A stretch of 40,149 bases of DNA from Candidatus Eiseniibacteriota bacterium (GTDB lineage: Bacteria > Eisenbacteria > RBG-16-71-46). The position numbers and the translations under genes were made by a program. The notes under the pieces were generated by a model. The model saw nothing but the letters and a program-made list of their open reading frames with translations, was not told where the DNA came from and did no database searches. Shown piece by piece: positions 1 through 40,149 of the stretch. Where the stretch lies: the NCBI GenBank assembly GCA_034678345.1, contig JAXDBZ010000038.1, positions 1-40,149 of the forward strand, written 5' to 3'. Numbering within the stretch: the stretch's first letter is position 1; each line of letters opens with the position of its first letter.

Positions 1-1846
1 GGGCGGCCGGCACCAGCCGCGCCGCGCCGGGCCGCGGCCCGCGCGCGCCGCCCAGGCGATCGAGCGCCCAGGCCCCCAGCGCGAGGCCGCCCATGAAGGC
101 GGTGAGCAGCACGCCAAGGTCCTGATAGAGCACGCCGGAGCGCGTCTGGTAGTGGAGCAGGAGCACGGACTCCGCCAGCATGCCGGCGAAGCCGGCGGCG
201 GCGGCGTAGAGCGCGCGCCGCAGGACCGCGCCACGCCGCGCCAGGGCGAGGAGCAGGAGCAGCGCGGCCGCGCCCGCCCAGGCCGTGGGCGCGCGGACCA
301 GGTCGCGGGCCCCGAGCTCCGGCAGATCGAGGGCGGCGAGCCGCGGGACGTAGCGCGACAGCCACAGCACCATCGTCGCCTGGTAGCAGGCCGGGCGCGC
401 GTCGCGGTTGGCCCGCGCCCGGTCGCGCGCCAGCCGCCGCGCTGTCTCGGCGAAGCGATCGTTCGTGTAGAGGTAGCGCGCGTAGGCCGGCGTGGCGATG
501 CGCGCGTCCGGCAGCCGGGCGGCGAGCCGCGCCGCCGGCGCCGCCGGCTCGCGCGGCAGCGGGGCGCGCGAGGCCAGCAGCAGGTTCGTCGCGCCGGGCA
601 GCACGACCACGGACGGGAAGACCTCGCGCAGCGCGCGGTGGATGCCCGCCGCCCGCCGCGTCAGCGCCGGCGTCCAGAGGTTCTCGGCGCCGCGCAGGCG
701 CAGCGCGAGCACGCCGCCGGGCGCGAGCCGGGCGGCGCAGTCCGCGAAGAACTCCCGCGTGAAGAAGCGGTTCGCGCGACCCGACGAGGGCTCGGGCATC
801 CCCGAGAGGACGAGGTCGTAGTGGCCGGGCCGGGCGAGGAAGCGGCGCGGGTCGGCGAAGACGACGCGCACCCGCGGGTCGGCCAGGGCGCCGCGCTCCG
901 CCGCCGGCAGGTGCGGCAGCACGAGCCGGAGCATCGCCGGATCCAGCTCGACGTCGGTCACCGCCACGCGGCCCAGGCGCAGCACCTGCGGGACGAGCCC
1001 CTGCGCCGCGCCGCCCAGCACCAGCACCCGCCGCACGCTGCCGCGCTGCGCCGCCGCCAGGTGCACGAACTCCTCCGCCGCGAACGTCTGGCTCTCGTAG
1101 GCGAGGGCATCGCTCTCGAAGACCACGACCTGGCCGAGACTGCCGGTCACGGTGACGCGGCCGTAGGGCGTGTCGCGGGTGGCCAGCAATCGCGGGTGGT
1201 TCGCACGCGTCATGGCCCGATCGAGCGTGGGCGAGGTGGCGAGCAGCGCCAGCGCGACGACGACGCCCGCGGCGGGGAGGACGAGGCCGGCGCGGCCGCG
1301 AGAGCGCGATGCGGCCGCGGCGCACGCCCCGCCGCCGCACACCAGCGCCATCGCCCAGTTCTGCACGCCGAGGGCCGGCAGCGCGGTGGCGAGCAGCCCG
1401 CCGGCGAGTCCCCCGGCGCTCTCGAGGGCATAGGCGCGCGCGGCCGAGCCGCGGCCCGCGGCCGTGAACCGCCGCGCCATCCAGGGGAAGAGCAGGCCGC
1501 CGAGGAGGGCGGCGGGCAGCAGGCACAGGCCGAGCGTGGCGAGCTGAAGGCCGAAGGGCAGGTCGGCGCCGGTCACGCCGCCGAAGAGGCGGCGCGAACC
1601 GCGCGCCAGCGCGACGCCGGCGGGGATCGCCACGCCCAGCGCGAGCAGGCCGGCCGCGATGGCGCGGTGCCCCGCCCGGCGGGCGGCGTGCGCGGCGAGG
1701 GCGCCGGCGGCCGTGCCGGCGAGCCAGAAGCCGAGGCCGAGCACGAGCACCAGCTCGCTGCCGTAGGAGGCCACTTCGCACTCGCGCAGCAGCACGACCT
1801 GGCCGAGCAGCGCCAGGGCACCGAGGACGACGAGTCGTACGGTCAC
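1..1846 (-). CDS. Fused polytopic-membrane / spermidine-synthase-like (SpeE-fold) protein; C-terminal part cut by the window edge
   Basis: Absent from the ORF track because it has no stop inside the window. My manual minus-strand translation from GTG at 1846 stays open to base 1. It reads VTVRLVVLGALALLGQVVLLRECEVASYGSELVLVLGLGFWLAG... (hydrophobic N-domain). This is followed by ...RVLVLGGAAQGLVPQVLRLGRVAVTDVELDPAML...GHYDLVLSGMPEPSSGRANRFFTREFF...GGVLAL (SpeE-like Rossmann core), then further hydrophobic segments (LLLLLALA..., GVLLTAFMGGLALGAWAL). The GTG overlaps the upstream stop as GTGA (1843-1846). Confidence 0.7.
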   Translation of the reverse strand, partial: MTVRLVVLGALALLGQVVLLRECEVASYGSELVLVLGLGFWLAGTAAGALAAHAARRAGHRAIAAGLLALGVAIPAGVALARGSRRLFGGVTGADLPFGLQLATLGLCLLPAALLGGLLFPWMARRFTAAGRGSAARAYALESAGGLAGGLLATALPALGVQNWAMALVCGGGACAAAASRSRGRAGLVLPAAGVVVALALLATSPTLDRAMTRANHPRLLATRDTPYGRVTVTGSLGQVVVFESDALAYESQTFAAEEFVHLAAAQRGSVRRVLVLGGAAQGLVPQVLRLGRVAVTDVELDPAMLRLVLPHLPAAERGALADPRVRVVFADPRRFLARPGHYDLVLSGMPEPSSGRANRFFTREFFADCAARLAPGGVLALRLRGAENLWTPALTRRAAGIHRALREVFPSVVVLPGATNLLLASRAPLPREPAAPAARLAARLPDARIATPAYARYLYTNDRFAETARRLARDRARANRDARPACYQATMVLWLSRYVPRLAALDLPELGARDLVRAPTAWAGAAALLLLLALARRGAVLRRALYAAAAGFAGMLAESVLLLHYQTRSGVLYQDLGVLLTAFMGGLALGAWALDRLGGARGPRPGAARLVPAA

Positions 1847-3459
1847 TTCGTATCGGATTCGCGGAAGTGGATGCTCTGGAACGTCCAGAAGCGGGCGCCG
1901 CTCTTCCACGCGTCGGCCGGCAGGCCCGCCTTGCGGCACAGGTTCTCGAGCAGGGCCGTGCGGTCCCAGCCCTGCTCGGGCGCCACCTGCGGCAGGAAGA
2001 CGGCGGTGCGCCCGTCCTTGCGGATCTGCACGCCGTCGCGGCCGACGACGATCCCCTCGGGCCCGGCGACCGGGGCGAGCGGCGTGAGCACGGAGATCTC
2101 GATCTCGACCTCCTTCAGCTCGCGCTCCTCGAGCGGGGCGAAGCGCGGGTCCTCGAAGGCCGCGGCCAGCGCCATGGCCTGCACGGTGGCGCCGAGGGGC
2201 CGGTCCGGGGTCATGTGGCCGATGCAGCCGCGCAGTTCGCCCGCCTCGAAGAGGGTGACGAACGCGCCGCGGAGGCGTTGCGCCGCCGCCGGCAGGTCGT
2301 GGGGCAGCGGCGCGGCGCCGCCGGTCGCGAACCAGTGCTCGAGGGTCGTGCGCGCGAGCCGCAGCAGGGTGCGCTTCGCCGCCGCGTCCAGCGTCGCATC
2401 GGCGTCCGCAGGCCCGGGCGGCGGGGCCCCCGCGGGATCGCCCGCTCCAGGTCCGGGCGGGGAGGCGCCCGGTCCGGACGGGGCATCCGATCCGCCGGGA
2501 CCGGCGGTGAACGAGACCGCGCCGTAGCCCACCACGCGCGTGCGGTCGTGGGGCGGCACGTCGCCGCTGTTCGCCCACGAGACCAGCGTGCCGCGGGTGG
2601 CGCCGAGGGTGCGCGCCGCCGCCATCGCCGTCATCACCGCGCCCGCCCCGCAGGCGCAGGTCTCGAGTCCTGGGTATCCGGCGTTCATCTGGGCCTCCAT
2701 GGCCGCCTGCACCCCGGCCGGGTCGAGCCGCGCGATGGCGGCGAGCACGGCGTGGTCGGAGGCGCGGCTGCCTTCGGAATCGGGATAGTGGGAGAGGTCG
2801 CTGCTCGCCACGACGAGCGGGCGGTACCCGGCGAGCGTCCGGGCCAGCGCGCGGCCGATGCGCGCGCAGGTCGCGGGCTCCTCGCTGCCCACCACCACGG
2901 GCAGGACGGGGACTCCGGGGAAGAGCACCTGGGCGAAGGGCAGCTGCACCTCGATCGAGTGCTCGCGGACGTGCACGCGCGGGTCGGCGTTGAAGTCGCC
3001 GCCGGCCGCCCGCAGCGCGGCGGCGGCCCTCGCGTCCACCCGCGCCACGCCGAGCGGGGTGCGCATGCCGGAGCCCGCGTAGACCGAGGCGCCGCGGAAG
3101 GCGGCGGTGGTGTGGTTCGTGCCGAGGACGACGATGAGGCCGTAGCGGTGCCCGCGGGCCTGCGCCCAGCCGTCGGCGGCGATCCGGCCGGAGAAGTGGT
3201 AGCCCGCGTGTGGCACCACGAGGGCGACCGGTCTCGCGCCGGCCGCGGTCCTGGCCCCGGCGAGGAGGCTCCGCACCTCCCCGGCGAGCTGCGCGGGATC
3301 GGCCGGGTAGAACTGGCCCGCCACCGCCGGGGCGCGCACCTCGGACGTCGCCGCGTCCACCGCGCAGGCCGGCGCGGCCGCGACCGGGAAGGCGGCGAGC
3401 GCGAGCAGGAGCGCCGGACGGCGCAGCGCCGTCGCGGGCGCGGGCGCGGGCGACCTCAT
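1843..3459 (-). CDS. AmmeMemoRadiSam system protein B (Memo-like) fused to protein A (AMMECR1 domain), with an N-terminal signal-peptide-like leader
   Basis: 538-aa ORF. The N-terminal half carries Memo motifs: AGQFYPADP, VVPHAGY, LGTNHT, SSDLSHYP, ETCACGAGA. A Pro/Gly-rich linker (GPGGSDAPSGPGASPPGPGAGDPAGAPPPGP, about 2400-2505) follows. The C-terminal half is AMMECR1-like: GAFVTLFEAGELRGCIGH, AFEDPRF, IEISVLTPL, GRTAVFLPQV. The N-terminus MRSPAPAPATALRRPALLLALAAFPVAAAPACA looks like an export signal. The start overlaps the upstream stop (ATGA at 3456-3459). Confidence 0.85.
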   Translation of the reverse strand: MRSPAPAPATALRRPALLLALAAFPVAAAPACAVDAATSEVRAPAVAGQFYPADPAQLAGEVRSLLAGARTAAGARPVALVVPHAGYHFSGRIAADGWAQARGHRYGLIVVLGTNHTTAAFRGASVYAGSGMRTPLGVARVDARAAAALRAAGGDFNADPRVHVREHSIEVQLPFAQVLFPGVPVLPVVVGSEEPATCARIGRALARTLAGYRPLVVASSDLSHYPDSEGSRASDHAVLAAIARLDPAGVQAAMEAQMNAGYPGLETCACGAGAVMTAMAAARTLGATRGTLVSWANSGDVPPHDRTRVVGYGAVSFTAGPGGSDAPSGPGASPPGPGAGDPAGAPPPGPADADATLDAAAKRTLLRLARTTLEHWFATGGAAPLPHDLPAAAQRLRGAFVTLFEAGELRGCIGHMTPDRPLGATVQAMALAAAFEDPRFAPLEERELKEVEIEISVLTPLAPVAGPEGIVVGRDGVQIRKDGRTAVFLPQVAPEQGWDRTALLENLCRKAGLPADAWKSGARFWTFQSIHFRESDTK

Positions 3460-4403
3460 CGTTCCCCCCTCGTGTCGTGGCGCGGCACGTGCGGCGGCAG
3501 ATCGAGCGCGGCCAGCTCGGCGCCGGGCGGGCCCGCCGTGATCGTGACCGCACCATAGCCCACGACCCGCTCTCGGTCACCCATTGGAGCGTCGCCGCTG
3601 TTGGCGTGCGAGACCACGGTACCGCGCGTGGCCCCCAGCGCGCGGGCCGCCGCCAGGGTGGCGAGCAGCGGCGAGGCGCCGCAGGCGCAGGTGGCGAGGC
3701 CCTCGCGGCCGGCGCTCTCCTCGGCGCGGATCGTGCGACGCAGGCCGTCGGGGTCGAGCCGGGCGATGGCGGCGAGCACGGCGCGATCGGCAGCGACCGC
3801 GTCGTCGTAGCCCGGGTAGTGCGACAGGTCGCTGCTCGAGACGACCAGCGCGCGCCGGCCGGCGAGCACGCCGGCCAGTGCCACGCCGAAGCGCTCGCAG
3901 CGGCGGGGGTCCTCGCTGCCGACGACCACCGGCAGGATGGGCACGCCCGGCAGCACCGTCTGCACGAAGGGCAGCTGCACCTCGATCGAGTGTTCGCGCT
4001 CGTGCGGCCGCGGGTCGGAGGTGCACTCGCGGTCGGCCGCGAGCAGCGCCGACGCCGTGTCGCCGTCCACCGGCACGGTGCCGAGCGGGGTGCGGAAGCC
4101 GCCGCCGAGGAAGACCGCGACCCCCGAGAAGTTCGCCACCGTGTGGTTGGGGCCGAGCAGGACGACGAGGTCGTAGCGCTGGTTCTCGGTCTGGCGCCAC
4201 CCGTCGGCGGCGATCAGTCCCGAGTACACGTAGCCGGCGTGCGGCACGACCAGCGCGATGGGCCGCGACCCACGCTCCGCGTGGGTGCCCCCGAGCGGGG
4301 GCAGCGCCCGCTCGAGCAGGGCCCGCACGGTCGCCTCGAGCCGCGCCGGGTCGGCGGGGTAGAAGCTGCCGGCCACCACCGGGGAGCGCACCGCCGGTCG
4401 CAT
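3456..4403 (-). CDS. AmmeMemoRadiSam system protein B (Memo-like), stand-alone paralog without a signal peptide
   Basis: 315-aa ORF with the same Memo motifs as the neighbouring fusion: AGSFYPADP, VVPHAGY, LGPNHT, SSDLSHYP, ATCACGASP, VVGYGAV. The start lies 4 nt after the stop of the radical SAM gene. Confidence 0.85.
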   Translation of the reverse strand: MRPAVRSPVVAGSFYPADPARLEATVRALLERALPPLGGTHAERGSRPIALVVPHAGYVYSGLIAADGWRQTENQRYDLVVLLGPNHTVANFSGVAVFLGGGFRTPLGTVPVDGDTASALLAADRECTSDPRPHEREHSIEVQLPFVQTVLPGVPILPVVVGSEDPRRCERFGVALAGVLAGRRALVVSSSDLSHYPGYDDAVAADRAVLAAIARLDPDGLRRTIRAEESAGREGLATCACGASPLLATLAAARALGATRGTVVSHANSGDAPMGDRERVVGYGAVTITAGPPGAELAALDLPPHVPRHDTRGER

Positions 4404-4407
4404 CGTC

Positions 4408-5670
4408 TCAGCTCCACACGCCCGGGATGGCGCGGCCGCACTTCGGGCAGCGGCCGCCGCGCAGGTGGACGGCGCTCACGAACATGCCGTCGCGCTCGAT
4501 CACCTTCGTGCCGCAGCCCGGGCACCAGGTGTGGTTGCCGGGATGCCCCGGCAGGTTGCCGACGTAGGCGAAGCGCAGACCCTGCGCCATGCCGATCTCT
4601 CGCGCGCGCTCGAGCGTGGCCACCGGCGTGGCGGGGAGGTTGCGCAGCTGGTAGTCGGGGTGGAAGCGCGTGAAGTGCACCGGCACGTCGGGGCCCAGCT
4701 CGCCGGCGACCCACTTCGACAGCTCCGTGAGGTCGCGCGGCGAGTCGTTGAGCGTCGGCACGACCAGGTTGACGATCTCGAGGTGCACGCCGCTCCTGGC
4801 CACCTGCCGCAGGCTGCGCAGCACCGGCTTCAGCTCCGCCCCGCACACGTCGCGGTAGAAGTCCTCGCGGAAGCCCTTGAGGTCGATCTTGATGGCGTCG
4901 AGCACGCCGCACAGCTCGCGCAGCGGGGCCTCGTTCATGAAGCCGCAGGAGACGAGGACGGAGCGCCGGCCCAGTGGCCGGGCCGCCCGGGCGATGTCGG
5001 CCATGTACTCGAGGAAGACGGTGGGCTCGTTGTAGGTGAAGGCGATGACCGGGGCGGCGCGGTCCACCGCGGCGCGCGCGATGGCGGCCGCCGGCACGCT
5101 CGGCTGCGCGTAGTCCTCGGGGCGGGCCTGCGAGATCTCCCAGTTCTGGCAGAACTTGCAGCGCAGCGGGCAGCCGCTGGTGGCCAGCGAGTAGGCCGCG
5201 GCTCCCGGCAGGAAGTGGAAGAACGGCTTCTTCTCGATCGGGTCCACGTGGATGCTCATGGGCCGCCCGTACACCAGGCTCCTGAGCTCGCCGCCGACGT
5301 GGATGCGCGCCCCGCAAGCGCCGCGCTCACCCTCGGCCAGCGTGCAGCCGCGCGCGCAGAGCTGGCAGCGCACGAGCGTCCTCGCGTGCCGCGGTGCCGT
5401 GCCGGGCCCGGGGGTGCCCGCGCGCAGCGTGGGTCCGCCCGCGGCGTGGCAGGCGGCGCAATCGGTCGAGGCGGTCGAGACCCAGTAGCGCGCGCGGGGC
5501 GCGCGGCGGACCAGCTCGGCGCGGGGATCCCCGGCCGCGCGCGCGGCCGGCGGCAGAAGGATCTCGAGGCCGCGGGCGGCGGAGTGCAGCGCGCCGCCGG
5601 CCAGCAGGGCGCCGCAGCCCGCGCCGGTGGTGCGCAGGAAATCGCGCCGGGAGAAGGTGGATCGGGACAT
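4408..5670 (-). CDS. AmmeMemoRadiSam system radical SAM enzyme (PflA-like activase fold) with an N-terminal twin-arginine signal extension
   Basis: I trimmed the 904-aa track ORF to the internal ATG at 5670, which has GAGG about 7 nt upstream. N-terminus: MSRSTFSRRDFLRTTGAGCGALLAG (Tat-type motif). Family-typical Cys box: VRCQLCARGCTLAEGERGACGAR. Also DPIEKKPFFHFLPG, the radical SAM CX3CX2C motif CPLRCKFCQNWEISQ (about 5148-5174), and a C-terminal zinc ribbon CPGCGT...CPKCG. Confidence 0.85.
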   Translation of the reverse strand: MSRSTFSRRDFLRTTGAGCGALLAGGALHSAARGLEILLPPAARAAGDPRAELVRRAPRARYWVSTASTDCAACHAAGGPTLRAGTPGPGTAPRHARTLVRCQLCARGCTLAEGERGACGARIHVGGELRSLVYGRPMSIHVDPIEKKPFFHFLPGAAAYSLATSGCPLRCKFCQNWEISQARPEDYAQPSVPAAAIARAAVDRAAPVIAFTYNEPTVFLEYMADIARAARPLGRRSVLVSCGFMNEAPLRELCGVLDAIKIDLKGFREDFYRDVCGAELKPVLRSLRQVARSGVHLEIVNLVVPTLNDSPRDLTELSKWVAGELGPDVPVHFTRFHPDYQLRNLPATPVATLERAREIGMAQGLRFAYVGNLPGHPGNHTWCPGCGTKVIERDGMFVSAVHLRGGRCPKCGRAIPGVWS

Positions 5671-5717
5671 GGCCGCGCCTCGTTGGGCCGAAGCGTAGCG
5701 CAGGCGCGGGGGGCGGT

Positions 5718-7301
5718 CTACTCCCGGCCCGCGAACAGGCTCGGATAGCGGGCGAGGAAGGCGATGGCGTGCCGCAGCTCGCGCAGGTCCACCGCCTCGC
5801 CGATCTTGTGCGCGTTCTGCATGATGCCGGGCCCCAGCCCGAAGATGGCCGGGTGCCGCATGGTCCCGGCGGTGACCCAGCGCTTGGACTCGGGGACCAC
5901 CAGCGCGGGCTCGTCCACCGGCGCGGGCCAGCCCACGCCGTCGGTGGAGAAGCGCCAGTACCCGAGCCGCGGCTCGCGCCGCAGCGAGCCGCCGCCCTCG
6001 CGCGGCTCGTCCACGTGCGGGGTGACCACGGCGCGGTAGCAGGCCCGGGCCGCGGCGATGGCCGGGTGGTCCTCGGGGGTGCGCCAGGCCCCGTAGACCC
6101 GCGGGTTGCCCGGCGTGTAGCCGCGCCAGGTCGTCTCCTCGTAGCGTGGCACGGCGATCTCGACGTGGAGGCCGTCGGCGATCGCCCGGGCGACGCTGTC
6201 CAGGCCGGCGACGGCGCGCAGGGCGTCGTCGGGCGACTCGCCGGCGGTGAGCCGGCGGTCGAAGCGGAAGGTGAAGCGCTCGGGCACCGAGCAGTCGCTC
6301 GCCGTCTCGACCTTCGCCCAGGTGGCGGTGCGCGAGCCGGGTCCCAGCCGCTCGTCGTGGCCGAAGCTCTCGCCACGCTCGTGCCGCGCTGCCGCCTCGG
6401 CGAGGATGGCCGCGCCGTGCTCGAGCGGGTTGAGGCCCTCGCGCGGGATCGAGCCGTGGCAGGACCGCCCGGTGACGCGCACCTCGATGGTCATGCGGCC
6501 CCGCTGACCGCAGCGGATGACCAGGGCGCCGTCCGTGGTGTCGCCGCTCATCTCGGTGAGCACGACGACGTCGGGCAGCATGGCGGGCGGCGCGCCGGGG
6601 AAGACCCGGCGCGTCAGGTAGAGCGGGCCGCCGCCCTCGTTGTCCTCCTCGGCCGGGGTGACGTAGCTGCGTACGACGACGCCGCGCAGGGCGCCGGCGG
6701 CGCGCAGCTCGACCAGGATGCGCGAGGCGACGATCTGCGCCACCACCCCGCCGAGCTGGTCGGCCGCCCCGCGGCCGAAGACCAGGTGCTCCCACTCGTC
6801 GTCGGGCGGCAGCCAGCCCAGCTCGCTCCGCAGGAAGCCGCGGTCGAGCCGCGCCGGGTCCACCAGGCCGTCGTAGGGGTCGAGTCCCCCGGTGCGCTCG
6901 TGCCAGCGGTCGCGCAGCGCGTGTACCGTGTCGGCGTGGCCGTCGAGGTAGACGACGCGCTTGTCGCGGCGCGCCACGCCGTCGTCGGGGTCCTCGAGCA
7001 CCCAGTAGAGGTTGCCGAAGGCGTCGAAGCCGACGTCGTCCTCGTGCAGCAGGCCGCCGGTCTCGAGCAGCGCCTGGCGCAGGTAGCGCAGGCGCGGGCC
7101 CTCGTGGTTGCTGGTGCCGCACAGCGGATCGCCGCCGGACCCCGACCCCGGGGGTGCCCCGGCGGGTGCCCCCGGGGCGCGGTCCACGTGGTCGGCGGGG
7201 ATGCGGATGGCCTCGCGCAGGAGGGAGGCCGCCAGCGGCAGGTCGCGCGCGGCGGCCGAGGCGATGGCCGCGTCCAGCCCGCCGCGCGCTCCGTCGCTCA
7301 T
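5718..7301 (-). CDS. M20 family metallopeptidase / amidohydrolase (ArgE/DapE/YgeY-like), 527 aa
   Basis: M20 metal and catalytic motifs: LDGHADTV, GRGAADQLGG, PAEEDNEGGG, and the dimerisation-domain-like GRMTIEVRVTGRSCHGS. The ATG at 7301 lies 1 nt after the stop of the upstream carbamoyltransferase. The N-terminal region has a low-complexity insert, APGAPAGAPPGSGSGGDP. Confidence 0.8.
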   Translation of the reverse strand: MSDGARGGLDAAIASAAARDLPLAASLLREAIRIPADHVDRAPGAPAGAPPGSGSGGDPLCGTSNHEGPRLRYLRQALLETGGLLHEDDVGFDAFGNLYWVLEDPDDGVARRDKRVVYLDGHADTVHALRDRWHERTGGLDPYDGLVDPARLDRGFLRSELGWLPPDDEWEHLVFGRGAADQLGGVVAQIVASRILVELRAAGALRGVVVRSYVTPAEEDNEGGGPLYLTRRVFPGAPPAMLPDVVVLTEMSGDTTDGALVIRCGQRGRMTIEVRVTGRSCHGSIPREGLNPLEHGAAILAEAAARHERGESFGHDERLGPGSRTATWAKVETASDCSVPERFTFRFDRRLTAGESPDDALRAVAGLDSVARAIADGLHVEIAVPRYEETTWRGYTPGNPRVYGAWRTPEDHPAIAAARACYRAVVTPHVDEPREGGGSLRREPRLGYWRFSTDGVGWPAPVDEPALVVPESKRWVTAGTMRHPAIFGLGPGIMQNAHKIGEAVDLRELRHAIAFLARYPSLFAGRE

Positions 7302-7302
7302 C

Positions 7303-8448
7303 TCACTTCGCCAGGGCTTCGAGCCGCCGCGCCAGATCGGGGGTCTTGGCCACGGCCAGCAGGGCCATGATGACGTACATCTTGTACTGCGCCTGGCGGG
7401 CGACGTTCACGGCGTGCTGCTTCATCACGCCGTGCGACACCTCGTCACCGATGTCGGCGGGCAGCGGGTGCATGTAGAGCGCGTTCCCGCCCTTCGTCAG
7501 CCCCATGCGCCGCTCGTCGCAGATCCAGTCCTTGTGCGCGGCGTTCCCGGCCAGCGCCGCCTTCTCGATCTCCGCCAGCTTCGCCTTGTCCTTGGACTTG
7601 TTGGCGGCCACGCGCGCGAGCATGAGGTCGTAGGGGCCCCAGGACTTGGGATAGACGATGTCGGCGCCCGCGAAGGCGTCGTCCATCGAGTTCGTGACGC
7701 GGAACGAGCCGCCCGAGGCCTTCGCCGCGGCGTGCGCGTACTCCATCGTGTCGGGCATGAGGTGGTAGCCCTCGGGGTGGGCGAGCACGACCTCGGCGCC
7801 GAAGCGGGTGAACAGCATCGAGCAGCCCTGCGCCACCGACAGCGGTTTGGCGTAGGAGGGCGAGTAGGCCCAGGAGACGGCGATCTTCCTGCCCTGCAGG
7901 CCGCCCGGGTGGCATTCGCGCATCCACATCAGGTCGGCCATGGTCTGCGTCGGGTGGTCGATGTCGCACTGCAGGTTCACGACCGGGACCTTGCGCGGGT
8001 CCTTCACCGCGGCCAGGTAAGCGTCGATACCCTGGGCGACGTCGCGCATGAAGGAGTTGCCCTCGCCGATGATCATGTCGTGGCGCACGCCCAGCGCGTG
8101 GGAGTTCATGCCCAGCATGGCGCCGGTCTCGACGGCGGTCTCGCCGTGCGAGACCTGCGTCGAGCCGCCATCCACGATGACCGGGCTGAGGCCGAGTCGG
8201 GCGCAGGCGCCCGCCCACGCCGACTTCGTGCGCGTGGACTGGTCGAAGAACAACGCCCAGCCCAGCTCGTCCTCGAACAGGGCGGTGGACCGGCCGGCGT
8301 AGTCGAGGCCGGCGAAGCGGCCGATCACCGCCATGAGCGTCTCCAGCTCGGGCGTCGTCCAGTCGCGCGTCAGCAGCATGTTGCGGCCGAACAGCGCGTC
8401 CAGGGCGGCCTGGGCGGGGACCGGCGGCAGGGTCGTCACGGGGCTCAT
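7303..8448 (-). CDS. ygeW: YgeW-type (knotted) carbamoyltransferase family protein
   Basis: I trimmed the 981-aa track ORF to the ATG at 8448, which is preceded by GAAGGAG. Transcarbamylase motifs: FFDQSTRTKSAW (STRTx carbamoyl-phosphate loop), GVRHDM, CDIDHPTQTMADL (HPTQ), YMHPLPA. The 382-aa length and overall layout fit the YgeW subgroup better than ArgF or PyrB. The subgroup assignment is by eye only. Confidence 0.75.
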   Translation of the reverse strand: MSPVTTLPPVPAQAALDALFGRNMLLTRDWTTPELETLMAVIGRFAGLDYAGRSTALFEDELGWALFFDQSTRTKSAWAGACARLGLSPVIVDGGSTQVSHGETAVETGAMLGMNSHALGVRHDMIIGEGNSFMRDVAQGIDAYLAAVKDPRKVPVVNLQCDIDHPTQTMADLMWMRECHPGGLQGRKIAVSWAYSPSYAKPLSVAQGCSMLFTRFGAEVVLAHPEGYHLMPDTMEYAHAAAKASGGSFRVTNSMDDAFAGADIVYPKSWGPYDLMLARVAANKSKDKAKLAEIEKAALAGNAAHKDWICDERRMGLTKGGNALYMHPLPADIGDEVSHGVMKQHAVNVARQAQYKMYVIMALLAVAKTPDLARRLEALAK

Positions 8449-8606
8449 GCGGGCTCCTTCTGCGGGTGCGGGAGCCGGCGGGCCGGGAGGGCCCGGCCGG
8501 CGCCACGGGATGGCAGCGCGCGGGAGAGCGCGGGTACGAAAACGGCCCGACATCCTACCCCGCGGGCCGGGGGGCGTCCACCCGGGCCGCGCCGGCGCGC
8601 GGGGGT

Positions 8607-8635
8607 TTGCCCGCCCCGGGCGTGTCCCGTATCCT
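8607..8635 (+). promoter_or_regulatory. Candidate sigma70-like promoter for the plus-strand PLP/carbamate kinase operon
   Basis: TTGCCC (8607-8612), a 17-nt spacer, then TATCCT (8630-8635). It sits about 40 nt upstream of the ATG at 8677, which is preceded by GGAGAAGGAG. Confidence 0.3.
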
Positions 8636-8676
8636 TCACCCCTTATACCACCCCGCGCGGGGAGAAGGAGCCGCTC

Positions 8677-10155
8677 ATGCCGTCGAAGCACACCATCAAC
8701 GAAGCCGTCCTCGCCCGGGCCGTGGCCCGCTGCCGCGAGCGCAACATCATCATCCCCACCTTTGCCGAGCAGAAGGACCCGGCGCTCGTGCCCGCGCCGA
8801 TCCGCAAGCGGCTGGCCGGCGTCGGGCTGTGGGACGTCAACCCGCTCAACCTGTACCGCATCACGTGGAAGAACGAGCCGAAGGCGAAGGGTGGGCTGTA
8901 CAACCAGGGCAACTGGATCGAGTTCCCGCCCGAGCTGACCGGCGTCCCCGCACGCATCGTCGGGCTGGTGGGCAAGTACTTCCCGACCGGTGCCCACAAG
9001 GTCGGCGCCGCCTTCGGCTGCCTGGTGCCCCGGCTGGTGAGCGGCGAGTTCGACCCCGAGAACCACAAGGCGGTCTGGCCCTCGACCGGGAACTACTGCC
9101 GCGGCGGCGCCTTCGACTGCGCCCTGCTCGCCTGCAAGGCCATCGCCATCCTGCCCGAGGGCATGTCGCGCGAGCGCTTCGAGTGGTTGCACGAGATCGG
9201 CACGGACGAGGTCATCGCCACGCCCGGCACCGAGTCGAACGTCAAGGAGATCTACGACAAGTGCTGGGAGCTGCGGAAGACGCGCGGCGACGAGGTCCTG
9301 ATCTTCAACCAGTTCGACGAGTTCGGGAACGCGGTCTGGCACTACACCATGACCGGCTCGATCATCGAGGAGATCCACGAGCGGATCCGCCGGCCCGACG
9401 ACCGCCTCGCCGTCTACGTCTCGGCCACGGGCTCGGCCGGCACCATCGCCGCCGGCGACTACCTGCGGACGAGGTTCCCGCACCTCAAGGTCGTGGCGAC
9501 CGAGGCGCTGCAGTGCCCGACGCTGTTCGCCAACGGCTATGGCGCGCACCGCATCGAGGGCATCGGCGACAAGCACGTGCCCTGGGTGCACAACGTGCGC
9601 AACACCGACATGGTCGCGGCCATCGACGACGAACAGACGATGAGCCTGCTGCGCCTGTTCAACGAGGAGACCGGCATCGAGTTCCTCGCCGGCCAGGGAC
9701 TGAAGGCCGACTTCCTGAAGAGCCTGCCGCTGCTCGGCATCTCCAGCATCTGCAACCTGGTGGCGGCCATCAAGGCGGCGAAGTACTACGAGCTGGACGG
9801 TCGCGACGTGCTGTACACGGCGCTCACCGACTCGATGGAGCTGTACGACTCGCGCAAGCAGGAGTTGCGCGACGAGCGCGGCCCCTACACCCGCGAGCAG
9901 GCGGCCATGGACTACGCGCGCTACCTGCAGGGCGCGGGAACGGACTACCTGCAGGAGCTGGGCTACCGCGACCGCAAGCGGCTCCACAACCTGAAGTACT
10001 TCACCTGGGTGGAGCAGCAGGACAAGACCTCGGAGGAGCTCGCGGAACTGTGGGACCCGGATTTCTGGACCGGGATCTGGGCCCAGGTCCCCGAGTGGGA
10101 CGAGCGGATCCGCGAATTCAACGAACGCACCGGGCTGCTCCAGCAGCTGACCTGA
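8677..10155 (+). CDS. PLP-dependent enzyme of the tryptophan-synthase-beta/cysteine-synthase fold (PALP) with a ~150-aa helical C-terminal extension; specificity unknown
   Basis: 492 aa from the ATG at 8677, which has a strong SD (GGAGAAGGAG). Candidate PLP lysine in YFPTGAHKVGAAF (AAG at 8998-9000). Fold-type II markers: WPSTGNYCRGGAF, YVSATGSAGTIAAG, HRIEGIGDKHVP. The upstream part of the 1015-aa track ORF is Arg/Gly junk. Confidence 0.75.
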   Translation: MPSKHTINEAVLARAVARCRERNIIIPTFAEQKDPALVPAPIRKRLAGVGLWDVNPLNLYRITWKNEPKAKGGLYNQGNWIEFPPELTGVPARIVGLVGKYFPTGAHKVGAAFGCLVPRLVSGEFDPENHKAVWPSTGNYCRGGAFDCALLACKAIAILPEGMSRERFEWLHEIGTDEVIATPGTESNVKEIYDKCWELRKTRGDEVLIFNQFDEFGNAVWHYTMTGSIIEEIHERIRRPDDRLAVYVSATGSAGTIAAGDYLRTRFPHLKVVATEALQCPTLFANGYGAHRIEGIGDKHVPWVHNVRNTDMVAAIDDEQTMSLLRLFNEETGIEFLAGQGLKADFLKSLPLLGISSICNLVAAIKAAKYYELDGRDVLYTALTDSMELYDSRKQELRDERGPYTREQAAMDYARYLQGAGTDYLQELGYRDRKRLHNLKYFTWVEQQDKTSEELAELWDPDFWTGIWAQVPEWDERIREFNERTGLLQQLT

Positions 10156-10265
10156 GCCGCCGGACGGCCCCGCCGCCGCCGCGCCCCGCCCGATGGGCGC
10201 CGCGCGCGAGGGAGGCGGGGCGGACGCCCGCGGCGGCACGCACGGCACACGCGGAACGGGAGACC

Positions 10266-11216
10266 ATGACGAACGAGAAGAAGCTGGCGATCCTCGCCGT
10301 GGGCGGGAACTCGCTGATCATCGACGAGAAGCACCGGACGGTGGAGGACCAGTACGCCGCCGTCGAGGAGACGTGCCGGCACATCGCCGGACTGGTGAAG
10401 AAGGGCTACCGCGTGGTGGTGACGCACGGCAACGGCCCGCAGGTCGGCTTCATCCTGCGGCGCAGCGAGCTGGCCGCCCACGAGCTGCACGAGGTCCCGC
10501 TCGACTCCTGCGGCGCCGACACCCAGGGCGCCATCGGCTACCAGGTGCAGCGCGCCCTGTACAACGAGATGAAGGACTGGCCCGAGAAGCCCGTGGTCGC
10601 GACCGTGGTCACCCAGGTGCTGGTGGACCGCACGGACCCGTCGTTCCAGAAGCCCTCGAAGCCGATCGGCTCGTTCATGGACGAGGCGAAGGCGAAGCTG
10701 CACCGCGAGCGGGACAAGTGGGACATCGTCGAGGACGCCGGCCGCGGCTTCCGCCGCGTCGTCGCCTCGCCGCGGCCCCAGCGGATCGTCGAGCTGGAGG
10801 CCATCCGGCGCCTGCTCGAGAACGACATCCTGGTGGTGGCGGTCGGCGGCGGTGGTATCCCGGTGGTCGAGGACGAGCAGGGCCACCTGCAGGGCGCGGC
10901 TGCGGTCATCGACAAGGACCTCGCCACCAGCCTGCTGGCGCGCGAACTGAAGGCCGACGTGCTCATCATCTCGACCGCGATCGAGAAGGTCTGCCTGAAC
11001 TACCGCAAGCCCGACCAGAGGGACATCGACCGCATGAACCTGGCCGAGGCCAAGCGGTACCTGGCCGAGGGGCACTTCGCGCCGGGCAGCATGAAGCCGA
11101 AGATCGAGGCGATCGTCGAGTTCCTCGAGGCGGGCGGGACGCAGGCGCTCATCACCGACCCGCTGCACCTCGTGCCCGCGCTGGAGGGGAAGACGGGCAC
11201 CTGGATCATCGCATGA
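10266..11216 (+). CDS. arcC: Carbamate kinase
   Basis: 316 aa. Matching segments: KLAILAVGGNSL, VVVTHGNGPQVG, DSCGADTQGAIGY, RRVVASPRPQRIVE, VVAVGGGGIPVV, AVIDKDLATSLLA, FAPGSMKPKIEA. This is a textbook carbamate kinase layout. The start was trimmed from the track ORF beginning at 8466. Confidence 0.9.
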   Translation: MTNEKKLAILAVGGNSLIIDEKHRTVEDQYAAVEETCRHIAGLVKKGYRVVVTHGNGPQVGFILRRSELAAHELHEVPLDSCGADTQGAIGYQVQRALYNEMKDWPEKPVVATVVTQVLVDRTDPSFQKPSKPIGSFMDEAKAKLHRERDKWDIVEDAGRGFRRVVASPRPQRIVELEAIRRLLENDILVVAVGGGGIPVVEDEQGHLQGAAAVIDKDLATSLLARELKADVLIISTAIEKVCLNYRKPDQRDIDRMNLAEAKRYLAEGHFAPGSMKPKIEAIVEFLEAGGTQALITDPLHLVPALEGKTGTWIIA

Positions 11217-12451
11217 CCACCGGCCGGGCCGCGCTGGCCGGGCTGCGCTGCGTGCGCTGCGGGACGCTCACGCCCGCCGCCGACGACCTCTACGTCTGCC
11301 CGGCCTGCGGCGCCAACACGCAGGTCGAGTACGACTACGACGCCGTGAAGCGCGACTGGTCGCGCGAGGCCCTGGCCGCCGACCGCGACCCGACCCTGTG
11401 GCGCTACCTGCCGCTGCTGCCGGTGAGCGCGCGGCTCGAGGGCCCGCCGGTGGGCGGCACGCCGCTCGTGCCGGCGCCGCGGCTGGCGAAGGAGTTGGGA
11501 CTCGCGCAACCGGTGCTGCTCAAGGACGACGGCCGCAACCCCAGCGCCTCGTTCAAGTGCCGCGCCAGCGCGGTGGCGCTGCGGCGCGCGCTGGACGTGG
11601 GCCGCACGCTGGTGACCGGCGCCTCGACCGGCAACGCCGCCTCGGCCACCGCCGTGCTCGCCGCCGCGCCGGGCATCCGCACGCGCATCTTCGTGCCGAA
11701 GAACGCGCCGCGCGCCAAGATCGCCCAGCTGCTGACCTTTGGCGCCGAGGTCCTGGCGGTCGAGGGGACGTACGACCAGGCCTTCGACCTGTGCCTCGAG
11801 GCGACGCGGCGCTTCGGCTGGTACAACCGCAACACCGGCTTCAACCCCTGGACGCGCGAGGGGAAGAAGACGGTCTCGTTCGAGATCTGCGAGCAGCTCG
11901 ACTGGCAGGTGCCGGACCTCGTCGTCGTGCCGGTGGGCGACGGCAACATCCTGTCGGGGGTCTGGAAGGGCTTCGTCGAGTTCCAGCGCCTCGGTTTCAT
12001 CGAGCGGCTGCCGAGGCTGCTCGCCGTGCAGGCCGAGGGCAGCGCCGCCATCGTGAACGCCGCCGCCGGCGACGGCGTCATCCGGCCGGTCTCGGGCGAG
12101 ACGGTGGCCGACTCGATCTCGGTGAGCCTGCCGCGGGACGGCGAGGCGGCGGTGCAGGCCATCCGCGCCTCGGGCGGCTTCGGCGTCACCGTGCCCGACG
12201 CGGCCATCCTCGCCGCCATCGGCGAGCTGGCGCGCGGCGCCGGCGTGTTCGCTGAGCCCGCGGCGGCGGCGACGTGGGCCGGCCTGAAGGAGGCGGTCCG
12301 GCAGGGCCGCGTGGACCCGGCCTGGCGCGTGGTGGCGCTCGTCACCGGCAACGGCCTCAAGGACGTGGCCGCGGCCATGAAGACGGCGGGGGAGCCGCGG
12401 GTCATCCCGCCCGACCCGTCCGTGCTGGACACGTTGTTCCCGGAAGGATAA
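11213..12451 (+). CDS. Threonine-synthase-like PLP enzyme (fold type II) with an N-terminal zinc ribbon; function not assigned
   Basis: 412 aa. The ATG overlaps the carbamate kinase stop (ATGA at 11213-11216). Zinc ribbon: CVRCGT...CPACG. PLP-lysine motif NPSASFKCRAS (11549-11569). Also TGASTGNAASA, VVVPVGDGNILSG and LVTGNGLKD. Confidence 0.75.
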   Translation: MTTGRAALAGLRCVRCGTLTPAADDLYVCPACGANTQVEYDYDAVKRDWSREALAADRDPTLWRYLPLLPVSARLEGPPVGGTPLVPAPRLAKELGLAQPVLLKDDGRNPSASFKCRASAVALRRALDVGRTLVTGASTGNAASATAVLAAAPGIRTRIFVPKNAPRAKIAQLLTFGAEVLAVEGTYDQAFDLCLEATRRFGWYNRNTGFNPWTREGKKTVSFEICEQLDWQVPDLVVVPVGDGNILSGVWKGFVEFQRLGFIERLPRLLAVQAEGSAAIVNAAAGDGVIRPVSGETVADSISVSLPRDGEAAVQAIRASGGFGVTVPDAAILAAIGELARGAGVFAEPAAAATWAGLKEAVRQGRVDPAWRVVALVTGNGLKDVAAAMKTAGEPRVIPPDPSVLDTLFPEG

Positions 12452-12518
12452 GAGGAGACGGTCATGGCGGCCGGCGTCGCGCTCGGCCGCCACCACCCAC
12501 GATCAAGGGAGAGGAACG

Positions 12519-13475
12519 ATGAGGAGCTTCATCGGACGTGACATCCTGTCGCTCAGGGACTTCGAGCGCGACGACTACACGCGCATCTTCCAGGTCTGCG
12601 AGCAGCTGGCGCCCGCCGCGCACAACCGCCGCAACATGGACCTGTGCAAGGACAAGACGCTGCTGACCGCGTTCTACCAGCCCAGCACCCGCACCCGCAT
12701 GTCCACCGAGGCCGCCATGCACCGCCTCGGCGGGCACGTGCTCGGCTTCTCCGACGCCAAGATGACCCGCGCCGGCGACTTCTACCAGGAGTCCATCCAG
12801 GACACCGTGCGCATGCTCGAGTACTACGCCGACGTCATCGCCATGCGGCACTACCAGCTCGGCGCGCCGGCCGAGGCGGCGAAGCACTCCTCGGTGCCCA
12901 TCATCAACTGCGGCGACGGCTGGGGCGAGCACCCCACCCAGGTGCTCACCGACCTGTACACGATCTGGCGCGAGCGCGGCACGCTCGACGGCCTGCGCTG
13001 GCTGTGCGTCGGCGACCACCGCATGCGCACCATGCACTCGATCGGCCACGCCGCCACCCAGTTCGACATGGAGCTGGACGTCGTGTACCCGCCCGACATG
13101 GCGCCGACCGAGGAGTTCAAGCAGGAGCTGCGCGGCCGCAACGTGCGCTACAACGAGTTCAAGAGCACCAAGGACTGCATCGCCAAGGCCGATATCATCT
13201 ACATCGAGCCGGTGGTGCAGGCCGACTACACCAAGTCGCGCGTGGACGCGGCCGACGCCAAGAAGGGTCTGACGCCGCCCGAGTACCAGATCACCCGCGA
13301 GATGATGCGCGACCTGGCCAAGCGGGACGCCATCGTGCTGCACTCGCTGCCGCGCATGGACGAGCTGCCCACCGACGTGGACCGCACCCGGCACGCCCGC
13401 TACTGGATCGAGGCGGCGAACGGCGTCGTGCTGCGCATGGCGCTCATCGCCCTCGTACTGGGGCGCGCCGAGTAG
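12519..13475 (+). CDS. Aspartate-carbamoyltransferase-like (PyrB-fold) transcarbamylase with a divergent second-substrate site
   Basis: 318 aa. Matching segments: FYQPSTRTRMS, IAMRH, GEHPTQVLTDL, VGDHRMRTMHS, LHSLPRMDELPTDVD, NGVVLRMALIALVLG. It is collinear with PyrB. However, the segment aligning with the PyrB aspartate-binding TRVQKER reads EPVVQAD (13206-13226). No pyrI or pyrC is adjacent. Confidence 0.8.
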   Translation: MRSFIGRDILSLRDFERDDYTRIFQVCEQLAPAAHNRRNMDLCKDKTLLTAFYQPSTRTRMSTEAAMHRLGGHVLGFSDAKMTRAGDFYQESIQDTVRMLEYYADVIAMRHYQLGAPAEAAKHSSVPIINCGDGWGEHPTQVLTDLYTIWRERGTLDGLRWLCVGDHRMRTMHSIGHAATQFDMELDVVYPPDMAPTEEFKQELRGRNVRYNEFKSTKDCIAKADIIYIEPVVQADYTKSRVDAADAKKGLTPPEYQITREMMRDLAKRDAIVLHSLPRMDELPTDVDRTRHARYWIEAANGVVLRMALIALVLGRAE

Positions 13476-13504
13476 CGGCTCCGGCAGGGGCTTACGCGCG
13501 TTCG

Positions 13505-13548
13505 GGGGCGGACCGGACCAGCTTTCGGCTGGTGCCCGGGTCCGCCCC
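13505..13548 (+). terminator. GC-rich hairpin downstream of the PyrB-like gene (candidate terminator)
   Basis: GGGGCGGACC (13505-13514) pairs with GGTCCGCCCC (13539-13548). An inner stem ACCAGC/GCTGGT encloses the loop TTTCG. Only a weak T tract (CTTTGG) follows. Confidence 0.45.
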
Positions 13549-13814
13549 GGCCTTTGGTGCCGGCGCACATCGGGTGTTCCCGGCGGCGCGGCGGGGGCGT
13601 AGAATCGGGGCCGTCGAGAGATGGGCCCTGCGGACCCGCCCGGGTACCGTGGGCCCGCGCGGCCGTCTCCCTGGCCGCTTTCTTCGCGTAACCGCGAGAG
13701 CATCCCCCGGGCGCTGCCCCCGAGTGTCCCGGACGATTCTCGGCCCCGTCCCCCGCAGAGGCCACATCCCGGCGACGCCCGTCGTGCGCCCGCCATCCCA
13801 CGAGGAGGATGATC

Positions 13815-14375
13815 ATGCCTCGGATCCTTCTCATCGCGCTCCTGATTCTCGCGCTCGCGTCCTGCTGGGCGGCCCCGGCGGCTGCGCCGCCGCCGGACTC
13901 GAAGGCATGGGGCAAGGTCAGCACCACCACCGGTCCGCCGCGACCGGGCGCCGCCGAAGAGCAACGCGCCAAGCTCGCGGGGCTGGATCCCCTCGTCCCG
14001 GGCCGGCAACCCGGGGCAGCCGGGCGAGCGCCGCGCGCGCGCTCGTTGGCGGAACTCCCGTCGCCGGAGCGGCCGCGCGCGGCGGGAACCTCGCGAACCT
14101 ACACGGGGCCCGAGCTGGCCGCCTGCGAGGCGCGCATCCGGGCCAAGCTCGAAGCCTCGGCGCGCGGGGCGCCCGCCGCGCGCTCACTCGCCGGGCTGAC
14201 GGCACCGCCCAAGTCCGCCGCGGCGCCCGTGCCGCGCGCCTCCTCTCCCGACCTCGGCCCGCGCACGCCGCCCGTCACGCGCACCGAGATCCCCGGCACC
14301 CCGCTGAACGACGAGCAGCGCGCGAAGCTCGCTCGCTCGCGCGCCGCCGTCCGCCCGGCGCCGGACCGCCCGTGA
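13815..14375 (+). CDS. Small secreted Ala/Pro/Arg-rich protein, probable lipoprotein
   Basis: GAGGAGG at 13802-13808 lies 6 nt before the ATG at 13815; the track start at 13809 is also possible. N-terminus MPRILLIALLILALASCWAAP has a lipobox-like LASC. Internal duplicated segments: EEQRAKLAGL / DEQRAKLARS and ARSLAELPSP / ARSLAGLTAP. The stop is 7 nt before the next gene. Confidence 0.6.
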   Translation: MPRILLIALLILALASCWAAPAAAPPPDSKAWGKVSTTTGPPRPGAAEEQRAKLAGLDPLVPGRQPGAAGRAPRARSLAELPSPERPRAAGTSRTYTGPELAACEARIRAKLEASARGAPAARSLAGLTAPPKSAAAPVPRASSPDLGPRTPPVTRTEIPGTPLNDEQRAKLARSRAAVRPAPDRP

Positions 14376-14382
14376 GGCCGCC

Positions 14383-17300
14383 ATGCACGCGAACCGACTC
14401 CATCCGCTCGCGACGGGCGCCCTCGTCCTGGCGCTCGCCTGCCTCTTCGGCGGTCTCACGCCCGGCTCGGCCGGTGCCCAGTGCGAATACCCGAGGCTGA
14501 ACAGCGGCACGCCGGTCGCGGTCGGCACGTCGCCCAGCTTCTTCAGCTTCGGCCAGCCCGTCAACTACTGGACCGTCATCGCGGTGCAGCCGCCGAGCGC
14601 CGCGGACTGGGACCTCAGCGTCTGGCAGGACACCTACACGTACCCCGTCTGCGTGTCGAACCTCCTGGCGGGCTCCTCGTACGGCGGCAGCACCGTGGAC
14701 TTCGTCGTCGGGGACTACAACTTCAACGCCTACGGTACCCGCTACGTCCAGGCCAATCTCTACTCGGGGACGGGAGACGCCACGGTGGAGTGGAACGCCA
14801 CGGACGGCCTGCTCGGCGTCAACGCCGCCGCCTTCCAGGTGGACTTCGCCGGGGGCACCTCGCCCTTCATCCACGTGTGGGACGTCGCTCTGGAGGCCGG
14901 GCGAACGTACCGGTTCAACTTCTACCCGTACGGTTCGGCCGCCAGCCACCTGCTGCTATTCAGCAACACCGGCCAGGGGACGTGCTGGAAGCGGCGCGCG
15001 GACGCCGAGTTCGACGTCACCTCGAGCACGACCTACGTCGCGCCCGTCACGGGGTACTACGGCCTGGTGGTGGTCAACGACAACGCGGCGGGCGGCACGG
15101 TCATCGCGAACGTGGAGGCCTGCACGACGCCCATCCCCCTCGTCAGCGGCGTATCGCAGTCGTCCGATCTGGTCTCCAACTACTACTCGTTCGACCAGCA
15201 GCAGAACTACTGGACGGCGATCGGCCTGCGGTGCGACGGCAGCTCCGGGTTGAGCGTGTACCGCTCCGCGCCGGGCGACATCACCACGGGCTGTCTCGCG
15301 GACGAGCTCGCCAGCTCGAGTCCCTTTGCCGGCATGGCGGGCGTGGTGGTGGGGGACTTCAACTACAACACGCCGGGCACGTACTACGTCGGCGCCTGGC
15401 GCTCGATCAGCCTGCCGCCGCTCACGGGGGTCACGCAGTGGGACGACGACCGCGACCAGCTGACTGTGAACGGCATGCTCACCAACGGGACGATGAGCAG
15501 CAGCGACGTCGTGCGCGCGTGGGAAGTGTACCTGTACGGGGGCACGACCTACCGCTTCACCTTTGGCCGCAGCGGCGCCGACCTCAGCCTGCTGCTCTTC
15601 CGCAACCCGGCCGCAGGCGAGTACTGGGCGGGACGGTCGAGCGCGGTCCTGAGCACGGAGGGCGACGCCGACTACACGGCCCCCAGCTCCGGTCTCTACG
15701 GCGTGGTGATCGTGAACGACGACGGCGCCGCGGGCTCCTACGCCGTCGGGGTCGGCACCTGCACGACGCCGGTGGCGCTCACGTACGACCAGCCCTGGGT
15801 CACCCCGCTGGGGGAGAACTACGTCTCCTGCGACATGGTGTGGGCGGGCTGGGAAGCCCTCGGCGTGCGGGGCAGCGACCCGGGGACCGACTGGGACATG
15901 GTCGTGCAGGGCACGGACGCCGCCGCCTTCCCCGCGTGCCGCGGGCCGGACATCGCCGTCTCGGACCTGCCGCCGCCCGCGGCGGACTTCGCGATGGTGT
16001 TCTTCCCGAACCCCTACAACGGAATCCGCCACGCGTGGCCGCACACCTACTACGGCCAGGGGAGCGGCACCGGCACGGTCACGTGGACGGGCGCCTACTT
16101 CGGGTTGCTCCCCAACGACCAGTTGATCCAGTGCACCTTCCAACCGACGGGCCAGTTCCTCTTCCTGCGGACCGCCAGCCTGACCGCCGGCCATACGTAC
16201 TGGCTCAGGTATTACGGCCCGAGCACGTCGGACGGCCGGCTGATGCTGTTCCGCAATCCGTCCAGCGGCGAGTACTGGGTGCCCCGCAGCGGTGCCGTGG
16301 CGCAGACCACGGGCGGCGAGGACACGCCCTACACGGCGCCCGCCACGGGATACTACGCGGCGGTGGTCGTGGACGACGCTAGCGAGGTGTCCGACCACGC
16401 CCTGTTCGGCATCGGGGAGTGCACGCCGCCCACCGCCCTCTCCTCGGGCACAGTGGCCTACTCCCTCCTCGCCCGGACCTACTACTCGTTCACGGAGTCC
16501 AGCCCCTACTGGACCGCGGTGGCGGCCCGCGTCCCCGCGCCGTGGAACCTCGGCGCCTACGCCAATCCGAGCGGCGGCACCTACCCCGAGTGCCTGAGCG
16601 GCGGCCTCGCCGCGTCGGAAGGTGGCTCGATGCGCGCCGCGGTCTTGGTCGGCGACTTCAACCACAATCCCTACGGCACGTACTACCTGTACTCCGGGAT
16701 CGAGGGCGGCCTGTGGTACATCAGCGGGGCGTACGTGGACTGGCAGGCCGGCTCCCAAATGATCGGCGTGGGCGACCCGCCCGTCGCACGCACGACCGGG
16801 CCCGACGACGTGCTGGAGGTCTGGGACTGCTGGCTCGAGCCGCAGAAGGACTACACGTTCAAGCTCAGCCACGCAGGGGCAGCGAACCTCAAGCTGCTCG
16901 TCTTCCGCAACACGGGCGGCGGCACGTACTGGGCCGGGCGCGACGACGCGCAGGTCGAGCTGACCGGCCAGGCGACCTGGAGGACCACCGGGACCAGCAG
17001 CGAGTACTACGGGCTCGTGGTGGTCAACGACAACGGCGAGTCGGACAGCTACACGTTGCAGGTGGTGGACGCCGGTGCCTCGGCGGTGGACGACGCGCCG
17101 CCCTCCGCCACGGAGTTCGGGAGCGTCCGGCCCAACCCGGCGCGGGGAGACGTGCGCCTCGAGTTCGCGCTGCGCGAGGCGGCGGACGTGTCGTTCCGGG
17201 TCCTCGACATGGCCGGGCGCGTGGTGGCGACGCTACCCGCGCGGGCCTGCAGCGCGGGCCGGAGCGCCGCGACGTGGGACGGACGCGGTCCGGACGGGTC

Positions 17301-17385
17301 CCGGCTGCCCGCCGGGGTCTACCTCGTGCGGATGGCGGCGGGCGGGAGGGTCATCGGCACGCGGCGGGTCGCGCTGCTGGATTGA
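14383..17385 (+). CDS. 1000-aa secreted protein: signal peptide, four tandem ~215-aa modules, and a FlgD-Ig/T9SS-type C-terminal sorting-like domain
   Basis: Signal peptide: MHANRLHPLATGALVLALACLFGGLTPGSAGAQ. The C-terminal ~90 aa (from about 17113) read RPNPARGDVRLEFALREAADVSFRVLDMAGRVVATL...GVYLVRMAAGGRVIGTRRVALLD, which is typical of FlgD-Ig/por-secretion-tail domains. See the repeat feature for the module structure. Confidence 0.85.
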   Translation: MHANRLHPLATGALVLALACLFGGLTPGSAGAQCEYPRLNSGTPVAVGTSPSFFSFGQPVNYWTVIAVQPPSAADWDLSVWQDTYTYPVCVSNLLAGSSYGGSTVDFVVGDYNFNAYGTRYVQANLYSGTGDATVEWNATDGLLGVNAAAFQVDFAGGTSPFIHVWDVALEAGRTYRFNFYPYGSAASHLLLFSNTGQGTCWKRRADAEFDVTSSTTYVAPVTGYYGLVVVNDNAAGGTVIANVEACTTPIPLVSGVSQSSDLVSNYYSFDQQQNYWTAIGLRCDGSSGLSVYRSAPGDITTGCLADELASSSPFAGMAGVVVGDFNYNTPGTYYVGAWRSISLPPLTGVTQWDDDRDQLTVNGMLTNGTMSSSDVVRAWEVYLYGGTTYRFTFGRSGADLSLLLFRNPAAGEYWAGRSSAVLSTEGDADYTAPSSGLYGVVIVNDDGAAGSYAVGVGTCTTPVALTYDQPWVTPLGENYVSCDMVWAGWEALGVRGSDPGTDWDMVVQGTDAAAFPACRGPDIAVSDLPPPAADFAMVFFPNPYNGIRHAWPHTYYGQGSGTGTVTWTGAYFGLLPNDQLIQCTFQPTGQFLFLRTASLTAGHTYWLRYYGPSTSDGRLMLFRNPSSGEYWVPRSGAVAQTTGGEDTPYTAPATGYYAAVVVDDASEVSDHALFGIGECTPPTALSSGTVAYSLLARTYYSFTESSPYWTAVAARVPAPWNLGAYANPSGGTYPECLSGGLAASEGGSMRAAVLVGDFNHNPYGTYYLYSGIEGGLWYISGAYVDWQAGSQMIGVGDPPVARTTGPDDVLEVWDCWLEPQKDYTFKLSHAGAANLKLLVFRNTGGGTYWAGRDDAQVELTGQATWRTTGTSSEYYGLVVVNDNGESDSYTLQVVDAGASAVDDAPPSATEFGSVRPNPARGDVRLEFALREAADVSFRVLDMAGRVVATLPARACSAGRSAATWDGRGPDGSRLPAGVYLVRMAAGGRVIGTRRVALLD
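14482..17070 (+). repeat. Four tandem protein-level repeat modules (aa 34-247, 248-460, 461-680, 681-~896), each ending in a PPC-like (pre-peptidase C-terminal-like) beta-sandwich signature
   Basis: Modules are delimited by Cys codons at 14482, 15121, 15760 and 16420. Recurrent strings: NYWT(V/A)I, VVGD(Y/F)N(F/Y)N..GT(R/Y)YV, (T/D)Y(R/T)F(N/T/K)(F/L), LLLF(S/R)N...(E)YWAGR, Y(V/T)AP..G(Y/L)YG(L/V)V(V/I)VND, then ...C(T)TP. Divergence is at the protein level; there is no long DNA identity. Confidence 0.8.
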
Positions 17386-17419
17386 GCGTCGCGCCGGGCC
17401 GCTCCCGGTCGCCGCGGGC

Positions 17420-18568
17420 TCAGAGCGCCCGGGCCAGCGCCTGGTAGCCGCGCGCGGCGGCGACCAGTTCGGCCTCGCTCACGCTCTCGTCCACCGCGTG
17501 GGCGGCCGAGATGTCCCCGGCGCCGTAGATGAGCGTGGGCAGGCCGCGCCGCCCGGCGGTGGCGGTGGCGTTCGTGCTGTAAGGGGCGTAGAACACCTCG
17601 GCGCCGAGTCCCGCCTCGCGCAGCGCCGCCCGCGCGCGCCGGGCGTGCGCGGCGTCCGCCGGGACCGCCCAGCCGGGATGGAACGCCTCGACCGTGAAGG
17701 CGGCGCCGGTGTAGCACTCGAGCGTGCCGGCGTGGAGCGACACGGTGATACCGTCGAGCCCGGCGAGCGCCTCCACGAACTCGCCGAGCATGCCGTCGCG
17801 CGTCTCGCCGCGCACCAGCCGGCGGTCGAAGCGCGCGGTCGCCCGGTAGGGCACCATCGCCGAGCCGGGCCAGGGCAGCGAGCCGATCTCGACCAGCTCG
17901 GCGTGGCCGCGGCCCAGCAACTCGTCCTCGCGCGGCGTCATGGCGCGCACGCGGGCGATGGCCTCGGTCAGCCGGTACACCGCGTTGACGCCGTTCTCCG
18001 CCCGCGAGGTGTGCGCGGCGCGGCCCGCGGCCTCGACCACGAGGCTCGCCCGGCCGCGGTGGCCGAGGCCGACGGCGAGGCGGGTGGGCTCGCAGACGAC
18101 CGCGGCGCGCACCGCGTGGCGCTCGAGCAGGTGGCCGACCGCCAGGCCCTCGATGCGCTCCTCGCCGACGCTGGCCGAGACCAGCACGTCGCCGGCCAGC
18201 TCCGCGCGCGGCAGCAGGCCGATGCCGACCACGGCCGCGGCGAGCGAGCCCTTGACGTCGGTGCTGCCGCGGCCCCAGAGGCGGCCCTCCGAGCGCTCGG
18301 CCGAGAACGGCGGGAAACGCCACGCCGCGGGCTCGGGGGCCGGCACGACGTCCATGTGCGCGTCCACGAGCAGGGGCGGCCCGCTCCGTGCGCCGCGCCG
18401 CCGGCCCAGCACGCTGCCCAACTCGTCCACGCGCACCTCGTCGTAGCCGAGTGCCGTCATCGCCCGCGCGACCGCGGCCGCCGTGTCCTGCTCGCGGCCC
18501 GAGAGGCTCTCGATGCGCACCAGCTCCTGGCCGAGGGCCAGCGTCCCCGACTCCAGCTCCGTCGTCAT
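17420..18568 (-). CDS. M20 family metallohydrolase (ArgE/DapE/acetylornithine deacetylase-like)
   Basis: 382 aa. Matching segments: LLVDAHMDVVP, GRGSTDVKGSLAA, SVGEERIEG, GHRGRASLVVEAAGRAAHTS, YGAGDISAAHAVDESV. Confidence 0.85.
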   Translation of the reverse strand: MTTELESGTLALGQELVRIESLSGREQDTAAAVARAMTALGYDEVRVDELGSVLGRRRGARSGPPLLVDAHMDVVPAPEPAAWRFPPFSAERSEGRLWGRGSTDVKGSLAAAVVGIGLLPRAELAGDVLVSASVGEERIEGLAVGHLLERHAVRAAVVCEPTRLAVGLGHRGRASLVVEAAGRAAHTSRAENGVNAVYRLTEAIARVRAMTPREDELLGRGHAELVEIGSLPWPGSAMVPYRATARFDRRLVRGETRDGMLGEFVEALAGLDGITVSLHAGTLECYTGAAFTVEAFHPGWAVPADAAHARRARAALREAGLGAEVFYAPYSTNATATAGRRGLPTLIYGAGDISAAHAVDESVSEAELVAAARGYQALARAL

Positions 18569-18594
18569 GCTCGCGTCCTTTCGCCGCCGAAGCG

Positions 18595-18623
18595 TTGCCG
18601 CCGCGGCCCCCGCAGGCTAGCAT
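18595..18623 (+). promoter_or_regulatory. Candidate sigma70-like promoter for the class V aminotransferase gene
   Basis: TTGCCG (18595-18600), a 17-nt spacer, then TAGCAT (18618-18623). The SD GGAGGAG immediately precedes the ATG at 18659. Confidence 0.35.
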
Positions 18624-18658
18624 GACGCGAAGCGGCACGCCCAAGACCCGGAGGAGAC

Positions 18659-20194
18659 ATGGCCGAACACCGCTTCCCGCCGCTGGTGGACCTGGAGGAC
18701 GACACCCCGCGCACCGCCGTCGTCACGTGCGACGAGGCGGAGGAGCGCGCCTTCCTCGAGCACCTGCGGCGCGGCGTGGTCGGCGCCGACGCCGTCCTCC
18801 ACACGCCGGAGGGGGACAAGCCGCTCCTCTACTTCGACTACATCGCCTCGGGGCGCTTCCACCGCGCCGTCGAGGACGAGCTGGCCACCCGCGTGCTGCC
18901 CTTCATGGCCAACACGCACACAGAGTCCTCGAGCACCGGGCGGCTGATGACGCGCTACTACGAGGGAGCGTTCCGCCGCATCGCGCGCTACCTGAACGCC
19001 GGGCCCGACGACGTGCTCATCCCGGTGGGCTCGGGTTCGACCGGTGCGGTGAACCGCCTCATCCACGTCCTCGGGCTGCGCATCCCCTGCCAGCTCGAGG
19101 ACCGCTACCACCTGTCGCGCTACGTTCCCGAGGCCGAGCGCCCGGTCGTCTTCCGCAGCCACATGGAGCACCACAGCAACGACATCACCTGGCGGGAGAC
19201 CATCGCCGAGAGCGTCTACGTGGACTTCGACGCGCACGGGCGGGTGAGCCTCGAGCACCTCGACCGCCTGCTGGCGAAGCACGCCGCCCGGCCGCTCAGG
19301 ATCGGCACGTTCTCGGCCGCCTCGAACGTGACCGGCATCCTCAACGACACCACCGCCATCGCCCGCGTGCTGCACGCGCACGGGGCGCTGGCCTTCTTCG
19401 ACTACGCCGCCTCGGGCCCCTACGTGGACATCGACCTGCACCCGGTGGGGGACGACGGACGGCCCGACGCGGCGGCCGCCAAGGACGCGGCGTTCTTCTC
19501 GGTGCACAAGTTCCTCGGCGGGCCGCGCACGCCCGGGCTGCTGGTGGCGGACCGGAAGCTGTTCACCAACCGCGTGCCCTCCGAGCCGGGCGGCGGCACG
19601 GTGCTCTACACCTCGCCCACCGAGCACGTCTATCTTCACGACTTCTTCCGCCGCGAGACCGGCGGCACGCCGCCCATCGTCGGCAGCGTCCAGGCCGGGC
19701 TGGCGTTCGACCTCAAGCACGGCATCGGCACGGTCCGCATCCGCCGCGTCGAGGAGGACTACCTGCGGCGCGCGCTGGCGGAGTGGACCCGCGACCCGAA
19801 TCTGGAGATCCTGGGCAACCTCGAGGCGGAGCGGCTGGGGGTGGTGTCGCTCATCTTCCGCGGCGTGCACCACAACCTGGCCTCGGCTCTGCTGAACGAC
19901 TTCTTCGGCATCCAGGTGCGGGGCGGCTGCATGTGCGCCGGGCCCTACGGGCACGAGCTGCTGCACATCGACCAGCGGGTCTCGCTCGTCATCAAGAAGC
20001 AGCTCGAGCAGGGGCACATCGGCGTGAAGCCCGGCTGGGTGCGCATCTGCTTCTCGCCGGTGACGGGGGAGAAGGAGTTCCAGACGCTGCTCGAGGGCGT
20101 GGCGTTCGTGGCGAAGCACGGCCACGAGTACTACGACCGCTACACGCTCGACGACACGACCGGCGAGTGGAGGAGAACCGCGGGCGCCGTCTAG
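18659..20194 (+). CDS. Aminotransferase class V-fold PLP-dependent enzyme (cysteine desulfurase/selenocysteine lyase-like superfamily), 511 aa
   Basis: Matching segments: ANTHTESSSTG, PVGSGSTGAVN, HHSNDITW, SAASNVTGIL, FFSVHKFLGGPRTPGLL (PLP lysine), RGGCMCAGPYGH. A strong SD is present. Confidence 0.75.
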   Translation: MAEHRFPPLVDLEDDTPRTAVVTCDEAEERAFLEHLRRGVVGADAVLHTPEGDKPLLYFDYIASGRFHRAVEDELATRVLPFMANTHTESSSTGRLMTRYYEGAFRRIARYLNAGPDDVLIPVGSGSTGAVNRLIHVLGLRIPCQLEDRYHLSRYVPEAERPVVFRSHMEHHSNDITWRETIAESVYVDFDAHGRVSLEHLDRLLAKHAARPLRIGTFSAASNVTGILNDTTAIARVLHAHGALAFFDYAASGPYVDIDLHPVGDDGRPDAAAAKDAAFFSVHKFLGGPRTPGLLVADRKLFTNRVPSEPGGGTVLYTSPTEHVYLHDFFRRETGGTPPIVGSVQAGLAFDLKHGIGTVRIRRVEEDYLRRALAEWTRDPNLEILGNLEAERLGVVSLIFRGVHHNLASALLNDFFGIQVRGGCMCAGPYGHELLHIDQRVSLVIKKQLEQGHIGVKPGWVRICFSPVTGEKEFQTLLEGVAFVAKHGHEYYDRYTLDDTTGEWRRTAGAV

Positions 20195-20628
20195 GCCAGC
20201 AGGTTCCTCGTGCGCCCGTAGAGCGAGTATCCGCCGGGGCCGGCGATGAGGATGACCAGGGCCACGACGCCCAGCACCAGCGGGTACTCGTAGCCCTCGC
20301 CGCGGCCGCCCACGGCGTGCCAGTTCATGAAGAAGCCATTCGCCGCGTGCAGCTTCCAGATGCCGACCGCCATCACTCCGGCGTAGCCCAGCGCCGCCAG
20401 CCGGCTGAGCACCCCGAGCACGAGGGCGATGCCACCGAGGAACTCGACGGCGATGACCAGCCAGGCCAGCGCCGGCGGGAAGCCGAGGTGCGCGACCTGG
20501 CGGACGAACGCGGCCGTGCCGGCGCCGCCGAAGAGGCCCAGCAGCTTCTGCGCGCCGTGCGCCCACATCACCCCGCCGAGCGCCAGCCGCAGGAGCAGCA
20601 GCGCCAGATCGTTCAGGTTCGGCTTCAT
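20191..20628 (-). CDS. DoxX family membrane protein
   Basis: 145 aa with four hydrophobic segments. N-terminus LALLLLRLALGGVMWAHGAQKL is typical of DoxX. Its stop overlaps the convergent stop of the aminotransferase gene. Confidence 0.75.
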   Translation of the reverse strand: MKPNLNDLALLLLRLALGGVMWAHGAQKLLGLFGGAGTAAFVRQVAHLGFPPALAWLVIAVEFLGGIALVLGVLSRLAALGYAGVMAVGIWKLHAANGFFMNWHAVGGRGEGYEYPLVLGVVALVILIAGPGGYSLYGRTRNLLA

Positions 20629-20681
20629 GTCCCGCCCCCCGGTTCCACGTCCTGTGTGCGACGGCGCACGTCGCGCCGCAG

Positions 20682-20726
20682 GATAGCACGCCCGCCGGGT
20701 TGCCGGAACGCCGGGCGCGTGCTATC
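20682..20726. promoter_or_regulatory. 10-bp perfect inverted repeat overlapping a possible extended -10 promoter upstream of the DUF47/PiT operon
   Basis: GATAGCACGC (20682-20691) and GCGTGCTATC (20717-20726) are exact reverse complements separated by 25 nt. TTGCCG (20699-20704), a 17-nt spacer, then TGcTATCGC lie within the repeat. Confidence 0.3.
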
Positions 20727-20780
20727 GCTTCCGCGCCTCGATCCCGGTGTCCCGGACTCCACCCCGTTCGCGAGGGCCCG

Positions 20781-21395
20781 ATGATCTCCCTGTTCCCCAA
20801 GGACGAGAACTTCTTCGAGCTGTTCCGCCGCCAGGCCGGTCTGGTGCGCCAGGGCTGCGCCCAGCTGGACGAGATGATGCAGGAGTTCGACCGGCTGGAC
20901 GAGCGGGCGCGCGCCCTCAAGGACGTCGAGCACCAGGGCGACCTCGTCGCCCACGAGCTGTTCGAGCGGCTGAACCGCACCTTCATCACGCCGCTCGACC
21001 GCGAGGACATCCACGACCTCGCCAGCAACCTGGACGACGTGCTCGACTCGGTCGAGGCCATCGCCAGCCGCATCGTGCTGTTCAAGATTCCGCAGGTCAC
21101 GCCGCAGGCGCAGCAGCTCACCCGCATCGTGGCAGCGTGCGGCCAGCAGATCGAGGGGGCGGTGGACCACCTGAAGGACTTCAAGGGCATGATGCCCTTC
21201 ACCATCGAGATCAACCGGCTCGAGAACGAGGCCGACATCCTCTCGCGCGAGGCGGTCGCCGACCTGTTCACCGGCGAGCACGCCTTTCTCGACGTGATCC
21301 GCTGGAAGGAGATCTACGGGCGGCTCGAGAGCGCCGCGGACCAGTGCGAGGACGTGGCGAACACGATCGAGGCCATCGTCCTGAAGAGCCGCTGA
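20781..21395 (+). CDS. DUF47/PhoU-like phosphate transport regulator (YkaA-type), partner of the PiT transporter
   Basis: 204 aa from the internal ATG at 20781. Matching segments: LFPKDENFFELF, HQGDLVAHELFERLNRTFITPLDREDI, DDVLD, EADILSREA, KEIYGRLE. It sits 2 nt upstream of a PiT gene, which is the classical pairing. Confidence 0.8.
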   Translation: MISLFPKDENFFELFRRQAGLVRQGCAQLDEMMQEFDRLDERARALKDVEHQGDLVAHELFERLNRTFITPLDREDIHDLASNLDDVLDSVEAIASRIVLFKIPQVTPQAQQLTRIVAACGQQIEGAVDHLKDFKGMMPFTIEINRLENEADILSREAVADLFTGEHAFLDVIRWKEIYGRLESAADQCEDVANTIEAIVLKSR

Positions 21396-21397
21396 CC

Positions 21398-22405
21398 ATG
21401 GACGTGCCGTTCAGCGTCATCGCCATCATCGTCATCGCCCTGGCCTTCGACTTCAGCAACGGCTTCCACGACGCCGCCAACTCCATCGCCACCGTGGTGA
21501 GCACGCGCGTGCTCACGCCGCGGGCCGCGGTGGCCTGGGCGGCCTTCTTCAACTTCGCCGCCTTCCTCGTCTTCGGCGTGCACGTCGCCCGCACCATCGG
21601 CAAGGGGGTGGTGGACCCGTCGGTGGTCACGCCGCCCATCATCCTCGCCGCCGTCGTGGGGGCGCTGCTCTGGAACCTCATCACCTGGTGGCTGGGCCTG
21701 CCCACGTCCTCGTCGCACGCCCTCATCGGCGGGCTGGCGGGCGCCGCCCTGGTCGCCTCGGGACCGCAGGCGGTGATCGTCGGTGGCCTCGTGCGCATCG
21801 CCGAGTTCATCGTGCTGGCGCCGCTCATCGGCCTGGTGGCCGGCTTCGTCATCACGCTGGTCGTCTTCTGGTCGGCGCGGCGCGCCTCGCCCCGCGGCGT
21901 GGACGGCCTGTTCCGCAAGCTGCAGCTGGTGTCGGCCGCGGCCTACAGTCTGGGCCACGGCGGCAACGACGCGCAGAAGACCATGGGCATCATCACCGCG
22001 CTGCTCTTCTCCACCGGGCTGCTGACCGGCGAGTTCCACGTGCCGCTCTGGGTGGTGCTCATCAGCCACGCCGCCATCGCCGCCGGCACGCTGTTCGGCG
22101 GCTGGCGCATCGTCAAGACGATGGGCATGAACATCACCAAGCTGCAGCCGGTGGGCGGCTTCTGCGCCGAGACCGCCGGGGCGCTCACCCTGTTCGGCGC
22201 GACGCTGGGGGGCATCCCGGTCTCGACCACACACACGATCACCGGCGCCATCGTCGGTGTCGGGGTCAGCTCGACGCAGCGCCTGTCCACCGTGCGCTGG
22301 GGCGTGGCCGGACGCATCGTCTGGGCGTGGGTGCTCACCATGCCGATGGCCGGGATCATCGGCGCCGCCACCTGGTTCGTCGCGCACGCCCTGGGCATGC
22401 GGTAG
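21398..22405 (+). CDS. Inorganic phosphate transporter, PiT family
   Basis: 335 aa. Matching segments: FDFSNGFHDAANSIATVVSTR, LPTSSSHALIGGLAG, GHGGNDAQKTMGII, PVSTTHTITGAIVGVG. Confidence 0.9.
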   Translation: MDVPFSVIAIIVIALAFDFSNGFHDAANSIATVVSTRVLTPRAAVAWAAFFNFAAFLVFGVHVARTIGKGVVDPSVVTPPIILAAVVGALLWNLITWWLGLPTSSSHALIGGLAGAALVASGPQAVIVGGLVRIAEFIVLAPLIGLVAGFVITLVVFWSARRASPRGVDGLFRKLQLVSAAAYSLGHGGNDAQKTMGIITALLFSTGLLTGEFHVPLWVVLISHAAIAAGTLFGGWRIVKTMGMNITKLQPVGGFCAETAGALTLFGATLGGIPVSTTHTITGAIVGVGVSSTQRLSTVRWGVAGRIVWAWVLTMPMAGIIGAATWFVAHALGMR

Positions 22406-22411
22406 CGGCCG

Positions 22412-24190
22412 TCAGCGGTCCACGATCGCCAGGGCCCGCTCGAGCAGCTCGTCGCGCCCGGCCGCCACGCCCGCCCGCGTGCGCGCGACCGGCACGGTGG
22501 GTCGCACCCCCACGCCGTGCAGCCGCGAGCCGTCGTTCTTCAGCACCTTCATCCCGGTGAAGCGCGCGCGGTAGCCGCCTGGCAGGGCCACGGTGACGAC
22601 CTCGCCGTCGGTGCCGGCGCTGGCCTCGCCGACGATCTCGCCCAGCCGGTAGTGCTCGACCGGCTCGAGGTAGGTCTCGGCCCGGCTGATGGCGCGCCCG
22701 TCCACCAAGAAGGCGACGCGGGCGCGGAAGCGCGGCACGAGCGGCGTCACGGCGTGGCTCAGGTAGGTGAAGGTCATGCCGCGGTGGTCGGGCCGGCTCA
22801 CGACCGGCGAGGCCCACGGCGGACTCGCCAGCGTGACGTCGGTGAGGTGGGCGAGCGGGTCGGTGGAGATGCGGCGCGGGTAGCCGCGCAGATCGAAGAC
22901 GATGCCGCGGGCGGCGGCGAGGCTGTCGAGGGCGGCGGCGAAGTCGACGTCGGTGGCGCGATCGAAGTCCACGTACCAGACGCCCGGTCGCAGCGCCGCG
23001 ACCGCCGCCGGGCGGTCCTCGACCACCCGCATGCCCCGCAGCCGCCCCAGCCGCACGCCGCGGACGGCGCCGGCGGCGTCCTCGACCTCGAGCGCCACCG
23101 AGTCGGCGCCCGCGCCGCGCTGCAGGGCCAGGCTCGAGAGCCAGCGCAGGTGCTGCGGCGTGGCGTGGCTCAGGGCCGGCGCGAGCTCGTCCAGCCAGCT
23201 CGCCACCGGCCGGCCGTCCACGGCCCGCACCGTGTCGCCGGGGCGCACGCCGCCGGCGAGGCTCTCCGCCACGGCGGTCACCACCAGCCGGCCCTCGATC
23301 CAGGCCCAGGTCAGGGGCAGGGCGCCGGGCGGCTCGCAGCCGTCGCTCACGCCGCCGTGCCCGTCGCTCAACCGGGCCACCAGCCGCCGCAGCGTGACCG
23401 TGAAGCCGGCCGCGTCGCGGTCCGTGGCGGCGCGGCGCAGGGCCTCGCGCAGGGCGGCCGGCCAGTCCGTGCCGGTGACGTCGAAGTAGGGGTAGAAGTG
23501 CTGGGCCGCGTTCCAGAGCAGCGCCACGTCCGCCAGCCGCGTGGCCCGGTCGTCGCCCGTGGGCCGGCCGCCGGCGGGCCCCCGCTCCGGCAACCACGCG
23601 GGCAGGAGGCCGCGCGGCAGCGTGCCGGCGGAGTCGCACGGCAGCGCCAGCGCCAGCGCGCACCACGCGCCGCCGCCGAGGTCCGCGCGCAGCGTGCGCC
23701 CGGGTGCCGGCGCGAAGCCGCGCGACGGGGGGAGCGGGAAGCGCTCGCGGCGGCTGTGGAAGACGTCCGGCTGCGGATCGGCGGTGGGTCCGTAGCCGTG
23801 GTGGACCCACTCGGTGACGGCGACCGGCCGCGTCCCCGGCGGCAGCCAGCCGCGCGGGCCCGCCTCGGTCGGGCGCGTGTCCAGGCTCAGGCTCGGCGCC
23901 AGCGGCAGGAAGATGCGCCGCAGCGTGGCGACGAGCTGCTCGGGCGTGGCGGCCCGCTCCACGGTGTCCACCGCGGCGATGGCCAGCGCCTCCCAATCGG
24001 CCGACGCCGCCTCGTCGGCGGGGTGGAAGTAGCGCACGTAGCCGAGCAGCCGCGTGAAGGCGACGAGGTTGGCCAGGCCGCGCTCGCCGAGCGGGCGCGC
24101 GTCCTCCGCCTCCGCCCGCACGCCGGGCGCGAGCTGGAGCAGGAGGACGAGGGCCGGTGCGAGTCGGGCGGCGCGCGCCGTGCTGCGCAT
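22412..24190 (-). CDS. S41 family (tail-specific/C-terminal-processing-like) peptidase with a PDZ-like segment; secreted
   Basis: I prefer the ATG at 24190 (MRSTARAARLAPALVLLLQLAPGVRA, with GGAG upstream) over the track start at 24271. PDZ-like: GVRPGDTVRAVDGRPV. S41-like: GIVFDLRGYPRR, VAFLVDGRAISRAETY, HGVGVRPTVPV. Confidence 0.6.
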   Translation of the reverse strand: MRSTARAARLAPALVLLLQLAPGVRAEAEDARPLGERGLANLVAFTRLLGYVRYFHPADEAASADWEALAIAAVDTVERAATPEQLVATLRRIFLPLAPSLSLDTRPTEAGPRGWLPPGTRPVAVTEWVHHGYGPTADPQPDVFHSRRERFPLPPSRGFAPAPGRTLRADLGGGAWCALALALPCDSAGTLPRGLLPAWLPERGPAGGRPTGDDRATRLADVALLWNAAQHFYPYFDVTGTDWPAALREALRRAATDRDAAGFTVTLRRLVARLSDGHGGVSDGCEPPGALPLTWAWIEGRLVVTAVAESLAGGVRPGDTVRAVDGRPVASWLDELAPALSHATPQHLRWLSSLALQRGAGADSVALEVEDAAGAVRGVRLGRLRGMRVVEDRPAAVAALRPGVWYVDFDRATDVDFAAALDSLAAARGIVFDLRGYPRRISTDPLAHLTDVTLASPPWASPVVSRPDHRGMTFTYLSHAVTPLVPRFRARVAFLVDGRAISRAETYLEPVEHYRLGEIVGEASAGTDGEVVTVALPGGYRARFTGMKVLKNDGSRLHGVGVRPTVPVARTRAGVAAGRDELLERALAIVDR

Positions 24191-24348
24191 GGGGACTCCG
24201 TGGACGATGCCGGATCGGCGCCCGGTCGGGGACGTGCCTCCAGCCTGGGGCGGGGCGCCCGCGCCGGTCAATCCGCGACGGGGCGGACGTGCCGATCCGC
24301 GCGCCCGCCGCGGCGTGACCGCGACCGGCGGGCCCCCGGGCCCGGGAG

Positions 24349-24357
24349 TGCTATAGT
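24349..24357 (+). promoter_or_regulatory. Extended -10 element (TGcTATAGT) 6 nt upstream of the ATG at 24364; possible leaderless transcript
   Basis: TGC TATAGT at 24349-24357. The start codon is at 24364-24366. There is no SD at normal spacing. Confidence 0.35.
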
Positions 24358-24363
24358 CGTGAC

Positions 24364-25395
24364 ATGAACGGGCCTCAGGTCGTGGTGGTGGGCGCCGGCG
24401 TCGCCGGCCTTGCCTGCGCGCAGGAGCTCACGCGACGGCGGATCCCCGCCGTCGTCCTCGATCGCGCCCGCGGCGTGGGCGGCCGTTGTGCCACGCGGCA
24501 CGTGGACGGACGCCCGGTGGACTTCGGCACCTTCTACCTGCATGCCGCCTCGGACGAGTTCGTGGCCGCCCTCGGCGAACTGGACCCGGCCGGGCGGATC
24601 GACGGCTGGCCGGAGCGCGTGCGCGAGCCCAAGCTGGCCTGCCAGCCCGATTCGCTCCTGCCGGGGACCGTCCGCTTCGCCCGCCGCGACGGCGTGAGCG
24701 TCTTCCCGAAGCACCTGGCGCGGGGGCTGGACGTGCGGCTGGAGCGGCGCGTGACGGCGCTGGCCGCCGACGGGCCGCGCCTGCGTCTGGAGGTCGCCGG
24801 GGCCGGCCCGCTCGAAGCCGACGTCGTGGTCGTCGCCGGTGCGGTGACCGAGAGCCTCGCCCTGGTCGAACCGCTCGTGGCCGGCTGGCCGGACGCGGCG
24901 GCGGGCCTCGAGCGCATCCGCGCCGTGCCCTTCATCTCCACGCTGACGGTGATGGCCGGCTACGGCGACGCGCCGCAACCCGACTTCGACGCGTGGTTCC
25001 CGTTCGAGGCGACCATGCTGCACGCAATCGGCAACGACTCGAGCAAGCGCGAGGCGGGCGCCGAGATGGTGCTCGTGCTGCAGGCGCGGCCGGGCTTCTC
25101 GGTGGAGTACATGGACCGGCCGCCGGCGGAGTGGACGGGCGAGCTGGTCTGGGAGGCCGCCGAGCTGCTGGGACCCTGGGCGGGCCGGCCGCGTTGGACC
25201 CAGTCGCACGCCTGGCACACGGCGCGCGTGCTGCCGCGCGACGTGCTGGGCGGGGCGATGGTCTTCGAGCGGGAGCCGGGCCGGGCCGGGCCGCGCGTGG
25301 CGGTCATCGGCGACGCCTTCGCGAAGTCGGCCGGGATGGAGGCGGCGTACGAGAGCGGTGTGGCCATGGCGGCGCGGATCGCCGCGCCCGGCTGA
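24364..25395 (+). CDS. NAD(P)/FAD-dependent oxidoreductase (amine-oxidase/renalase-like fold)
   Basis: 343 aa. N-terminal dinucleotide fold VVVVGAGVAGLACAQEL...VLDRARGVGGRCATR and a C-terminal VIGDAF motif. Confidence 0.6.
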   Translation: MNGPQVVVVGAGVAGLACAQELTRRRIPAVVLDRARGVGGRCATRHVDGRPVDFGTFYLHAASDEFVAALGELDPAGRIDGWPERVREPKLACQPDSLLPGTVRFARRDGVSVFPKHLARGLDVRLERRVTALAADGPRLRLEVAGAGPLEADVVVVAGAVTESLALVEPLVAGWPDAAAGLERIRAVPFISTLTVMAGYGDAPQPDFDAWFPFEATMLHAIGNDSSKREAGAEMVLVLQARPGFSVEYMDRPPAEWTGELVWEAAELLGPWAGRPRWTQSHAWHTARVLPRDVLGGAMVFEREPGRAGPRVAVIGDAFAKSAGMEAAYESGVAMAARIAAPG

Positions 25396-25412
25396 GCCGG
25401 GGTGGAACGCGG

Positions 25413-25443
25413 GCGGCCCGCCTCCTTGAGGGAGGCGGGCCGC
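25413..25443. terminator. Perfect 13-bp hairpin between convergent genes (candidate bidirectional terminator)
   Basis: GCGGCCCGCCTCC (25413-25425), loop TTGAG, then GGAGGCGGGCCGC (25431-25443). Confidence 0.55.
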
Positions 25444-25471
25444 GGTCGTTCCGGGCCGGGCCGGGTGACGC

Positions 25472-26380
25472 TCACCACTTCGGCGGCGGCGCGAAGCCCA
25501 GCTCGCCCCGCTCGCGCTGTTCGAGCCGGCGGCCTTCGGGATGGATGCCCAGCGCCACGAGTCCGGAGGCGTACTCGTAGCGGAACACCAGCCGGTCGCC
25601 CGGCCGGGCGGCGGCGACGAACCAGGTCTCGGTGACGCGGTCGGTGCGGCGCTCGCCCCAGCCGGTGCCGGGATAGGCCTCGTCCGCGCCCCGGCCGGCC
25701 AGCGACTTCTCCGTGGACTGCGTCGCTGATTCGCGCTGCACGCGGTCGGCCGCCATCGGCGCCTCGTTCGACTGCGGCGCCGCGGCCGGCGGCGCGCCCT
25801 CCCCCCGGCCCTTCCCCTCGTAGCCGTGACCGTCGAGCACGGGCCGCGGCCGCGCCACGTGGGCGCCGCGCTCGGCGAAGGCCAGCACGCGGATCCAGCC
25901 CATGTCGCCGTTGGCCTGCCCGGTGCGCGAGGCGTACGAGCGCTGCTCGTCCACGAAGACGAAGCGCCGGACCTCTTCGAGCGAGGTACGCCAGCCGCGG
26001 ATGGTCGCGGTCTCCCAGGGGTCGAGCACGTACATCGCCTCGTCGCGGCTCTGCCGCGAGCGCTCGCCGTTCACCACGTTGAGCCCGTCCACCGAGAGGA
26101 GCACGCCGATCCTGCCGCCGGTGAGGTTGCGCACGCGCAGCGCGTAGTGGCGGCCGCGGAAGGCCTCGAAGTAGCGGCGGTCCCAGTGCCCCGGGGCGAA
26201 GTAGAGCGGCGCGGCGCGGCCGTCCACCAGCACCTGGACGTCCACGAGGTTGCCGCGGGCGGAGCGGTCCCAGCGCGTGCCGTCGTCCTCCCGGTACGCC
26301 CCGGCGGGCGGCACGCCCAGCGCCAGGACGATCGCGGCGCAGGCCGCGAGGCTGCGGATCAGGTTCGTGGTGGTCGGCAT
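25472..26380 (-). CDS. Hypothetical secreted protein, 302 aa, no family recognised
   Basis: Trimmed to the ATG at 26380, which is preceded by GGAGGA. Signal-like N-terminus: MPTTTNLIRSLAACAAIVLALGVPPAGA. Two structured parts are separated by a Gly/Ala/Pro/Glu-rich linker. Third-position GC bias is consistent with coding. Confidence 0.55.
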   Translation of the reverse strand: MPTTTNLIRSLAACAAIVLALGVPPAGAYREDDGTRWDRSARGNLVDVQVLVDGRAAPLYFAPGHWDRRYFEAFRGRHYALRVRNLTGGRIGVLLSVDGLNVVNGERSRQSRDEAMYVLDPWETATIRGWRTSLEEVRRFVFVDEQRSYASRTGQANGDMGWIRVLAFAERGAHVARPRPVLDGHGYEGKGRGEGAPPAAAPQSNEAPMAADRVQRESATQSTEKSLAGRGADEAYPGTGWGERRTDRVTETWFVAAARPGDRLVFRYEYASGLVALGIHPEGRRLEQRERGELGFAPPPKW

Positions 26381-26576
26381 GGCGGTCCTCCTCGGTCTCG
26401 GGTGGGGCGCTCCTGGGTCCTCTGCCCGCGGATACGCCGGGGAGGTGGGGATATTCCCGCGGGGCCGGGGAACGGGGCCGGCCGGCCCGCCTTGCAGGGT
26501 GCAACGCGCGGGCCTCCGTGCGATGGCGGACACGCACTTGGACCGCGCCAGACGCGGCTGAGATCGCCAGGGCCGC

Positions 26577-26605
26577 TGGACCGAATGATGCGTCCAAGGT
26601 AGAAT
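26577..26605 (+). promoter_or_regulatory. Candidate sigma70-like promoter for the secreted MBL gene
   Basis: TGGACC (26577-26582), a 17-nt spacer, then TAGAAT (26600-26605). This predicts a ~105-nt leader containing the palindrome GGCCGTCCGTGGACGGCC (26632-26649). Confidence 0.35.
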
Positions 26606-26715
26606 CAGAGCCGCCACAGGGGCCCCCTCAAGGCCGTCCGTGGACGGCCGCGAGGAGTCCCCTAACTTCATTCAGGTGCCGGCGCCCCCTCGGTCTCCGG
26701 GACCACGGAGAACCG

Positions 26716-28839
26716 ATGCCCCCGATCCGTCGGCTGTTCGCGGCCCTGCTGGCCGCTGGCCTCGCCCTCGTCCTCGCCACTCCGGCCGCGGCCGTGACGG
26801 CCACCGGCCGCCTCCAGATCATCCAGCTCGACGTAGGTCAGGGGGATGGCGCCGTCATCATCTCGCCGCTGGGCGAGGTGGCGATGGTGGACAACGGCGT
26901 CTACACGAATCCCACGCCCGCCTGCGGCGTGAAGGTGCTGGCCCAGCTCCAGGCGCTGGGCGTCACGCACGTGAAGCACCACTTCGCCAGCCACTACCAC
27001 TCGGACCACATCGGGCTGATGAACACCATCTTCGGCACCGGCGGGATCACGCTCGACTACGGCTGGGACCGGGGCGGCTCCTACAGCAGCGGGACCTACA
27101 CGACCTACGTCAACACGCTGGGCAGCAAGCGCCGCACCCTGGTCAAGAACCAGGTCATCACGCTCGACTCGCTGTCGGCGCACCCGGTCACCATCAAGTG
27201 CGTGGACCTGAACGGAGCGGGGCTGTCCACGAGCGACGAGAACACGCTGAGCGTGGTGCTCAAGATCACCTACGGCGAGTTCCACGCGGTGTACGGCGGC
27301 GACATCGGCGGCTACAACTCCGGCAGCTACAAGGACGTCGAGAGCGTCGTCGCGCCCGAGGTCGGCGGGGAGGTCGAGGTCGTCAAGGTGCACCACCACG
27401 GCTCGGCGACCTCCACCAACCCGACCTGGCTCAGCACGCTGTCGCCCAAGGCCGCCATCATCTCGGCCGGCACCGGCAACAGCTACGGCCACCCGACCTC
27501 GGCGGCGCTCAGCCGCCTGCACGCCGCGAACATCAAGACCTACTGGACCGAGACCGGCTCCGGCGTGGCACCCAACGCGACCTGGGACCGGGTGTCCAAC
27601 GGCCAGATCATCATCTCGGCGACGTGGGAAGGGGCCGGCGTGGACACCATCCGCGGCAACGGCTTCACCGAGACGTTCACCAACGATGGCACGGCGCCCG
27701 TCGACGTGACCGCGCCGCTGGTGGCGCTCGGCGCGCCCGACGGCGGCGAGACGTGGAAGGCCGGCTCGAGCCACGCCATCACCTGGACCGCGACCGACGC
27801 GGTGGGCGTGACGTCGGTGACGCTGGCCTACTCGACCGACGGCGGGGCCAGCTTCCCCAACACCATCGCCACCGGCCTGGCCAACAGCGGCTCCTACACC
27901 TGGACGCTGCCCGTCGCCAGCACGACCACGGCCAGAGTGCGGGTCGTCGCCTACGACGCGGCTGGCAACGCGGGTCGTGACTCCAGCTCGGCCAGCTTCT
28001 CGATCGACCAGTGGCAGATCGTGGCCTCGGCCGGGGCGGGCGGCAGCATCAGCCCCGCCGGCACGACGCTGCTGCCGCAGGGGGCGAGCCAGGGCTACAC
28101 CGTCTCGCCCTCGGCGGGCTTCCGGGTCACCGACGTGCTGGTGGACGGCGGGTCGGTGGGGGCGGTGACCACGTACACCTTCACCAACGTCACCGCCGAC
28201 CACACCATCGCCGCGGCGTTCGCGGACACGCTGGCGCCGGCCGTGGCCCTCACCTCGCCGCAGGGTGGCGAGAGCTGGGAGGCGACGAGCACCCAGACCG
28301 TGACCTGGGAGGCGAGCGACAACGTCGGCGTGGACTCGGTGACGGTGGAGTACTCGGTGACGAGCGCCGCCGGGCCGTGGCTGACGGTGGCCCGCGGGAT
28401 GGAGAACACCGGCACGCTCGACTGGACCCTGCCGGCCTCGGCGGCCGACAGCGTGTGGGTGCGGGTGCTGGCCTACGACGCCGCCGGCAACGTGGGCAGC
28501 GACGTGAGTGCGGACGCCCTGAGCATCGTGGCCGGCGCGACCGCCGTCGGCGACGGCGTCCCGGCGGCACTGGCGCTGGCGCGGCCCATGCCGAACCCGA
28601 GCCGCGGCGCGGCGGTGCTGCGCTTCGCGCTCCCGCAGGCCGGGCAGGTGCGGCTGGAGGTCGTGGACCTGAGCGGTCGCAGCGTGTGGCACGAGGCGGG
28701 CTGGCGCGAGGCCGGCAGCCACACCGTACGCTGGGATGGCCACGGCGCGCGCGGCGAGACGTGCGGCGCGGGCCTGTACTTCGTGCGGTTGAGCACGCCG
28801 TGGGGCGCGCGGACCGAGCGCCTGGTGCGCCTGCAGTAA
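26716..28839 (+). CDS. Secreted ComEC/Rec2-type metallo-beta-lactamase-fold hydrolase with Ig-like domains and a FlgD-Ig/T9SS-type C-terminal domain
   Basis: 707 aa from the ATG at 26716 (GGAG upstream). Signal: MPPIRRLFAALLAAGLALVLATPAAA. ComEC-type MBL strings: LDVGQGDGAVI, MVDNG, SHYHSDHIG (26992-27009), VLKITYGEFHAVYGGD, VVKVHHHGS, AAIISAGTGNSYGHP. Two ~100-aa homologous domains (about 27703-28005 and 28225-28530) flank an InlB-B-repeat-like domain. C-terminal tail: PNPSRGAAVLRFALPQAGQVRLEVVDLSGR...GLYFVRL. Confidence 0.85.
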   Translation: MPPIRRLFAALLAAGLALVLATPAAAVTATGRLQIIQLDVGQGDGAVIISPLGEVAMVDNGVYTNPTPACGVKVLAQLQALGVTHVKHHFASHYHSDHIGLMNTIFGTGGITLDYGWDRGGSYSSGTYTTYVNTLGSKRRTLVKNQVITLDSLSAHPVTIKCVDLNGAGLSTSDENTLSVVLKITYGEFHAVYGGDIGGYNSGSYKDVESVVAPEVGGEVEVVKVHHHGSATSTNPTWLSTLSPKAAIISAGTGNSYGHPTSAALSRLHAANIKTYWTETGSGVAPNATWDRVSNGQIIISATWEGAGVDTIRGNGFTETFTNDGTAPVDVTAPLVALGAPDGGETWKAGSSHAITWTATDAVGVTSVTLAYSTDGGASFPNTIATGLANSGSYTWTLPVASTTTARVRVVAYDAAGNAGRDSSSASFSIDQWQIVASAGAGGSISPAGTTLLPQGASQGYTVSPSAGFRVTDVLVDGGSVGAVTTYTFTNVTADHTIAAAFADTLAPAVALTSPQGGESWEATSTQTVTWEASDNVGVDSVTVEYSVTSAAGPWLTVARGMENTGTLDWTLPASAADSVWVRVLAYDAAGNVGSDVSADALSIVAGATAVGDGVPAALALARPMPNPSRGAAVLRFALPQAGQVRLEVVDLSGRSVWHEAGWREAGSHTVRWDGHGARGETCGAGLYFVRLSTPWGARTERLVRLQ

Positions 28840-28867
28840 TCCCGGGCCCGGTCCCGGACGGAAGAAC

Positions 28868-28894
28868 GACGGCCACCCCGACGGGGTGGCCGTC
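28868..28894 (+). terminator. Perfect 12-bp hairpin after the MBL gene
   Basis: GACGGCCACCCC (28868-28879), GAC, then GGGGTGGCCGTC (28883-28894). It begins 29 nt after the stop codon. Confidence 0.5.
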
Positions 28895-29073
28895 GCGCGT
28901 CCGGCGCCGGGGCTCGGTGGGGATGACCCCGCGGCCGGGGACGGTGTAGAGTCCCGGCTCGCTTCCCCGGTCCCGGGATCGTTCGCCCGCGGCCGGTCCG
29001 ACTCCAGACGCGCCGCGGCGCCGCACGCCCCGCGGGCACGATGCCGCCCGATCCGGGCAGGGGAGACGCCCTC

Positions 29074-30246
29074 ATGCAACACCTGCTGACCGAGGAGCAG
29101 CGGAGCATCCAGGAGCTGGCCCGCACCATCGCCGAGGAGAAGGTCAAGCCGGTGCGGGCGAAGTACGACGAGGCGGGCACCTTCCCGCGCGACATCGTCC
29201 GCGAGCTGGCGAAGGTGGACCTGTTCCGCGTTTTCGTCCCGGCCGCCCACGACGGACTGGTCGAGGACGGCCTCGGCATCGTGAACATGTGCCTGGTGAC
29301 CGAGGAGCTGTCGCGGGCCTGCGGCGGCATCGCCCTGGCCTTCGCCGGCACGGCGCTCGGCGCCTTCCCCATCCTGCTGTTCGGCTCGGACGAGCAGAAG
29401 CAGCGCTACCTGCCGGCGATCGCCGCGGGGGAGAAGCTCGCCGCCTTCGGCCTGACCGAGCCGATGGCCGGCTCGGACGCCGGCTCGATCCGCACCACGG
29501 CGAAGCGGGACGGCGACCACTACGTGCTGAACGGCACCAAGGTGTTCATCACCAACGGCGAGGAGGCCGACCTCTACACCACGGTCGCGCTGACCCAGCC
29601 CGAGAAGGGCGCGCGCGGCGCCTCGTGCTTCATCATCGAGAAGGGCACGCCCGGCTTCTCCTTCGGCAAGAAGGAGCACAAGATGGGCATCCGCGCCAGC
29701 GTCACCGCCGAGCTGGTGTTCGAGGACGCGCGCGTGCCGGCGGCGAACCTGCTGAGCCGCGAGGGCATGGGCTTCCTCGTCGCCATGAAGACCTTCGACA
29801 TCTCCCGGCCCGGCGTGGCGGCGCAGGCGCTCGGCATCGCCGAGGGGGCGATGGACGAGACGCTCAAGTACGTGCACCAGCGCCAGCAGTTCGGCAAGCC
29901 CATCGTCTCGTTCCAGGGCGTGCAGTGGATGCTGGCCGACATGGCGACGCAGATCGAGGCCTCGCGCGCGCTCATCTACGGGCTCGCCGACCGCATCGAC
30001 AAGGGCGACACCAAGGACATCGGCCACCTCTCGGCGATGTGCAAGGTGTTCGCCTCCGACACCGCGATGAAGGTCACCACCGACGCGGTGCAGCTGCTGG
30101 GCGGCTACGGCTACATGACCGACTACCCGGTCGAGAAGATGATGCGCGACGCCAAGATCACGCAGATCTACGAGGGCACGAACCAGATCCAGCGCAACGT
30201 CATCGGCTCGTACCTGGCGAAGGAGGCCGCCCGGCTGGCGAAGTAG
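29074..30246 (+). CDS. Acyl-CoA dehydrogenase (short/branched-chain, butyryl-CoA dehydrogenase-like)
   Basis: 390 aa from the ATG at 29074 (GGGAGA upstream). Matching segments: AFGLTEPMAGSDAGS, NGTKVFITNG, RPGVAAQALGIAEGA, QFGKPI, LGGYGYMTDYPVEKMMRDAKITQIYEGTNQIQR. Confidence 0.9.
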   Translation: MQHLLTEEQRSIQELARTIAEEKVKPVRAKYDEAGTFPRDIVRELAKVDLFRVFVPAAHDGLVEDGLGIVNMCLVTEELSRACGGIALAFAGTALGAFPILLFGSDEQKQRYLPAIAAGEKLAAFGLTEPMAGSDAGSIRTTAKRDGDHYVLNGTKVFITNGEEADLYTTVALTQPEKGARGASCFIIEKGTPGFSFGKKEHKMGIRASVTAELVFEDARVPAANLLSREGMGFLVAMKTFDISRPGVAAQALGIAEGAMDETLKYVHQRQQFGKPIVSFQGVQWMLADMATQIEASRALIYGLADRIDKGDTKDIGHLSAMCKVFASDTAMKVTTDAVQLLGGYGYMTDYPVEKMMRDAKITQIYEGTNQIQRNVIGSYLAKEAARLAK

Positions 30247-30261
30247 GCCGGGCTCGCGCGG

Positions 30262-30300
30262 CGGGCGGCGGGGGACGAGCCCCGCCGCCCGTTTCTCTTC
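30262..30300 (+). terminator. Intrinsic-terminator-like hairpin with a T-rich tail after the acyl-CoA dehydrogenase gene
   Basis: CGGGCGGCGGGG (30262-30273) pairs with CCCCGCCGCCCG (30280-30291), followed by TTTCTCTTCC. Confidence 0.55.
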
Positions 30301-30393
30301 CCCGGGCGGCTTCCCCTATACTGCTCCGCCCGCGCCCGCTCCGGGCGCGTCCTGGACGGAAGGCCTCCCCCGAACGAACGGAATCCGGCTCCC

Positions 30394-32049
30394 ATGAACA
30401 CGCTCGTCCCGCTGCTCGCCGCCAACCCGCTGCTGCTCCTCTTCTGCGTCATCGGCCTCGGCTACCTGGTGGGCAGCGCGCGCGTCTTCGGGTTCAGCCT
30501 CGGCGTGGCGGCGGTGCTGTTCGTCGGGCTGGCCTTCGGCGCGGTGAGCCCCACGCTGGCGCTGCCCGAGTACATCCACGTGCTCGGCCTCGTCCTCTTC
30601 GTCTACGCCGTGGGGCTGCAGTCGGGGCCGGGCTTCTTCTCCTCGTTCAACCGGCGCGGGCTGCGGCTCAACCTGGTGGCCGTGCTGTTGCTGGCGCTGG
30701 GCGCGGTGGTGGCGGTGGTGGTCGGGCGCCTGGCGCGGCTGCCGGGCGCCGAGATCGCGGGCGTCTTCTGCGGCGCGCTGACGAACACCCCGGCGCTGGC
30801 GACCACGGTGGAGACGCTCAAGGCGCTCACCGGCGGGCAGGCGGGCGCGGAGGCTGAGCTGGCCCGGCCGGTCGTGGCCTACGGTCTGGCCTACCCGTTC
30901 GGCGTGCTGGGCGTGATCCTCGCCTTCGCGCTGTTCACGCGCCTGTTCCGCGTGGACTTCGCCCGCGAGGAGTCCGAGCGGCGCAAGGCGGCCGGGGCCG
31001 ACGCCATCCTGTCCCGCACCTTCCGCGTCACCAACCCCGGCCTGTTCGGCCTCAGCGTGCACCAGGCGCTGGCCATGCTGGTGGAGCCCGGCTTCGCCCT
31101 CAGCCGCGTGCAGCGCGGCGAGACCTCCGAGGTGGCGCTGCCCGAGACGAGGCTCGGCGAGGGCGACCTGGTCGTGGCGGTGGGCAACGCCGCCGCCATG
31201 GAGAAGGCCAAGATGCTGTTCGGCGAGGCGCGCGTCGAGCACCTGCCGGCCCCGCAGGAGGCCGGCATCACCTACCGGCGCATCTTCGTCTCCAGCCACG
31301 AGGTGGTGGGCCGCACGGTGGAGCAGTCGGGGCTCGAGCGCTTCCACGCCACCATCACCCGCGTGCGCCGCGGCGACGCCGACTTCGTGCCCGACGCGGA
31401 CACGGTGCTCGAGCTGGGCGACCGCGTGCGGGTGGTGGCGCCGGCCGCCGAGTTGGACCGGGTCACGAAGTACCTGGGCGACTCGATCCGCGCCCTGTCC
31501 GAAACGGACTTCCTGTCGCTGTCGCTGGGCGTGGTGCTGGGCGTGCTGCTCGGCATGGTGTCGCTGCCGCTGCCCCACGGCATGACCTTCAAGCTGGGCT
31601 TCGCCGGCGGACCGCTCATCGTCGCGCTGATCGTCGGGCGGCTCGAACGCACCGGCCCCATCACCTGGGGGCTGCCGTTCGAGGCCAACCTGGTCATGCG
31701 CCAGCTCGGCCTGGTGCTGTTCTTCGCCGGCATCGGCACCCGCGCCGGGCAGGGGCTCGGCAGCACCTTCGCCTCGGGCGGCTGGCTCATCATCGCCACC
31801 GGCGCGGCGGTGACCGCGGCGGTCGCGGTGGGCGGCATCCTCGCCGGCTACCGCTTCCTCAAGCTCCCGATGTCGGCGGTGATGGGCGTGGTCTCGGGCA
31901 TGCAAACGCAGCCGGCCTGCCTCGCCTTCGCCACACAGCACAGCGGGAACGACATGCCGAACCAGTGGTACGCGAGCGTGTACCCCGCGTCCATGATCGC
32001 GAAGATCCTGCTGGCGCAGGTGCTGGTGGGGGTGCTGCTGAAGCTATAG
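30394..32049 (+). CDS. YidE/YbjL family (aspartate:alanine exchanger, AAE) putative transporter with two central RCK_C/TrkA-C domains
   Basis: 551 aa. The N-terminus resembles E. coli YidE: LGVAAVLFVGLAFG, LGLVLFVYAVGLQSGPGFFSS, GLRLNL, FCGALTNTPALA. Two soluble segments lie between the two membrane halves (e.g. GDLVVAVG, GDRVRVVA). Confidence 0.8.
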   Translation: MNTLVPLLAANPLLLLFCVIGLGYLVGSARVFGFSLGVAAVLFVGLAFGAVSPTLALPEYIHVLGLVLFVYAVGLQSGPGFFSSFNRRGLRLNLVAVLLLALGAVVAVVVGRLARLPGAEIAGVFCGALTNTPALATTVETLKALTGGQAGAEAELARPVVAYGLAYPFGVLGVILAFALFTRLFRVDFAREESERRKAAGADAILSRTFRVTNPGLFGLSVHQALAMLVEPGFALSRVQRGETSEVALPETRLGEGDLVVAVGNAAAMEKAKMLFGEARVEHLPAPQEAGITYRRIFVSSHEVVGRTVEQSGLERFHATITRVRRGDADFVPDADTVLELGDRVRVVAPAAELDRVTKYLGDSIRALSETDFLSLSLGVVLGVLLGMVSLPLPHGMTFKLGFAGGPLIVALIVGRLERTGPITWGLPFEANLVMRQLGLVLFFAGIGTRAGQGLGSTFASGGWLIIATGAAVTAAVAVGGILAGYRFLKLPMSAVMGVVSGMQTQPACLAFATQHSGNDMPNQWYASVYPASMIAKILLAQVLVGVLLKL

Positions 32050-32164
32050 GCCGGGCGGGGCGCGGGGCGCTGATGGCGTCGGGCGGGACCGCCCGCTATG
32101 CTGCCGCACGACCGGCGGCCGCTCCCGCGGCCGCGCCGGGCGTATGAGGCCCCCGGGGGAGCCC

Positions 32165-33457
32165 ATGGAAGTCGCCATCCTCCTCGTGCTGCTGGTCCTG
32201 ATCGTGCTCAACGGCCTCCTCGCCATGACCGAGGTGGCGATCGTGGCCGCGCGCCAGGCCCGGCTGCGGCGGATGACCGAGGACGGCGACCCGCTCGCCG
32301 GCGGCGCCCTCCACGTGGCGGCCCACCCGACCCGGTCCCTGTCCACGATCCAGGTCGGCATCACCTCCATCGGCATCCTGAGCGGCATCGTGGGCGAGGC
32401 GGCCTTCGCCCGGCCGCTGGCCGAGTGGATCACGGGTTTCGGGTTGCCCGCCGGGCCGACCTACGTGCTGGCCACGGCGGTCGTGGTCGTCATCGTCACC
32501 TACCTCGCGATTGTCTTCGGCGAGCTCGTGCCCAAGCGCATCGGCCAGGACCACCCCGAAGCGACGCTGCGGCTCACCGCCGGCCCGCTGCTCGCCCTCG
32601 GTGCGGCGAGCGCGCCCTTCGTGCGCCTGCTGTCGTCCTCCACCGAGCTCCTGCTCCGGGCCCTCGGCGCCCAGCGCCCGCCGGCCCCCGTGGTGACGGA
32701 GGAGGAGATCGACCTGGTGCTGGACGAAGGCTCCCGGGCCGGCGTGATCGACGACGAGGAGCGACGGATGGTGCAGAACGTCTTCCGGCTCGACGACCGT
32801 CCGGTCACGGCTCTGATGTTGCCCCGCAGCGACATCGTCGCGCTCGACGTGGAGAGGCCGTTCGAGGAGAACCTCGGCCGCATCGCGGCTTCGGACTACG
32901 CGCGCTACCCGGTCTGCCGGGGCGGGCTCGACCGGGTGATCGGCGTGGTGAGCACGCGGCGGCTCCTGCTGCGCCTCCGCGAGGAGGGACGGCCCGACCT
33001 CGAGCGGGTCATGGAACCGCCGGTCTTCGTGCCCGAGACCGTCGGCGGCATGGACCTGCTCGAGCAGTTCCGTGCCTCGGGCGTGGCGATGGTCTTCGTG
33101 GTGGACGAGTACGGAGCGGTGCAGGGACTGGTGACGGCGCACGACCTCATGGAGGCGATCGCCGGGGAGTTCCGCGCCGCCCGGCCGGAGGAGGCGTGGG
33201 CCGTGCAGCGCCCGGATGGTTCCTGGCTGCTCGACGGGGCCCTGCCGGTGGACGACGTGAAGGAGCGCCTCGGACTCAGGACCCGTCCGGACGGGGACCG
33301 GCTCCGCTTCCGGACCCTGGGCGGGATGATGCTGCACCTGCTGGGGCGCATCCCGCACGCCGGCGAGGCGGCGGAGTGGGAAGGCTGGCGGCTCGAGGTC
33401 GTGGACATGGACGGCCACCGCATCGACAAGGTGCTGGCCTCGCGCCTGCCGGGTTGA
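32165..33457 (+). CDS. Hemolysin/CorB/TlyC family protein (CNNM DUF21 membrane domain + CBS pair + CorC_HlyC domain)
   Basis: I prefer the ATG at 32165 (MEVAILLVLLVLIVLNGLLAMTEVAIV, a typical DUF21 start with GGGGGAG upstream); the track start is 32144. Also GELVPKRIG, E...MVQNVFRLDDRPV, YPVC, VVDEYGAVQGLVTAHDLMEAI, and a C-terminal GWRLEVVDMDGHRIDKV. Confidence 0.8.
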   Translation: MEVAILLVLLVLIVLNGLLAMTEVAIVAARQARLRRMTEDGDPLAGGALHVAAHPTRSLSTIQVGITSIGILSGIVGEAAFARPLAEWITGFGLPAGPTYVLATAVVVVIVTYLAIVFGELVPKRIGQDHPEATLRLTAGPLLALGAASAPFVRLLSSSTELLLRALGAQRPPAPVVTEEEIDLVLDEGSRAGVIDDEERRMVQNVFRLDDRPVTALMLPRSDIVALDVERPFEENLGRIAASDYARYPVCRGGLDRVIGVVSTRRLLLRLREEGRPDLERVMEPPVFVPETVGGMDLLEQFRASGVAMVFVVDEYGAVQGLVTAHDLMEAIAGEFRAARPEEAWAVQRPDGSWLLDGALPVDDVKERLGLRTRPDGDRLRFRTLGGMMLHLLGRIPHAGEAAEWEGWRLEVVDMDGHRIDKVLASRLPG

Positions 33458-33487
33458 GGACGGCTTCGGGCTCGGCTCCGTCTGCCC

Positions 33488-34264
33488 CTACAGCCCCATG
33501 ACGTGGTAGCCGGCGTCCACGTAGAGCGTCTCGCCGGTGATGCCGCTCGCCAGGTCGGAGAGCAGGAACAGCCCGGCCCCGCCGATCTCCTCGCGCGTCA
33601 CGTTGCGGCGCAGCGGCGCCTTCTCGGCGTGGTGGCGCAGCATGCCGGTGAAGCCGTGGATGCCGCGGGCGGCCAGCGTGCTCACCGGCCCGGCCGAGAT
33701 GGCGTTGACGCGGATGCCCTTGCCGCCCAGCTCCCAGGCGAGCTGGCGCACGCTCTGCTCGAGCACGGCCTTGGCGCTGCCCATGACGTTGTAGTTGGGC
33801 ACCGCCCGCTCGGCGGCGAGGTAGGAGAGGGTCACGATGCCGGCCCCGTGGCGTTCGAGCAGGGGCAGCAGGTGGTTCGTGACGTTGAGCAGCGAGTAGG
33901 CGCTGACGTCGAGCGCCGCCTGGAAGCCCTCGCGCGACGTGGCCACGAACTTGCCCTCGAGGTCCTCGCGCCGCGCCCAGGCGATGCCGTGCACCAGGCA
34001 CTCGACCGAGCCCCACTCGCGGGTCAGCCGCCGCGCCACCGCGGCGATGGTGCGGTCCTGCGTCACGTCGCAGTCGAGCGTGAGCGTCCCGGGCAGGCGC
34101 GCGGCCAGCTCCTCCACGTCGCGGCGCAGGCGCTCGCCGGCGTAGGTCAGGCACAGGGCGGCGCCGGCGCGGTGGAGCTGCTGGGCGATGGCCCAGGACA
34201 GGCTGCGGTGGTTGGCGACGCCCATGACCAGGGCGTGCCGGCCACGGAGATCGATGGTGACCAT
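33488..34264 (-). CDS. fabI: Enoyl-[acyl-carrier-protein] reductase (NADH), FabI
   Basis: 258 aa. Matching segments: ALVMGVANHRSLSWAIA, LVHGIAWA, YNVMGSAKAVLE, GIRVNAISAGPVSTLAA, GETLYVDAGYHVMG. GGAGGA precedes the start. Confidence 0.9.
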   Translation of the reverse strand: MVTIDLRGRHALVMGVANHRSLSWAIAQQLHRAGAALCLTYAGERLRRDVEELAARLPGTLTLDCDVTQDRTIAAVARRLTREWGSVECLVHGIAWARREDLEGKFVATSREGFQAALDVSAYSLLNVTNHLLPLLERHGAGIVTLSYLAAERAVPNYNVMGSAKAVLEQSVRQLAWELGGKGIRVNAISAGPVSTLAARGIHGFTGMLRHHAEKAPLRRNVTREEIGGAGLFLLSDLASGITGETLYVDAGYHVMGL

Positions 34265-34289
34265 GGGTCCTCCGGGTGGGCGGACGGGT

Positions 34290-36281
34290 TCAGGCGGCCG
34301 TCGGGGTGTCCCAGACGCGGATCGGCAGGATGACGACCTGGATGCCGCGGAACTGCAGCCGGCGCTGCACGGCGAACGCGGTCTCGTGGTGCAGGGAGCG
34401 CGTGAACAGGTTCTCCTTCTGGAACACGAGCTGTCCGGCGTACACCACGCAGCGCCGGAACTCCTTGGTCAGATCGAGGCTGATGTCCTCCAGCTCGGTG
34501 ATGAGGTCGGTGCCGATGGTGTGACGGTACTCGGCGTACGCGCCCATGCGCTGCGCCAGCGCCACGTACTTCTCCAGGTCGCCGCGCACCTTCCGCTCGA
34601 GCGCCGCCACGTCCGCCGCCCCCTTGAACTGGCCCGAGTCCACCAGGCCGACCCCGCAGAAGACGAAGTTCCTGTAGTGGCGCGGGAACATCCGGTTGAT
34701 GGAGAGCAGGGTGTGGATGCCGAGACCGTTGTAGGACTCGACCAGCACGATGGCGGTGGGGCCCTCGGCGGCCAGCTCGGCGGGCTCGCCGTGGTCGGAC
34801 AGCGGCAGGTTCACCAGCACGTCGTCGAGCGAGCGCAGCAGGCGGCGCACGCGCCGGTAGTGGGCGTGGATGGTGAAGGTCAGGGCGACAAGCAGGGCGA
34901 CGACCAGCAGCGACAGCCACACCCCGTCCACGAGCTTCAAGGCCACGGTCACCACCAGCATGCCGCCGGTCACCAGCGTCCCCACGGTGGCGACGATCAT
35001 GCGGCGCCGCCAGTGCTCCTGCTCGCGGCGCGTGTGCCACCAGTGCAGCGCCATGCCCGCCTGCGTGAGCGTGAAGGCGATGAACACCGTGGTCGCGTAC
35101 ATGACCACCAGGGTCGAGACCGCGCCGCCCGTCTGCAGCACGACCAGGGCGGCGGCGACCCCCATGGTGAGGACGCCGTTCTGCGTGACCAGCCGCTCGG
35201 AGAGATGGGCCATCCGCTTCGGCACCCACTCGTCCGTGCCCATGGCCGCGAGGGTGCGGGGCCCGGCGATGAAGCCGGTCTGCGCCGCGACGAACAGCAG
35301 CGCGCCCTCGGAGAGCAGGGTGAAGCCCACGATCGCGGGCCCGGCCGCCCAGCCGCCGATGCGCCAGCCGCCGGTCATCTGCTCCCAGAGCACGGCGTTC
35401 AGGGTCCGGCCCGCCACCGGCCCGACGTCGCTCAGCATGTAGCAGAGCAGGATGCCGCCGGCGGTGAACGAGAGCGAGACGGCCATGTAGAGCATGGTGC
35501 GCTTGCCGGTCTGCACGCGGGGCTCGCGCAGGATGTCGGTGCTGTTGCTGACCGCCTCGATGCCGGTGTAGGTGCCGCCGCCCAGCGAGTACGCGCGCAG
35601 GAAGATCACCAGCATGCCGGCGAGGCCCAGCTCGGCGATCCCGCTGTGCGTGTCGGCCACGGCCCGGTTCATCATGGGCAGCAGGGCGTCGCCGTGGGAG
35701 AGGATGCCATAGAGGATGAGGACGATGTGGCTCACCATGAAGGCGAGGAAGATGGGCACCAGCACGGCGATGGATTCGCGCACGCCGCGGATGTTGAGCG
35801 CGGTGAGGATGGCGATGACGACCAGCGCCGCCGGCAGGCGGAAGGCGTCCAGCCCCTGGGGCAGGAACGAGAAGATCGCGGCGCAGCCCGACGCCACCGA
35901 GATGGCGATGGTCAGCACGTAGTCCAGGACCAGGGCGCAGCCGGCGATCACGCCCCAGGCCGGGCCCAGCAGCTTGGTGGCGACGAGGTAGCCGCCGCCC
36001 CCGGTCGGGAACATCTCGACGATCTGGCTGTACGAGCTGGCGATGATGAAGACGGTGGCGATGGTGGCGACGACCAGGTACAGCGCCAGCTCGCGGTGGG
36101 CCTCCAGCTGGAGGTAGGCCTCCTCGGGGCCGTACGACGAGGAGGAGAGGCCGTCGGAGCCCAGCCCGATCCAGGCCATCATCGCCACCAGGGCCATGGT
36201 GCGGTGGATGTGCGGGTCGAGGACGTTCCTGGGACCGCCGAGCAGGAGCTCCTTCAGTCGGGCGAGCACGGCTGCAGACAA
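34290..36281 (-). CDS. APC-superfamily permease with a ~200-aa cytosolic C-terminal domain (KimA-like), copy 1
   Basis: 663 aa (TTG start in the track; a GTG four codons in is also possible). Segments resembling my recollection of B. subtilis KimA: [69 protein letters not shown]. There are about 12 hydrophobic segments followed by a soluble domain. Confidence 0.75.
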   Translation of the reverse strand: MSAAVLARLKELLLGGPRNVLDPHIHRTMALVAMMAWIGLGSDGLSSSSYGPEEAYLQLEAHRELALYLVVATIATVFIIASSYSQIVEMFPTGGGGYLVATKLLGPAWGVIAGCALVLDYVLTIAISVASGCAAIFSFLPQGLDAFRLPAALVVIAILTALNIRGVRESIAVLVPIFLAFMVSHIVLILYGILSHGDALLPMMNRAVADTHSGIAELGLAGMLVIFLRAYSLGGGTYTGIEAVSNSTDILREPRVQTGKRTMLYMAVSLSFTAGGILLCYMLSDVGPVAGRTLNAVLWEQMTGGWRIGGWAAGPAIVGFTLLSEGALLFVAAQTGFIAGPRTLAAMGTDEWVPKRMAHLSERLVTQNGVLTMGVAAALVVLQTGGAVSTLVVMYATTVFIAFTLTQAGMALHWWHTRREQEHWRRRMIVATVGTLVTGGMLVVTVALKLVDGVWLSLLVVALLVALTFTIHAHYRRVRRLLRSLDDVLVNLPLSDHGEPAELAAEGPTAIVLVESYNGLGIHTLLSINRMFPRHYRNFVFCGVGLVDSGQFKGAADVAALERKVRGDLEKYVALAQRMGAYAEYRHTIGTDLITELEDISLDLTKEFRRCVVYAGQLVFQKENLFTRSLHHETAFAVQRRLQFRGIQVVILPIRVWDTPTAA

Positions 36282-36326
36282 TAGGAACTCGGCCGGGGCG
36301 AGGCAAGGGCCGCGGCGCGGACCGGC

Positions 36327-38306
36327 TCAGGCGGCCCGGACGTGGTCCCAGACGCGGATGGGCAGGATGACGACCTGGATGCCGTTGAACTGCAGCCGGC
36401 GCTGGATCGAGAAGGCGGTCTCGTGGTGCAGGGAGCGCGTGAACAGGTTCTCCTTCTCGAACACGAGCTGCCCGGCGAACACCGTGCAGCGCCGGAACTC
36501 CTTGGTCAGATCGAGGCTGATGGTCTCCAGCTCGGTGATGAGGTCGGTGCCGAGGGTGTAGCGGTACTCGGCGTACACGCCCAGGCGCTGCGCCAGCGCC
36601 ACGTACTTCTCCAGGTCGCCGCGCACCTTCGCCTCCAGCGCCTGCACGTCGCGGGCCCCCTTGAACTGGCCCGAGTCCACCAGCCCCACGCTGCAGAAGA
36701 CGTAGTTCCTGTAGTAGCGCGTGAACATGCGGAAGGCCGAGAGCAGGGTGTGGATGCCGAGGCCGTTGTAGGACTCGACCAGCACGATGGCGGTGGGGCC
36801 CTCGGGGGTCAGCTCGGCGGGCTCGCCGTGGTCGGACAGCGGCAGGTTGTCGAGCGCGTCGTCGAGCGATCGCAGCATGCGGCGTACGCGCCGGTAGTGG
36901 GTGCGCACCAGGAAGCAGAAGCCGATGAGTGCCCCGGTGGCGAGCAGGGTCACCCAGCCACCCTCGCGGAACTTGACCACCGCCGTCACCGCCAGCACCG
37001 TCGCCGTCACCAGCGCGCCGATGCCGGAGACGATCATGCGCCGCCGCCAGTGTCCACCCTCGGCGCGCACCTGCCACCAGTGGCGGATCATGCCGAGCTG
37101 GCTGAGGGTGAAGGTCATGAACACGTTGATCGAGTACATGACCACCAGCACCTGCACCCGGCCCAGGGTGTAGGCGAGCACCAGCGCGGCGGCCAGCCCC
37201 ATGGCGATGACGCCGTTCTGGGTGACCAGCCGCTCCGAGAGGTGCGCCATGCGCTTCGGCACCCACTCGTCCACCGCCATCGCCGCCAGCGTGCGCGGTC
37301 CGGCGGTGAAGCCGGCCTGCACGGCCACGAACAGCAGCGCGCCCTCGGTGAACAGGGTGAAGGCGACCAGCGCCTGGCCCAGCGGGAGGCCGCCGGCCGT
37401 CCAGCCGCCCGCCAGCTGCTGCCAGAGCGTGGCGTTCAGCGTGCGGCCGGTCTCGGGCCGCGTGCCGTTCAGGAGATAACAGAGCAGGATGCCGCCGGCC
37501 ATGAAGGAGAGCGAGACGGCCATGTAGAGCATGGTGCGCTTGCCGGTCTGCACGCGGGGCTCGCGCAGGATGTCGGTGCTGTTGCTGACCGCCTCGATGC
37601 CGGTGTAGGTGCCGCCGCCCAGCGAGAAGGCGCGCAGGAAGACCGCCGCGACCCCCAGGAGGCCCAGCTCGGCCACGGCCTGGTGGGTGTCGAGCGCGGT
37701 GTCCGCCATGAGCGAGGGCAGCTCGCCGCCGTGGCGCAGCACGCCGAAGACGATGAGCGGCACGTGCGTCACCATGAAGCCGAAGAAGATGGGGGCGAGG
37801 ACGAGGATGGACTCCTTGACGCCGCGCAGGTTGAGGCCGGTCAGCAGGGCGACGACGAGGATCTCGACGGGGAGCTTGAAGGGCTGCCAGGCGGGCGGCA
37901 GGAACGAGAAGATGGCCTCGACCCCGGCGGCGGTGGAGATGGCGATGGTGAGCACGTAGTCCACCACCAGCGCGCTGCCGGAGACGATGCCGGCGGTGGG
38001 CCCGAGCAGCTTGGTGCCCACGAGGTAGCCGCCGCCGCCGGTGGGGAAGAGCTCGATGATCTGGGCGTAGGAGGCCGAGATGAGGAAGACGGTGGCGATG
38101 GTGGCCACCATCAGGTAGAGGGCGAGGTGGTAGTGTCCGCCGAGGTTGAGGAACGCCTCCTCCGGGCCGTAGGAGGAGGACGAGATGCCGTCGGCCCCGA
38201 GTCCGATCCAGGCCAGCATCGCCACGAGGGCGAGGGTGTGGTGGACGCGAGGGTCGAGTACATTTCTGGGGCCCCCCAGGAGGAGCCCCTTTAGTCGGTC
38301 AGGCAC
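36327..38306 (-). CDS. APC-superfamily permease with a cytosolic C-terminal domain (KimA-like), copy 2
   Basis: 659 aa (GTG start). It is collinear with copy 1 at a constant 2037-nt offset in the 3' two-thirds. Roughly 70 percent of residues are identical by eye, higher in the C-terminal domain. Confidence 0.75.
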
Positions 38307-38352
38307 GGCCGGAGACAGTAAGGGCTCGGCGGGGACGAATCAAGAGGGCGGT

Positions 38353-38378
38353 GCGCGTTGCGAATTCGCAGCGCGTTG
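38353..38378. promoter_or_regulatory. AT-rich palindrome flanked by 8-nt direct repeats in the divergent permease/udg intergenic region (candidate operator)
   Basis: GCGCGTTG cgaattcgca GCGCGTTG. The core TGCGAATTCGCA (38359-38370) is a perfect 12-bp palindrome. Confidence 0.3.
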
Positions 38379-38430
38379 TCTGGCAATACATTACGGCTCG
38401 TCTGGCAGCCCGATGGACAGGGGGAGGACG

Positions 38431-39138
38431 ATGGCGATCCAGCGCTCACAGGCCGGTCCGGCGCGCTCCCTCGCCCGCCTCGGCCGCGCCGTCGTCGTCT
38501 GCGAAGCCTGCCCGCGGCTGCGGGCTCACTGCCTCGAGGTGGCCCTCGTGCGCAGGCGGCGGTTCGCCGATCAGACCTACTGGGGCCGTCCGGTCCCCGG
38601 CTGGGGCGACCCCCGCGCGCGCCTGCTGATCGTGGGGCTGGCCCCCGCGGCGCACGGGGCCAACCGGACCGGACGCATGTTCACCGGCGACTCGAGCGGC
38701 GACTGGCTGCACGAGGCGCTCCACCGCTTCGGCTTCGCCAGCCGGCCGGAGTCGGTGGGCCGCGACGACGGCCTGCGCCTGAGCGACGTGTGGGTCACCG
38801 CCGCGGCGCGCTGCGCCCCGCCGGCGAACCGGCCCACGCCGGCGGAGCTGGCGCGCTGCCGCCCGTTCCTCGCGGCCGAGCTGCGACTGCTGTCGCGCGT
38901 GCGGGTCGTGCTGGCGCTGGGCGGCGTGGCGCACGAGGCCTTCCTGCGCGCGGCGGGGTGGTGGGACGCACGGCCGGGGCGGCCGCGCTTCGCCCACGGC
39001 GCCGAGTGCCCCTTGCCGGACGGTCGCGTGCTGGTCGCCTCGTACCATCCCAGCCGCCAGAACACGAACACCGGGCGGCTCACGCGCCCGATGTGGCACG
39101 CCGTCTTCCGCCTCGCCCGCCGCCGGCTCGACGGCTGA
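38431..39138 (+). CDS. udgB: Uracil-DNA glycosylase superfamily, family 5 (UdgB)-like, Fe-S type
   Basis: 235 aa from the ATG at 38431 (GGAGGA upstream). Cys cluster CEACPRL...HC...C. Motif [20 protein letters not shown] (GLAPA is the family-5 signature, versus GEAPG in family 4). Motif B SYHPSRQN. Confidence 0.8.
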
Positions 39139-39163
39139 GTACCGCCCGCGCCGCGCTTCGGTC

Positions 39164-39193
39164 TTGACGGCGCCCGGGCGCGGGTGCAATGTG
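39164..39193 (+). promoter_or_regulatory. Candidate promoter of the riboswitch-controlled receptor gene
   Basis: TTGACG (39164-39169) followed 17-18 nt later by TGcAATGTG. The predicted start near 39200 coincides with the 5' end of the riboswitch. Confidence 0.3.
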
Positions 39194-39199
39194 CCCGCG

Positions 39200-39390
39200 C
39201 AGTCTTCCGGGTGCCGCAACGCGCGGCGAAGGCGCGGACGGACGTCGTCCGCGCTGAAGGGAAGGGGGTGAGAATCCCCCACGGTCCCGCCACTGTGATG
39301 GGCGACCCGGGTCTCACGAGCCACTGGTCCGAGCCGGACTGGGAAGGCGAGACCCACAGGCCCTGAGTCAGGAAACCTGCCCGGGAGAGA
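39200..39390 (+). promoter_or_regulatory. Cobalamin (B12) riboswitch
   Basis: Conserved core strings in the canonical order: CCGGGTGCC, GAAGGGAAGGGGGTGAGAATCCCCCACGGTCCCGCCACTGTG, AGCCACTGG, TGGGAAGGC. The B12 box AGTCAGGAAACCTGCC is at 39366-39381. Confidence 0.85.
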
Positions 39391-39440
39391 CGCCCCGTGA
39401 TGCTTCGTCGGAAGGCATCCGCGGGTGGCGGCGCCCGCGC

Positions 39441-39483
39441 GGCCCCGCTCCCCGGATCCTCCCCGGAGCGGGGCCCTTCGATT
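39441..39483 (+). terminator. Hairpin between the riboswitch and the start codon (candidate expression-platform terminator)
   Basis: GGCCCCGCTCC (39441-39451) pairs with GGAGCGGGGCC (39465-39475), followed by CTTCGATT. Confidence 0.4.
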
Positions 39484-39500
39484 GAGGCGCGGTTGACGCC

Positions 39501-40149
39501 ATGATCGCTCTCCGCCTGTTCGTCCTGCTCGCCCTCGCCGCTTCCCCCGTCGCCGCCGGCCCCGCGCCCCGCGGGGAACCCTCCCCGCGCCTCGCCGACA
39601 CCGTCACCGTGCTGAGCGGCATCGAGGTGGCGCGCGAGCGCGCCCTCTCCGACGCGCGCCGCCTGCTGCCCACCGCCTTCGTCACCGACCTGCGCGCCGA
39701 CGAGCGCCCGCGCACGACCGAGAGCCTGGCCGGGCTGCTGGCCGAGGCGGCGGGCGTGCACGTCACCCAGTACGGCGGCCTCGGCGCGTTCAGCACCCTT
39801 TCGCTGCGCGGCGCCTCGCCCGGGCAGGTCACCATCCTGCTCGACGGCGTGCCGCTCACCTCGGCCGCGCACGGCGTGGTGAACCTCGCCGACCTGCCGG
39901 CGACCGCCGTCGAGCGCGTCGAGATCTACCGCGGCCTCGGGCCGCTGGGCCTGGGCGTGGCCACGCCGGGCGGGGCGGTGAACCTCGTCACCGTGTCATC
40001 ACCCGGCCTGCGCGAGCTGCACCTGAGCCGCGGCTCGTTCGGCACCTGGGAGGGCCGCGCCACCGGCGGCCTCGAGCGCGGCGCGCTCGCGCTGCTGCTG
40101 CACGCGGGCTACCAGGGCTCGGCGGGGGACTATCCCTACCTCGACGACT
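39501..40149 (+). CDS. btuB: TonB-dependent receptor (BtuB-like, plug domain); 3' part cut by the window edge
   Basis: Not in the track because it has no stop inside the window. Manual translation from the ATG at 39501 gives MIALRLFVLLALAASPVAAG..., then DTVTVLSGIEVAR, LAGLLAEAAGVHVTQYGGLGAFSTLSLRGASPGQVTILLDGVPL, LPATAVERVEIYRG. These are classic plug-domain strings. It lies immediately downstream of a B12 riboswitch. Confidence 0.8.
   Translation, partial: MIALRLFVLLALAASPVAAGPAPRGEPSPRLADTVTVLSGIEVARERALSDARRLLPTAFVTDLRADERPRTTESLAGLLAEAAGVHVTQYGGLGAFSTLSLRGASPGQVTILLDGVPLTSAAHGVVNLADLPATAVERVEIYRGLGPLGLGVATPGGAVNLVTVSSPGLRELHLSRGSFGTWEGRATGGLERGALALLLHAGYQGSAGDYPYLDD

Follow-up and report, generated by a model that had tools for sequence, protein, structure and literature searches.

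The AmmeMemoRadiSam neighbourhood, together with AMMECR1-dioxygenase fusions, was first noted by Balaji and Aravind in 2007 (PMC2034487), and the published functional prediction for the canonical system is RNA base modification (PMC2034487, PMC4075521). The AMMECR1 Pfam family has been reported as the strongest anaerobe indicator (PMC13386939), which was counted here as anaerobic context.

The operon described here was analysed in a window of 40,149 nucleotides (the whole stretch of DNA examined). It is probably one copy of a widespread extracytoplasmic subclass of AmmeMemoRadiSam, with a three-gene core and, given the predicted localisation, radical chemistry at the membrane surface.

Operon layout, the fusion and the additional Memo

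Four genes run head to tail on the minus strand. Direct reading of the junctions gave spacings of +4, -4 and -4 nt, confirming the coupling that an earlier note on this DNA had described.

4408-5670, minus strand: radical SAM (rSAM) gene, 420 aa; ATG at 5670 read directly
3456-4403, minus strand: free Memo gene, 315 aa
1843-3459, minus strand: Memo::AMMECR1 fusion gene, 538 aa; protein B, then protein A, of AmmeMemoRadiSam in one polypeptide
2-1846, minus strand: SpeE-like gene, first 615 of ~710 aa; C-terminus beyond the window start

The rSAM and free Memo genes are joined by TGA-gacg-ATG (4-nt gap at 4404-4407). Free Memo and the fusion overlap in ATGA at 3456-3459, shortly 5' of which lies a GGGGGG/GAGG-like Shine-Dalgarno sequence, and the fusion and SpeE-like gene overlap in GTGA at 1843-1846, where the GTG start agrees with the N-termini of 38 orthologues. 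GC3 was 0.94-0.96 across all four genes, the value expected of genuine genes at the genome's 75% GC.

The family assignments proposed from the translations were borne out by profile searches, in which every match lay above its cut-off: TIGR04337 for rSAM (367 bits, cut-off 220), TIGR04336 for free Memo (247 bits, cut-off 26) and for fusion residues 42-317 (228 bits, cut-off 26), TIGR04335 for fusion residues 364-532 (174 bits, cut-off 99), and PF01564 for the SpeE-like protein (48 bits, cut-off 22.9). As the earlier note had stated, both Memo translations hold PHAGY, NHT, SSDLSHY and TCACG, and the AMMECR1 half of the fusion holds LRGCIG. H84, H116, D221, H224 and C270 of the fusion's Memo half were invariant in the homologue alignment (A1), as were R410-G-C412-I-G and D437-x-R-F of its AMMECR1 half.

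3361..3459, minus strand: predicted N-terminal Sec-type signal of the fusion, residues 1-33 (...AAAPACA/VD), from homologue N-termini and alignment
2371..2508, minus strand: Pro/Gly/Ala-rich linker, fusion residues ~318-363, bounded by the HMM matches that end at residue 317 and begin at residue 364

In the N-terminus of the fusion, MRSPAPAPATALRRPALLLALAAFPVAAAPACA/VD, a positively charged n-region is combined with a hydrophobic core and an A-x-A site, in keeping with its earlier description as signal-like. A hydrophobic N-terminal segment was present in 109 of the 119 full-length fusion homologues, and in 72 of those 109 it ended in a lipoprotein-like Cys after a small residue; the lipobox of the window's fusion (A-P-A-C) is non-canonical. 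The Pro/Gly linker noticed earlier was located at nt ~2371-2508, and its length differs from homologue to homologue. The earlier note had called this operon atypical. That description does not suit the fusion, which was noted in 2007 (PMC2034487), joins Memo to AMMECR1 in 120/120 best homologues and is carried by at least 562 species genomes in GTDB, nor the export signals on the fusion and rSAM, which are the rule within the subclass. It does suit the signal-less extra Memo, the sole lineage-specific or unusual part of the operon.

An in-frame stop precedes the free Memo, whose start is the first start codon after that stop and lies 5 residues ahead of the conserved VRxPAVAG, so there is no room for a signal. 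The free Memo retains the beginning of the linker seen in the fusion (AGPPGAELAALDLPP), and in an NJ tree the free copies were monophyletic and sister to the Memo domains of same-clade fusions. It was absent at the 80 genome loci surveyed around the fusion and confined to the window's own clade. These comparisons indicate that the Memo half of the fusion was duplicated once, long ago, and that the copy has been under purifying selection. That it is instead a functionless gene, decaying after the fusion gene was duplicated in tandem, is most improbable. It does look like a truncated fusion that has lost its signal and AMMECR1 half while keeping the start of the linker, and its dN/dS (0.42-0.52) is somewhat above that of the rSAM gene. 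Against decay, the reading frame is unbroken and encodes every Memo metal and active-site motif, its profile score is as given above, and its GC3 is 0.94; the metagenome contigs that carry it number at least 7; relatives whose fusions share only 64% identity with the window's keep both junctions, of 4 nt and -4 nt; and its tree parallels that of the fusion with shorter branches. Since the clade thus encodes two Memo domains per AMMECR1, the fixed 1:1 Memo:AMMECR1 stoichiometry suggested earlier was not upheld.

Conserved neighbourhood and predicted localisation

Two surveys were made, one anchored on the fusion (80 genome loci from many phyla, 54 of them informative) and a reverse survey anchored on the SpeE-like gene (80 metagenome loci); both comprised the best 80 matches to a query from the window's own clade, and their frequencies are biased. 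Only three gene families recurred around the fusion. At 34/54 informative loci the fusion bore a signal and had both an rSAM and a SpeE-like gene next to it. The SpeE-like neighbour was present at 34/38 loci with an adjacent rSAM gene compared with 1/16 without one (Fisher p = 6e-9), and at 0/9 signal-less fusions. The adjacent rSAM genes, from other phyla, encoded the RR motif in 36/38 cases and CxxCH in 31/38. From the other anchor, an AMMECR1 domain lay <500 nt upstream of the SpeE-like gene in 65/70 metagenome loci, and both the fusion and rSAM genes were present at 37 of the 41 loci with enough upstream sequence. The gap between fusion and SpeE-like gene had a median of 6 nt, with overlap in 10/36. 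The linkage of the three genes is therefore conserved over phyla when viewed from both anchors, and the SpeE-like gene, suggested earlier as a further component and now seen well beyond this genome, is a tightly coupled downstream partner. Memo neighbourhoods were reportedly surveyed by Burroughs et al. in 2019 (J Biol Chem 294:10211), whose work may already cover this context.

The features of the rSAM protein that bear on its location and chemistry are as follows.

5566..5670, minus strand: Tat signal region, residues 1 to ~35, with SRRDFLR at residues 7-13
5386..5460, minus strand: CxxCH...H insertion (C71-x-x-C74-H75, H95), between the first beta-strand (ARYW) and the 4-Cys motif
5314..5367, minus strand: family 4-Cys motif, C102-x2-C105-x3-C109-x9-C119; putative auxiliary metal or cluster site, four Cys invariant
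5149..5172, minus strand: radical SAM CX3CX2C motif (C167, C171, C174), invariant; PF04055 64 bits

A zinc-ribbon-like 4-Cys motif was also observed at the C-terminus.

The Tat motif read earlier in the rSAM leader was supported by TIGR01409 (19.9 bits, cut-off 16.7). Among 49 homologues R8 and R9 were invariant and F11 and L12 nearly so, the twin arginines being followed by F/L-L and a mildly hydrophobic segment, although TIGR01409 reached E <= 0.01 in only 17/49. The leader region of the AF2 model (pLDDT 84.9 overall) had low pLDDT, as expected of a leader. Leaders with RR plus a hydrophobic stretch were found in 28 of ~105 single-domain representatives from the best 150 50%-identity clusters, so that predicted rSAM export signals recur among diverged members.

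The residues of the CxxCH...H insertion (C71, C74, H75 and H95) were invariant in the homologue alignment (A3), and CxxCH was found in 45/54 rSAM N-termini at other loci. Most rSAM members of the exported subclass carry this site; CxxCH is missing from roughly one in five Tat-bearing orthologues with a retained SpeE-like partner (L003, L012, L031), and canonical cytoplasmic members are without the insertion (L075). It had no match to any Pfam family.

332..1231, minus strand: SpeE-fold domain of the SpeE-like protein, residues ~206-505, predicted extracytoplasmic; GGAAQG for GGGDG, SGMPEP for D-x-x-D-P

The AF2 model (pLDDT 92.6, pTM 0.91) of a full-length orthologue (P0124, 78% identical to the window's protein) has a SpeE fold between two blocks of 7 TM helices each. 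The fold is complete, N-terminal beta-domain included, and Foldseek matched it to aminopropyltransferases (TMt 0.71-0.76, E 1e-11 to SpeE structures). Over 61 sequences the short loops on the N-terminal side held 20.9 K+R compared with 3.3 on the domain side, a 6-fold bias consistent for each of 13 short loops, which by the positive-inside rule places the SpeE-fold domain outside the cytoplasm as a prediction.

A reading developed from the earlier note would make this a one-off operon whose membrane spermidine synthase provides, or handles, the polyamine-type compound on which the AmmeMemoRadiSam proteins act. The SpeE fold is genuine, the gene is translationally coupled to the fusion, and the ribose-binding Glu (VELD) and adenine-binding Asp (DPR) are retained. 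In profile alignment to T. thermophilus SpeE, however, the catalytic Asp is replaced by Gly (G-M-P-E-P, invariant context), which does not support a polyamine role, and the conserved dcSAM-selecting acid of the Gly loop is gone. Every SpeE equivalog cut-off was missed by far (64 vs 250, 88 vs 260 and 90 vs 472), the linkage is not confined to one genome, and the domain's predicted location is the periplasm, where we know of no pool of dcSAM or putrescine. The polyamine proposal is thus very unlikely.

The localisation calls draw on one short HMM, motif conservation and hydropathy, and it was considered whether the system might instead be cytoplasmic and membrane-tethered, with N-terminal hydrophobic segments that are mispredicted or act as uncleaved anchors and a SpeE-fold domain facing a cytoplasm in which SAM and reductant are available. 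To our knowledge, all characterised radical SAM enzymes act in the cytoplasm; moreover, the Tat HMM is weak in many homologues, and the topology derives from the positive-inside rule together with the number of helices predicted. We nevertheless regard this arrangement as rather unlikely. The leader pattern is invariant at the twin arginines and repeated in diverged representatives, an N-in signal-anchor would still leave the catalytic domain outside, and the loop charge bias is consistent throughout. Three independent proteins point in the same direction, and the 9 signal-less fusions lack the SpeE-like partner. The envelope-directed reading given earlier, with a signal-like fusion N-terminus, a Tat motif on rSAM and neither on the middle Memo, therefore holds as a prediction.

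Proposed mechanism

In the favoured extracytoplasmic reading, the rSAM, a PFL-activase-like enzyme, would be made and Fe-S-loaded in the cytoplasm and then exported folded via Tat, while the Memo::AMMECR1 fusion would leave by a Sec-type, often lipoprotein-like, signal. The SpeE-fold domain of the 14-helix protein would face the periplasm, having kept the binding of an adenosyl ligand and lost aminopropyl-transfer catalysis. All catalytic domains would then meet at the outer face of the cytoplasmic membrane. The reaction may be a radical modification, sensitive to oxygen, whose substrate is embedded in the membrane or belongs to the envelope and would be neither RNA nor a free polyamine; the predicted location argues against an RNA substrate for this subclass. 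Hydrogen abstraction would fall to rSAM, and the Memo metal site and the conserved Cys of AMMECR1 would complete the chemistry, with the 14-TM protein presenting the substrate or supplying an adenosyl cofactor. The CxxCH...H site could conceivably bind a c-type haem or other metal and feed in electrons from periplasmic carriers, although Tat substrates do not usually have haem attached. The window's lineage has gained a fourth gene by copying the Memo half of the fusion without its signal; the product might leave the cytoplasm as a hitch-hiker on rSAM. Counting against this scheme, we know of no source of SAM or low-potential electrons for an extracytoplasmic radical SAM enzyme, and of none that has been demonstrated.

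One version would avoid the need for periplasmic SAM. Here rSAM is exported with SAM and a reduced cluster bound and places one stable radical or modification on Memo::AMMECR1, which turns over without SAM; the 14-TM protein only handles substrate, and CxxCH is structural. The closest solved structure to the rSAM model was the PFL-activating enzyme 3cb8 (TMt 0.81, E 2e-15; rmsd 2.6 A over 254 columns), and the best NCBIfam side-hits were all glycyl-radical activases, which act on proteins. In addition, Tat export of folded, cofactor-loaded proteins and heterodimers has been described (PMC10924467). Against it, a glycyl-radical motif was not evident in Memo or AMMECR1, and both the extracytoplasmic adenosyl-binding SpeE fold and the invariant CxxCH...H are left unexplained. 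This version is unlikely and is a refinement of the favoured reading, not an alternative to it.

Comparison with known systems

The window rSAM shares a partial-TIM-barrel core of similar size with glycyl-radical activases such as 3cb8. It differs in being only 17% identical to 3cb8 and far below all activase equivalog cut-offs, in adding the N-terminal 4-Cys and C-terminal zinc-ribbon-like motifs and a predicted Tat leader, and in having no glycyl-radical enzyme partner gene nearby. Polyamine aminopropyltransferases (SpeE: TIGR00417, PRK00811) share with the SpeE-like protein the full fold and both adenosyl-ligand residues, and the membrane-fused PRK03612 type also shares the 7-TM-plus-SpeE arrangement, its profile aligning over TM4-TM7 as well. 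Unlike these enzymes, the SpeE-like protein has Gly for the catalytic Asp, an unconserved Gly-loop acid, a second 7-TM block after the domain, a predicted extracytoplasmic domain and a gene adjoining AmmeMemoRadiSam genes.

As in Tat-exported Fe-S redox enzymes (hydrogenase small/large subunits, DmsAB), an SRRxFL leader stands on a cofactor-containing protein, and a signal-less partner gene, here free Memo, lies directly downstream, as in hitch-hiker export. In contrast to those systems, the ancestral module has no signal-less partner, and a complex of rSAM with free Memo is hypothetical; we know of no radical SAM enzyme among the known Tat substrates. Human MEMO1 and AMMECR1 consist of homologous domains in which the conserved active-site residues are the same, but the eukaryotic proteins are separate, intracellular and without an rSAM partner.

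Like the canonical AmmeMemoRadiSam system, the operon combines TIGR04335 (A/AMMECR1), TIGR04336 (B/Memo) and TIGR04337 (rSAM) above curated cut-offs, with CX3CX2C, the 4-Cys motif, the Memo His/Asp/Cys site and AMMECR1 RGCIG and DxRF intact. It departs from that system in its predicted export signals (Tat on rSAM, Sec or lipoprotein-type on the fusion), in the CxxCH...H insertion, in the second Memo of the window's lineage and in the dedicated 14-TM SpeE-fold protein that is the constant third gene of the subclass. Since these proteins are predicted to lie outside the cytoplasm, the RNA base modification prediction would not apply to the subclass.

Organisation of the operon and family placement of its products

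Four coupled genes on the minus strand occupied the start of the window. This arrangement had been proposed in the earlier note and was borne out by the ORF listing and by direct reading of the junctions.

4408-5670, minus strand: radical SAM enzyme gene (TIGR04337)
3456-4403, minus strand: free Memo gene (TIGR04336)
1843-3459, minus strand: Memo::AMMECR1 fusion gene (TIGR04336 and TIGR04335)
2-1846, minus strand, running off the window start: SpeE-like membrane protein gene (PF01564)

The radical SAM and free Memo genes were separated by 4 nt (TGA-gacg-ATG), the free Memo and fusion genes shared an ATGA overlap (3456-3459) with a G-rich Shine-Dalgarno sequence ahead of it, and the fusion and SpeE-like genes shared a GTGA overlap (1843-1846). 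The GTG start of the SpeE-like gene matched the N-termini of 38 orthologues, and GC3 was 0.94-0.96 in all four genes. No promoter or terminator sites were detected in a scan of positions 1-9000, no riboswitch was found near the operon with Rfam, and an exact-sequence look-up returned no record identical to the window's fusion protein.

Profile searches confirmed the family placement of each product. The radical SAM enzyme scored 367 bits against TIGR04337 (cut-off 220), with its CX3CX2C cysteines (C167, C171 and C174) invariant; the free and fused Memo copies scored 247 and 228 bits, respectively, against TIGR04336 (cut-off 26); the AMMECR1 half scored 174 bits against TIGR04335 (cut-off 99); and the SpeE-like protein scored 48 bits against PF01564 (cut-off 22.9). 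All of the motifs that had been quoted for these proteins were found in the translations, including PHAGY, NHT, SSDLSHY and TCACG in both Memo copies. In the fusion alignment, H84, H116, D221, H224 and C270 of the Memo half were invariant, as were R410-G-C412-I-G and D437-x-R-F of the AMMECR1 half. The Tat motif that had been assigned to the radical SAM enzyme, SRRDFLR, scored 19.9 bits against TIGR01409 (cut-off 16.7). The free Memo, as had also been stated, carried no signal; its start was the first start codon past an in-frame stop and lay only five residues ahead of the conserved VRxPAVAG, and therefore there was no room for one.

Other features noted in the window were as follows.

5718-7301, minus strand: YgeY-like M20 hydrolase, in a ygeW/ygeY/arcC-type cluster beside the operon
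7303-8448, minus strand: YgeW-like knotted carbamoyltransferase (380 bits, short of the 453 cut-off)
8677-10155, plus strand: PLP enzyme of the same cluster
10266-11216, plus strand: carbamate kinase (402 bits against a cut-off of 266)
12381-13475, plus strand: second carbamoyltransferase of the cluster
17420-18616, minus strand: second YgeY-like M20 gene of the cluster
34290-38339, minus strand: two tandem amino-acid-permease family (PF13520) genes of ~670 aa, each ~200 residues longer than the profile
39231-39381, plus strand: cobalamin riboswitch RF00174 (85 bits), directly upstream of the next feature
39486-40148, plus strand, truncated at the window end: ORF for a TonB-dependent receptor with a Plug domain

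In relatives (loci L081 and L083 and the P0008 contig) the OTCase and M20 genes were syntenic with the operon, which was not the case in other phyla. Since this synteny was seen only within the window's clade, the ygeW/ygeY/carbamate-kinase cluster was rejected as part of the system.

Recurrence of the module and origin of the free Memo

The Memo-AMMECR1 fusion has been on record since 2007 (PMC2034487). Both Pfam domains were present in all of the best 120 homologues of the window's fusion (477-549 aa), and relatives were encoded in at least 562 GTDB species genomes. A hydrophobic N-terminal segment was found in 109 of 119 full-length homologues; in 72 of these 109 signal-bearing proteins the segment ended in a Cys after a small residue, a lipoprotein-like pattern, with a strict lipobox ([LVI][ASTVI][GAS]C at the end of the h-region) in only 19. 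The lipobox of the window's fusion was non-canonical (A-P-A-C, then A) and could also be read as an SPI site, A-C-A|V. A single MAG locus (L066, 8320-10354) showed the reverse of the situation in the window: one Memo domain preceded a tandem pair of AMMECR1 domains, so that here it was the other half that was doubled.

Gene neighbourhoods were surveyed at 80 genome loci around the fusion, which were the best matches to a query from the window's own clade. The phyla included Acidobacteriota, Desulfobacterota/Syntrophales, KSB1, Calditrichota, Latescibacterota and Krumholzibacteriota, with Eisenbacteria, Ignavibacteria, Fibrobacterota, Chloroflexota and others as further groups; Thermoanaerobaculum aquaticum, to our knowledge a cultured species, was named among the loci (L039). 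All-against-all ORF clustering of the 80 loci revealed only three recurrent families near the fusion, namely the fusion itself, the radical SAM enzyme and a ~720-aa SpeE-like protein. Otherwise, the search for conserved neighbours turned up only generic families whose positions varied, such as PAS/histidine kinases and ABC ATPases, and the module was therefore taken to consist of three genes.

The radical SAM, Memo and AMMECR1 proteins, which are encoded in one coupled operon here, were likewise encoded together at 38 of the 54 loci that had enough flanking DNA to be informative, and 34 of the 54 combined a signal-bearing fusion with adjacent radical SAM and SpeE-like genes. An RR motif ~150 residues before CX3CX2C was present in 36 of the 38 adjacent radical SAM genes, and CxxCH in 31. 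The SpeE-like gene was found at 34 of the 38 loci with an adjacent radical SAM gene compared to one of the 16 without (Fisher p = 6e-9), and at none of the nine where the fusion had no hydrophobic N-terminus. A reverse survey was anchored on the SpeE-like family at 80 metagenome loci, again the best matches to a query from the window's clade. An AMMECR1 domain lay no more than 500 nt upstream of the SpeE-like gene at 65 of 70 loci, and both the fusion and the radical SAM enzyme were present at 37 of the 41 with at least 3.3 kb of upstream sequence. The gap from the fusion to the SpeE-like gene had a median of 6 nt, with overlaps of -4 or -1 at 10 of 36 loci. Since this adjacency was conserved in both surveys, it is not confined to this genome, and the SpeE-like protein, previously put forward as a candidate fourth component, is a genuine component of the system.

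An alternative order, in which the fusion was followed by the radical SAM gene and sometimes then by the SpeE-like gene, was observed at loci L035, L063, L074, L075 and L078. In the window's clade, the region corresponding to sequence past the window start carried a POT/PTR2-type MFS transporter gene after the module (L081, 13851-15488; L083, 13588-15174) and, in L081, a gene for a second, 507-aa Spermine_synth protein (17176-18699).

No second Memo was found at the 80 genome loci. A second copy with the same 4-nt and -4-nt junctions was present in relatives whose fusions were 80% (L081/L082), 73% (P0008 contig) and 64% (L083) identical to that of the window, and a second Memo was also found in seven metagenome contigs of this clade; it was absent from a 59% relative (L084). 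In a neighbour-joining tree the free copies formed one clade, sister to the Memo domains of the same lineage's fusions and with parallel branching, which indicates that the free Memo arose when the Memo half of the fusion was duplicated, once and long ago. Compared to the fusion gene, the signal and AMMECR1 half have been lost and the first linker residues kept. Its dN/dS (0.42-0.52) was close to that of the fusion (0.31-0.44), and the possibility that this gene is a decaying remnant was rejected. The free Memo may be exported as a hitch-hiker of the radical SAM enzyme, the Tat substrate whose gene lies immediately upstream, as is described for other Tat heterodimers in PMC10924467; alternatively, it may act in the cytoplasm.

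Predicted localisation and a proposed mechanism

Among 49 homologues of the radical SAM enzyme (63-87% identical), the RR pair was invariant and F-L nearly so, ahead of a mildly hydrophobic stretch, with TIGR01409 matched at E <= 0.01 in only 17. The invariant residues comprised R8, R9, P58, R61, W63, C71, C74, H75, H95, a 4-Cys motif (C102/C105/C109/C119), CX3CX2C and a C-terminal 4-Cys zinc-ribbon-like motif. When compared to signal-less members such as that of L075, CxxCH...H proved to be inserted after the first strand and ahead of the 4-Cys motif; this N-terminal insertion matched no Pfam family, including the cytochrome families. The AF2 model (pLDDT 84.9) showed a disordered leader; residues 50-76 packed against the core, a short helix began at CxxCH, and pLDDT values were 84-92 up to residue 70. 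Judged from these residues, CxxCH...H may equally be a Cys2His2 metal site or a c-type haem attachment site with a distal ligand.

More diverged members were sampled as the best 150 of 1465 50%-identity representatives (E <= 1e-30). Of the ~105 single-domain proteins among these 150, 28 had an RR-plus-hydrophobic leader and three of the ~105 had CxxCH, and thus export signals recur in diverged members. A further ~36 of the 150 (P0365-P0500) were 450-1150 aa long with the radical SAM domain at either end, so larger multidomain fusions are common in this family. The enzymes of L063, L074 and L078 had an RR leader and no CxxCH insertion, which points to at least two exported subtypes; that of L075 had neither.

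The SpeE-like protein was modelled using the full-length orthologue P0124 (709 aa, 78% identical to the window copy) and a 61-sequence alignment. In the model (pLDDT 92.6, pTM 0.91), a complete SpeE fold was flanked on each side by seven TM helices. Topology was assessed from the TM helices of the AF2 model, which were Ala/Gly-rich. The mean K+R content of the short loops was 20.9 on the N-terminal side and 3.3 on the SpeE-domain side, consistently loop by loop, which under the positive-inside rule predicts an extracytoplasmic SpeE domain. TM1-6 and TM9-14 showed weak similarity in the same orientation (hhalign P 0.0025), and on this weak alignment the layout would be 6+6, with TM7, the SpeE domain and TM8 inserted in the middle. 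The TM blocks matched no Pfam or NCBIfam family even at E <= 10, and no MFS or other transporter profile; a transporter fold is therefore only an idea. In the family alignment (P0124 numbering) C370 was invariant and C487 and C170 were nearly so. The conserved R21, E22, E31, R82, R85, Q567, Q575 and D576 lay in short loops on the SpeE-domain side, an arrangement that in the model hints at an active site where membrane and periplasm meet.

The Tat leader of the radical SAM enzyme, the Sec/lipoprotein-type signal of the fusion and the charge bias of the 14-TM protein co-varied across loci and together led to an extracytoplasmic reading: by three independent predictions, the catalytic domains of all three kinds would lie at the outer face of the cytoplasmic membrane. 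We take the operon to belong to an extracytoplasmic AmmeMemoRadiSam subclass, with all localisation predicted, that would act on a membrane or envelope substrate. The interpretation in the earlier note was thus supported in part. Its SpeE-like component and, as a prediction, its envelope-directed reading stood; its description of the operon as atypical mostly did not, since the fusion, the signals and the SpeE-like partner recur widely and the extra Memo is the only lineage-specific feature. The operon is not a singular oddity, and its main interest is as a conserved, apparently extracytoplasmic radical SAM module.

A large cross-phylum subclass with export signals on Memo, AMMECR1 and the radical SAM enzyme, and with a predicted outward adenosyl-binding membrane partner, narrows the search for a substrate to what can be reached, in this subclass, from the outer face of the cytoplasmic membrane. 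A further question is the source of SAM and low-potential electrons for a radical SAM enzyme outside the cytoplasm. There are three candidate answers: a haem or metal site at CxxCH...H, the outward adenosyl-binding domain on a possibly transporter-like protein, and single-shot action of the radical SAM protein as a pre-loaded activase. A more far-reaching reading, which as a whole we consider rather unlikely, is that the module is the first radical SAM system to work outside the cytoplasm. Electrons would reach the Tat-exported enzyme through covalently bound haem (CxxCH...H), the transporter-like 14-TM protein would supply its own periplasmic SpeE-fold domain with SAM or a different adenosyl compound, and the Memo::AMMECR1 lipoprotein would then use radical chemistry to modify a lipid of the membrane or a molecule of the envelope, in anaerobes. 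Were this the case, the chemistry ancestral to human MEMO1 and AMMECR1 would be directed at a substrate that is small and hydrophobic, or of envelope type, and not at RNA. The leader, the CxxCH site and the soluble SpeE-fold domain provide experimental handles.

Comparison with known systems

Conservation of Memo and AMMECR1 extends from archaea to humans, and both have links to human disease. Memo was reportedly linked to isoprenoid modification by Burroughs et al. in 2019, which would fit a substrate in the membrane or envelope. For AMMECR1, RNA base modification is the standing prediction (PMC2034487, PMC4075521), which does not fit, at least for the extracytoplasmic subclass as predicted here. 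A radical chemistry under anaerobic conditions would be in keeping with PMC13386939, in which the AMMECR1 Pfam family was the strongest indicator of anaerobes. No functional study of AmmeMemoRadiSam, of AMMECR1 with radical SAM, the periplasm or twin-arginine export, or of an exported radical SAM enzyme was found in the literature, and the single Tat paper in which radical SAM is mentioned proved to be unrelated.

The closest solved structure to the radical SAM enzyme was the PFL-activating enzyme (TMt 0.81). Only the fold is shared with the glycyl-radical-enzyme activases, and membership of that group was rejected: the best score was 54.8 against a cut-off of 231.75 (TIGR02493), and the module contains no glycyl-radical-enzyme gene.

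The SpeE fold, with its N-terminal beta-domain and Rossmann domain, was matched by Foldseek to 1uir, 7xih, 3o4f and others (TMt 0.70-0.76, E 1e-11 to 1e-8); the whole 14-TM model retrieved only SpeE/aminopropyltransferase structures, with no match for the membrane part. The window protein scored below the cut-offs of TIGR00417 (63.7 bits against 249.55), PRK00811 (88.4 against 260) and PRK03612 (90 against 472), and the full-length orthologue likewise missed all SpeE equivalog cut-offs. Residues were compared by profile-to-PDB alignment with Thermus thermophilus SpeE as the reference. The ribose-binding Glu (VELD) and adenine-binding Asp (DPR) of SpeE were kept in the SpeE-like family. In contrast, the catalytic Asp (D-L-T-D-P) was replaced by Gly in an almost invariant G-M-P-E-P (SGMPEP in the window protein), and GGGEG, which holds the dcSAM-selecting acid, was replaced by GG-x-x-x-G with no conserved acid (GGAAQG in the window protein).

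Follow-up and report, generated by a model that had tools for sequence, protein, structure and literature searches.

We consider it rather likely that six genes at positions 5718–13475 of a contig from Candidatus Eiseniibacteriota, probably together with an M20 hydrolase gene at 17420–18568, constitute the lower, ATP-conserving module of reductive (2,8-dioxopurine) uric acid and purine fermentation, in a variant that has not been described. The window, that is, the whole stretch of DNA analyzed, is 40,149 nt long. In the E. coli pathway, YgeW and YqeA make ATP from 2,3-diureidopropionate (DUPA), YgeY hydrolyzes the other ureido group, and YgeX turns diaminopropionate into pyruvate. A sequence-only reading of the window had recognized the logic of the E. 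coli ygeW locus built from different parts, and this is supported by related loci in which these families occur within Xdh/YgfK/SsnA clusters belonging to the reductive uric acid pathway. The same reading took the presence of two transcarbamylases to suggest a substrate with two ureido groups and named none; DUPA, a characterized intermediate of this pathway, has exactly two, and we infer that it is the most likely substrate.

Gene content of the window

Because the DNA is 70–78% G+C, genes were called from GC3 frame plots, and families were assigned from Pfam and NCBIfam profile scores against curated cut-offs. The main features are as follows.

5718–7301, minus strand, long M20 hydrolase (527 aa)
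7303–8448, minus strand, YgeW-type transcarbamylase (381 aa)
8449–8676, divergent intergenic region between two transcription units (228 bp)
8677–10155, plus strand, CysK-fold PLP enzyme, here called PLP492 (492 aa)
10266–11216, plus strand, carbamate kinase (CK; 316 aa)
11213–12451, plus strand, ThrC-like PLP enzyme with a zinc ribbon (412 aa)
12519–13475, plus strand, PyrB-fold transcarbamylase (318 aa)
13659–13678, plus strand, terminator-like hairpin (consensus scan) 3' of the PyrB-like gene
17420–18568, minus strand, second YgeY-like M20 hydrolase (382 aa)
18659–20194, plus strand, SufS-like class-V aminotransferase-fold protein (511 aa; Pfam Aminotran_5)

These calls place all six genes, and the second M20 gene, where the sequence-only reading had put them, and confirm the ATGA shared by the CK stop and the ThrC-like start (11213–11216) and the single base (7302) separating the YgeW-type stop from the long M20 start. 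Its observation that hyuA/ssnA, xanthine dehydrogenase and DpaL genes are missing also holds, as none of HyuA, SsnA, Xdh, YgfK and DpaL was detected when the 40-kb window was searched by tblastn with the E. coli proteins. GGAG ribosome-binding sites precede both first genes flanking the divergent intergenic region, which presumably contains promoter and regulatory sequences; no sigma-70-like site, sigma-54 site or Rfam match was found within it. The hairpin possibly marks the end of the operon, a weak indication given that such sites do not exceed shuffle expectation.

The SufS-like protein scores 124 bits with the SufS model (cut-off 475). In the related contig L001 its gene lies on the same strand as the PyrB-like gene, 197 bp after it, and it is also kept in L082; it was not seen in clusters of other phyla, and its membership of the module is uncertain.

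Transcarbamylases, carbamate kinase and M20 hydrolases

By its profile and structural matches, the YgeW-type protein is a catabolic transcarbamylase of the knotted type and belongs to a divergent clade. It is ∼46% identical to E. coli YgeW, whose structure (3Q98) is its best solved match (336 bits), scores below the cut-off of the NCBIfam YgeW model (380 vs. 453 bits), and forms its own six-member cluster among the transcarbamylases.

The PyrB-like protein scores 233.3 bits with the ATCase model TIGR00670 (cut-off 236.95) and belongs to a tight clade of 81 members that keep STRTR, R105, HPTQ, R167 and HSLPR, comprising all carbamoyl-phosphate ligands and the arginine (R167) that binds the alpha-carboxylate. 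The residues that bind the beta-carboxylate of aspartate (K84, R229 and Q231) are lost, with K84 replaced by Tyr and R229 by Pro in 81/81 members and a 4-aa insertion at Q231; K83 is also replaced by Asp and T228 by Glu. A true ATCase in L009 retains K84, R229 and Q231. On these grounds we reject a bona fide ATCase, in line with the earlier view of this enzyme as an extra transcarbamylase, and the clade most likely corresponds to the “pseudo-ATCases” described in 2013. A related pseudo-ATCase, the ureidoglycine carbamoyltransferase (UGTCase) of R. xylanophilus, phosphorolyzes the diureido acid allantoate in vitro, and another subgroup adjoins ygeW, xdhABC and hyuA in Nocardioides.

CK, which converts carbamoyl phosphate and ADP to ATP and carbamate, passes the cut-offs of both TIGR00746 (366 vs. 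358 bits) and PRK12352 (402 vs. 266 bits). The long M20 protein (Pfam Peptidase_M20 and M20_dimer) scores 156 bits with the YgeY model, below the cut-off of 321. Aligned to E. coli YgeY it has five insertions, an intact set of H/D/EE/E/H metal ligands and the YgeY-like motifs GQRGRM..SCHGS and DRRLT, making it a candidate N-carbamoyl (ureido) amidohydrolase; orthologs are present in L001 and L084 (76% identity) and L010 (52%). The second M20 protein comes closer to the YgeY cut-off (292 bits) and also has intact metal ligands. In the related contig L082 its gene directly follows the PyrB-like gene, whereas in the present window a 1000-aa secreted protein is encoded between them; it probably belongs to the same functional neighborhood as the module.

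Two unusual PLP enzymes

PLP492 (Pfam PALP) consists of a CysK/CBS-like core with helical extensions at the N- and C-termini. It reaches only 101 bits with the CysK model (cut-off 351), 43 bits with the SbnA family and at most 69 bits in a PDB sequence search, and its AF2 model (pLDDT 82) matches solely CysK/CBS cores in Foldseek, at 19–26% identity. The PLP lysine, STGN carboxylate loop, glycine-rich phosphate loop and a GISS motif are kept. The family is highly conserved (65–92% identity across phyla) and occurs in at least 578 species genomes.

The ThrC-like protein carries an N-terminal CxxC...CxxC zinc ribbon and has threonine synthase 2ZSJ as its best PDB match (212 bits). It passes TIGR00260 (201.7 vs. 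167.1 bits) and falls short of PRK08197 (295 vs. 303 bits). Across 51 family members (T. thermophilus ThrC numbering), however, R160 is never present (0/51; T/L/M instead), N188 is replaced by Asp and T88 by Ala in 51/51, S155 by Gly or Ala, and Q164 by Lys. The phosphate pocket of ThrC is therefore gone and an invariant Asp has been gained at 188, placing the protein outside authentic threonine synthases.

Conserved association with purine degradation

We fetched 160 related loci and found that the neighborhood recurs: the arrangement is seen in the relatives L001, L002, L084 and L085 (76–95% protein identity), and separate parts of the gene set across many phyla. Among 62 PLP492-anchored loci of at least 12 kb, which are not phylogenetically independent, SsnA, Xdh or YgfK was found in 32, a YgeY-type M20 gene in 27, a YgeW-family gene in 27, CK in 18 and the ThrC-like gene, usually adjoining CK or PLP492, in 32. 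The selenium-dependent XDH, YgfK, SsnA and YgeY proteins of these loci reach or come near their NCBIfam cut-offs. The 26 PyrB-like-anchored loci of at least 12 kb, likewise not phylogenetically independent, contain a second (OTC/YgeW-like) transcarbamylase (23/26), CK (20/26) and SsnA/Xdh/YgfK (22/26), and an M20 gene in only 1/26.

Several loci link these families directly to the upper pathway. A ten-gene single-strand operon in Gammaproteobacteria (L048, L067, L072) has the order YgfK-SsnA-XdhBCA-PLP492-YgeY-transcarbamylase-CK-ThrC-like. L094 encodes D-hydantoinase, xanthine permease, XdhD, SsnA, a genuine DpaL (385 bits, cut-off 276), an OTC-like protein and CK, the same gene set as in E. 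coli but with a PyrB-like gene in the place of YgeY. L143 and L163 are likewise complete, except that a pair of PLP genes stands at the expected place of DpaL. In the Phycisphaerales (L011, L017, L109), PLP492, CK, ThrC-like and PyrB-like genes 66–72% identical to those of the window adjoin SsnA and Xdh.

DpaL and PLP492 are mutually exclusive in the loci examined. DpaL was found in 0/62 PLP492 loci, and the PyrB-anchored loci comprise 4 with DpaL and no PLP492, 18 with PLP492 and no DpaL, and 0 with both. We propose from this pattern that PLP492 may be a functional replacement of DpaL/YgeX, with the ThrC-like protein as its putative partner in diaminopropionate conversion.

Proposed pathway

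We predict that the substrate is DUPA or its mono-ureido derivatives. Either the organism would make DUPA from urate itself, with Xdh, YgfK, SsnA and a hydantoinase whose genes lie elsewhere in its genome, or other organisms would supply it. The YgeW-type enzyme would phosphorolyze the side-chain (3-)ureido group, and the PyrB-like pseudo-ATCase the N-alpha (2-)ureido group of DUPA or of 3-amino-2-ureidopropionate. We assign this regiochemistry only by analogy to ATCase-like versus OTCase-like architecture, and the two published studies differ as to which of the ureido groups is the target of YgeW. Both reactions would yield carbamoyl phosphate, from which CK could form up to 2 ATP per DUPA, compared with 1 in E. 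coli. If so, a second carbamoyl-transferring enzyme may add a second ATP in purine fermentation.

The YgeY-like M20 enzymes may serve as a hydrolytic bypass for a ureido group; since the window encodes both of them as well as the PyrB-like enzyme, a simple rule that PyrB-like proteins replace YgeY fails here. Finally, 2,3-diaminopropionate would be converted to pyruvate and ammonia by PLP492. The ThrC-like enzyme would assist by racemization, by acting as a lyase on the opposite enantiomer, or by catalyzing a second step like that of serine dehydratase. The pair would take the place of DpaL/YgeX; that DpaL performs this step alone counts against the proposal. Hydantoinase is recognizable in only 2/62 PLP492 loci and is missing also from the compact gammaproteobacterial operon, so the variant pathway may differ in further steps.

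Alternative explanations

A stand-alone route that degrades a ureido or carbamoyl amino acid of external origin, separate from the organism's own purine breakdown, is unlikely but deserves consideration. Its substrate could be albizziin, DUPA obtained by cross-feeding, or some other N-carbamoyl or diamino acid; the transcarbamylases and CK would still give ATP, and the PLP enzymes would deaminate the carbon skeleton. Consistent with such a route, and counting against a uric acid module, Xdh, YgfK, SsnA and hydantoinase were not found in the window or in the available DNA of its closest relatives (L001, L002, L082–L086), and purine markers are missing within 10 kb in about half of the PLP492 loci. 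The YgeW-type and long M20 proteins also form their own clade, in which the only Xdh-like neighbor (L010) is accompanied by a CoxE-type gene and is possibly unrelated, and the window has two amino-acid permease genes, though 20 kb from the module. Absence within 10–20 kb is weak evidence, however, because contig flanks are short, and the adjacency of four of the six genes to SsnA and Xdh in Phycisphaerales argues for the uric acid module, the purine link for the present organism being drawn through orthology with clusters in other phyla. The chemistry of a stand-alone route would, moreover, equal that of the known lower pathway.

It is improbable that the PyrB-like enzyme is a UGTCase acting on allantoate in the oxidative uric acid pathway, with the other genes handling ureidoglycine-derived products. 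UGTCase is the sole assayed pseudo-ATCase, and the window's protein resembles it in lacking the RxQ motif and in having the H(T/S)LP motif noted for UGTCase in a 2015 review. However, allantoinase was not seen in the 160 loci by HyuA homology and NCBIfam scores, nor was uricase noticed among their genes; the cyclic amidohydrolases instead exceed the cut-off for D-hydantoinase/dihydropyrimidinase (393) with 572 and 463 bits, and the partners SsnA, YgfK or F420 reductase, XdhD and DpaL indicate the reductive route ending in diaminopropionate.

Still less probable is a biosynthetic set in which the transcarbamylases carbamoylate a ureido or diamino amino acid, such as beta-ureidoalanine or 2,3-diaminopropionate, for a secondary metabolite or siderophore. 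A published review documents that antibiotic and siderophore pathways use CysK-like enzymes (SbnA and homologs) as well as transcarbamylases with diaminopropionate as substrate, and PLP492 matches the SbnA family, if weakly. Against this, no NRPS, SbnB-like or tailoring genes were found in the window, CK and the YgeW/YgeY-type genes are catabolic markers, purine-degrading enzymes are the conserved partners, and the HDLP motif of diaminopropionate transcarbamylases is replaced by HSLP and HPLP.

A chance juxtaposition of housekeeping pyrB and thrC with a ygeW/arcC pair, suggested by the TIGR00260 match and by a PyrB-like score only 3.6 bits under the ATCase cut-off, is extremely unlikely and is contradicted by the lack of pyrI, pyrC, thrA and thrB nearby, the replaced substrate-binding residues in all members examined of both families, the same partners kept by these families across many phyla, and the translational coupling of the genes.

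Gene Organization of the Locus

Six genes form two divergent units flanking a 228-bp intergenic region (8449-8676), and a further M20 gene lies nearby. Genes were called by third-position GC; because the window has a G+C content of 70-78%, lists of ORFs consist mostly of shadow frames.

7303-8448, leftward unit: YgeW-type transcarbamylase
5718-7301, leftward unit: M20 hydrolase of 527 aa, 1 nt past the YgeW-type gene
8677-10155, rightward unit: 492-aa PLP enzyme of the CysK fold (PLP492)
10266-11216, rightward unit: carbamate kinase
11213-12451, rightward unit: zinc-ribbon ThrC-like PLP enzyme, with an ATGA overlap with the kinase stop
12519-13475, rightward unit: PyrB-fold transcarbamylase (PyrB-like)
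17420-18568: second YgeY-like M20 gene

The sequence-only reading proved right in every particular about this arrangement, including the six genes, the ATGA overlap, the 1-nt gap, the second M20 gene and the genes it reported as absent. All fold assignments of the six genes were borne out by Pfam and NCBIfam, with only the full-length carbamate kinase clearly passing curated cut-offs (PRK12352, 402 against 266; TIGR00746, 366.5 against 358.25). The YgeW-type protein has YgeW as its best model (380 bits, under the curated 453) and E. coli YgeW (3Q98) as its best solved structure. YgeY is likewise the best model for each of the two M20 proteins, at 156 and 292, both under the cut-off of 321, and metal ligands are intact in both. 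Scans for sigma-70 and sigma-54 promoters in the divergent intergenic region gave nothing beyond chance, and a purine-type riboswitch was sought in a whole-window Rfam scan whose sole match was a cobalamin riboswitch distant from the cluster.

Comparison with the Reductive Uric-Acid Pathway

The steps of the reductive uric-acid pathway were established as recently as 2025, in gut bacteria, namely E. coli and clostridia (bioRxiv 10.1101/2025.04.24.650524; PMC12507026). The molybdenum hydroxylase XdhD/XdhAC reduces urate to 2,8-dioxopurine, which is dearomatized by YgfK or UacX, after which SsnA and then HyuA open the rings to give 2,3-diureidopropionate (DUPA), a compound with two ureido groups. 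One of these is phosphorolysed by YgeW, the resulting carbamoyl phosphate being used by YqeA to form ATP, and the other is hydrolysed by YgeY, leaving 2,3-diaminopropionate for conversion to pyruvate by YgeX (DpaL) (10.1101/2025.04.24.650524; PMC12507026). The two 2025 groups are at odds over which ureido group YgeW removes, and neither study mentions a further transcarbamylase or any enzyme of the CysK-like or ThrC-like kind (10.1101/2025.04.24.650524; PMC12507026). The pathway has been portrayed as limited to selected anaerobes.

Like the E. coli and Clostridium sporogenes cluster (xdhD-ygfM, ygfK, ssnA, hyuA, ygeW, ygeY, ygeX, yqeA; 10.1101/2025.04.24.650524; PMC12507026), the window has a YgeW-type transcarbamylase, putative YgeY-type M20 proteins and carbamate kinase, and the same logic leading from a ureido group via carbamoyl phosphate to ATP. 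Unlike that cluster, it has no Xdh, YgfK, SsnA, HyuA or DpaL detectable by tblastn with the E. coli proteins across its 40 kb. It also has an additional PyrB-like transcarbamylase and two different fold-type-II PLP enzymes in the place of DpaL, and its YgeW and M20 proteins are divergent, scoring under NCBIfam cut-offs.

A CysK-Fold Enzyme in Purine-Degradation Clusters

PLP492 is a conserved member of reductive purine-degradation clusters. Its family is compact, with 356 representatives at E <= 1e-30 among 1.84 billion, and occurs in at least 578 species-representative genomes, with 65-92% identity across phyla; members were found in Eisenbacteria, Myxococcota, Planctomycetota, Verrucomicrobiota, Kiritimatiellia, Gammaproteobacteria, Elusimicrobiota and others. 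We fetched 80 PLP492-anchored loci, mapped the window and E. coli proteins onto them and counted neighbors in the 62 that span 12 kb or more. SsnA, Xdh or YgfK is present in 32 of the 62, a ThrC-like gene in 32, a YgeY-type M20 gene and a YgeW-family gene in 27 each, and carbamate kinase in 18. An Xdh-type molybdenum hydroxylase is encoded in 24 of these loci and in 20 of the 26 loci of the same minimum length anchored on the PyrB-like gene. HyuA is rare beside PLP492 (2/62) and commoner in PyrB-like-anchored loci (10/26), and DpaL was found in none of the 80 PLP492-anchored loci. The neighboring selenium-dependent xanthine dehydrogenase (960 bits against a cut-off of 830 in locus L019), YgfK and YgeY exceed their NCBIfam cut-offs, with SsnA falling slightly under. 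In three gammaproteobacterial loci (L048, L067 and L072) the genes form a ten-gene operon on a single strand, in the order YgfK-SsnA-XdhB-XdhC-XdhA-PLP492-YgeY-transcarbamylase-carbamate kinase-ThrC-like.

Locus L010, which seemed to connect Xdh with the clade of window-type YgeW and long M20 proteins, was left out of the purine evidence because its molybdenum enzyme pairs with a CoxE-type gene. In L021 and L032 a YgeV-like sigma-54-dependent regulator (40-41% identical to E. coli YgeV) is divergently encoded beside PLP492, the other cluster genes not being found within reach of these two loci.

Like CysK and CBS, PLP492 has the common core fold (Foldseek TM 0.72-0.79 relative to target) and keeps the PLP lysine, the carboxylate-binding STGN loop, the phosphate loop and the GISS motif. 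Unlike them, it places the lysine in an unusual GAHKVGAA motif instead of the canonical SxKDR, has an invariant lid loop (EGIGDKH) and carries helical extensions of ~70-100 residues at both the N- and the C-terminus (AF2 model, pLDDT 82), and its context is purine catabolism, not sulfur assimilation. We rejected an identity as cysteine synthase (CysK/CysM) because the SxKDR motif is replaced and the CysK model scores 100.7 against a cut-off of 351. A fold search of the PDB with the AF2 model returned generic CysK/CBS cores only, at 19-26% identity and with no functional clue, and none of the distant full-length relatives (32-49% identity) fell in a named NCBIfam family. With these features, PLP492 could act on an alpha-amino acid, diaminopropionate for instance, by beta-elimination or beta-replacement.

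An ATCase-Derived Second Transcarbamylase

A metagenome scan recovered at least 551 relatives of the PyrB-like protein, of which 80 with 69-95% identity were kept. Among the fetched loci, 26 span 12 kb or more; of these, SsnA, Xdh or YgfK is present in 22, a second, OTC/YgeW-like transcarbamylase lies directly alongside in 23, carbamate kinase occurs in 20, and an M20 gene in 1 only. Locus L094 encodes a D-hydantoinase, xanthine permease, XdhD, SsnA, a genuine DpaL (385 bits against 276), the PyrB-like protein, an OTC-like transcarbamylase, carbamate kinase and XdhBCA; this corresponds to the E. coli gene set, the place of YgeY being taken by the PyrB-like gene.

The aspartate-binding residues of aspartate carbamoyltransferase (ATCase) are K84, R229 and Q231 (E. 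coli numbering). All 81 members of the PyrB-like clade keep the carbamoyl-phosphate ligands (STRTR, R105, HPTQ and HxLPR) and R167, and all 81 have tyrosine in place of K84 and proline in place of R229. In addition, K83 is replaced by aspartate and T228 by glutamate, and the region of Q231 is changed and carries a 4-aa insertion. A true ATCase in locus L009, used as a control, retains K84, R229 and Q231. The PyrB-like protein of the window scores under ATCase cut-offs (TIGR00670, 233.3 against 236.95; NF002032, 215.5 against 263), and model scans found neither pyrI nor pyrC near its gene in the window. We predict from the active-site residues that it is not an ATCase. Clustering of transcarbamylases resolved four clades tied to these clusters, namely the PyrB-like clade, a short OTC-like clade (~325 aa), true YgeW (61% identical to E. 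coli YgeW) and the YgeW type of the window (46%).

The motifs of the PyrB-like clade agree with those of the “pseudo-ATCases” described in 2013: ATCase-like sequences nearest to the Pyrococcus abyssi ATCase, in which STRT and HPTQ are kept, the aspartate motif RxQ is lost and HPLP has become H[ST]LP (PMC4016543). In the PyrB-like clade HSLP is invariant and RxQ is absent. Group 1 of the pseudo-ATCases is the ureidoglycine carbamoyltransferase of Rubrobacter xylanophilus, the sole group assayed, which phosphorolyses the diureido acid allantoate in vitro; group 2, without any proposed substrate, is a Nocardioides sp. JS614 protein adjoining ygeW, xdhABC and hyuA (PMC4016543). From context and taxonomy, we infer that the PyrB-like clade is group 2. 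It shares the ygeW-like neighbor, with xdh and hydantoinase genes in related loci; this context is present in loci such as L091, L094, L112 and L163, and the window itself has only the ygeW-type gene. Relatives with 74-75% identity are found in a Nocardioides metagenome-assembled genome and in Fodinibacter luteus. The motif tabulated for group 2, GX[SC] (PMC4016543), has no obvious match in the PyrB-like alignment.

A ThrC-Like Enzyme with an Altered Phosphate Pocket

Like threonine synthase (2ZSJ, 1UIM), the ThrC-like protein has the fold and the PLP lysine, is 37-39% identical to solved short-class enzymes and passes the TIGR00260 cut-off (201.7 against 167.1), falling under PRK08197 (294.9 against 303) and the other ThrC models. 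Unlike threonine synthase, it carries an N-terminal zinc ribbon and is encoded beside carbamate kinase, transcarbamylases and PLP492 rather than thrA/thrB. We aligned 51 family members with the Thermus thermophilus and Aquifex enzymes. S155, R160 and N188 together with T88 (T. thermophilus numbering), which we take to be the binders of the O-phosphohomoserine phosphate, are retained in four solved ThrCs, whereas these putative pocket residues are replaced in 51/51 family members: S155 by glycine or alanine, R160 by threonine, leucine or methionine (arginine in 0/51), and N188 by aspartate and T88 by alanine throughout. Q164 is also replaced, by lysine, in all members. These substitutions indicate that the protein is probably not a threonine synthase; an amino or ureido substituent would be a plausible fit for a site where an acidic side chain has replaced a phosphate ligand.

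Two PLP Enzymes in the Position of DpaL

PLP492 and the ThrC-like enzyme stand in the cluster position of DpaL. DpaL and PLP492 never occur in one locus among the clusters examined; in PyrB-anchored loci, DpaL alone is found in 4, PLP492 alone in 18 and both in 0 (Fisher's exact p ~0.005 by hand calculation, the loci being non-independent). Nearly always, PLP492 or its 45-50% identical paralog is accompanied by a ThrC-like gene or a more distant PALP paralog, as in L091, L143 and L163. The gene order in L163 is 8-oxoguanine deaminase, PLP-511, PLP-466, SsnA-like, F420-dependent reductase, PyrB-like, OTC-like, FAD subunit, XdhD-like, D-hydantoinase and Xdh. This locus comprises all E. coli cluster functions, with two transcarbamylases for YgeW and YgeY and two PLP enzymes for DpaL.

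Both PLP enzymes resemble DpaL/YgeX in being of fold type II and in their position in the cluster logic. They differ in having no specific sequence similarity to it, PLP492 having no match to DpaL models and the ThrC-like protein scoring 44 bits against a cut-off of 276, and in filling the slot as two proteins rather than one. The sequence-only reading had called both enzymes unusual and looked to profile models to place them; models of DpaL, OrtB, SbnA and cysteate synthase gave weak matches only, far under cut-offs.

The L163-type cluster begins with the 8-oxoguanine deaminase gene, combines a pair of transcarbamylases with a pair of PLP enzymes, shows no carbamate kinase within 10 kb, and carries an F420-dependent luciferase-like oxidoreductase (L163, 9044-9985) in the place of YgfK, as do L164 and L165. 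A hydantoinase substitute was sought among unassigned ORFs of related loci, several of which are antisense shadows. Opposite one such ORF (12697-14064) in the Verrucomicrobia locus L026 is hidden an iron-sulfur L-serine dehydratase with a GPSSSHT motif (12712-14022, minus strand), between YgeY and YgeW. It did not turn up in any of the other 159 loci and was rejected as a general cluster part; it hints at serine as an intermediate in L026.

Proposed Pathway and Alternatives

We consider it moderately probable that the window encodes a lower module acting on DUPA. The roles of the individual enzymes are more tentative, each being possible rather than probable. The YgeW-type enzyme would act on the 3-ureido group of DUPA, and the PyrB-like enzyme, with its alpha-carboxylate ligand R167 retained and its beta-carboxylate ligands lost, on the 2-ureido group. 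Carbamate kinase could then yield up to two ATP, with the M20 enzymes as a hydrolytic alternative, and PLP492 with the ThrC-like enzyme would convert diaminopropionate to pyruvate.

For the related loci as a whole, we tentatively suggest, with less than even confidence, that hundreds of uncultured species of Planctomycetota, Verrucomicrobiota, Myxococcota, Woeseiaceae-type Gammaproteobacteria, Elusimicrobiota, Eisenbacteria and Actinomycetota perform a variant reductive purine fermentation. A transcarbamylase of ATCase descent and another of OTCase/YgeW descent would each phosphorolyse one of the two ureido groups of DUPA, doubling substrate-level ATP, and diaminopropionate would be handled by a two-enzyme PLP system. 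The chemistry of PLP492 and the ThrC-like enzyme would be unlike that of DpaL, for example racemization with L-specific elimination or, alternatively, a beta-replacement that gives serine, which is then dehydrated. The module model does not explain why two PLP enzymes should be required where DpaL acts alone; further weak points are that most PLP492 clusters have no recognizable hydantoinase and that PyrB-like and M20 genes coexist in the window.

The main rival is that the set forms a self-contained route for a ureido amino acid of external origin. It would account for a further weak point of the DUPA module, that upper-pathway genes were not found in the window or its closest relatives; in other phyla, the gene families of the window sit inside Xdh/YgfK/SsnA clusters, and we consider this rival unlikely. 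A chance gathering of housekeeping genes, with an ordinary ATCase and threonine synthase among them, is effectively excluded.

The type of pathway is known; the new features of the variant are the second, ATCase-derived transcarbamylase and the uncharacterized PLP pair replacing DpaL. The variant is spread over many environmental phyla and is absent from the pathway literature examined.

Implications

The related loci show gene families of the reductive uric-acid pathway to be widespread in environmental phyla, where they are combined with three uncharacterized enzyme families. Public records name these proteins aspartate carbamoyltransferase, threonine synthase and cysteine synthase, which points to systematic misannotation. 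If the DUPA module is correct, it would provide a function for an orphan pseudo-ATCase group known since 2013 and for the PLP492 family, a “cysteine synthase” in databases, and would raise the ATP yield of anaerobic purine fermentation in these organisms from 1 to 2 per molecule. The split between ATCase-like and OTCase-like enzymes would then be an independent handle on which ureido group goes first and, should the wider reading hold, would settle the dispute over the order and regiochemistry with which the ureido groups are cleaved.

Other Genes in the Window

Between the PyrB-like and second M20 genes (13809-17385, plus strand) lie a 188-aa Pro/Ala-rich ORF and a gene for a 1000-aa protein with a FlgD-Ig/secretion-tail-like C-terminal domain, similar to the C-terminus of the protein at 26713-28839. 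Neither has a match in L082, a close relative in which the M20 gene directly follows the PyrB-like gene, suggesting an insertion in the window. Beyond the second M20 gene, a SufS-like protein of the class-V aminotransferase fold (511 aa; 18659-20194, plus strand) scores 124 bits against a cut-off of 475. Its gene is conserved beside the module in close relatives (L001, 14987-16504, 197 bp after the PyrB-like gene on the same strand), and the protein is perhaps the module's third PLP enzyme, or else is tied to selenium or sulfur handling.

On the other side, an AmmeMemoRadiSam system (1843-5670, minus strand) comprises a Memo-AMMECR1 fusion, a second Memo gene and a radical SAM enzyme. The last is extended at its N-terminus by ~90 aa that include a twin-arginine-type signal (SRRDFL), a feature also present in L001 and unusual for a radical SAM enzyme; a homolog (40%) lies near the cluster in L036. 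Two tandem paralogous genes for APC-family amino-acid permeases of ~660 aa each are found ~20 kb from the cluster (34290-38306, minus strand). The cobalamin riboswitch (RF00174, 85 bits; 39231-39381, plus strand) directly precedes a gene for a TonB-dependent receptor, which begins near 39486 and extends past the end of the window. The module in L002 (DATKKS010000144.1), a relative binned as “Candidatus Saccharimonadales,” has 65-89% protein identity to that of the window, and because of this Eisenbacteria-like similarity the bin looks wrong.

Follow-up and report, generated by a model that had tools for sequence, protein, structure and literature searches.

A JS614-type pseudo-aspartate carbamoyltransferase encoded with carbamate kinase: a candidate second phosphorolytic enzyme for a variant of the reductive urate pathway

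In E. coli, uric acid is broken down by the reductive (2,8-dioxopurine) pathway to 2,3-diureidopropionate (DUPA), from which the carbamoyltransferase YgeW removes one ureido group with phosphate and the M20 hydrolase YgeY the other with water, and YgeX converts 2,3-diaminopropionate (DAP) to pyruvate and ammonia (PMC12507026; bioRxiv 10.1101/2025.04.24.650524, the sources of the pathway chemistry used throughout). The regiochemistry of YgeW is disputed between two 2025 papers: according to Li et al., the E. coli enzyme yields albizziin, meaning that the 2-ureido group is cleaved, whereas Liu et al. have it cleaving the 3-ureido group. A class of "pseudo-ATCases", relatives of aspartate carbamoyltransferase (ATCase), had already been published by Barba et al. 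(2013, BMC Syst Biol 7:99; PMC4016543). The only one with a measured activity is Rxyl_2847 (Q1AS69) of Rubrobacter xylanophilus, by which the alpha-ureido group of allantoate is phosphorolysed (PMC4016543). Another, A1SH59 of Nocardioides JS614, adjoins a ygeW homologue, xdh and hyuA and carries the subgroup label ATC_III_HSLP in the published tree; this JS614 type was represented by one organism and was assigned no function (PMC4016543). As the Table 1 motifs given for "pseudo-ATCase 2" do not match A1SH59, the rows being permuted according to the tree labels and the deposited alignment, it was the deposited alignment that was relied on here (PMC4016543).

The DNA analysed, referred to here as the window, is a 40,149-nucleotide contig (JAXDBZ010000038.1) of a Candidatus Eiseniibacteriota metagenome-assembled genome that is 87% complete. 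The gene of interest, ATCL (12519..13475, plus strand), was found to encode a pseudo-ATCase of 318 aa in a stop-free frame with a GC3 of 0.98, preceded by the Shine-Dalgarno sequence GGGAGAGG 7 nt 5' of the ATG, and to contain the Pfam domains OTCace_N and OTCace. As the first-pass annotation had proposed, it closes an operon with carbamate kinase, being the last of four genes on the plus strand. These begin with PALP_A (8677..10155), a CysK-like PLP enzyme of 492 aa with a C-terminal extension, followed by carbamate kinase (10266..11216; NF009007 402 bits against a cut-off of 266, TIGR00746 366.5 bits against 358), which is 47% identical to E. coli YqeA, and by PALP_B (11213..12451), a ThrC-like fold-type-II PLP enzyme with an N-terminal zinc ribbon, the start of which overlaps the carbamate kinase stop. 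A GC-rich hairpin after the ATCL stop codon (about 13504..13548, plus strand), a consensus-type observation only, probably marks the end of the operon. Divergent from the operon lies a YgeW-family carbamoyltransferase gene (7303..8421, minus strand), whose product is 47% identical to E. coli YgeW and groups with it in the tree, with an NF005538 score of 380 bits, under the cut-off of 453. Directly downstream of this gene is an M20 hydrolase gene encoding a distant YgeY paralogue (5718..7301, minus strand; NF009555 156 bits, cut-off 321), and a second, YgeY-like M20 hydrolase, also below the cut-off, is encoded further along the window (17420..18568, minus strand; NF009555 292 bits, cut-off 321).

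Phylogenetic placement, one of the checks suggested by the first-pass annotation, put ATCL and A1SH59 in one clade (support 100/95), present in 100% of bootstrap trees, with 70.6% identity between the two proteins over 309 aa. ATCL is therefore a member of the JS614-type pseudo-ATCase group, an ATCase paralogue that branches with ATC II and is distinct from the organism's own pyrB. Members of the family were found in at least 15 phyla, and dN/dS within it was 0.2-0.29. The idea that the family is extremely tight (at least 72% identity) was rejected, as a search from its sister clade returned members at about 55-59%. The ATCase models scored ATCL just under (TIGR00670, 233.3 against a cut-off of 236.95) or under (NF002032, 215.5 against 263) their cut-offs. 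A YgeW-type or OTC-type identity was ruled out by family scores, the YgeW models giving 31 bits and the OTC models falling far under their cut-offs, and by the motif HSLP, which is not the HCLP / DxxxSMG of OTC.

The carbamoyl-phosphate site of ATCL was found to be intact, and each of the motifs that had been read from the sequence at first pass was located where it had been placed. These are STRTR (residues 56-60, E. coli S52-R56; 12684..12698, this and the following features all on the plus strand), which is invariant across the family; MRH (residues 109-111, R105 equivalent); HPTQ (residues 138-141, H134 and Q137; 12930..12941); RT.HS, within RMRTMHS (residues 168-174; 13020..13040); and HSLPR (residues 275-279; 13341..13355), which replaces HPLPR through P266S. 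The equivalents of S52-R56, R105, H134, Q137, R167, L267 and R296 were invariant among 121 to 227 family members. Within RMRTMHS the Gly166 equivalent is deleted and Arg170 is retained as the equivalent of E. coli Arg167, the alpha-carboxylate ligand of ATCase.

The site for the second substrate, however, is altered. The segment EPVVQAD was confirmed to occupy exactly positions 13206-13226 in place of TRVQKER, giving T228E, R229P, Q231V and R234D, and it stands at the start of a lengthened 240s-type loop (residues 230-259; 13206..13295). The 80s loop, which had been noted as altered at about 12759-12791, reads TRAGDFYQE at 12765..12791 and is two residues longer than the canonical loop, with S80R and with Lys84 replaced by Tyr. 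Four independent alignments were compared (HMMER against PDB ATCases, MAFFT auto, MAFFT L-INS-i and the curated alignment of Barba et al.), a rigorous alignment having been named beforehand as a possible refutation. Arg229 became Pro in all four and Gln231 became Val in three, MAFFT auto opening a five-residue insertion and giving Thr; Arg or Gln was restored at the 229/231 equivalents by none of them. When 227 family members were set against 24 canonical ATCases, E50Q, S80R, K84Y, deletion of G166, T228E, R229P, Q231V, R234D and P266S were each present in 98-100% of members, and because of this invariance the pattern of substitution is not due to chance. Conserved residues of the lengthened loop comprise Gln234, Asp236, Tyr237, Arg241 and Thr252 (query numbering), of which Gln234 and Arg241 are nearly invariant. 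An AlphaFold2 model built from an 82-sequence alignment (pLDDT 90.7; a single-sequence model with pLDDT 45.8 was set aside) superposed on PALA-bound P. abyssi ATCase 1ml4 with a TM score of 0.87-0.90. The 240s-type loop is a low-confidence region of this model (pLDDT 59-66), as is the 80s loop (about 58), and Gln234 and Arg241 might still reach the pocket on loop closure and bind a carboxylate. The charge reversal that the alignments show through R229P, R234D, T228E and K84Y would fit an amine or ureido side chain better than a carboxylate one.

The same genome was found to encode its own canonical pyrB, flanked by pyrR and pyrC on contig C189 and with the RLQRER motif intact, as well as argF on contig C141, and a canonical pyrB was likewise present in all five other genomes checked. 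No pyr genes were found in the window, as had been observed at first pass for the immediate neighbours, and no dihydroorotase or orotate genes adjoin ATCL. Together with the alignments and the ATCase scores below cut-off, the separate pyrB supports the earlier suggestion that this is a transcarbamylase which, judged by its residues, probably uses a different second substrate and is not the biosynthetic ATCase. Several hundred species genomes carry the ATCL gene under the name "aspartate carbamoyltransferase", which is very probably wrong.

Gene neighbourhoods were counted at 42 ATCL loci flanked on each side by at least 5 kb of sequence, YgeW-family genes being scored within 10 kb. A YgeW-family carbamoyltransferase was encoded within this distance at 37 of the 42 loci. 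Beside ATCL were also found PALP_A (33 loci), PALP_B (28), an SsnA/HyuA-type amidohydrolase (27), a xanthine-dehydrogenase-like gene (25), carbamate kinase (24) and a luciferase-like reductase (18); an M20 hydrolase was clustered with it in only five. The reductase genes often found beside ATCL in relatives are of F420 type. In the present genome a search with a Fodinibacter protein found no F420/luciferase-like reductase, and no reductase for the dearomatising step was identified. An SsnA-like gene was detected at E<=1e-60 in 47 of 50 ATCL genomes, 20 of the 47 passing the curated cut-off, whereas true YgeY was present in only seven of the 50 and true YgeX in only four; among 14 control genomes screened for SsnA, YgeY and YgeX, E. 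coli alone passed those cut-offs. In a sample of 251 random genomes of one class, five of them with ATCL, strong SsnA-like matches occurred in two of the five and in none of the 246 others (Fisher p = 3e-4). Co-location or co-occurrence of ATCL with YgeW-family, carbamate kinase, SsnA and HyuA genes was thus found, as expected of the lower module of the reductive urate pathway. PALP_A was not found in three of the four ATCL genomes that encode YgeX. These three (G022, G271 and G279) possess true YgeX, and neither YgeY nor PALP_A was found in them; as sources of the DAP on which YgeX acts, their two carbamoyltransferases are the sole candidates.

Taken together, it is considered probable, though by no means assured, that ATCL is a catabolic carbamoyltransferase of a variant of the reductive urate pathway in which it takes over the step of the YgeY hydrolase. 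From the gene context we infer a ureido derivative of 2,3-diaminopropionate as its substrate, and a reaction running in the direction of phosphorolysis. ATCL would cleave the second ureido group with phosphate in the stead of YgeY, its target being most likely the 2-ureido group, on the carboxylate-bearing carbon, of DUPA or of 3-amino-2-ureidopropionate, and it would release the free amine and carbamoyl phosphate. ATP could then be made from this carbamoyl phosphate by the carbamate kinase, whose gene stands two places upstream in the operon, so that the yield per urate would be two ATP and not one. DUPA is longer by one carbon than its homologue allantoate (PMC4016543; PMC12990295), and the analogy with phosphorolysis of the alpha-ureido group of allantoate by Rxyl_2847 lends support to such a role. 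The broader proposal that the JS614 type represents a new activity, an alpha-ureido (N2) DAP carbamoyltransferase, which with the YgeW-family enzyme would constitute a fully phosphorolytic pathway, widespread outside the gut, in which each urate would yield two carbamoyl phosphates and two ATP, is put forward tentatively and is given not quite an even chance.

Several observations count against this role. A true YgeY orthologue is encoded in this genome on contig C313 (431 bits), Eisenbacteria relatives also have one, and the two M20 paralogues lie in the window itself; in this genome ATCL is an addition to the hydrolase, not a substitute for it. The notion that ATCL always replaces YgeY was accordingly dropped, as it holds in 43 of 50 genomes and fails in Eisenbacteria, including this one, and ATCL and M20 genes occur together in a few clusters, contrary to strict replacement. 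The genes of this genome for upstream steps lie off the contig, the XDH-like gene on C318, the SsnA-like gene on C164 (only 232 bits) and the HyuA-like gene on C280. Finally, the substrate of ATCase is L-aspartate, whereas the intermediates of the urate pathway are reported to be of R (D) configuration.

Further support for the role comes from the sister clade, which is about 45% identical to ATCL and has the E-P-V-V..D-Y and TRAGD motifs in common with it. Its members are encoded in NRPS clusters, directly beside genes for diamino-acid supply: SbnA (378 bits, cut-off 350) and SbnB (394 bits, cut-off 327) in one type, and an EctB-type diaminobutyrate transaminase (594 bits, cut-off 552) in another. 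The contexts vary: Dap or Dab is indicated by some of them only, and three that were looked up (P0130; P0272; the pair P0277/P0279) gave no hint of a substrate. In Streptomyces peptide clusters, the clade seems to have been co-opted to make ureido diamino acids.

The same pathway and logic would be retained if ATCL instead cleaved the 3-ureido group, of albizziin or at N3 of DUPA, with the YgeW-family enzyme taking the 2-ureido group. This arrangement would follow if the partner behaved as the YgeW of Li et al., which cleaves the 2-ureido group and would leave the other to ATCL, and it is consistent with the adjacency of SbnA and SbnB in the sister clade and with the beta-ureidoalanine carried by known Dap-built natural products (PMC4581275). 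It is nevertheless regarded as unlikely, as the ATCase-fold enzymes of known substrate (ATCase and the ureidoglycine carbamoyltransferase, UGTCase) use the amine on the carboxylate-bearing carbon, the Arg167 equivalent is kept, terminal amines are the targets of OTC and YgeW-type enzymes, and Liu et al. have YgeW cleaving the 3-ureido group. It is very improbable that ATCL is itself a ureidoglycine carbamoyltransferase which, like Rxyl_2847, phosphorolyses allantoate in the oxidative purine pathway: both are pseudo-ATCases encoded beside carbamate kinase and near purine-catabolic genes, but ATCL shares only 34% identity with Q1AS69 and belongs to another clade, UGTCase retains a Ser80/Lys84-type loop and has G-C-S at 229-231, and ATCL has SsnA/HyuA-like, YgeW-family and reductase genes for neighbours. 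On clade, identity, loop and the residues at 229-231 the UGTCase identity was rejected; around ATCL, the genes identified in the window and the related loci examined include no uricase, HIU hydrolase or allantoinase. Similarly little weight is given to an anabolic carbamoyltransferase that would make a ureido amino acid, such as one destined for a secondary metabolite, from carbamoyl phosphate supplied by carbamate kinase; the NRPS setting of the sister clade and a transcarbamylase equilibrium that favours carbamoylation speak for it, whereas no NRPS or other biosynthetic genes were found near ATCL in the window and 80 loci, its neighbours are catabolic and it co-occurs with SsnA-like genes. 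That ATCL is still an aspartate carbamoyltransferase, second or catabolic, with Gln234 and Arg241 of the longer loop binding the beta-carboxylate, is barely credible in spite of the near-cut-off TIGR00670 score and the conservation of these two residues, given that Lys84, Arg229, Gln231, Arg234 and Glu50 are all replaced with a gain of acidic residues, that canonical pyrB is present here and in the five other genomes, and that pyr, dihydroorotase and orotate genes do not adjoin it.

Should phosphorolysis of the second ureido group prove to be the role of ATCL, the gut-bacterial uric-acid pathway described in 2025 would have a common environmental form saving twice the energy, an enzyme group without a function since 2013 would acquire one, and the order and position of ureido cleavage could be tested with two purified proteins. 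The variant would be found across at least 15 phyla of bacteria from soil, sediment and groundwater, aerobic actinobacteria among them, with the ATCase fold used for the alpha-ureido group and the OTC/YgeW fold for the terminal one, and the disputed ureido target of YgeW would be settled.

Compared with known systems, ATCL resembles E. coli PyrB and P. abyssi 1ML4 in fold (TM 0.87-0.90), in sequence (35-38% identity) and in retaining all carbamoyl-phosphate ligands and Arg167. It differs from canonical ATCases in the replacement of Lys84, Arg229, Gln231, Arg234, Glu50 and Pro266, in the greater length of both loops, in the lack of nearby pyr genes and in scoring under the curated cut-offs. With Rxyl_2847 it has in common the nature of an ATCase paralogue without Arg229 and Gln231, the place beside carbamate kinase and a catabolic setting, and, presumably, cleavage with phosphate of the alpha-ureido group of a purine breakdown product; Rxyl_2847, however, has HTLP, GCS at 229-231 and the Ser80/Lys84 loop, and serves the oxidative allantoin route. 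JS614 A1SH59 is closer, with the motifs TRAG(D)FYQES, EPVVQADYT and HSLPRMDEL, P-V-V in place of R-x-Q, and a ygeW homologue as neighbour, xdh and hyuA being found in the clusters of ATCL relatives. The partner of ATCL, in contrast, is of the full-length YgeW type and divergently encoded, whereas that of JS614 is of a 325-aa type directly downstream, and in the ATCL genome the xdh-, ssnA- and hyuA-like genes are on other contigs and M20 paralogues are adjacent. Set beside the E. coli YgeW/YqeA/YgeY/YgeX system, the locus has the YgeW-family enzyme and the carbamate kinase, at 47% identity each, and SsnA-, HyuA- and XdhD-like genes are present in the ATCL genome or cluster. E. coli, however, has no ATCase-like second carbamoyltransferase and relies on YgeY (a hydrolase) and YgeX (a lyase), while YgeY is missing from 43 and YgeX from 46 of the 50 ATCL genomes, in which two other PLP enzymes are found instead.

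The open reading frame at 12519-13475 (+) translates without an internal stop into 318 aa, with a GC3 of 0.98 in a window of 73% G+C, a ribosome-binding site (GGGAGAGG) 7 nt upstream of its ATG and a GC-rich hairpin 3' of its stop codon. Gene calls from frame-plot models and family scans place it last in a plus-strand operon of four genes, behind PALP_A, a CysK-like PLP enzyme of 492 aa (8677-10155, +; frame plot and family scan), a carbamate kinase (10266-11216, +; NF009007, 402 bits) and PALP_B, a ThrC-like PLP enzyme with a zinc ribbon (11213-12451, +), whose ATG overlaps the kinase stop. The first-pass annotation had described the gene as closing an operon with carbamate kinase and adjoining no pyrimidine genes; both statements were upheld, and no pyrimidine genes were found in the remainder of the window. 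Upstream and divergent from the operon lies a YgeW-family carbamoyltransferase gene (7303-8421, -; NF005538, 380 bits), followed by an M20 hydrolase gene (5718-7301, -; 156 bits). Together with a second M20 gene (17420-18568, -; 292 bits), the latter accounts for two of the three YgeY-like hydrolases of the genome, both being divergent YgeY paralogues, one with an N-terminal extension of about 170 aa. The ygeW-like gene and its M20 neighbour are immediately followed, on the same strand, by an AmmeMemoRadiSam operon (1843-5700) encoding a Memo-AMMECR1 fusion, Memo and a radical SAM enzyme. Two large secreted-looking proteins (14383-17385 and 26518-28839) end in FlgD-Ig or Por-type domains, suggesting a type IX-like sorting signal.

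Pfam hits cover the two halves of a transcarbamylase fold, and the top PDB sequence match was the P. abyssi ATCase (1ml4, E = 1.5e-67). An AlphaFold2 model built from an 82-sequence alignment (pLDDT 90.7) superposed on PALA-bound ATCases with TM 0.87-0.90, low confidence being confined to its 80s and 240s-type loops. All of the carbamoyl-phosphate motifs picked out by eye (STRTR, MRH, HPTQ, RT.HS and HSLPR) were present where they had been placed, as were the divergent segments EPVVQAD and TRAGDFYQE. The proposed loss of the aspartate ligands also held: HMMER, two MAFFT modes and the alignment of Barba, Dutoit, Legrain and Labedan (2013; PMC4016543) restored neither Arg229 nor Gln231 (E. coli PyrB numbering), with Pro aligned at the former throughout and Val, or Thr in one MAFFT mode, at the latter. 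The Lys84 loop was likewise altered as claimed, with Tyr at Lys84 and two additional residues. Set against 24 canonical ATCases, 227 members of the family showed these invariant changes at ATCase-conserved sites: E50Q, S80R, K84Y, L140T, deletion of G166, V169M, T228E, R229P, Q231V, R234D, F235Y, P266S, F286W and Q288E; the side-chain end of the pocket has therefore lost two arginines and one lysine and gained two acidic residues. Arg167 is retained, and a caveat to the altered pocket is the presence of nearly invariant Gln234 and Arg241 (target numbering) in the longer loop.

On sequence grounds, the target is predicted not to be the ATCase of the cell. Its genome, a 2.8-Mb MAG that is 87% complete, holds four transcarbamylase genes: the two in the window, argF (contig C141) and a canonical pyrB (contig C189) with RLQRER intact, lying between pyrR and pyrC, so that the separate pyrB suggested as a check does exist. 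A canonical pyrB-type gene was also present in each of the five other family-carrying genomes checked. The target is under purifying selection (dN/dS 0.2-0.29) and scores slightly under the NCBI ATCase cut-offs. The lost ligands, the separate pyrB and the sub-cut-off scores support the earlier proposal of a second substrate other than aspartate.

A survey of one genome per species returned several hundred relatives (at least 574 confirmed matches), the best 80 of which span at least 15 phyla. Neighbours within 10 kb of this pseudo-ATCase (hereafter ATCL) were counted at those 42 loci among the matches listed that had 5 kb or more of flanking sequence in both directions. They comprised a YgeW-family carbamoyltransferase (37/42), PALP_A (33/42), PALP_B (28/42), an SsnA/HyuA-type amidohydrolase (27/42), a xanthine-dehydrogenase-like gene (25/42), carbamate kinase (24/42), a luciferase-like (F420-type) reductase (18/42) and an M20 hydrolase (5/42). 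These neighbours correspond to the genes of the reductive urate pathway published in 2025 and cover its F420-type reductase variant, noted in Chloroflexota by Li et al. (2025). The YgeW-family neighbour was of a 325-aa type at 28 of the 37 loci, usually directly downstream of ATCL, and full-length at nine; in an 84-sequence tree the 325-aa type clustered with YgeW (100/98). Proteins of 325-337 aa directly 3' of ATCL in most loci (e.g., L005:10966-11943 in Fodinibacter luteus, and L008:11255-12268) are shorter than YgeW, have SWG for SMG and HPLP for HCLP, and score best on OTC models, under their cut-offs; they look like a second uncharacterised transcarbamylase subfamily.

Fifty ATCL-carrying genomes were compared with 14 controls. 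An SsnA-like gene (E<=1e-60) was found in 47 of the 50, above the curated cut-off in 20, while true YgeY was found in seven and true YgeX in four; E. coli was the only control above the SsnA, YgeY and YgeX cut-offs. Of 251 genomes sampled at random within one actinobacterial class, five carried ATCL; strong SsnA-like matches were confined to two of these five, compared with 0/246 of the others (p = 3e-4). PALP_A, which has a long C-terminal tail, and PALP_B are uncharacterised fold-type-II PLP enzymes at the place of E. coli YgeX. Three of the four YgeX-positive ATCL genomes were without PALP_A, suggesting that PALP_A substitutes for YgeX. The same three were without YgeY, and their clusters contain two carbamoyltransferases, carbamate kinase and YgeX. 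As YgeX is a characterised diaminopropionate ammonia-lyase, the two carbamoyltransferases are therefore the sole candidates there for removing both ureido groups.

A putative role in the reductive urate pathway is thus well supported by comparative genomics. 2,3-Diureidopropionate (DUPA) bears two ureido groups. ATCase-fold enzymes of known substrate (ATCase and ureidoglycine carbamoyltransferase, UGTCase) act on a nitrogen on the carboxylate-bearing carbon, and OTC and YgeW-type enzymes on terminal amines. Given these preferences and the retained Arg167, it is proposed that the target would phosphorolyse DUPA or 3-amino-2-ureidopropionate at the 2-ureido group, leaving the 3-ureido group to the YgeW-family partner. 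Carbamate kinase would receive both carbamoyl phosphates, and diaminopropionate would be converted to pyruvate and ammonia by the two PLP enzymes, or by YgeX where present. The side chain, an amine or a ureido group, would lie opposite two acidic residues, Glu230 and Asp236. This mechanism is drawn from context and alignment, and its regiochemistry is the weakest step.

Several points do not fit. Replacement of YgeY in this genome is argued against by a true orthologue (C313:15632-16819, 431 bits) in addition to the two M20 paralogues in the window, and phosphorolysis and hydrolysis may operate side by side here. Genes for the upstream part of the pathway lie on other contigs, with just 232 bits for the SsnA-like one, and a search of the 87%-complete MAG identified no dearomatising reductase. 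A D configuration has been reported for the pathway intermediates, in contrast to aspartate. At C318:14598-19608, up to the contig end, genes for an FAD-binding subunit, a xanthine-dehydrogenase-like protein of 959 aa and an amidohydrolase of 496 aa follow one another in the order of the Fodinibacter cluster; they probably make up this MAG's upstream half of the pathway.

The nearest relatives of the family, about 45% identical and sharing its pocket motifs, occur in Streptomyces and other actinobacteria within NRPS clusters (e.g., L129:10001-11985 and 18552-19613; L131; L134:2614-4855). SbnA is encoded immediately downstream of the gene in S. griseoflavus and S. massasporeus, with overlapping reading frames in the former; SbnB belongs to the same cluster, and both Sbn proteins score above curated cut-offs. 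SbnA and SbnB together make L-2,3-diaminopropionate. In a different cluster, an EctB-type diaminobutyrate transaminase directly follows. The other sister-clade contexts looked up gave no pointer to a substrate. These adjoining genes suggest short diamino acids as the substrates of the entire clade, in keeping with the catabolic setting of the target; the Streptomyces proteins are probably biosynthetic diamino-acid carbamoyltransferases of the ATCase fold.

The "pseudo-ATCases" of Barba et al. (PMC4016543) are ATCase paralogues at the ATC II root, without R-x-Q and with gene contexts of their own. The subgroup of Rubrobacter Rxyl_2847 (Q1AS69) was shown to be UGTCase, performing phosphorolysis of allantoate. 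Another, with Nocardioides sp. JS614 A1SH59 as sole member, was assigned no function, its gene adjoining a ygeW homologue, xdhABC and hyuA; none of the later papers searched was found to assign one. The motif rows of their Table 1 for the three subgroups mismatch the tree labels and deposited alignment (Additional files 5 and 6), which give HSLP and P-V-V for A1SH59, HTLP and G-C-S for Q1AS69 and HPLA for the marine group, and appear to be permuted. In the 84-sequence tree, the target clade is nested within a larger one of 44 sequences (97/92), non-canonical ATCase-like proteins with a TRAGD-type loop in common. These 44 of the 84 rows (representatives of proteins P0129-P0208) combine E50Q and the TRAGD-type 80s loop with variable positions 228-234, and the wider clade probably covers several further acceptor specificities. 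The phylogenetic placement called for earlier grouped the target with A1SH59 and 11 further members in one clade (100/95), whereas the UGTCase pair formed a separate one. The target is 70.6% identical to A1SH59, as taken from the deposited alignment, shares its motifs TRAG(D)FYQES, EPVVQADYT and HSLPRMDEL, and is a new member of a class known since 2013.
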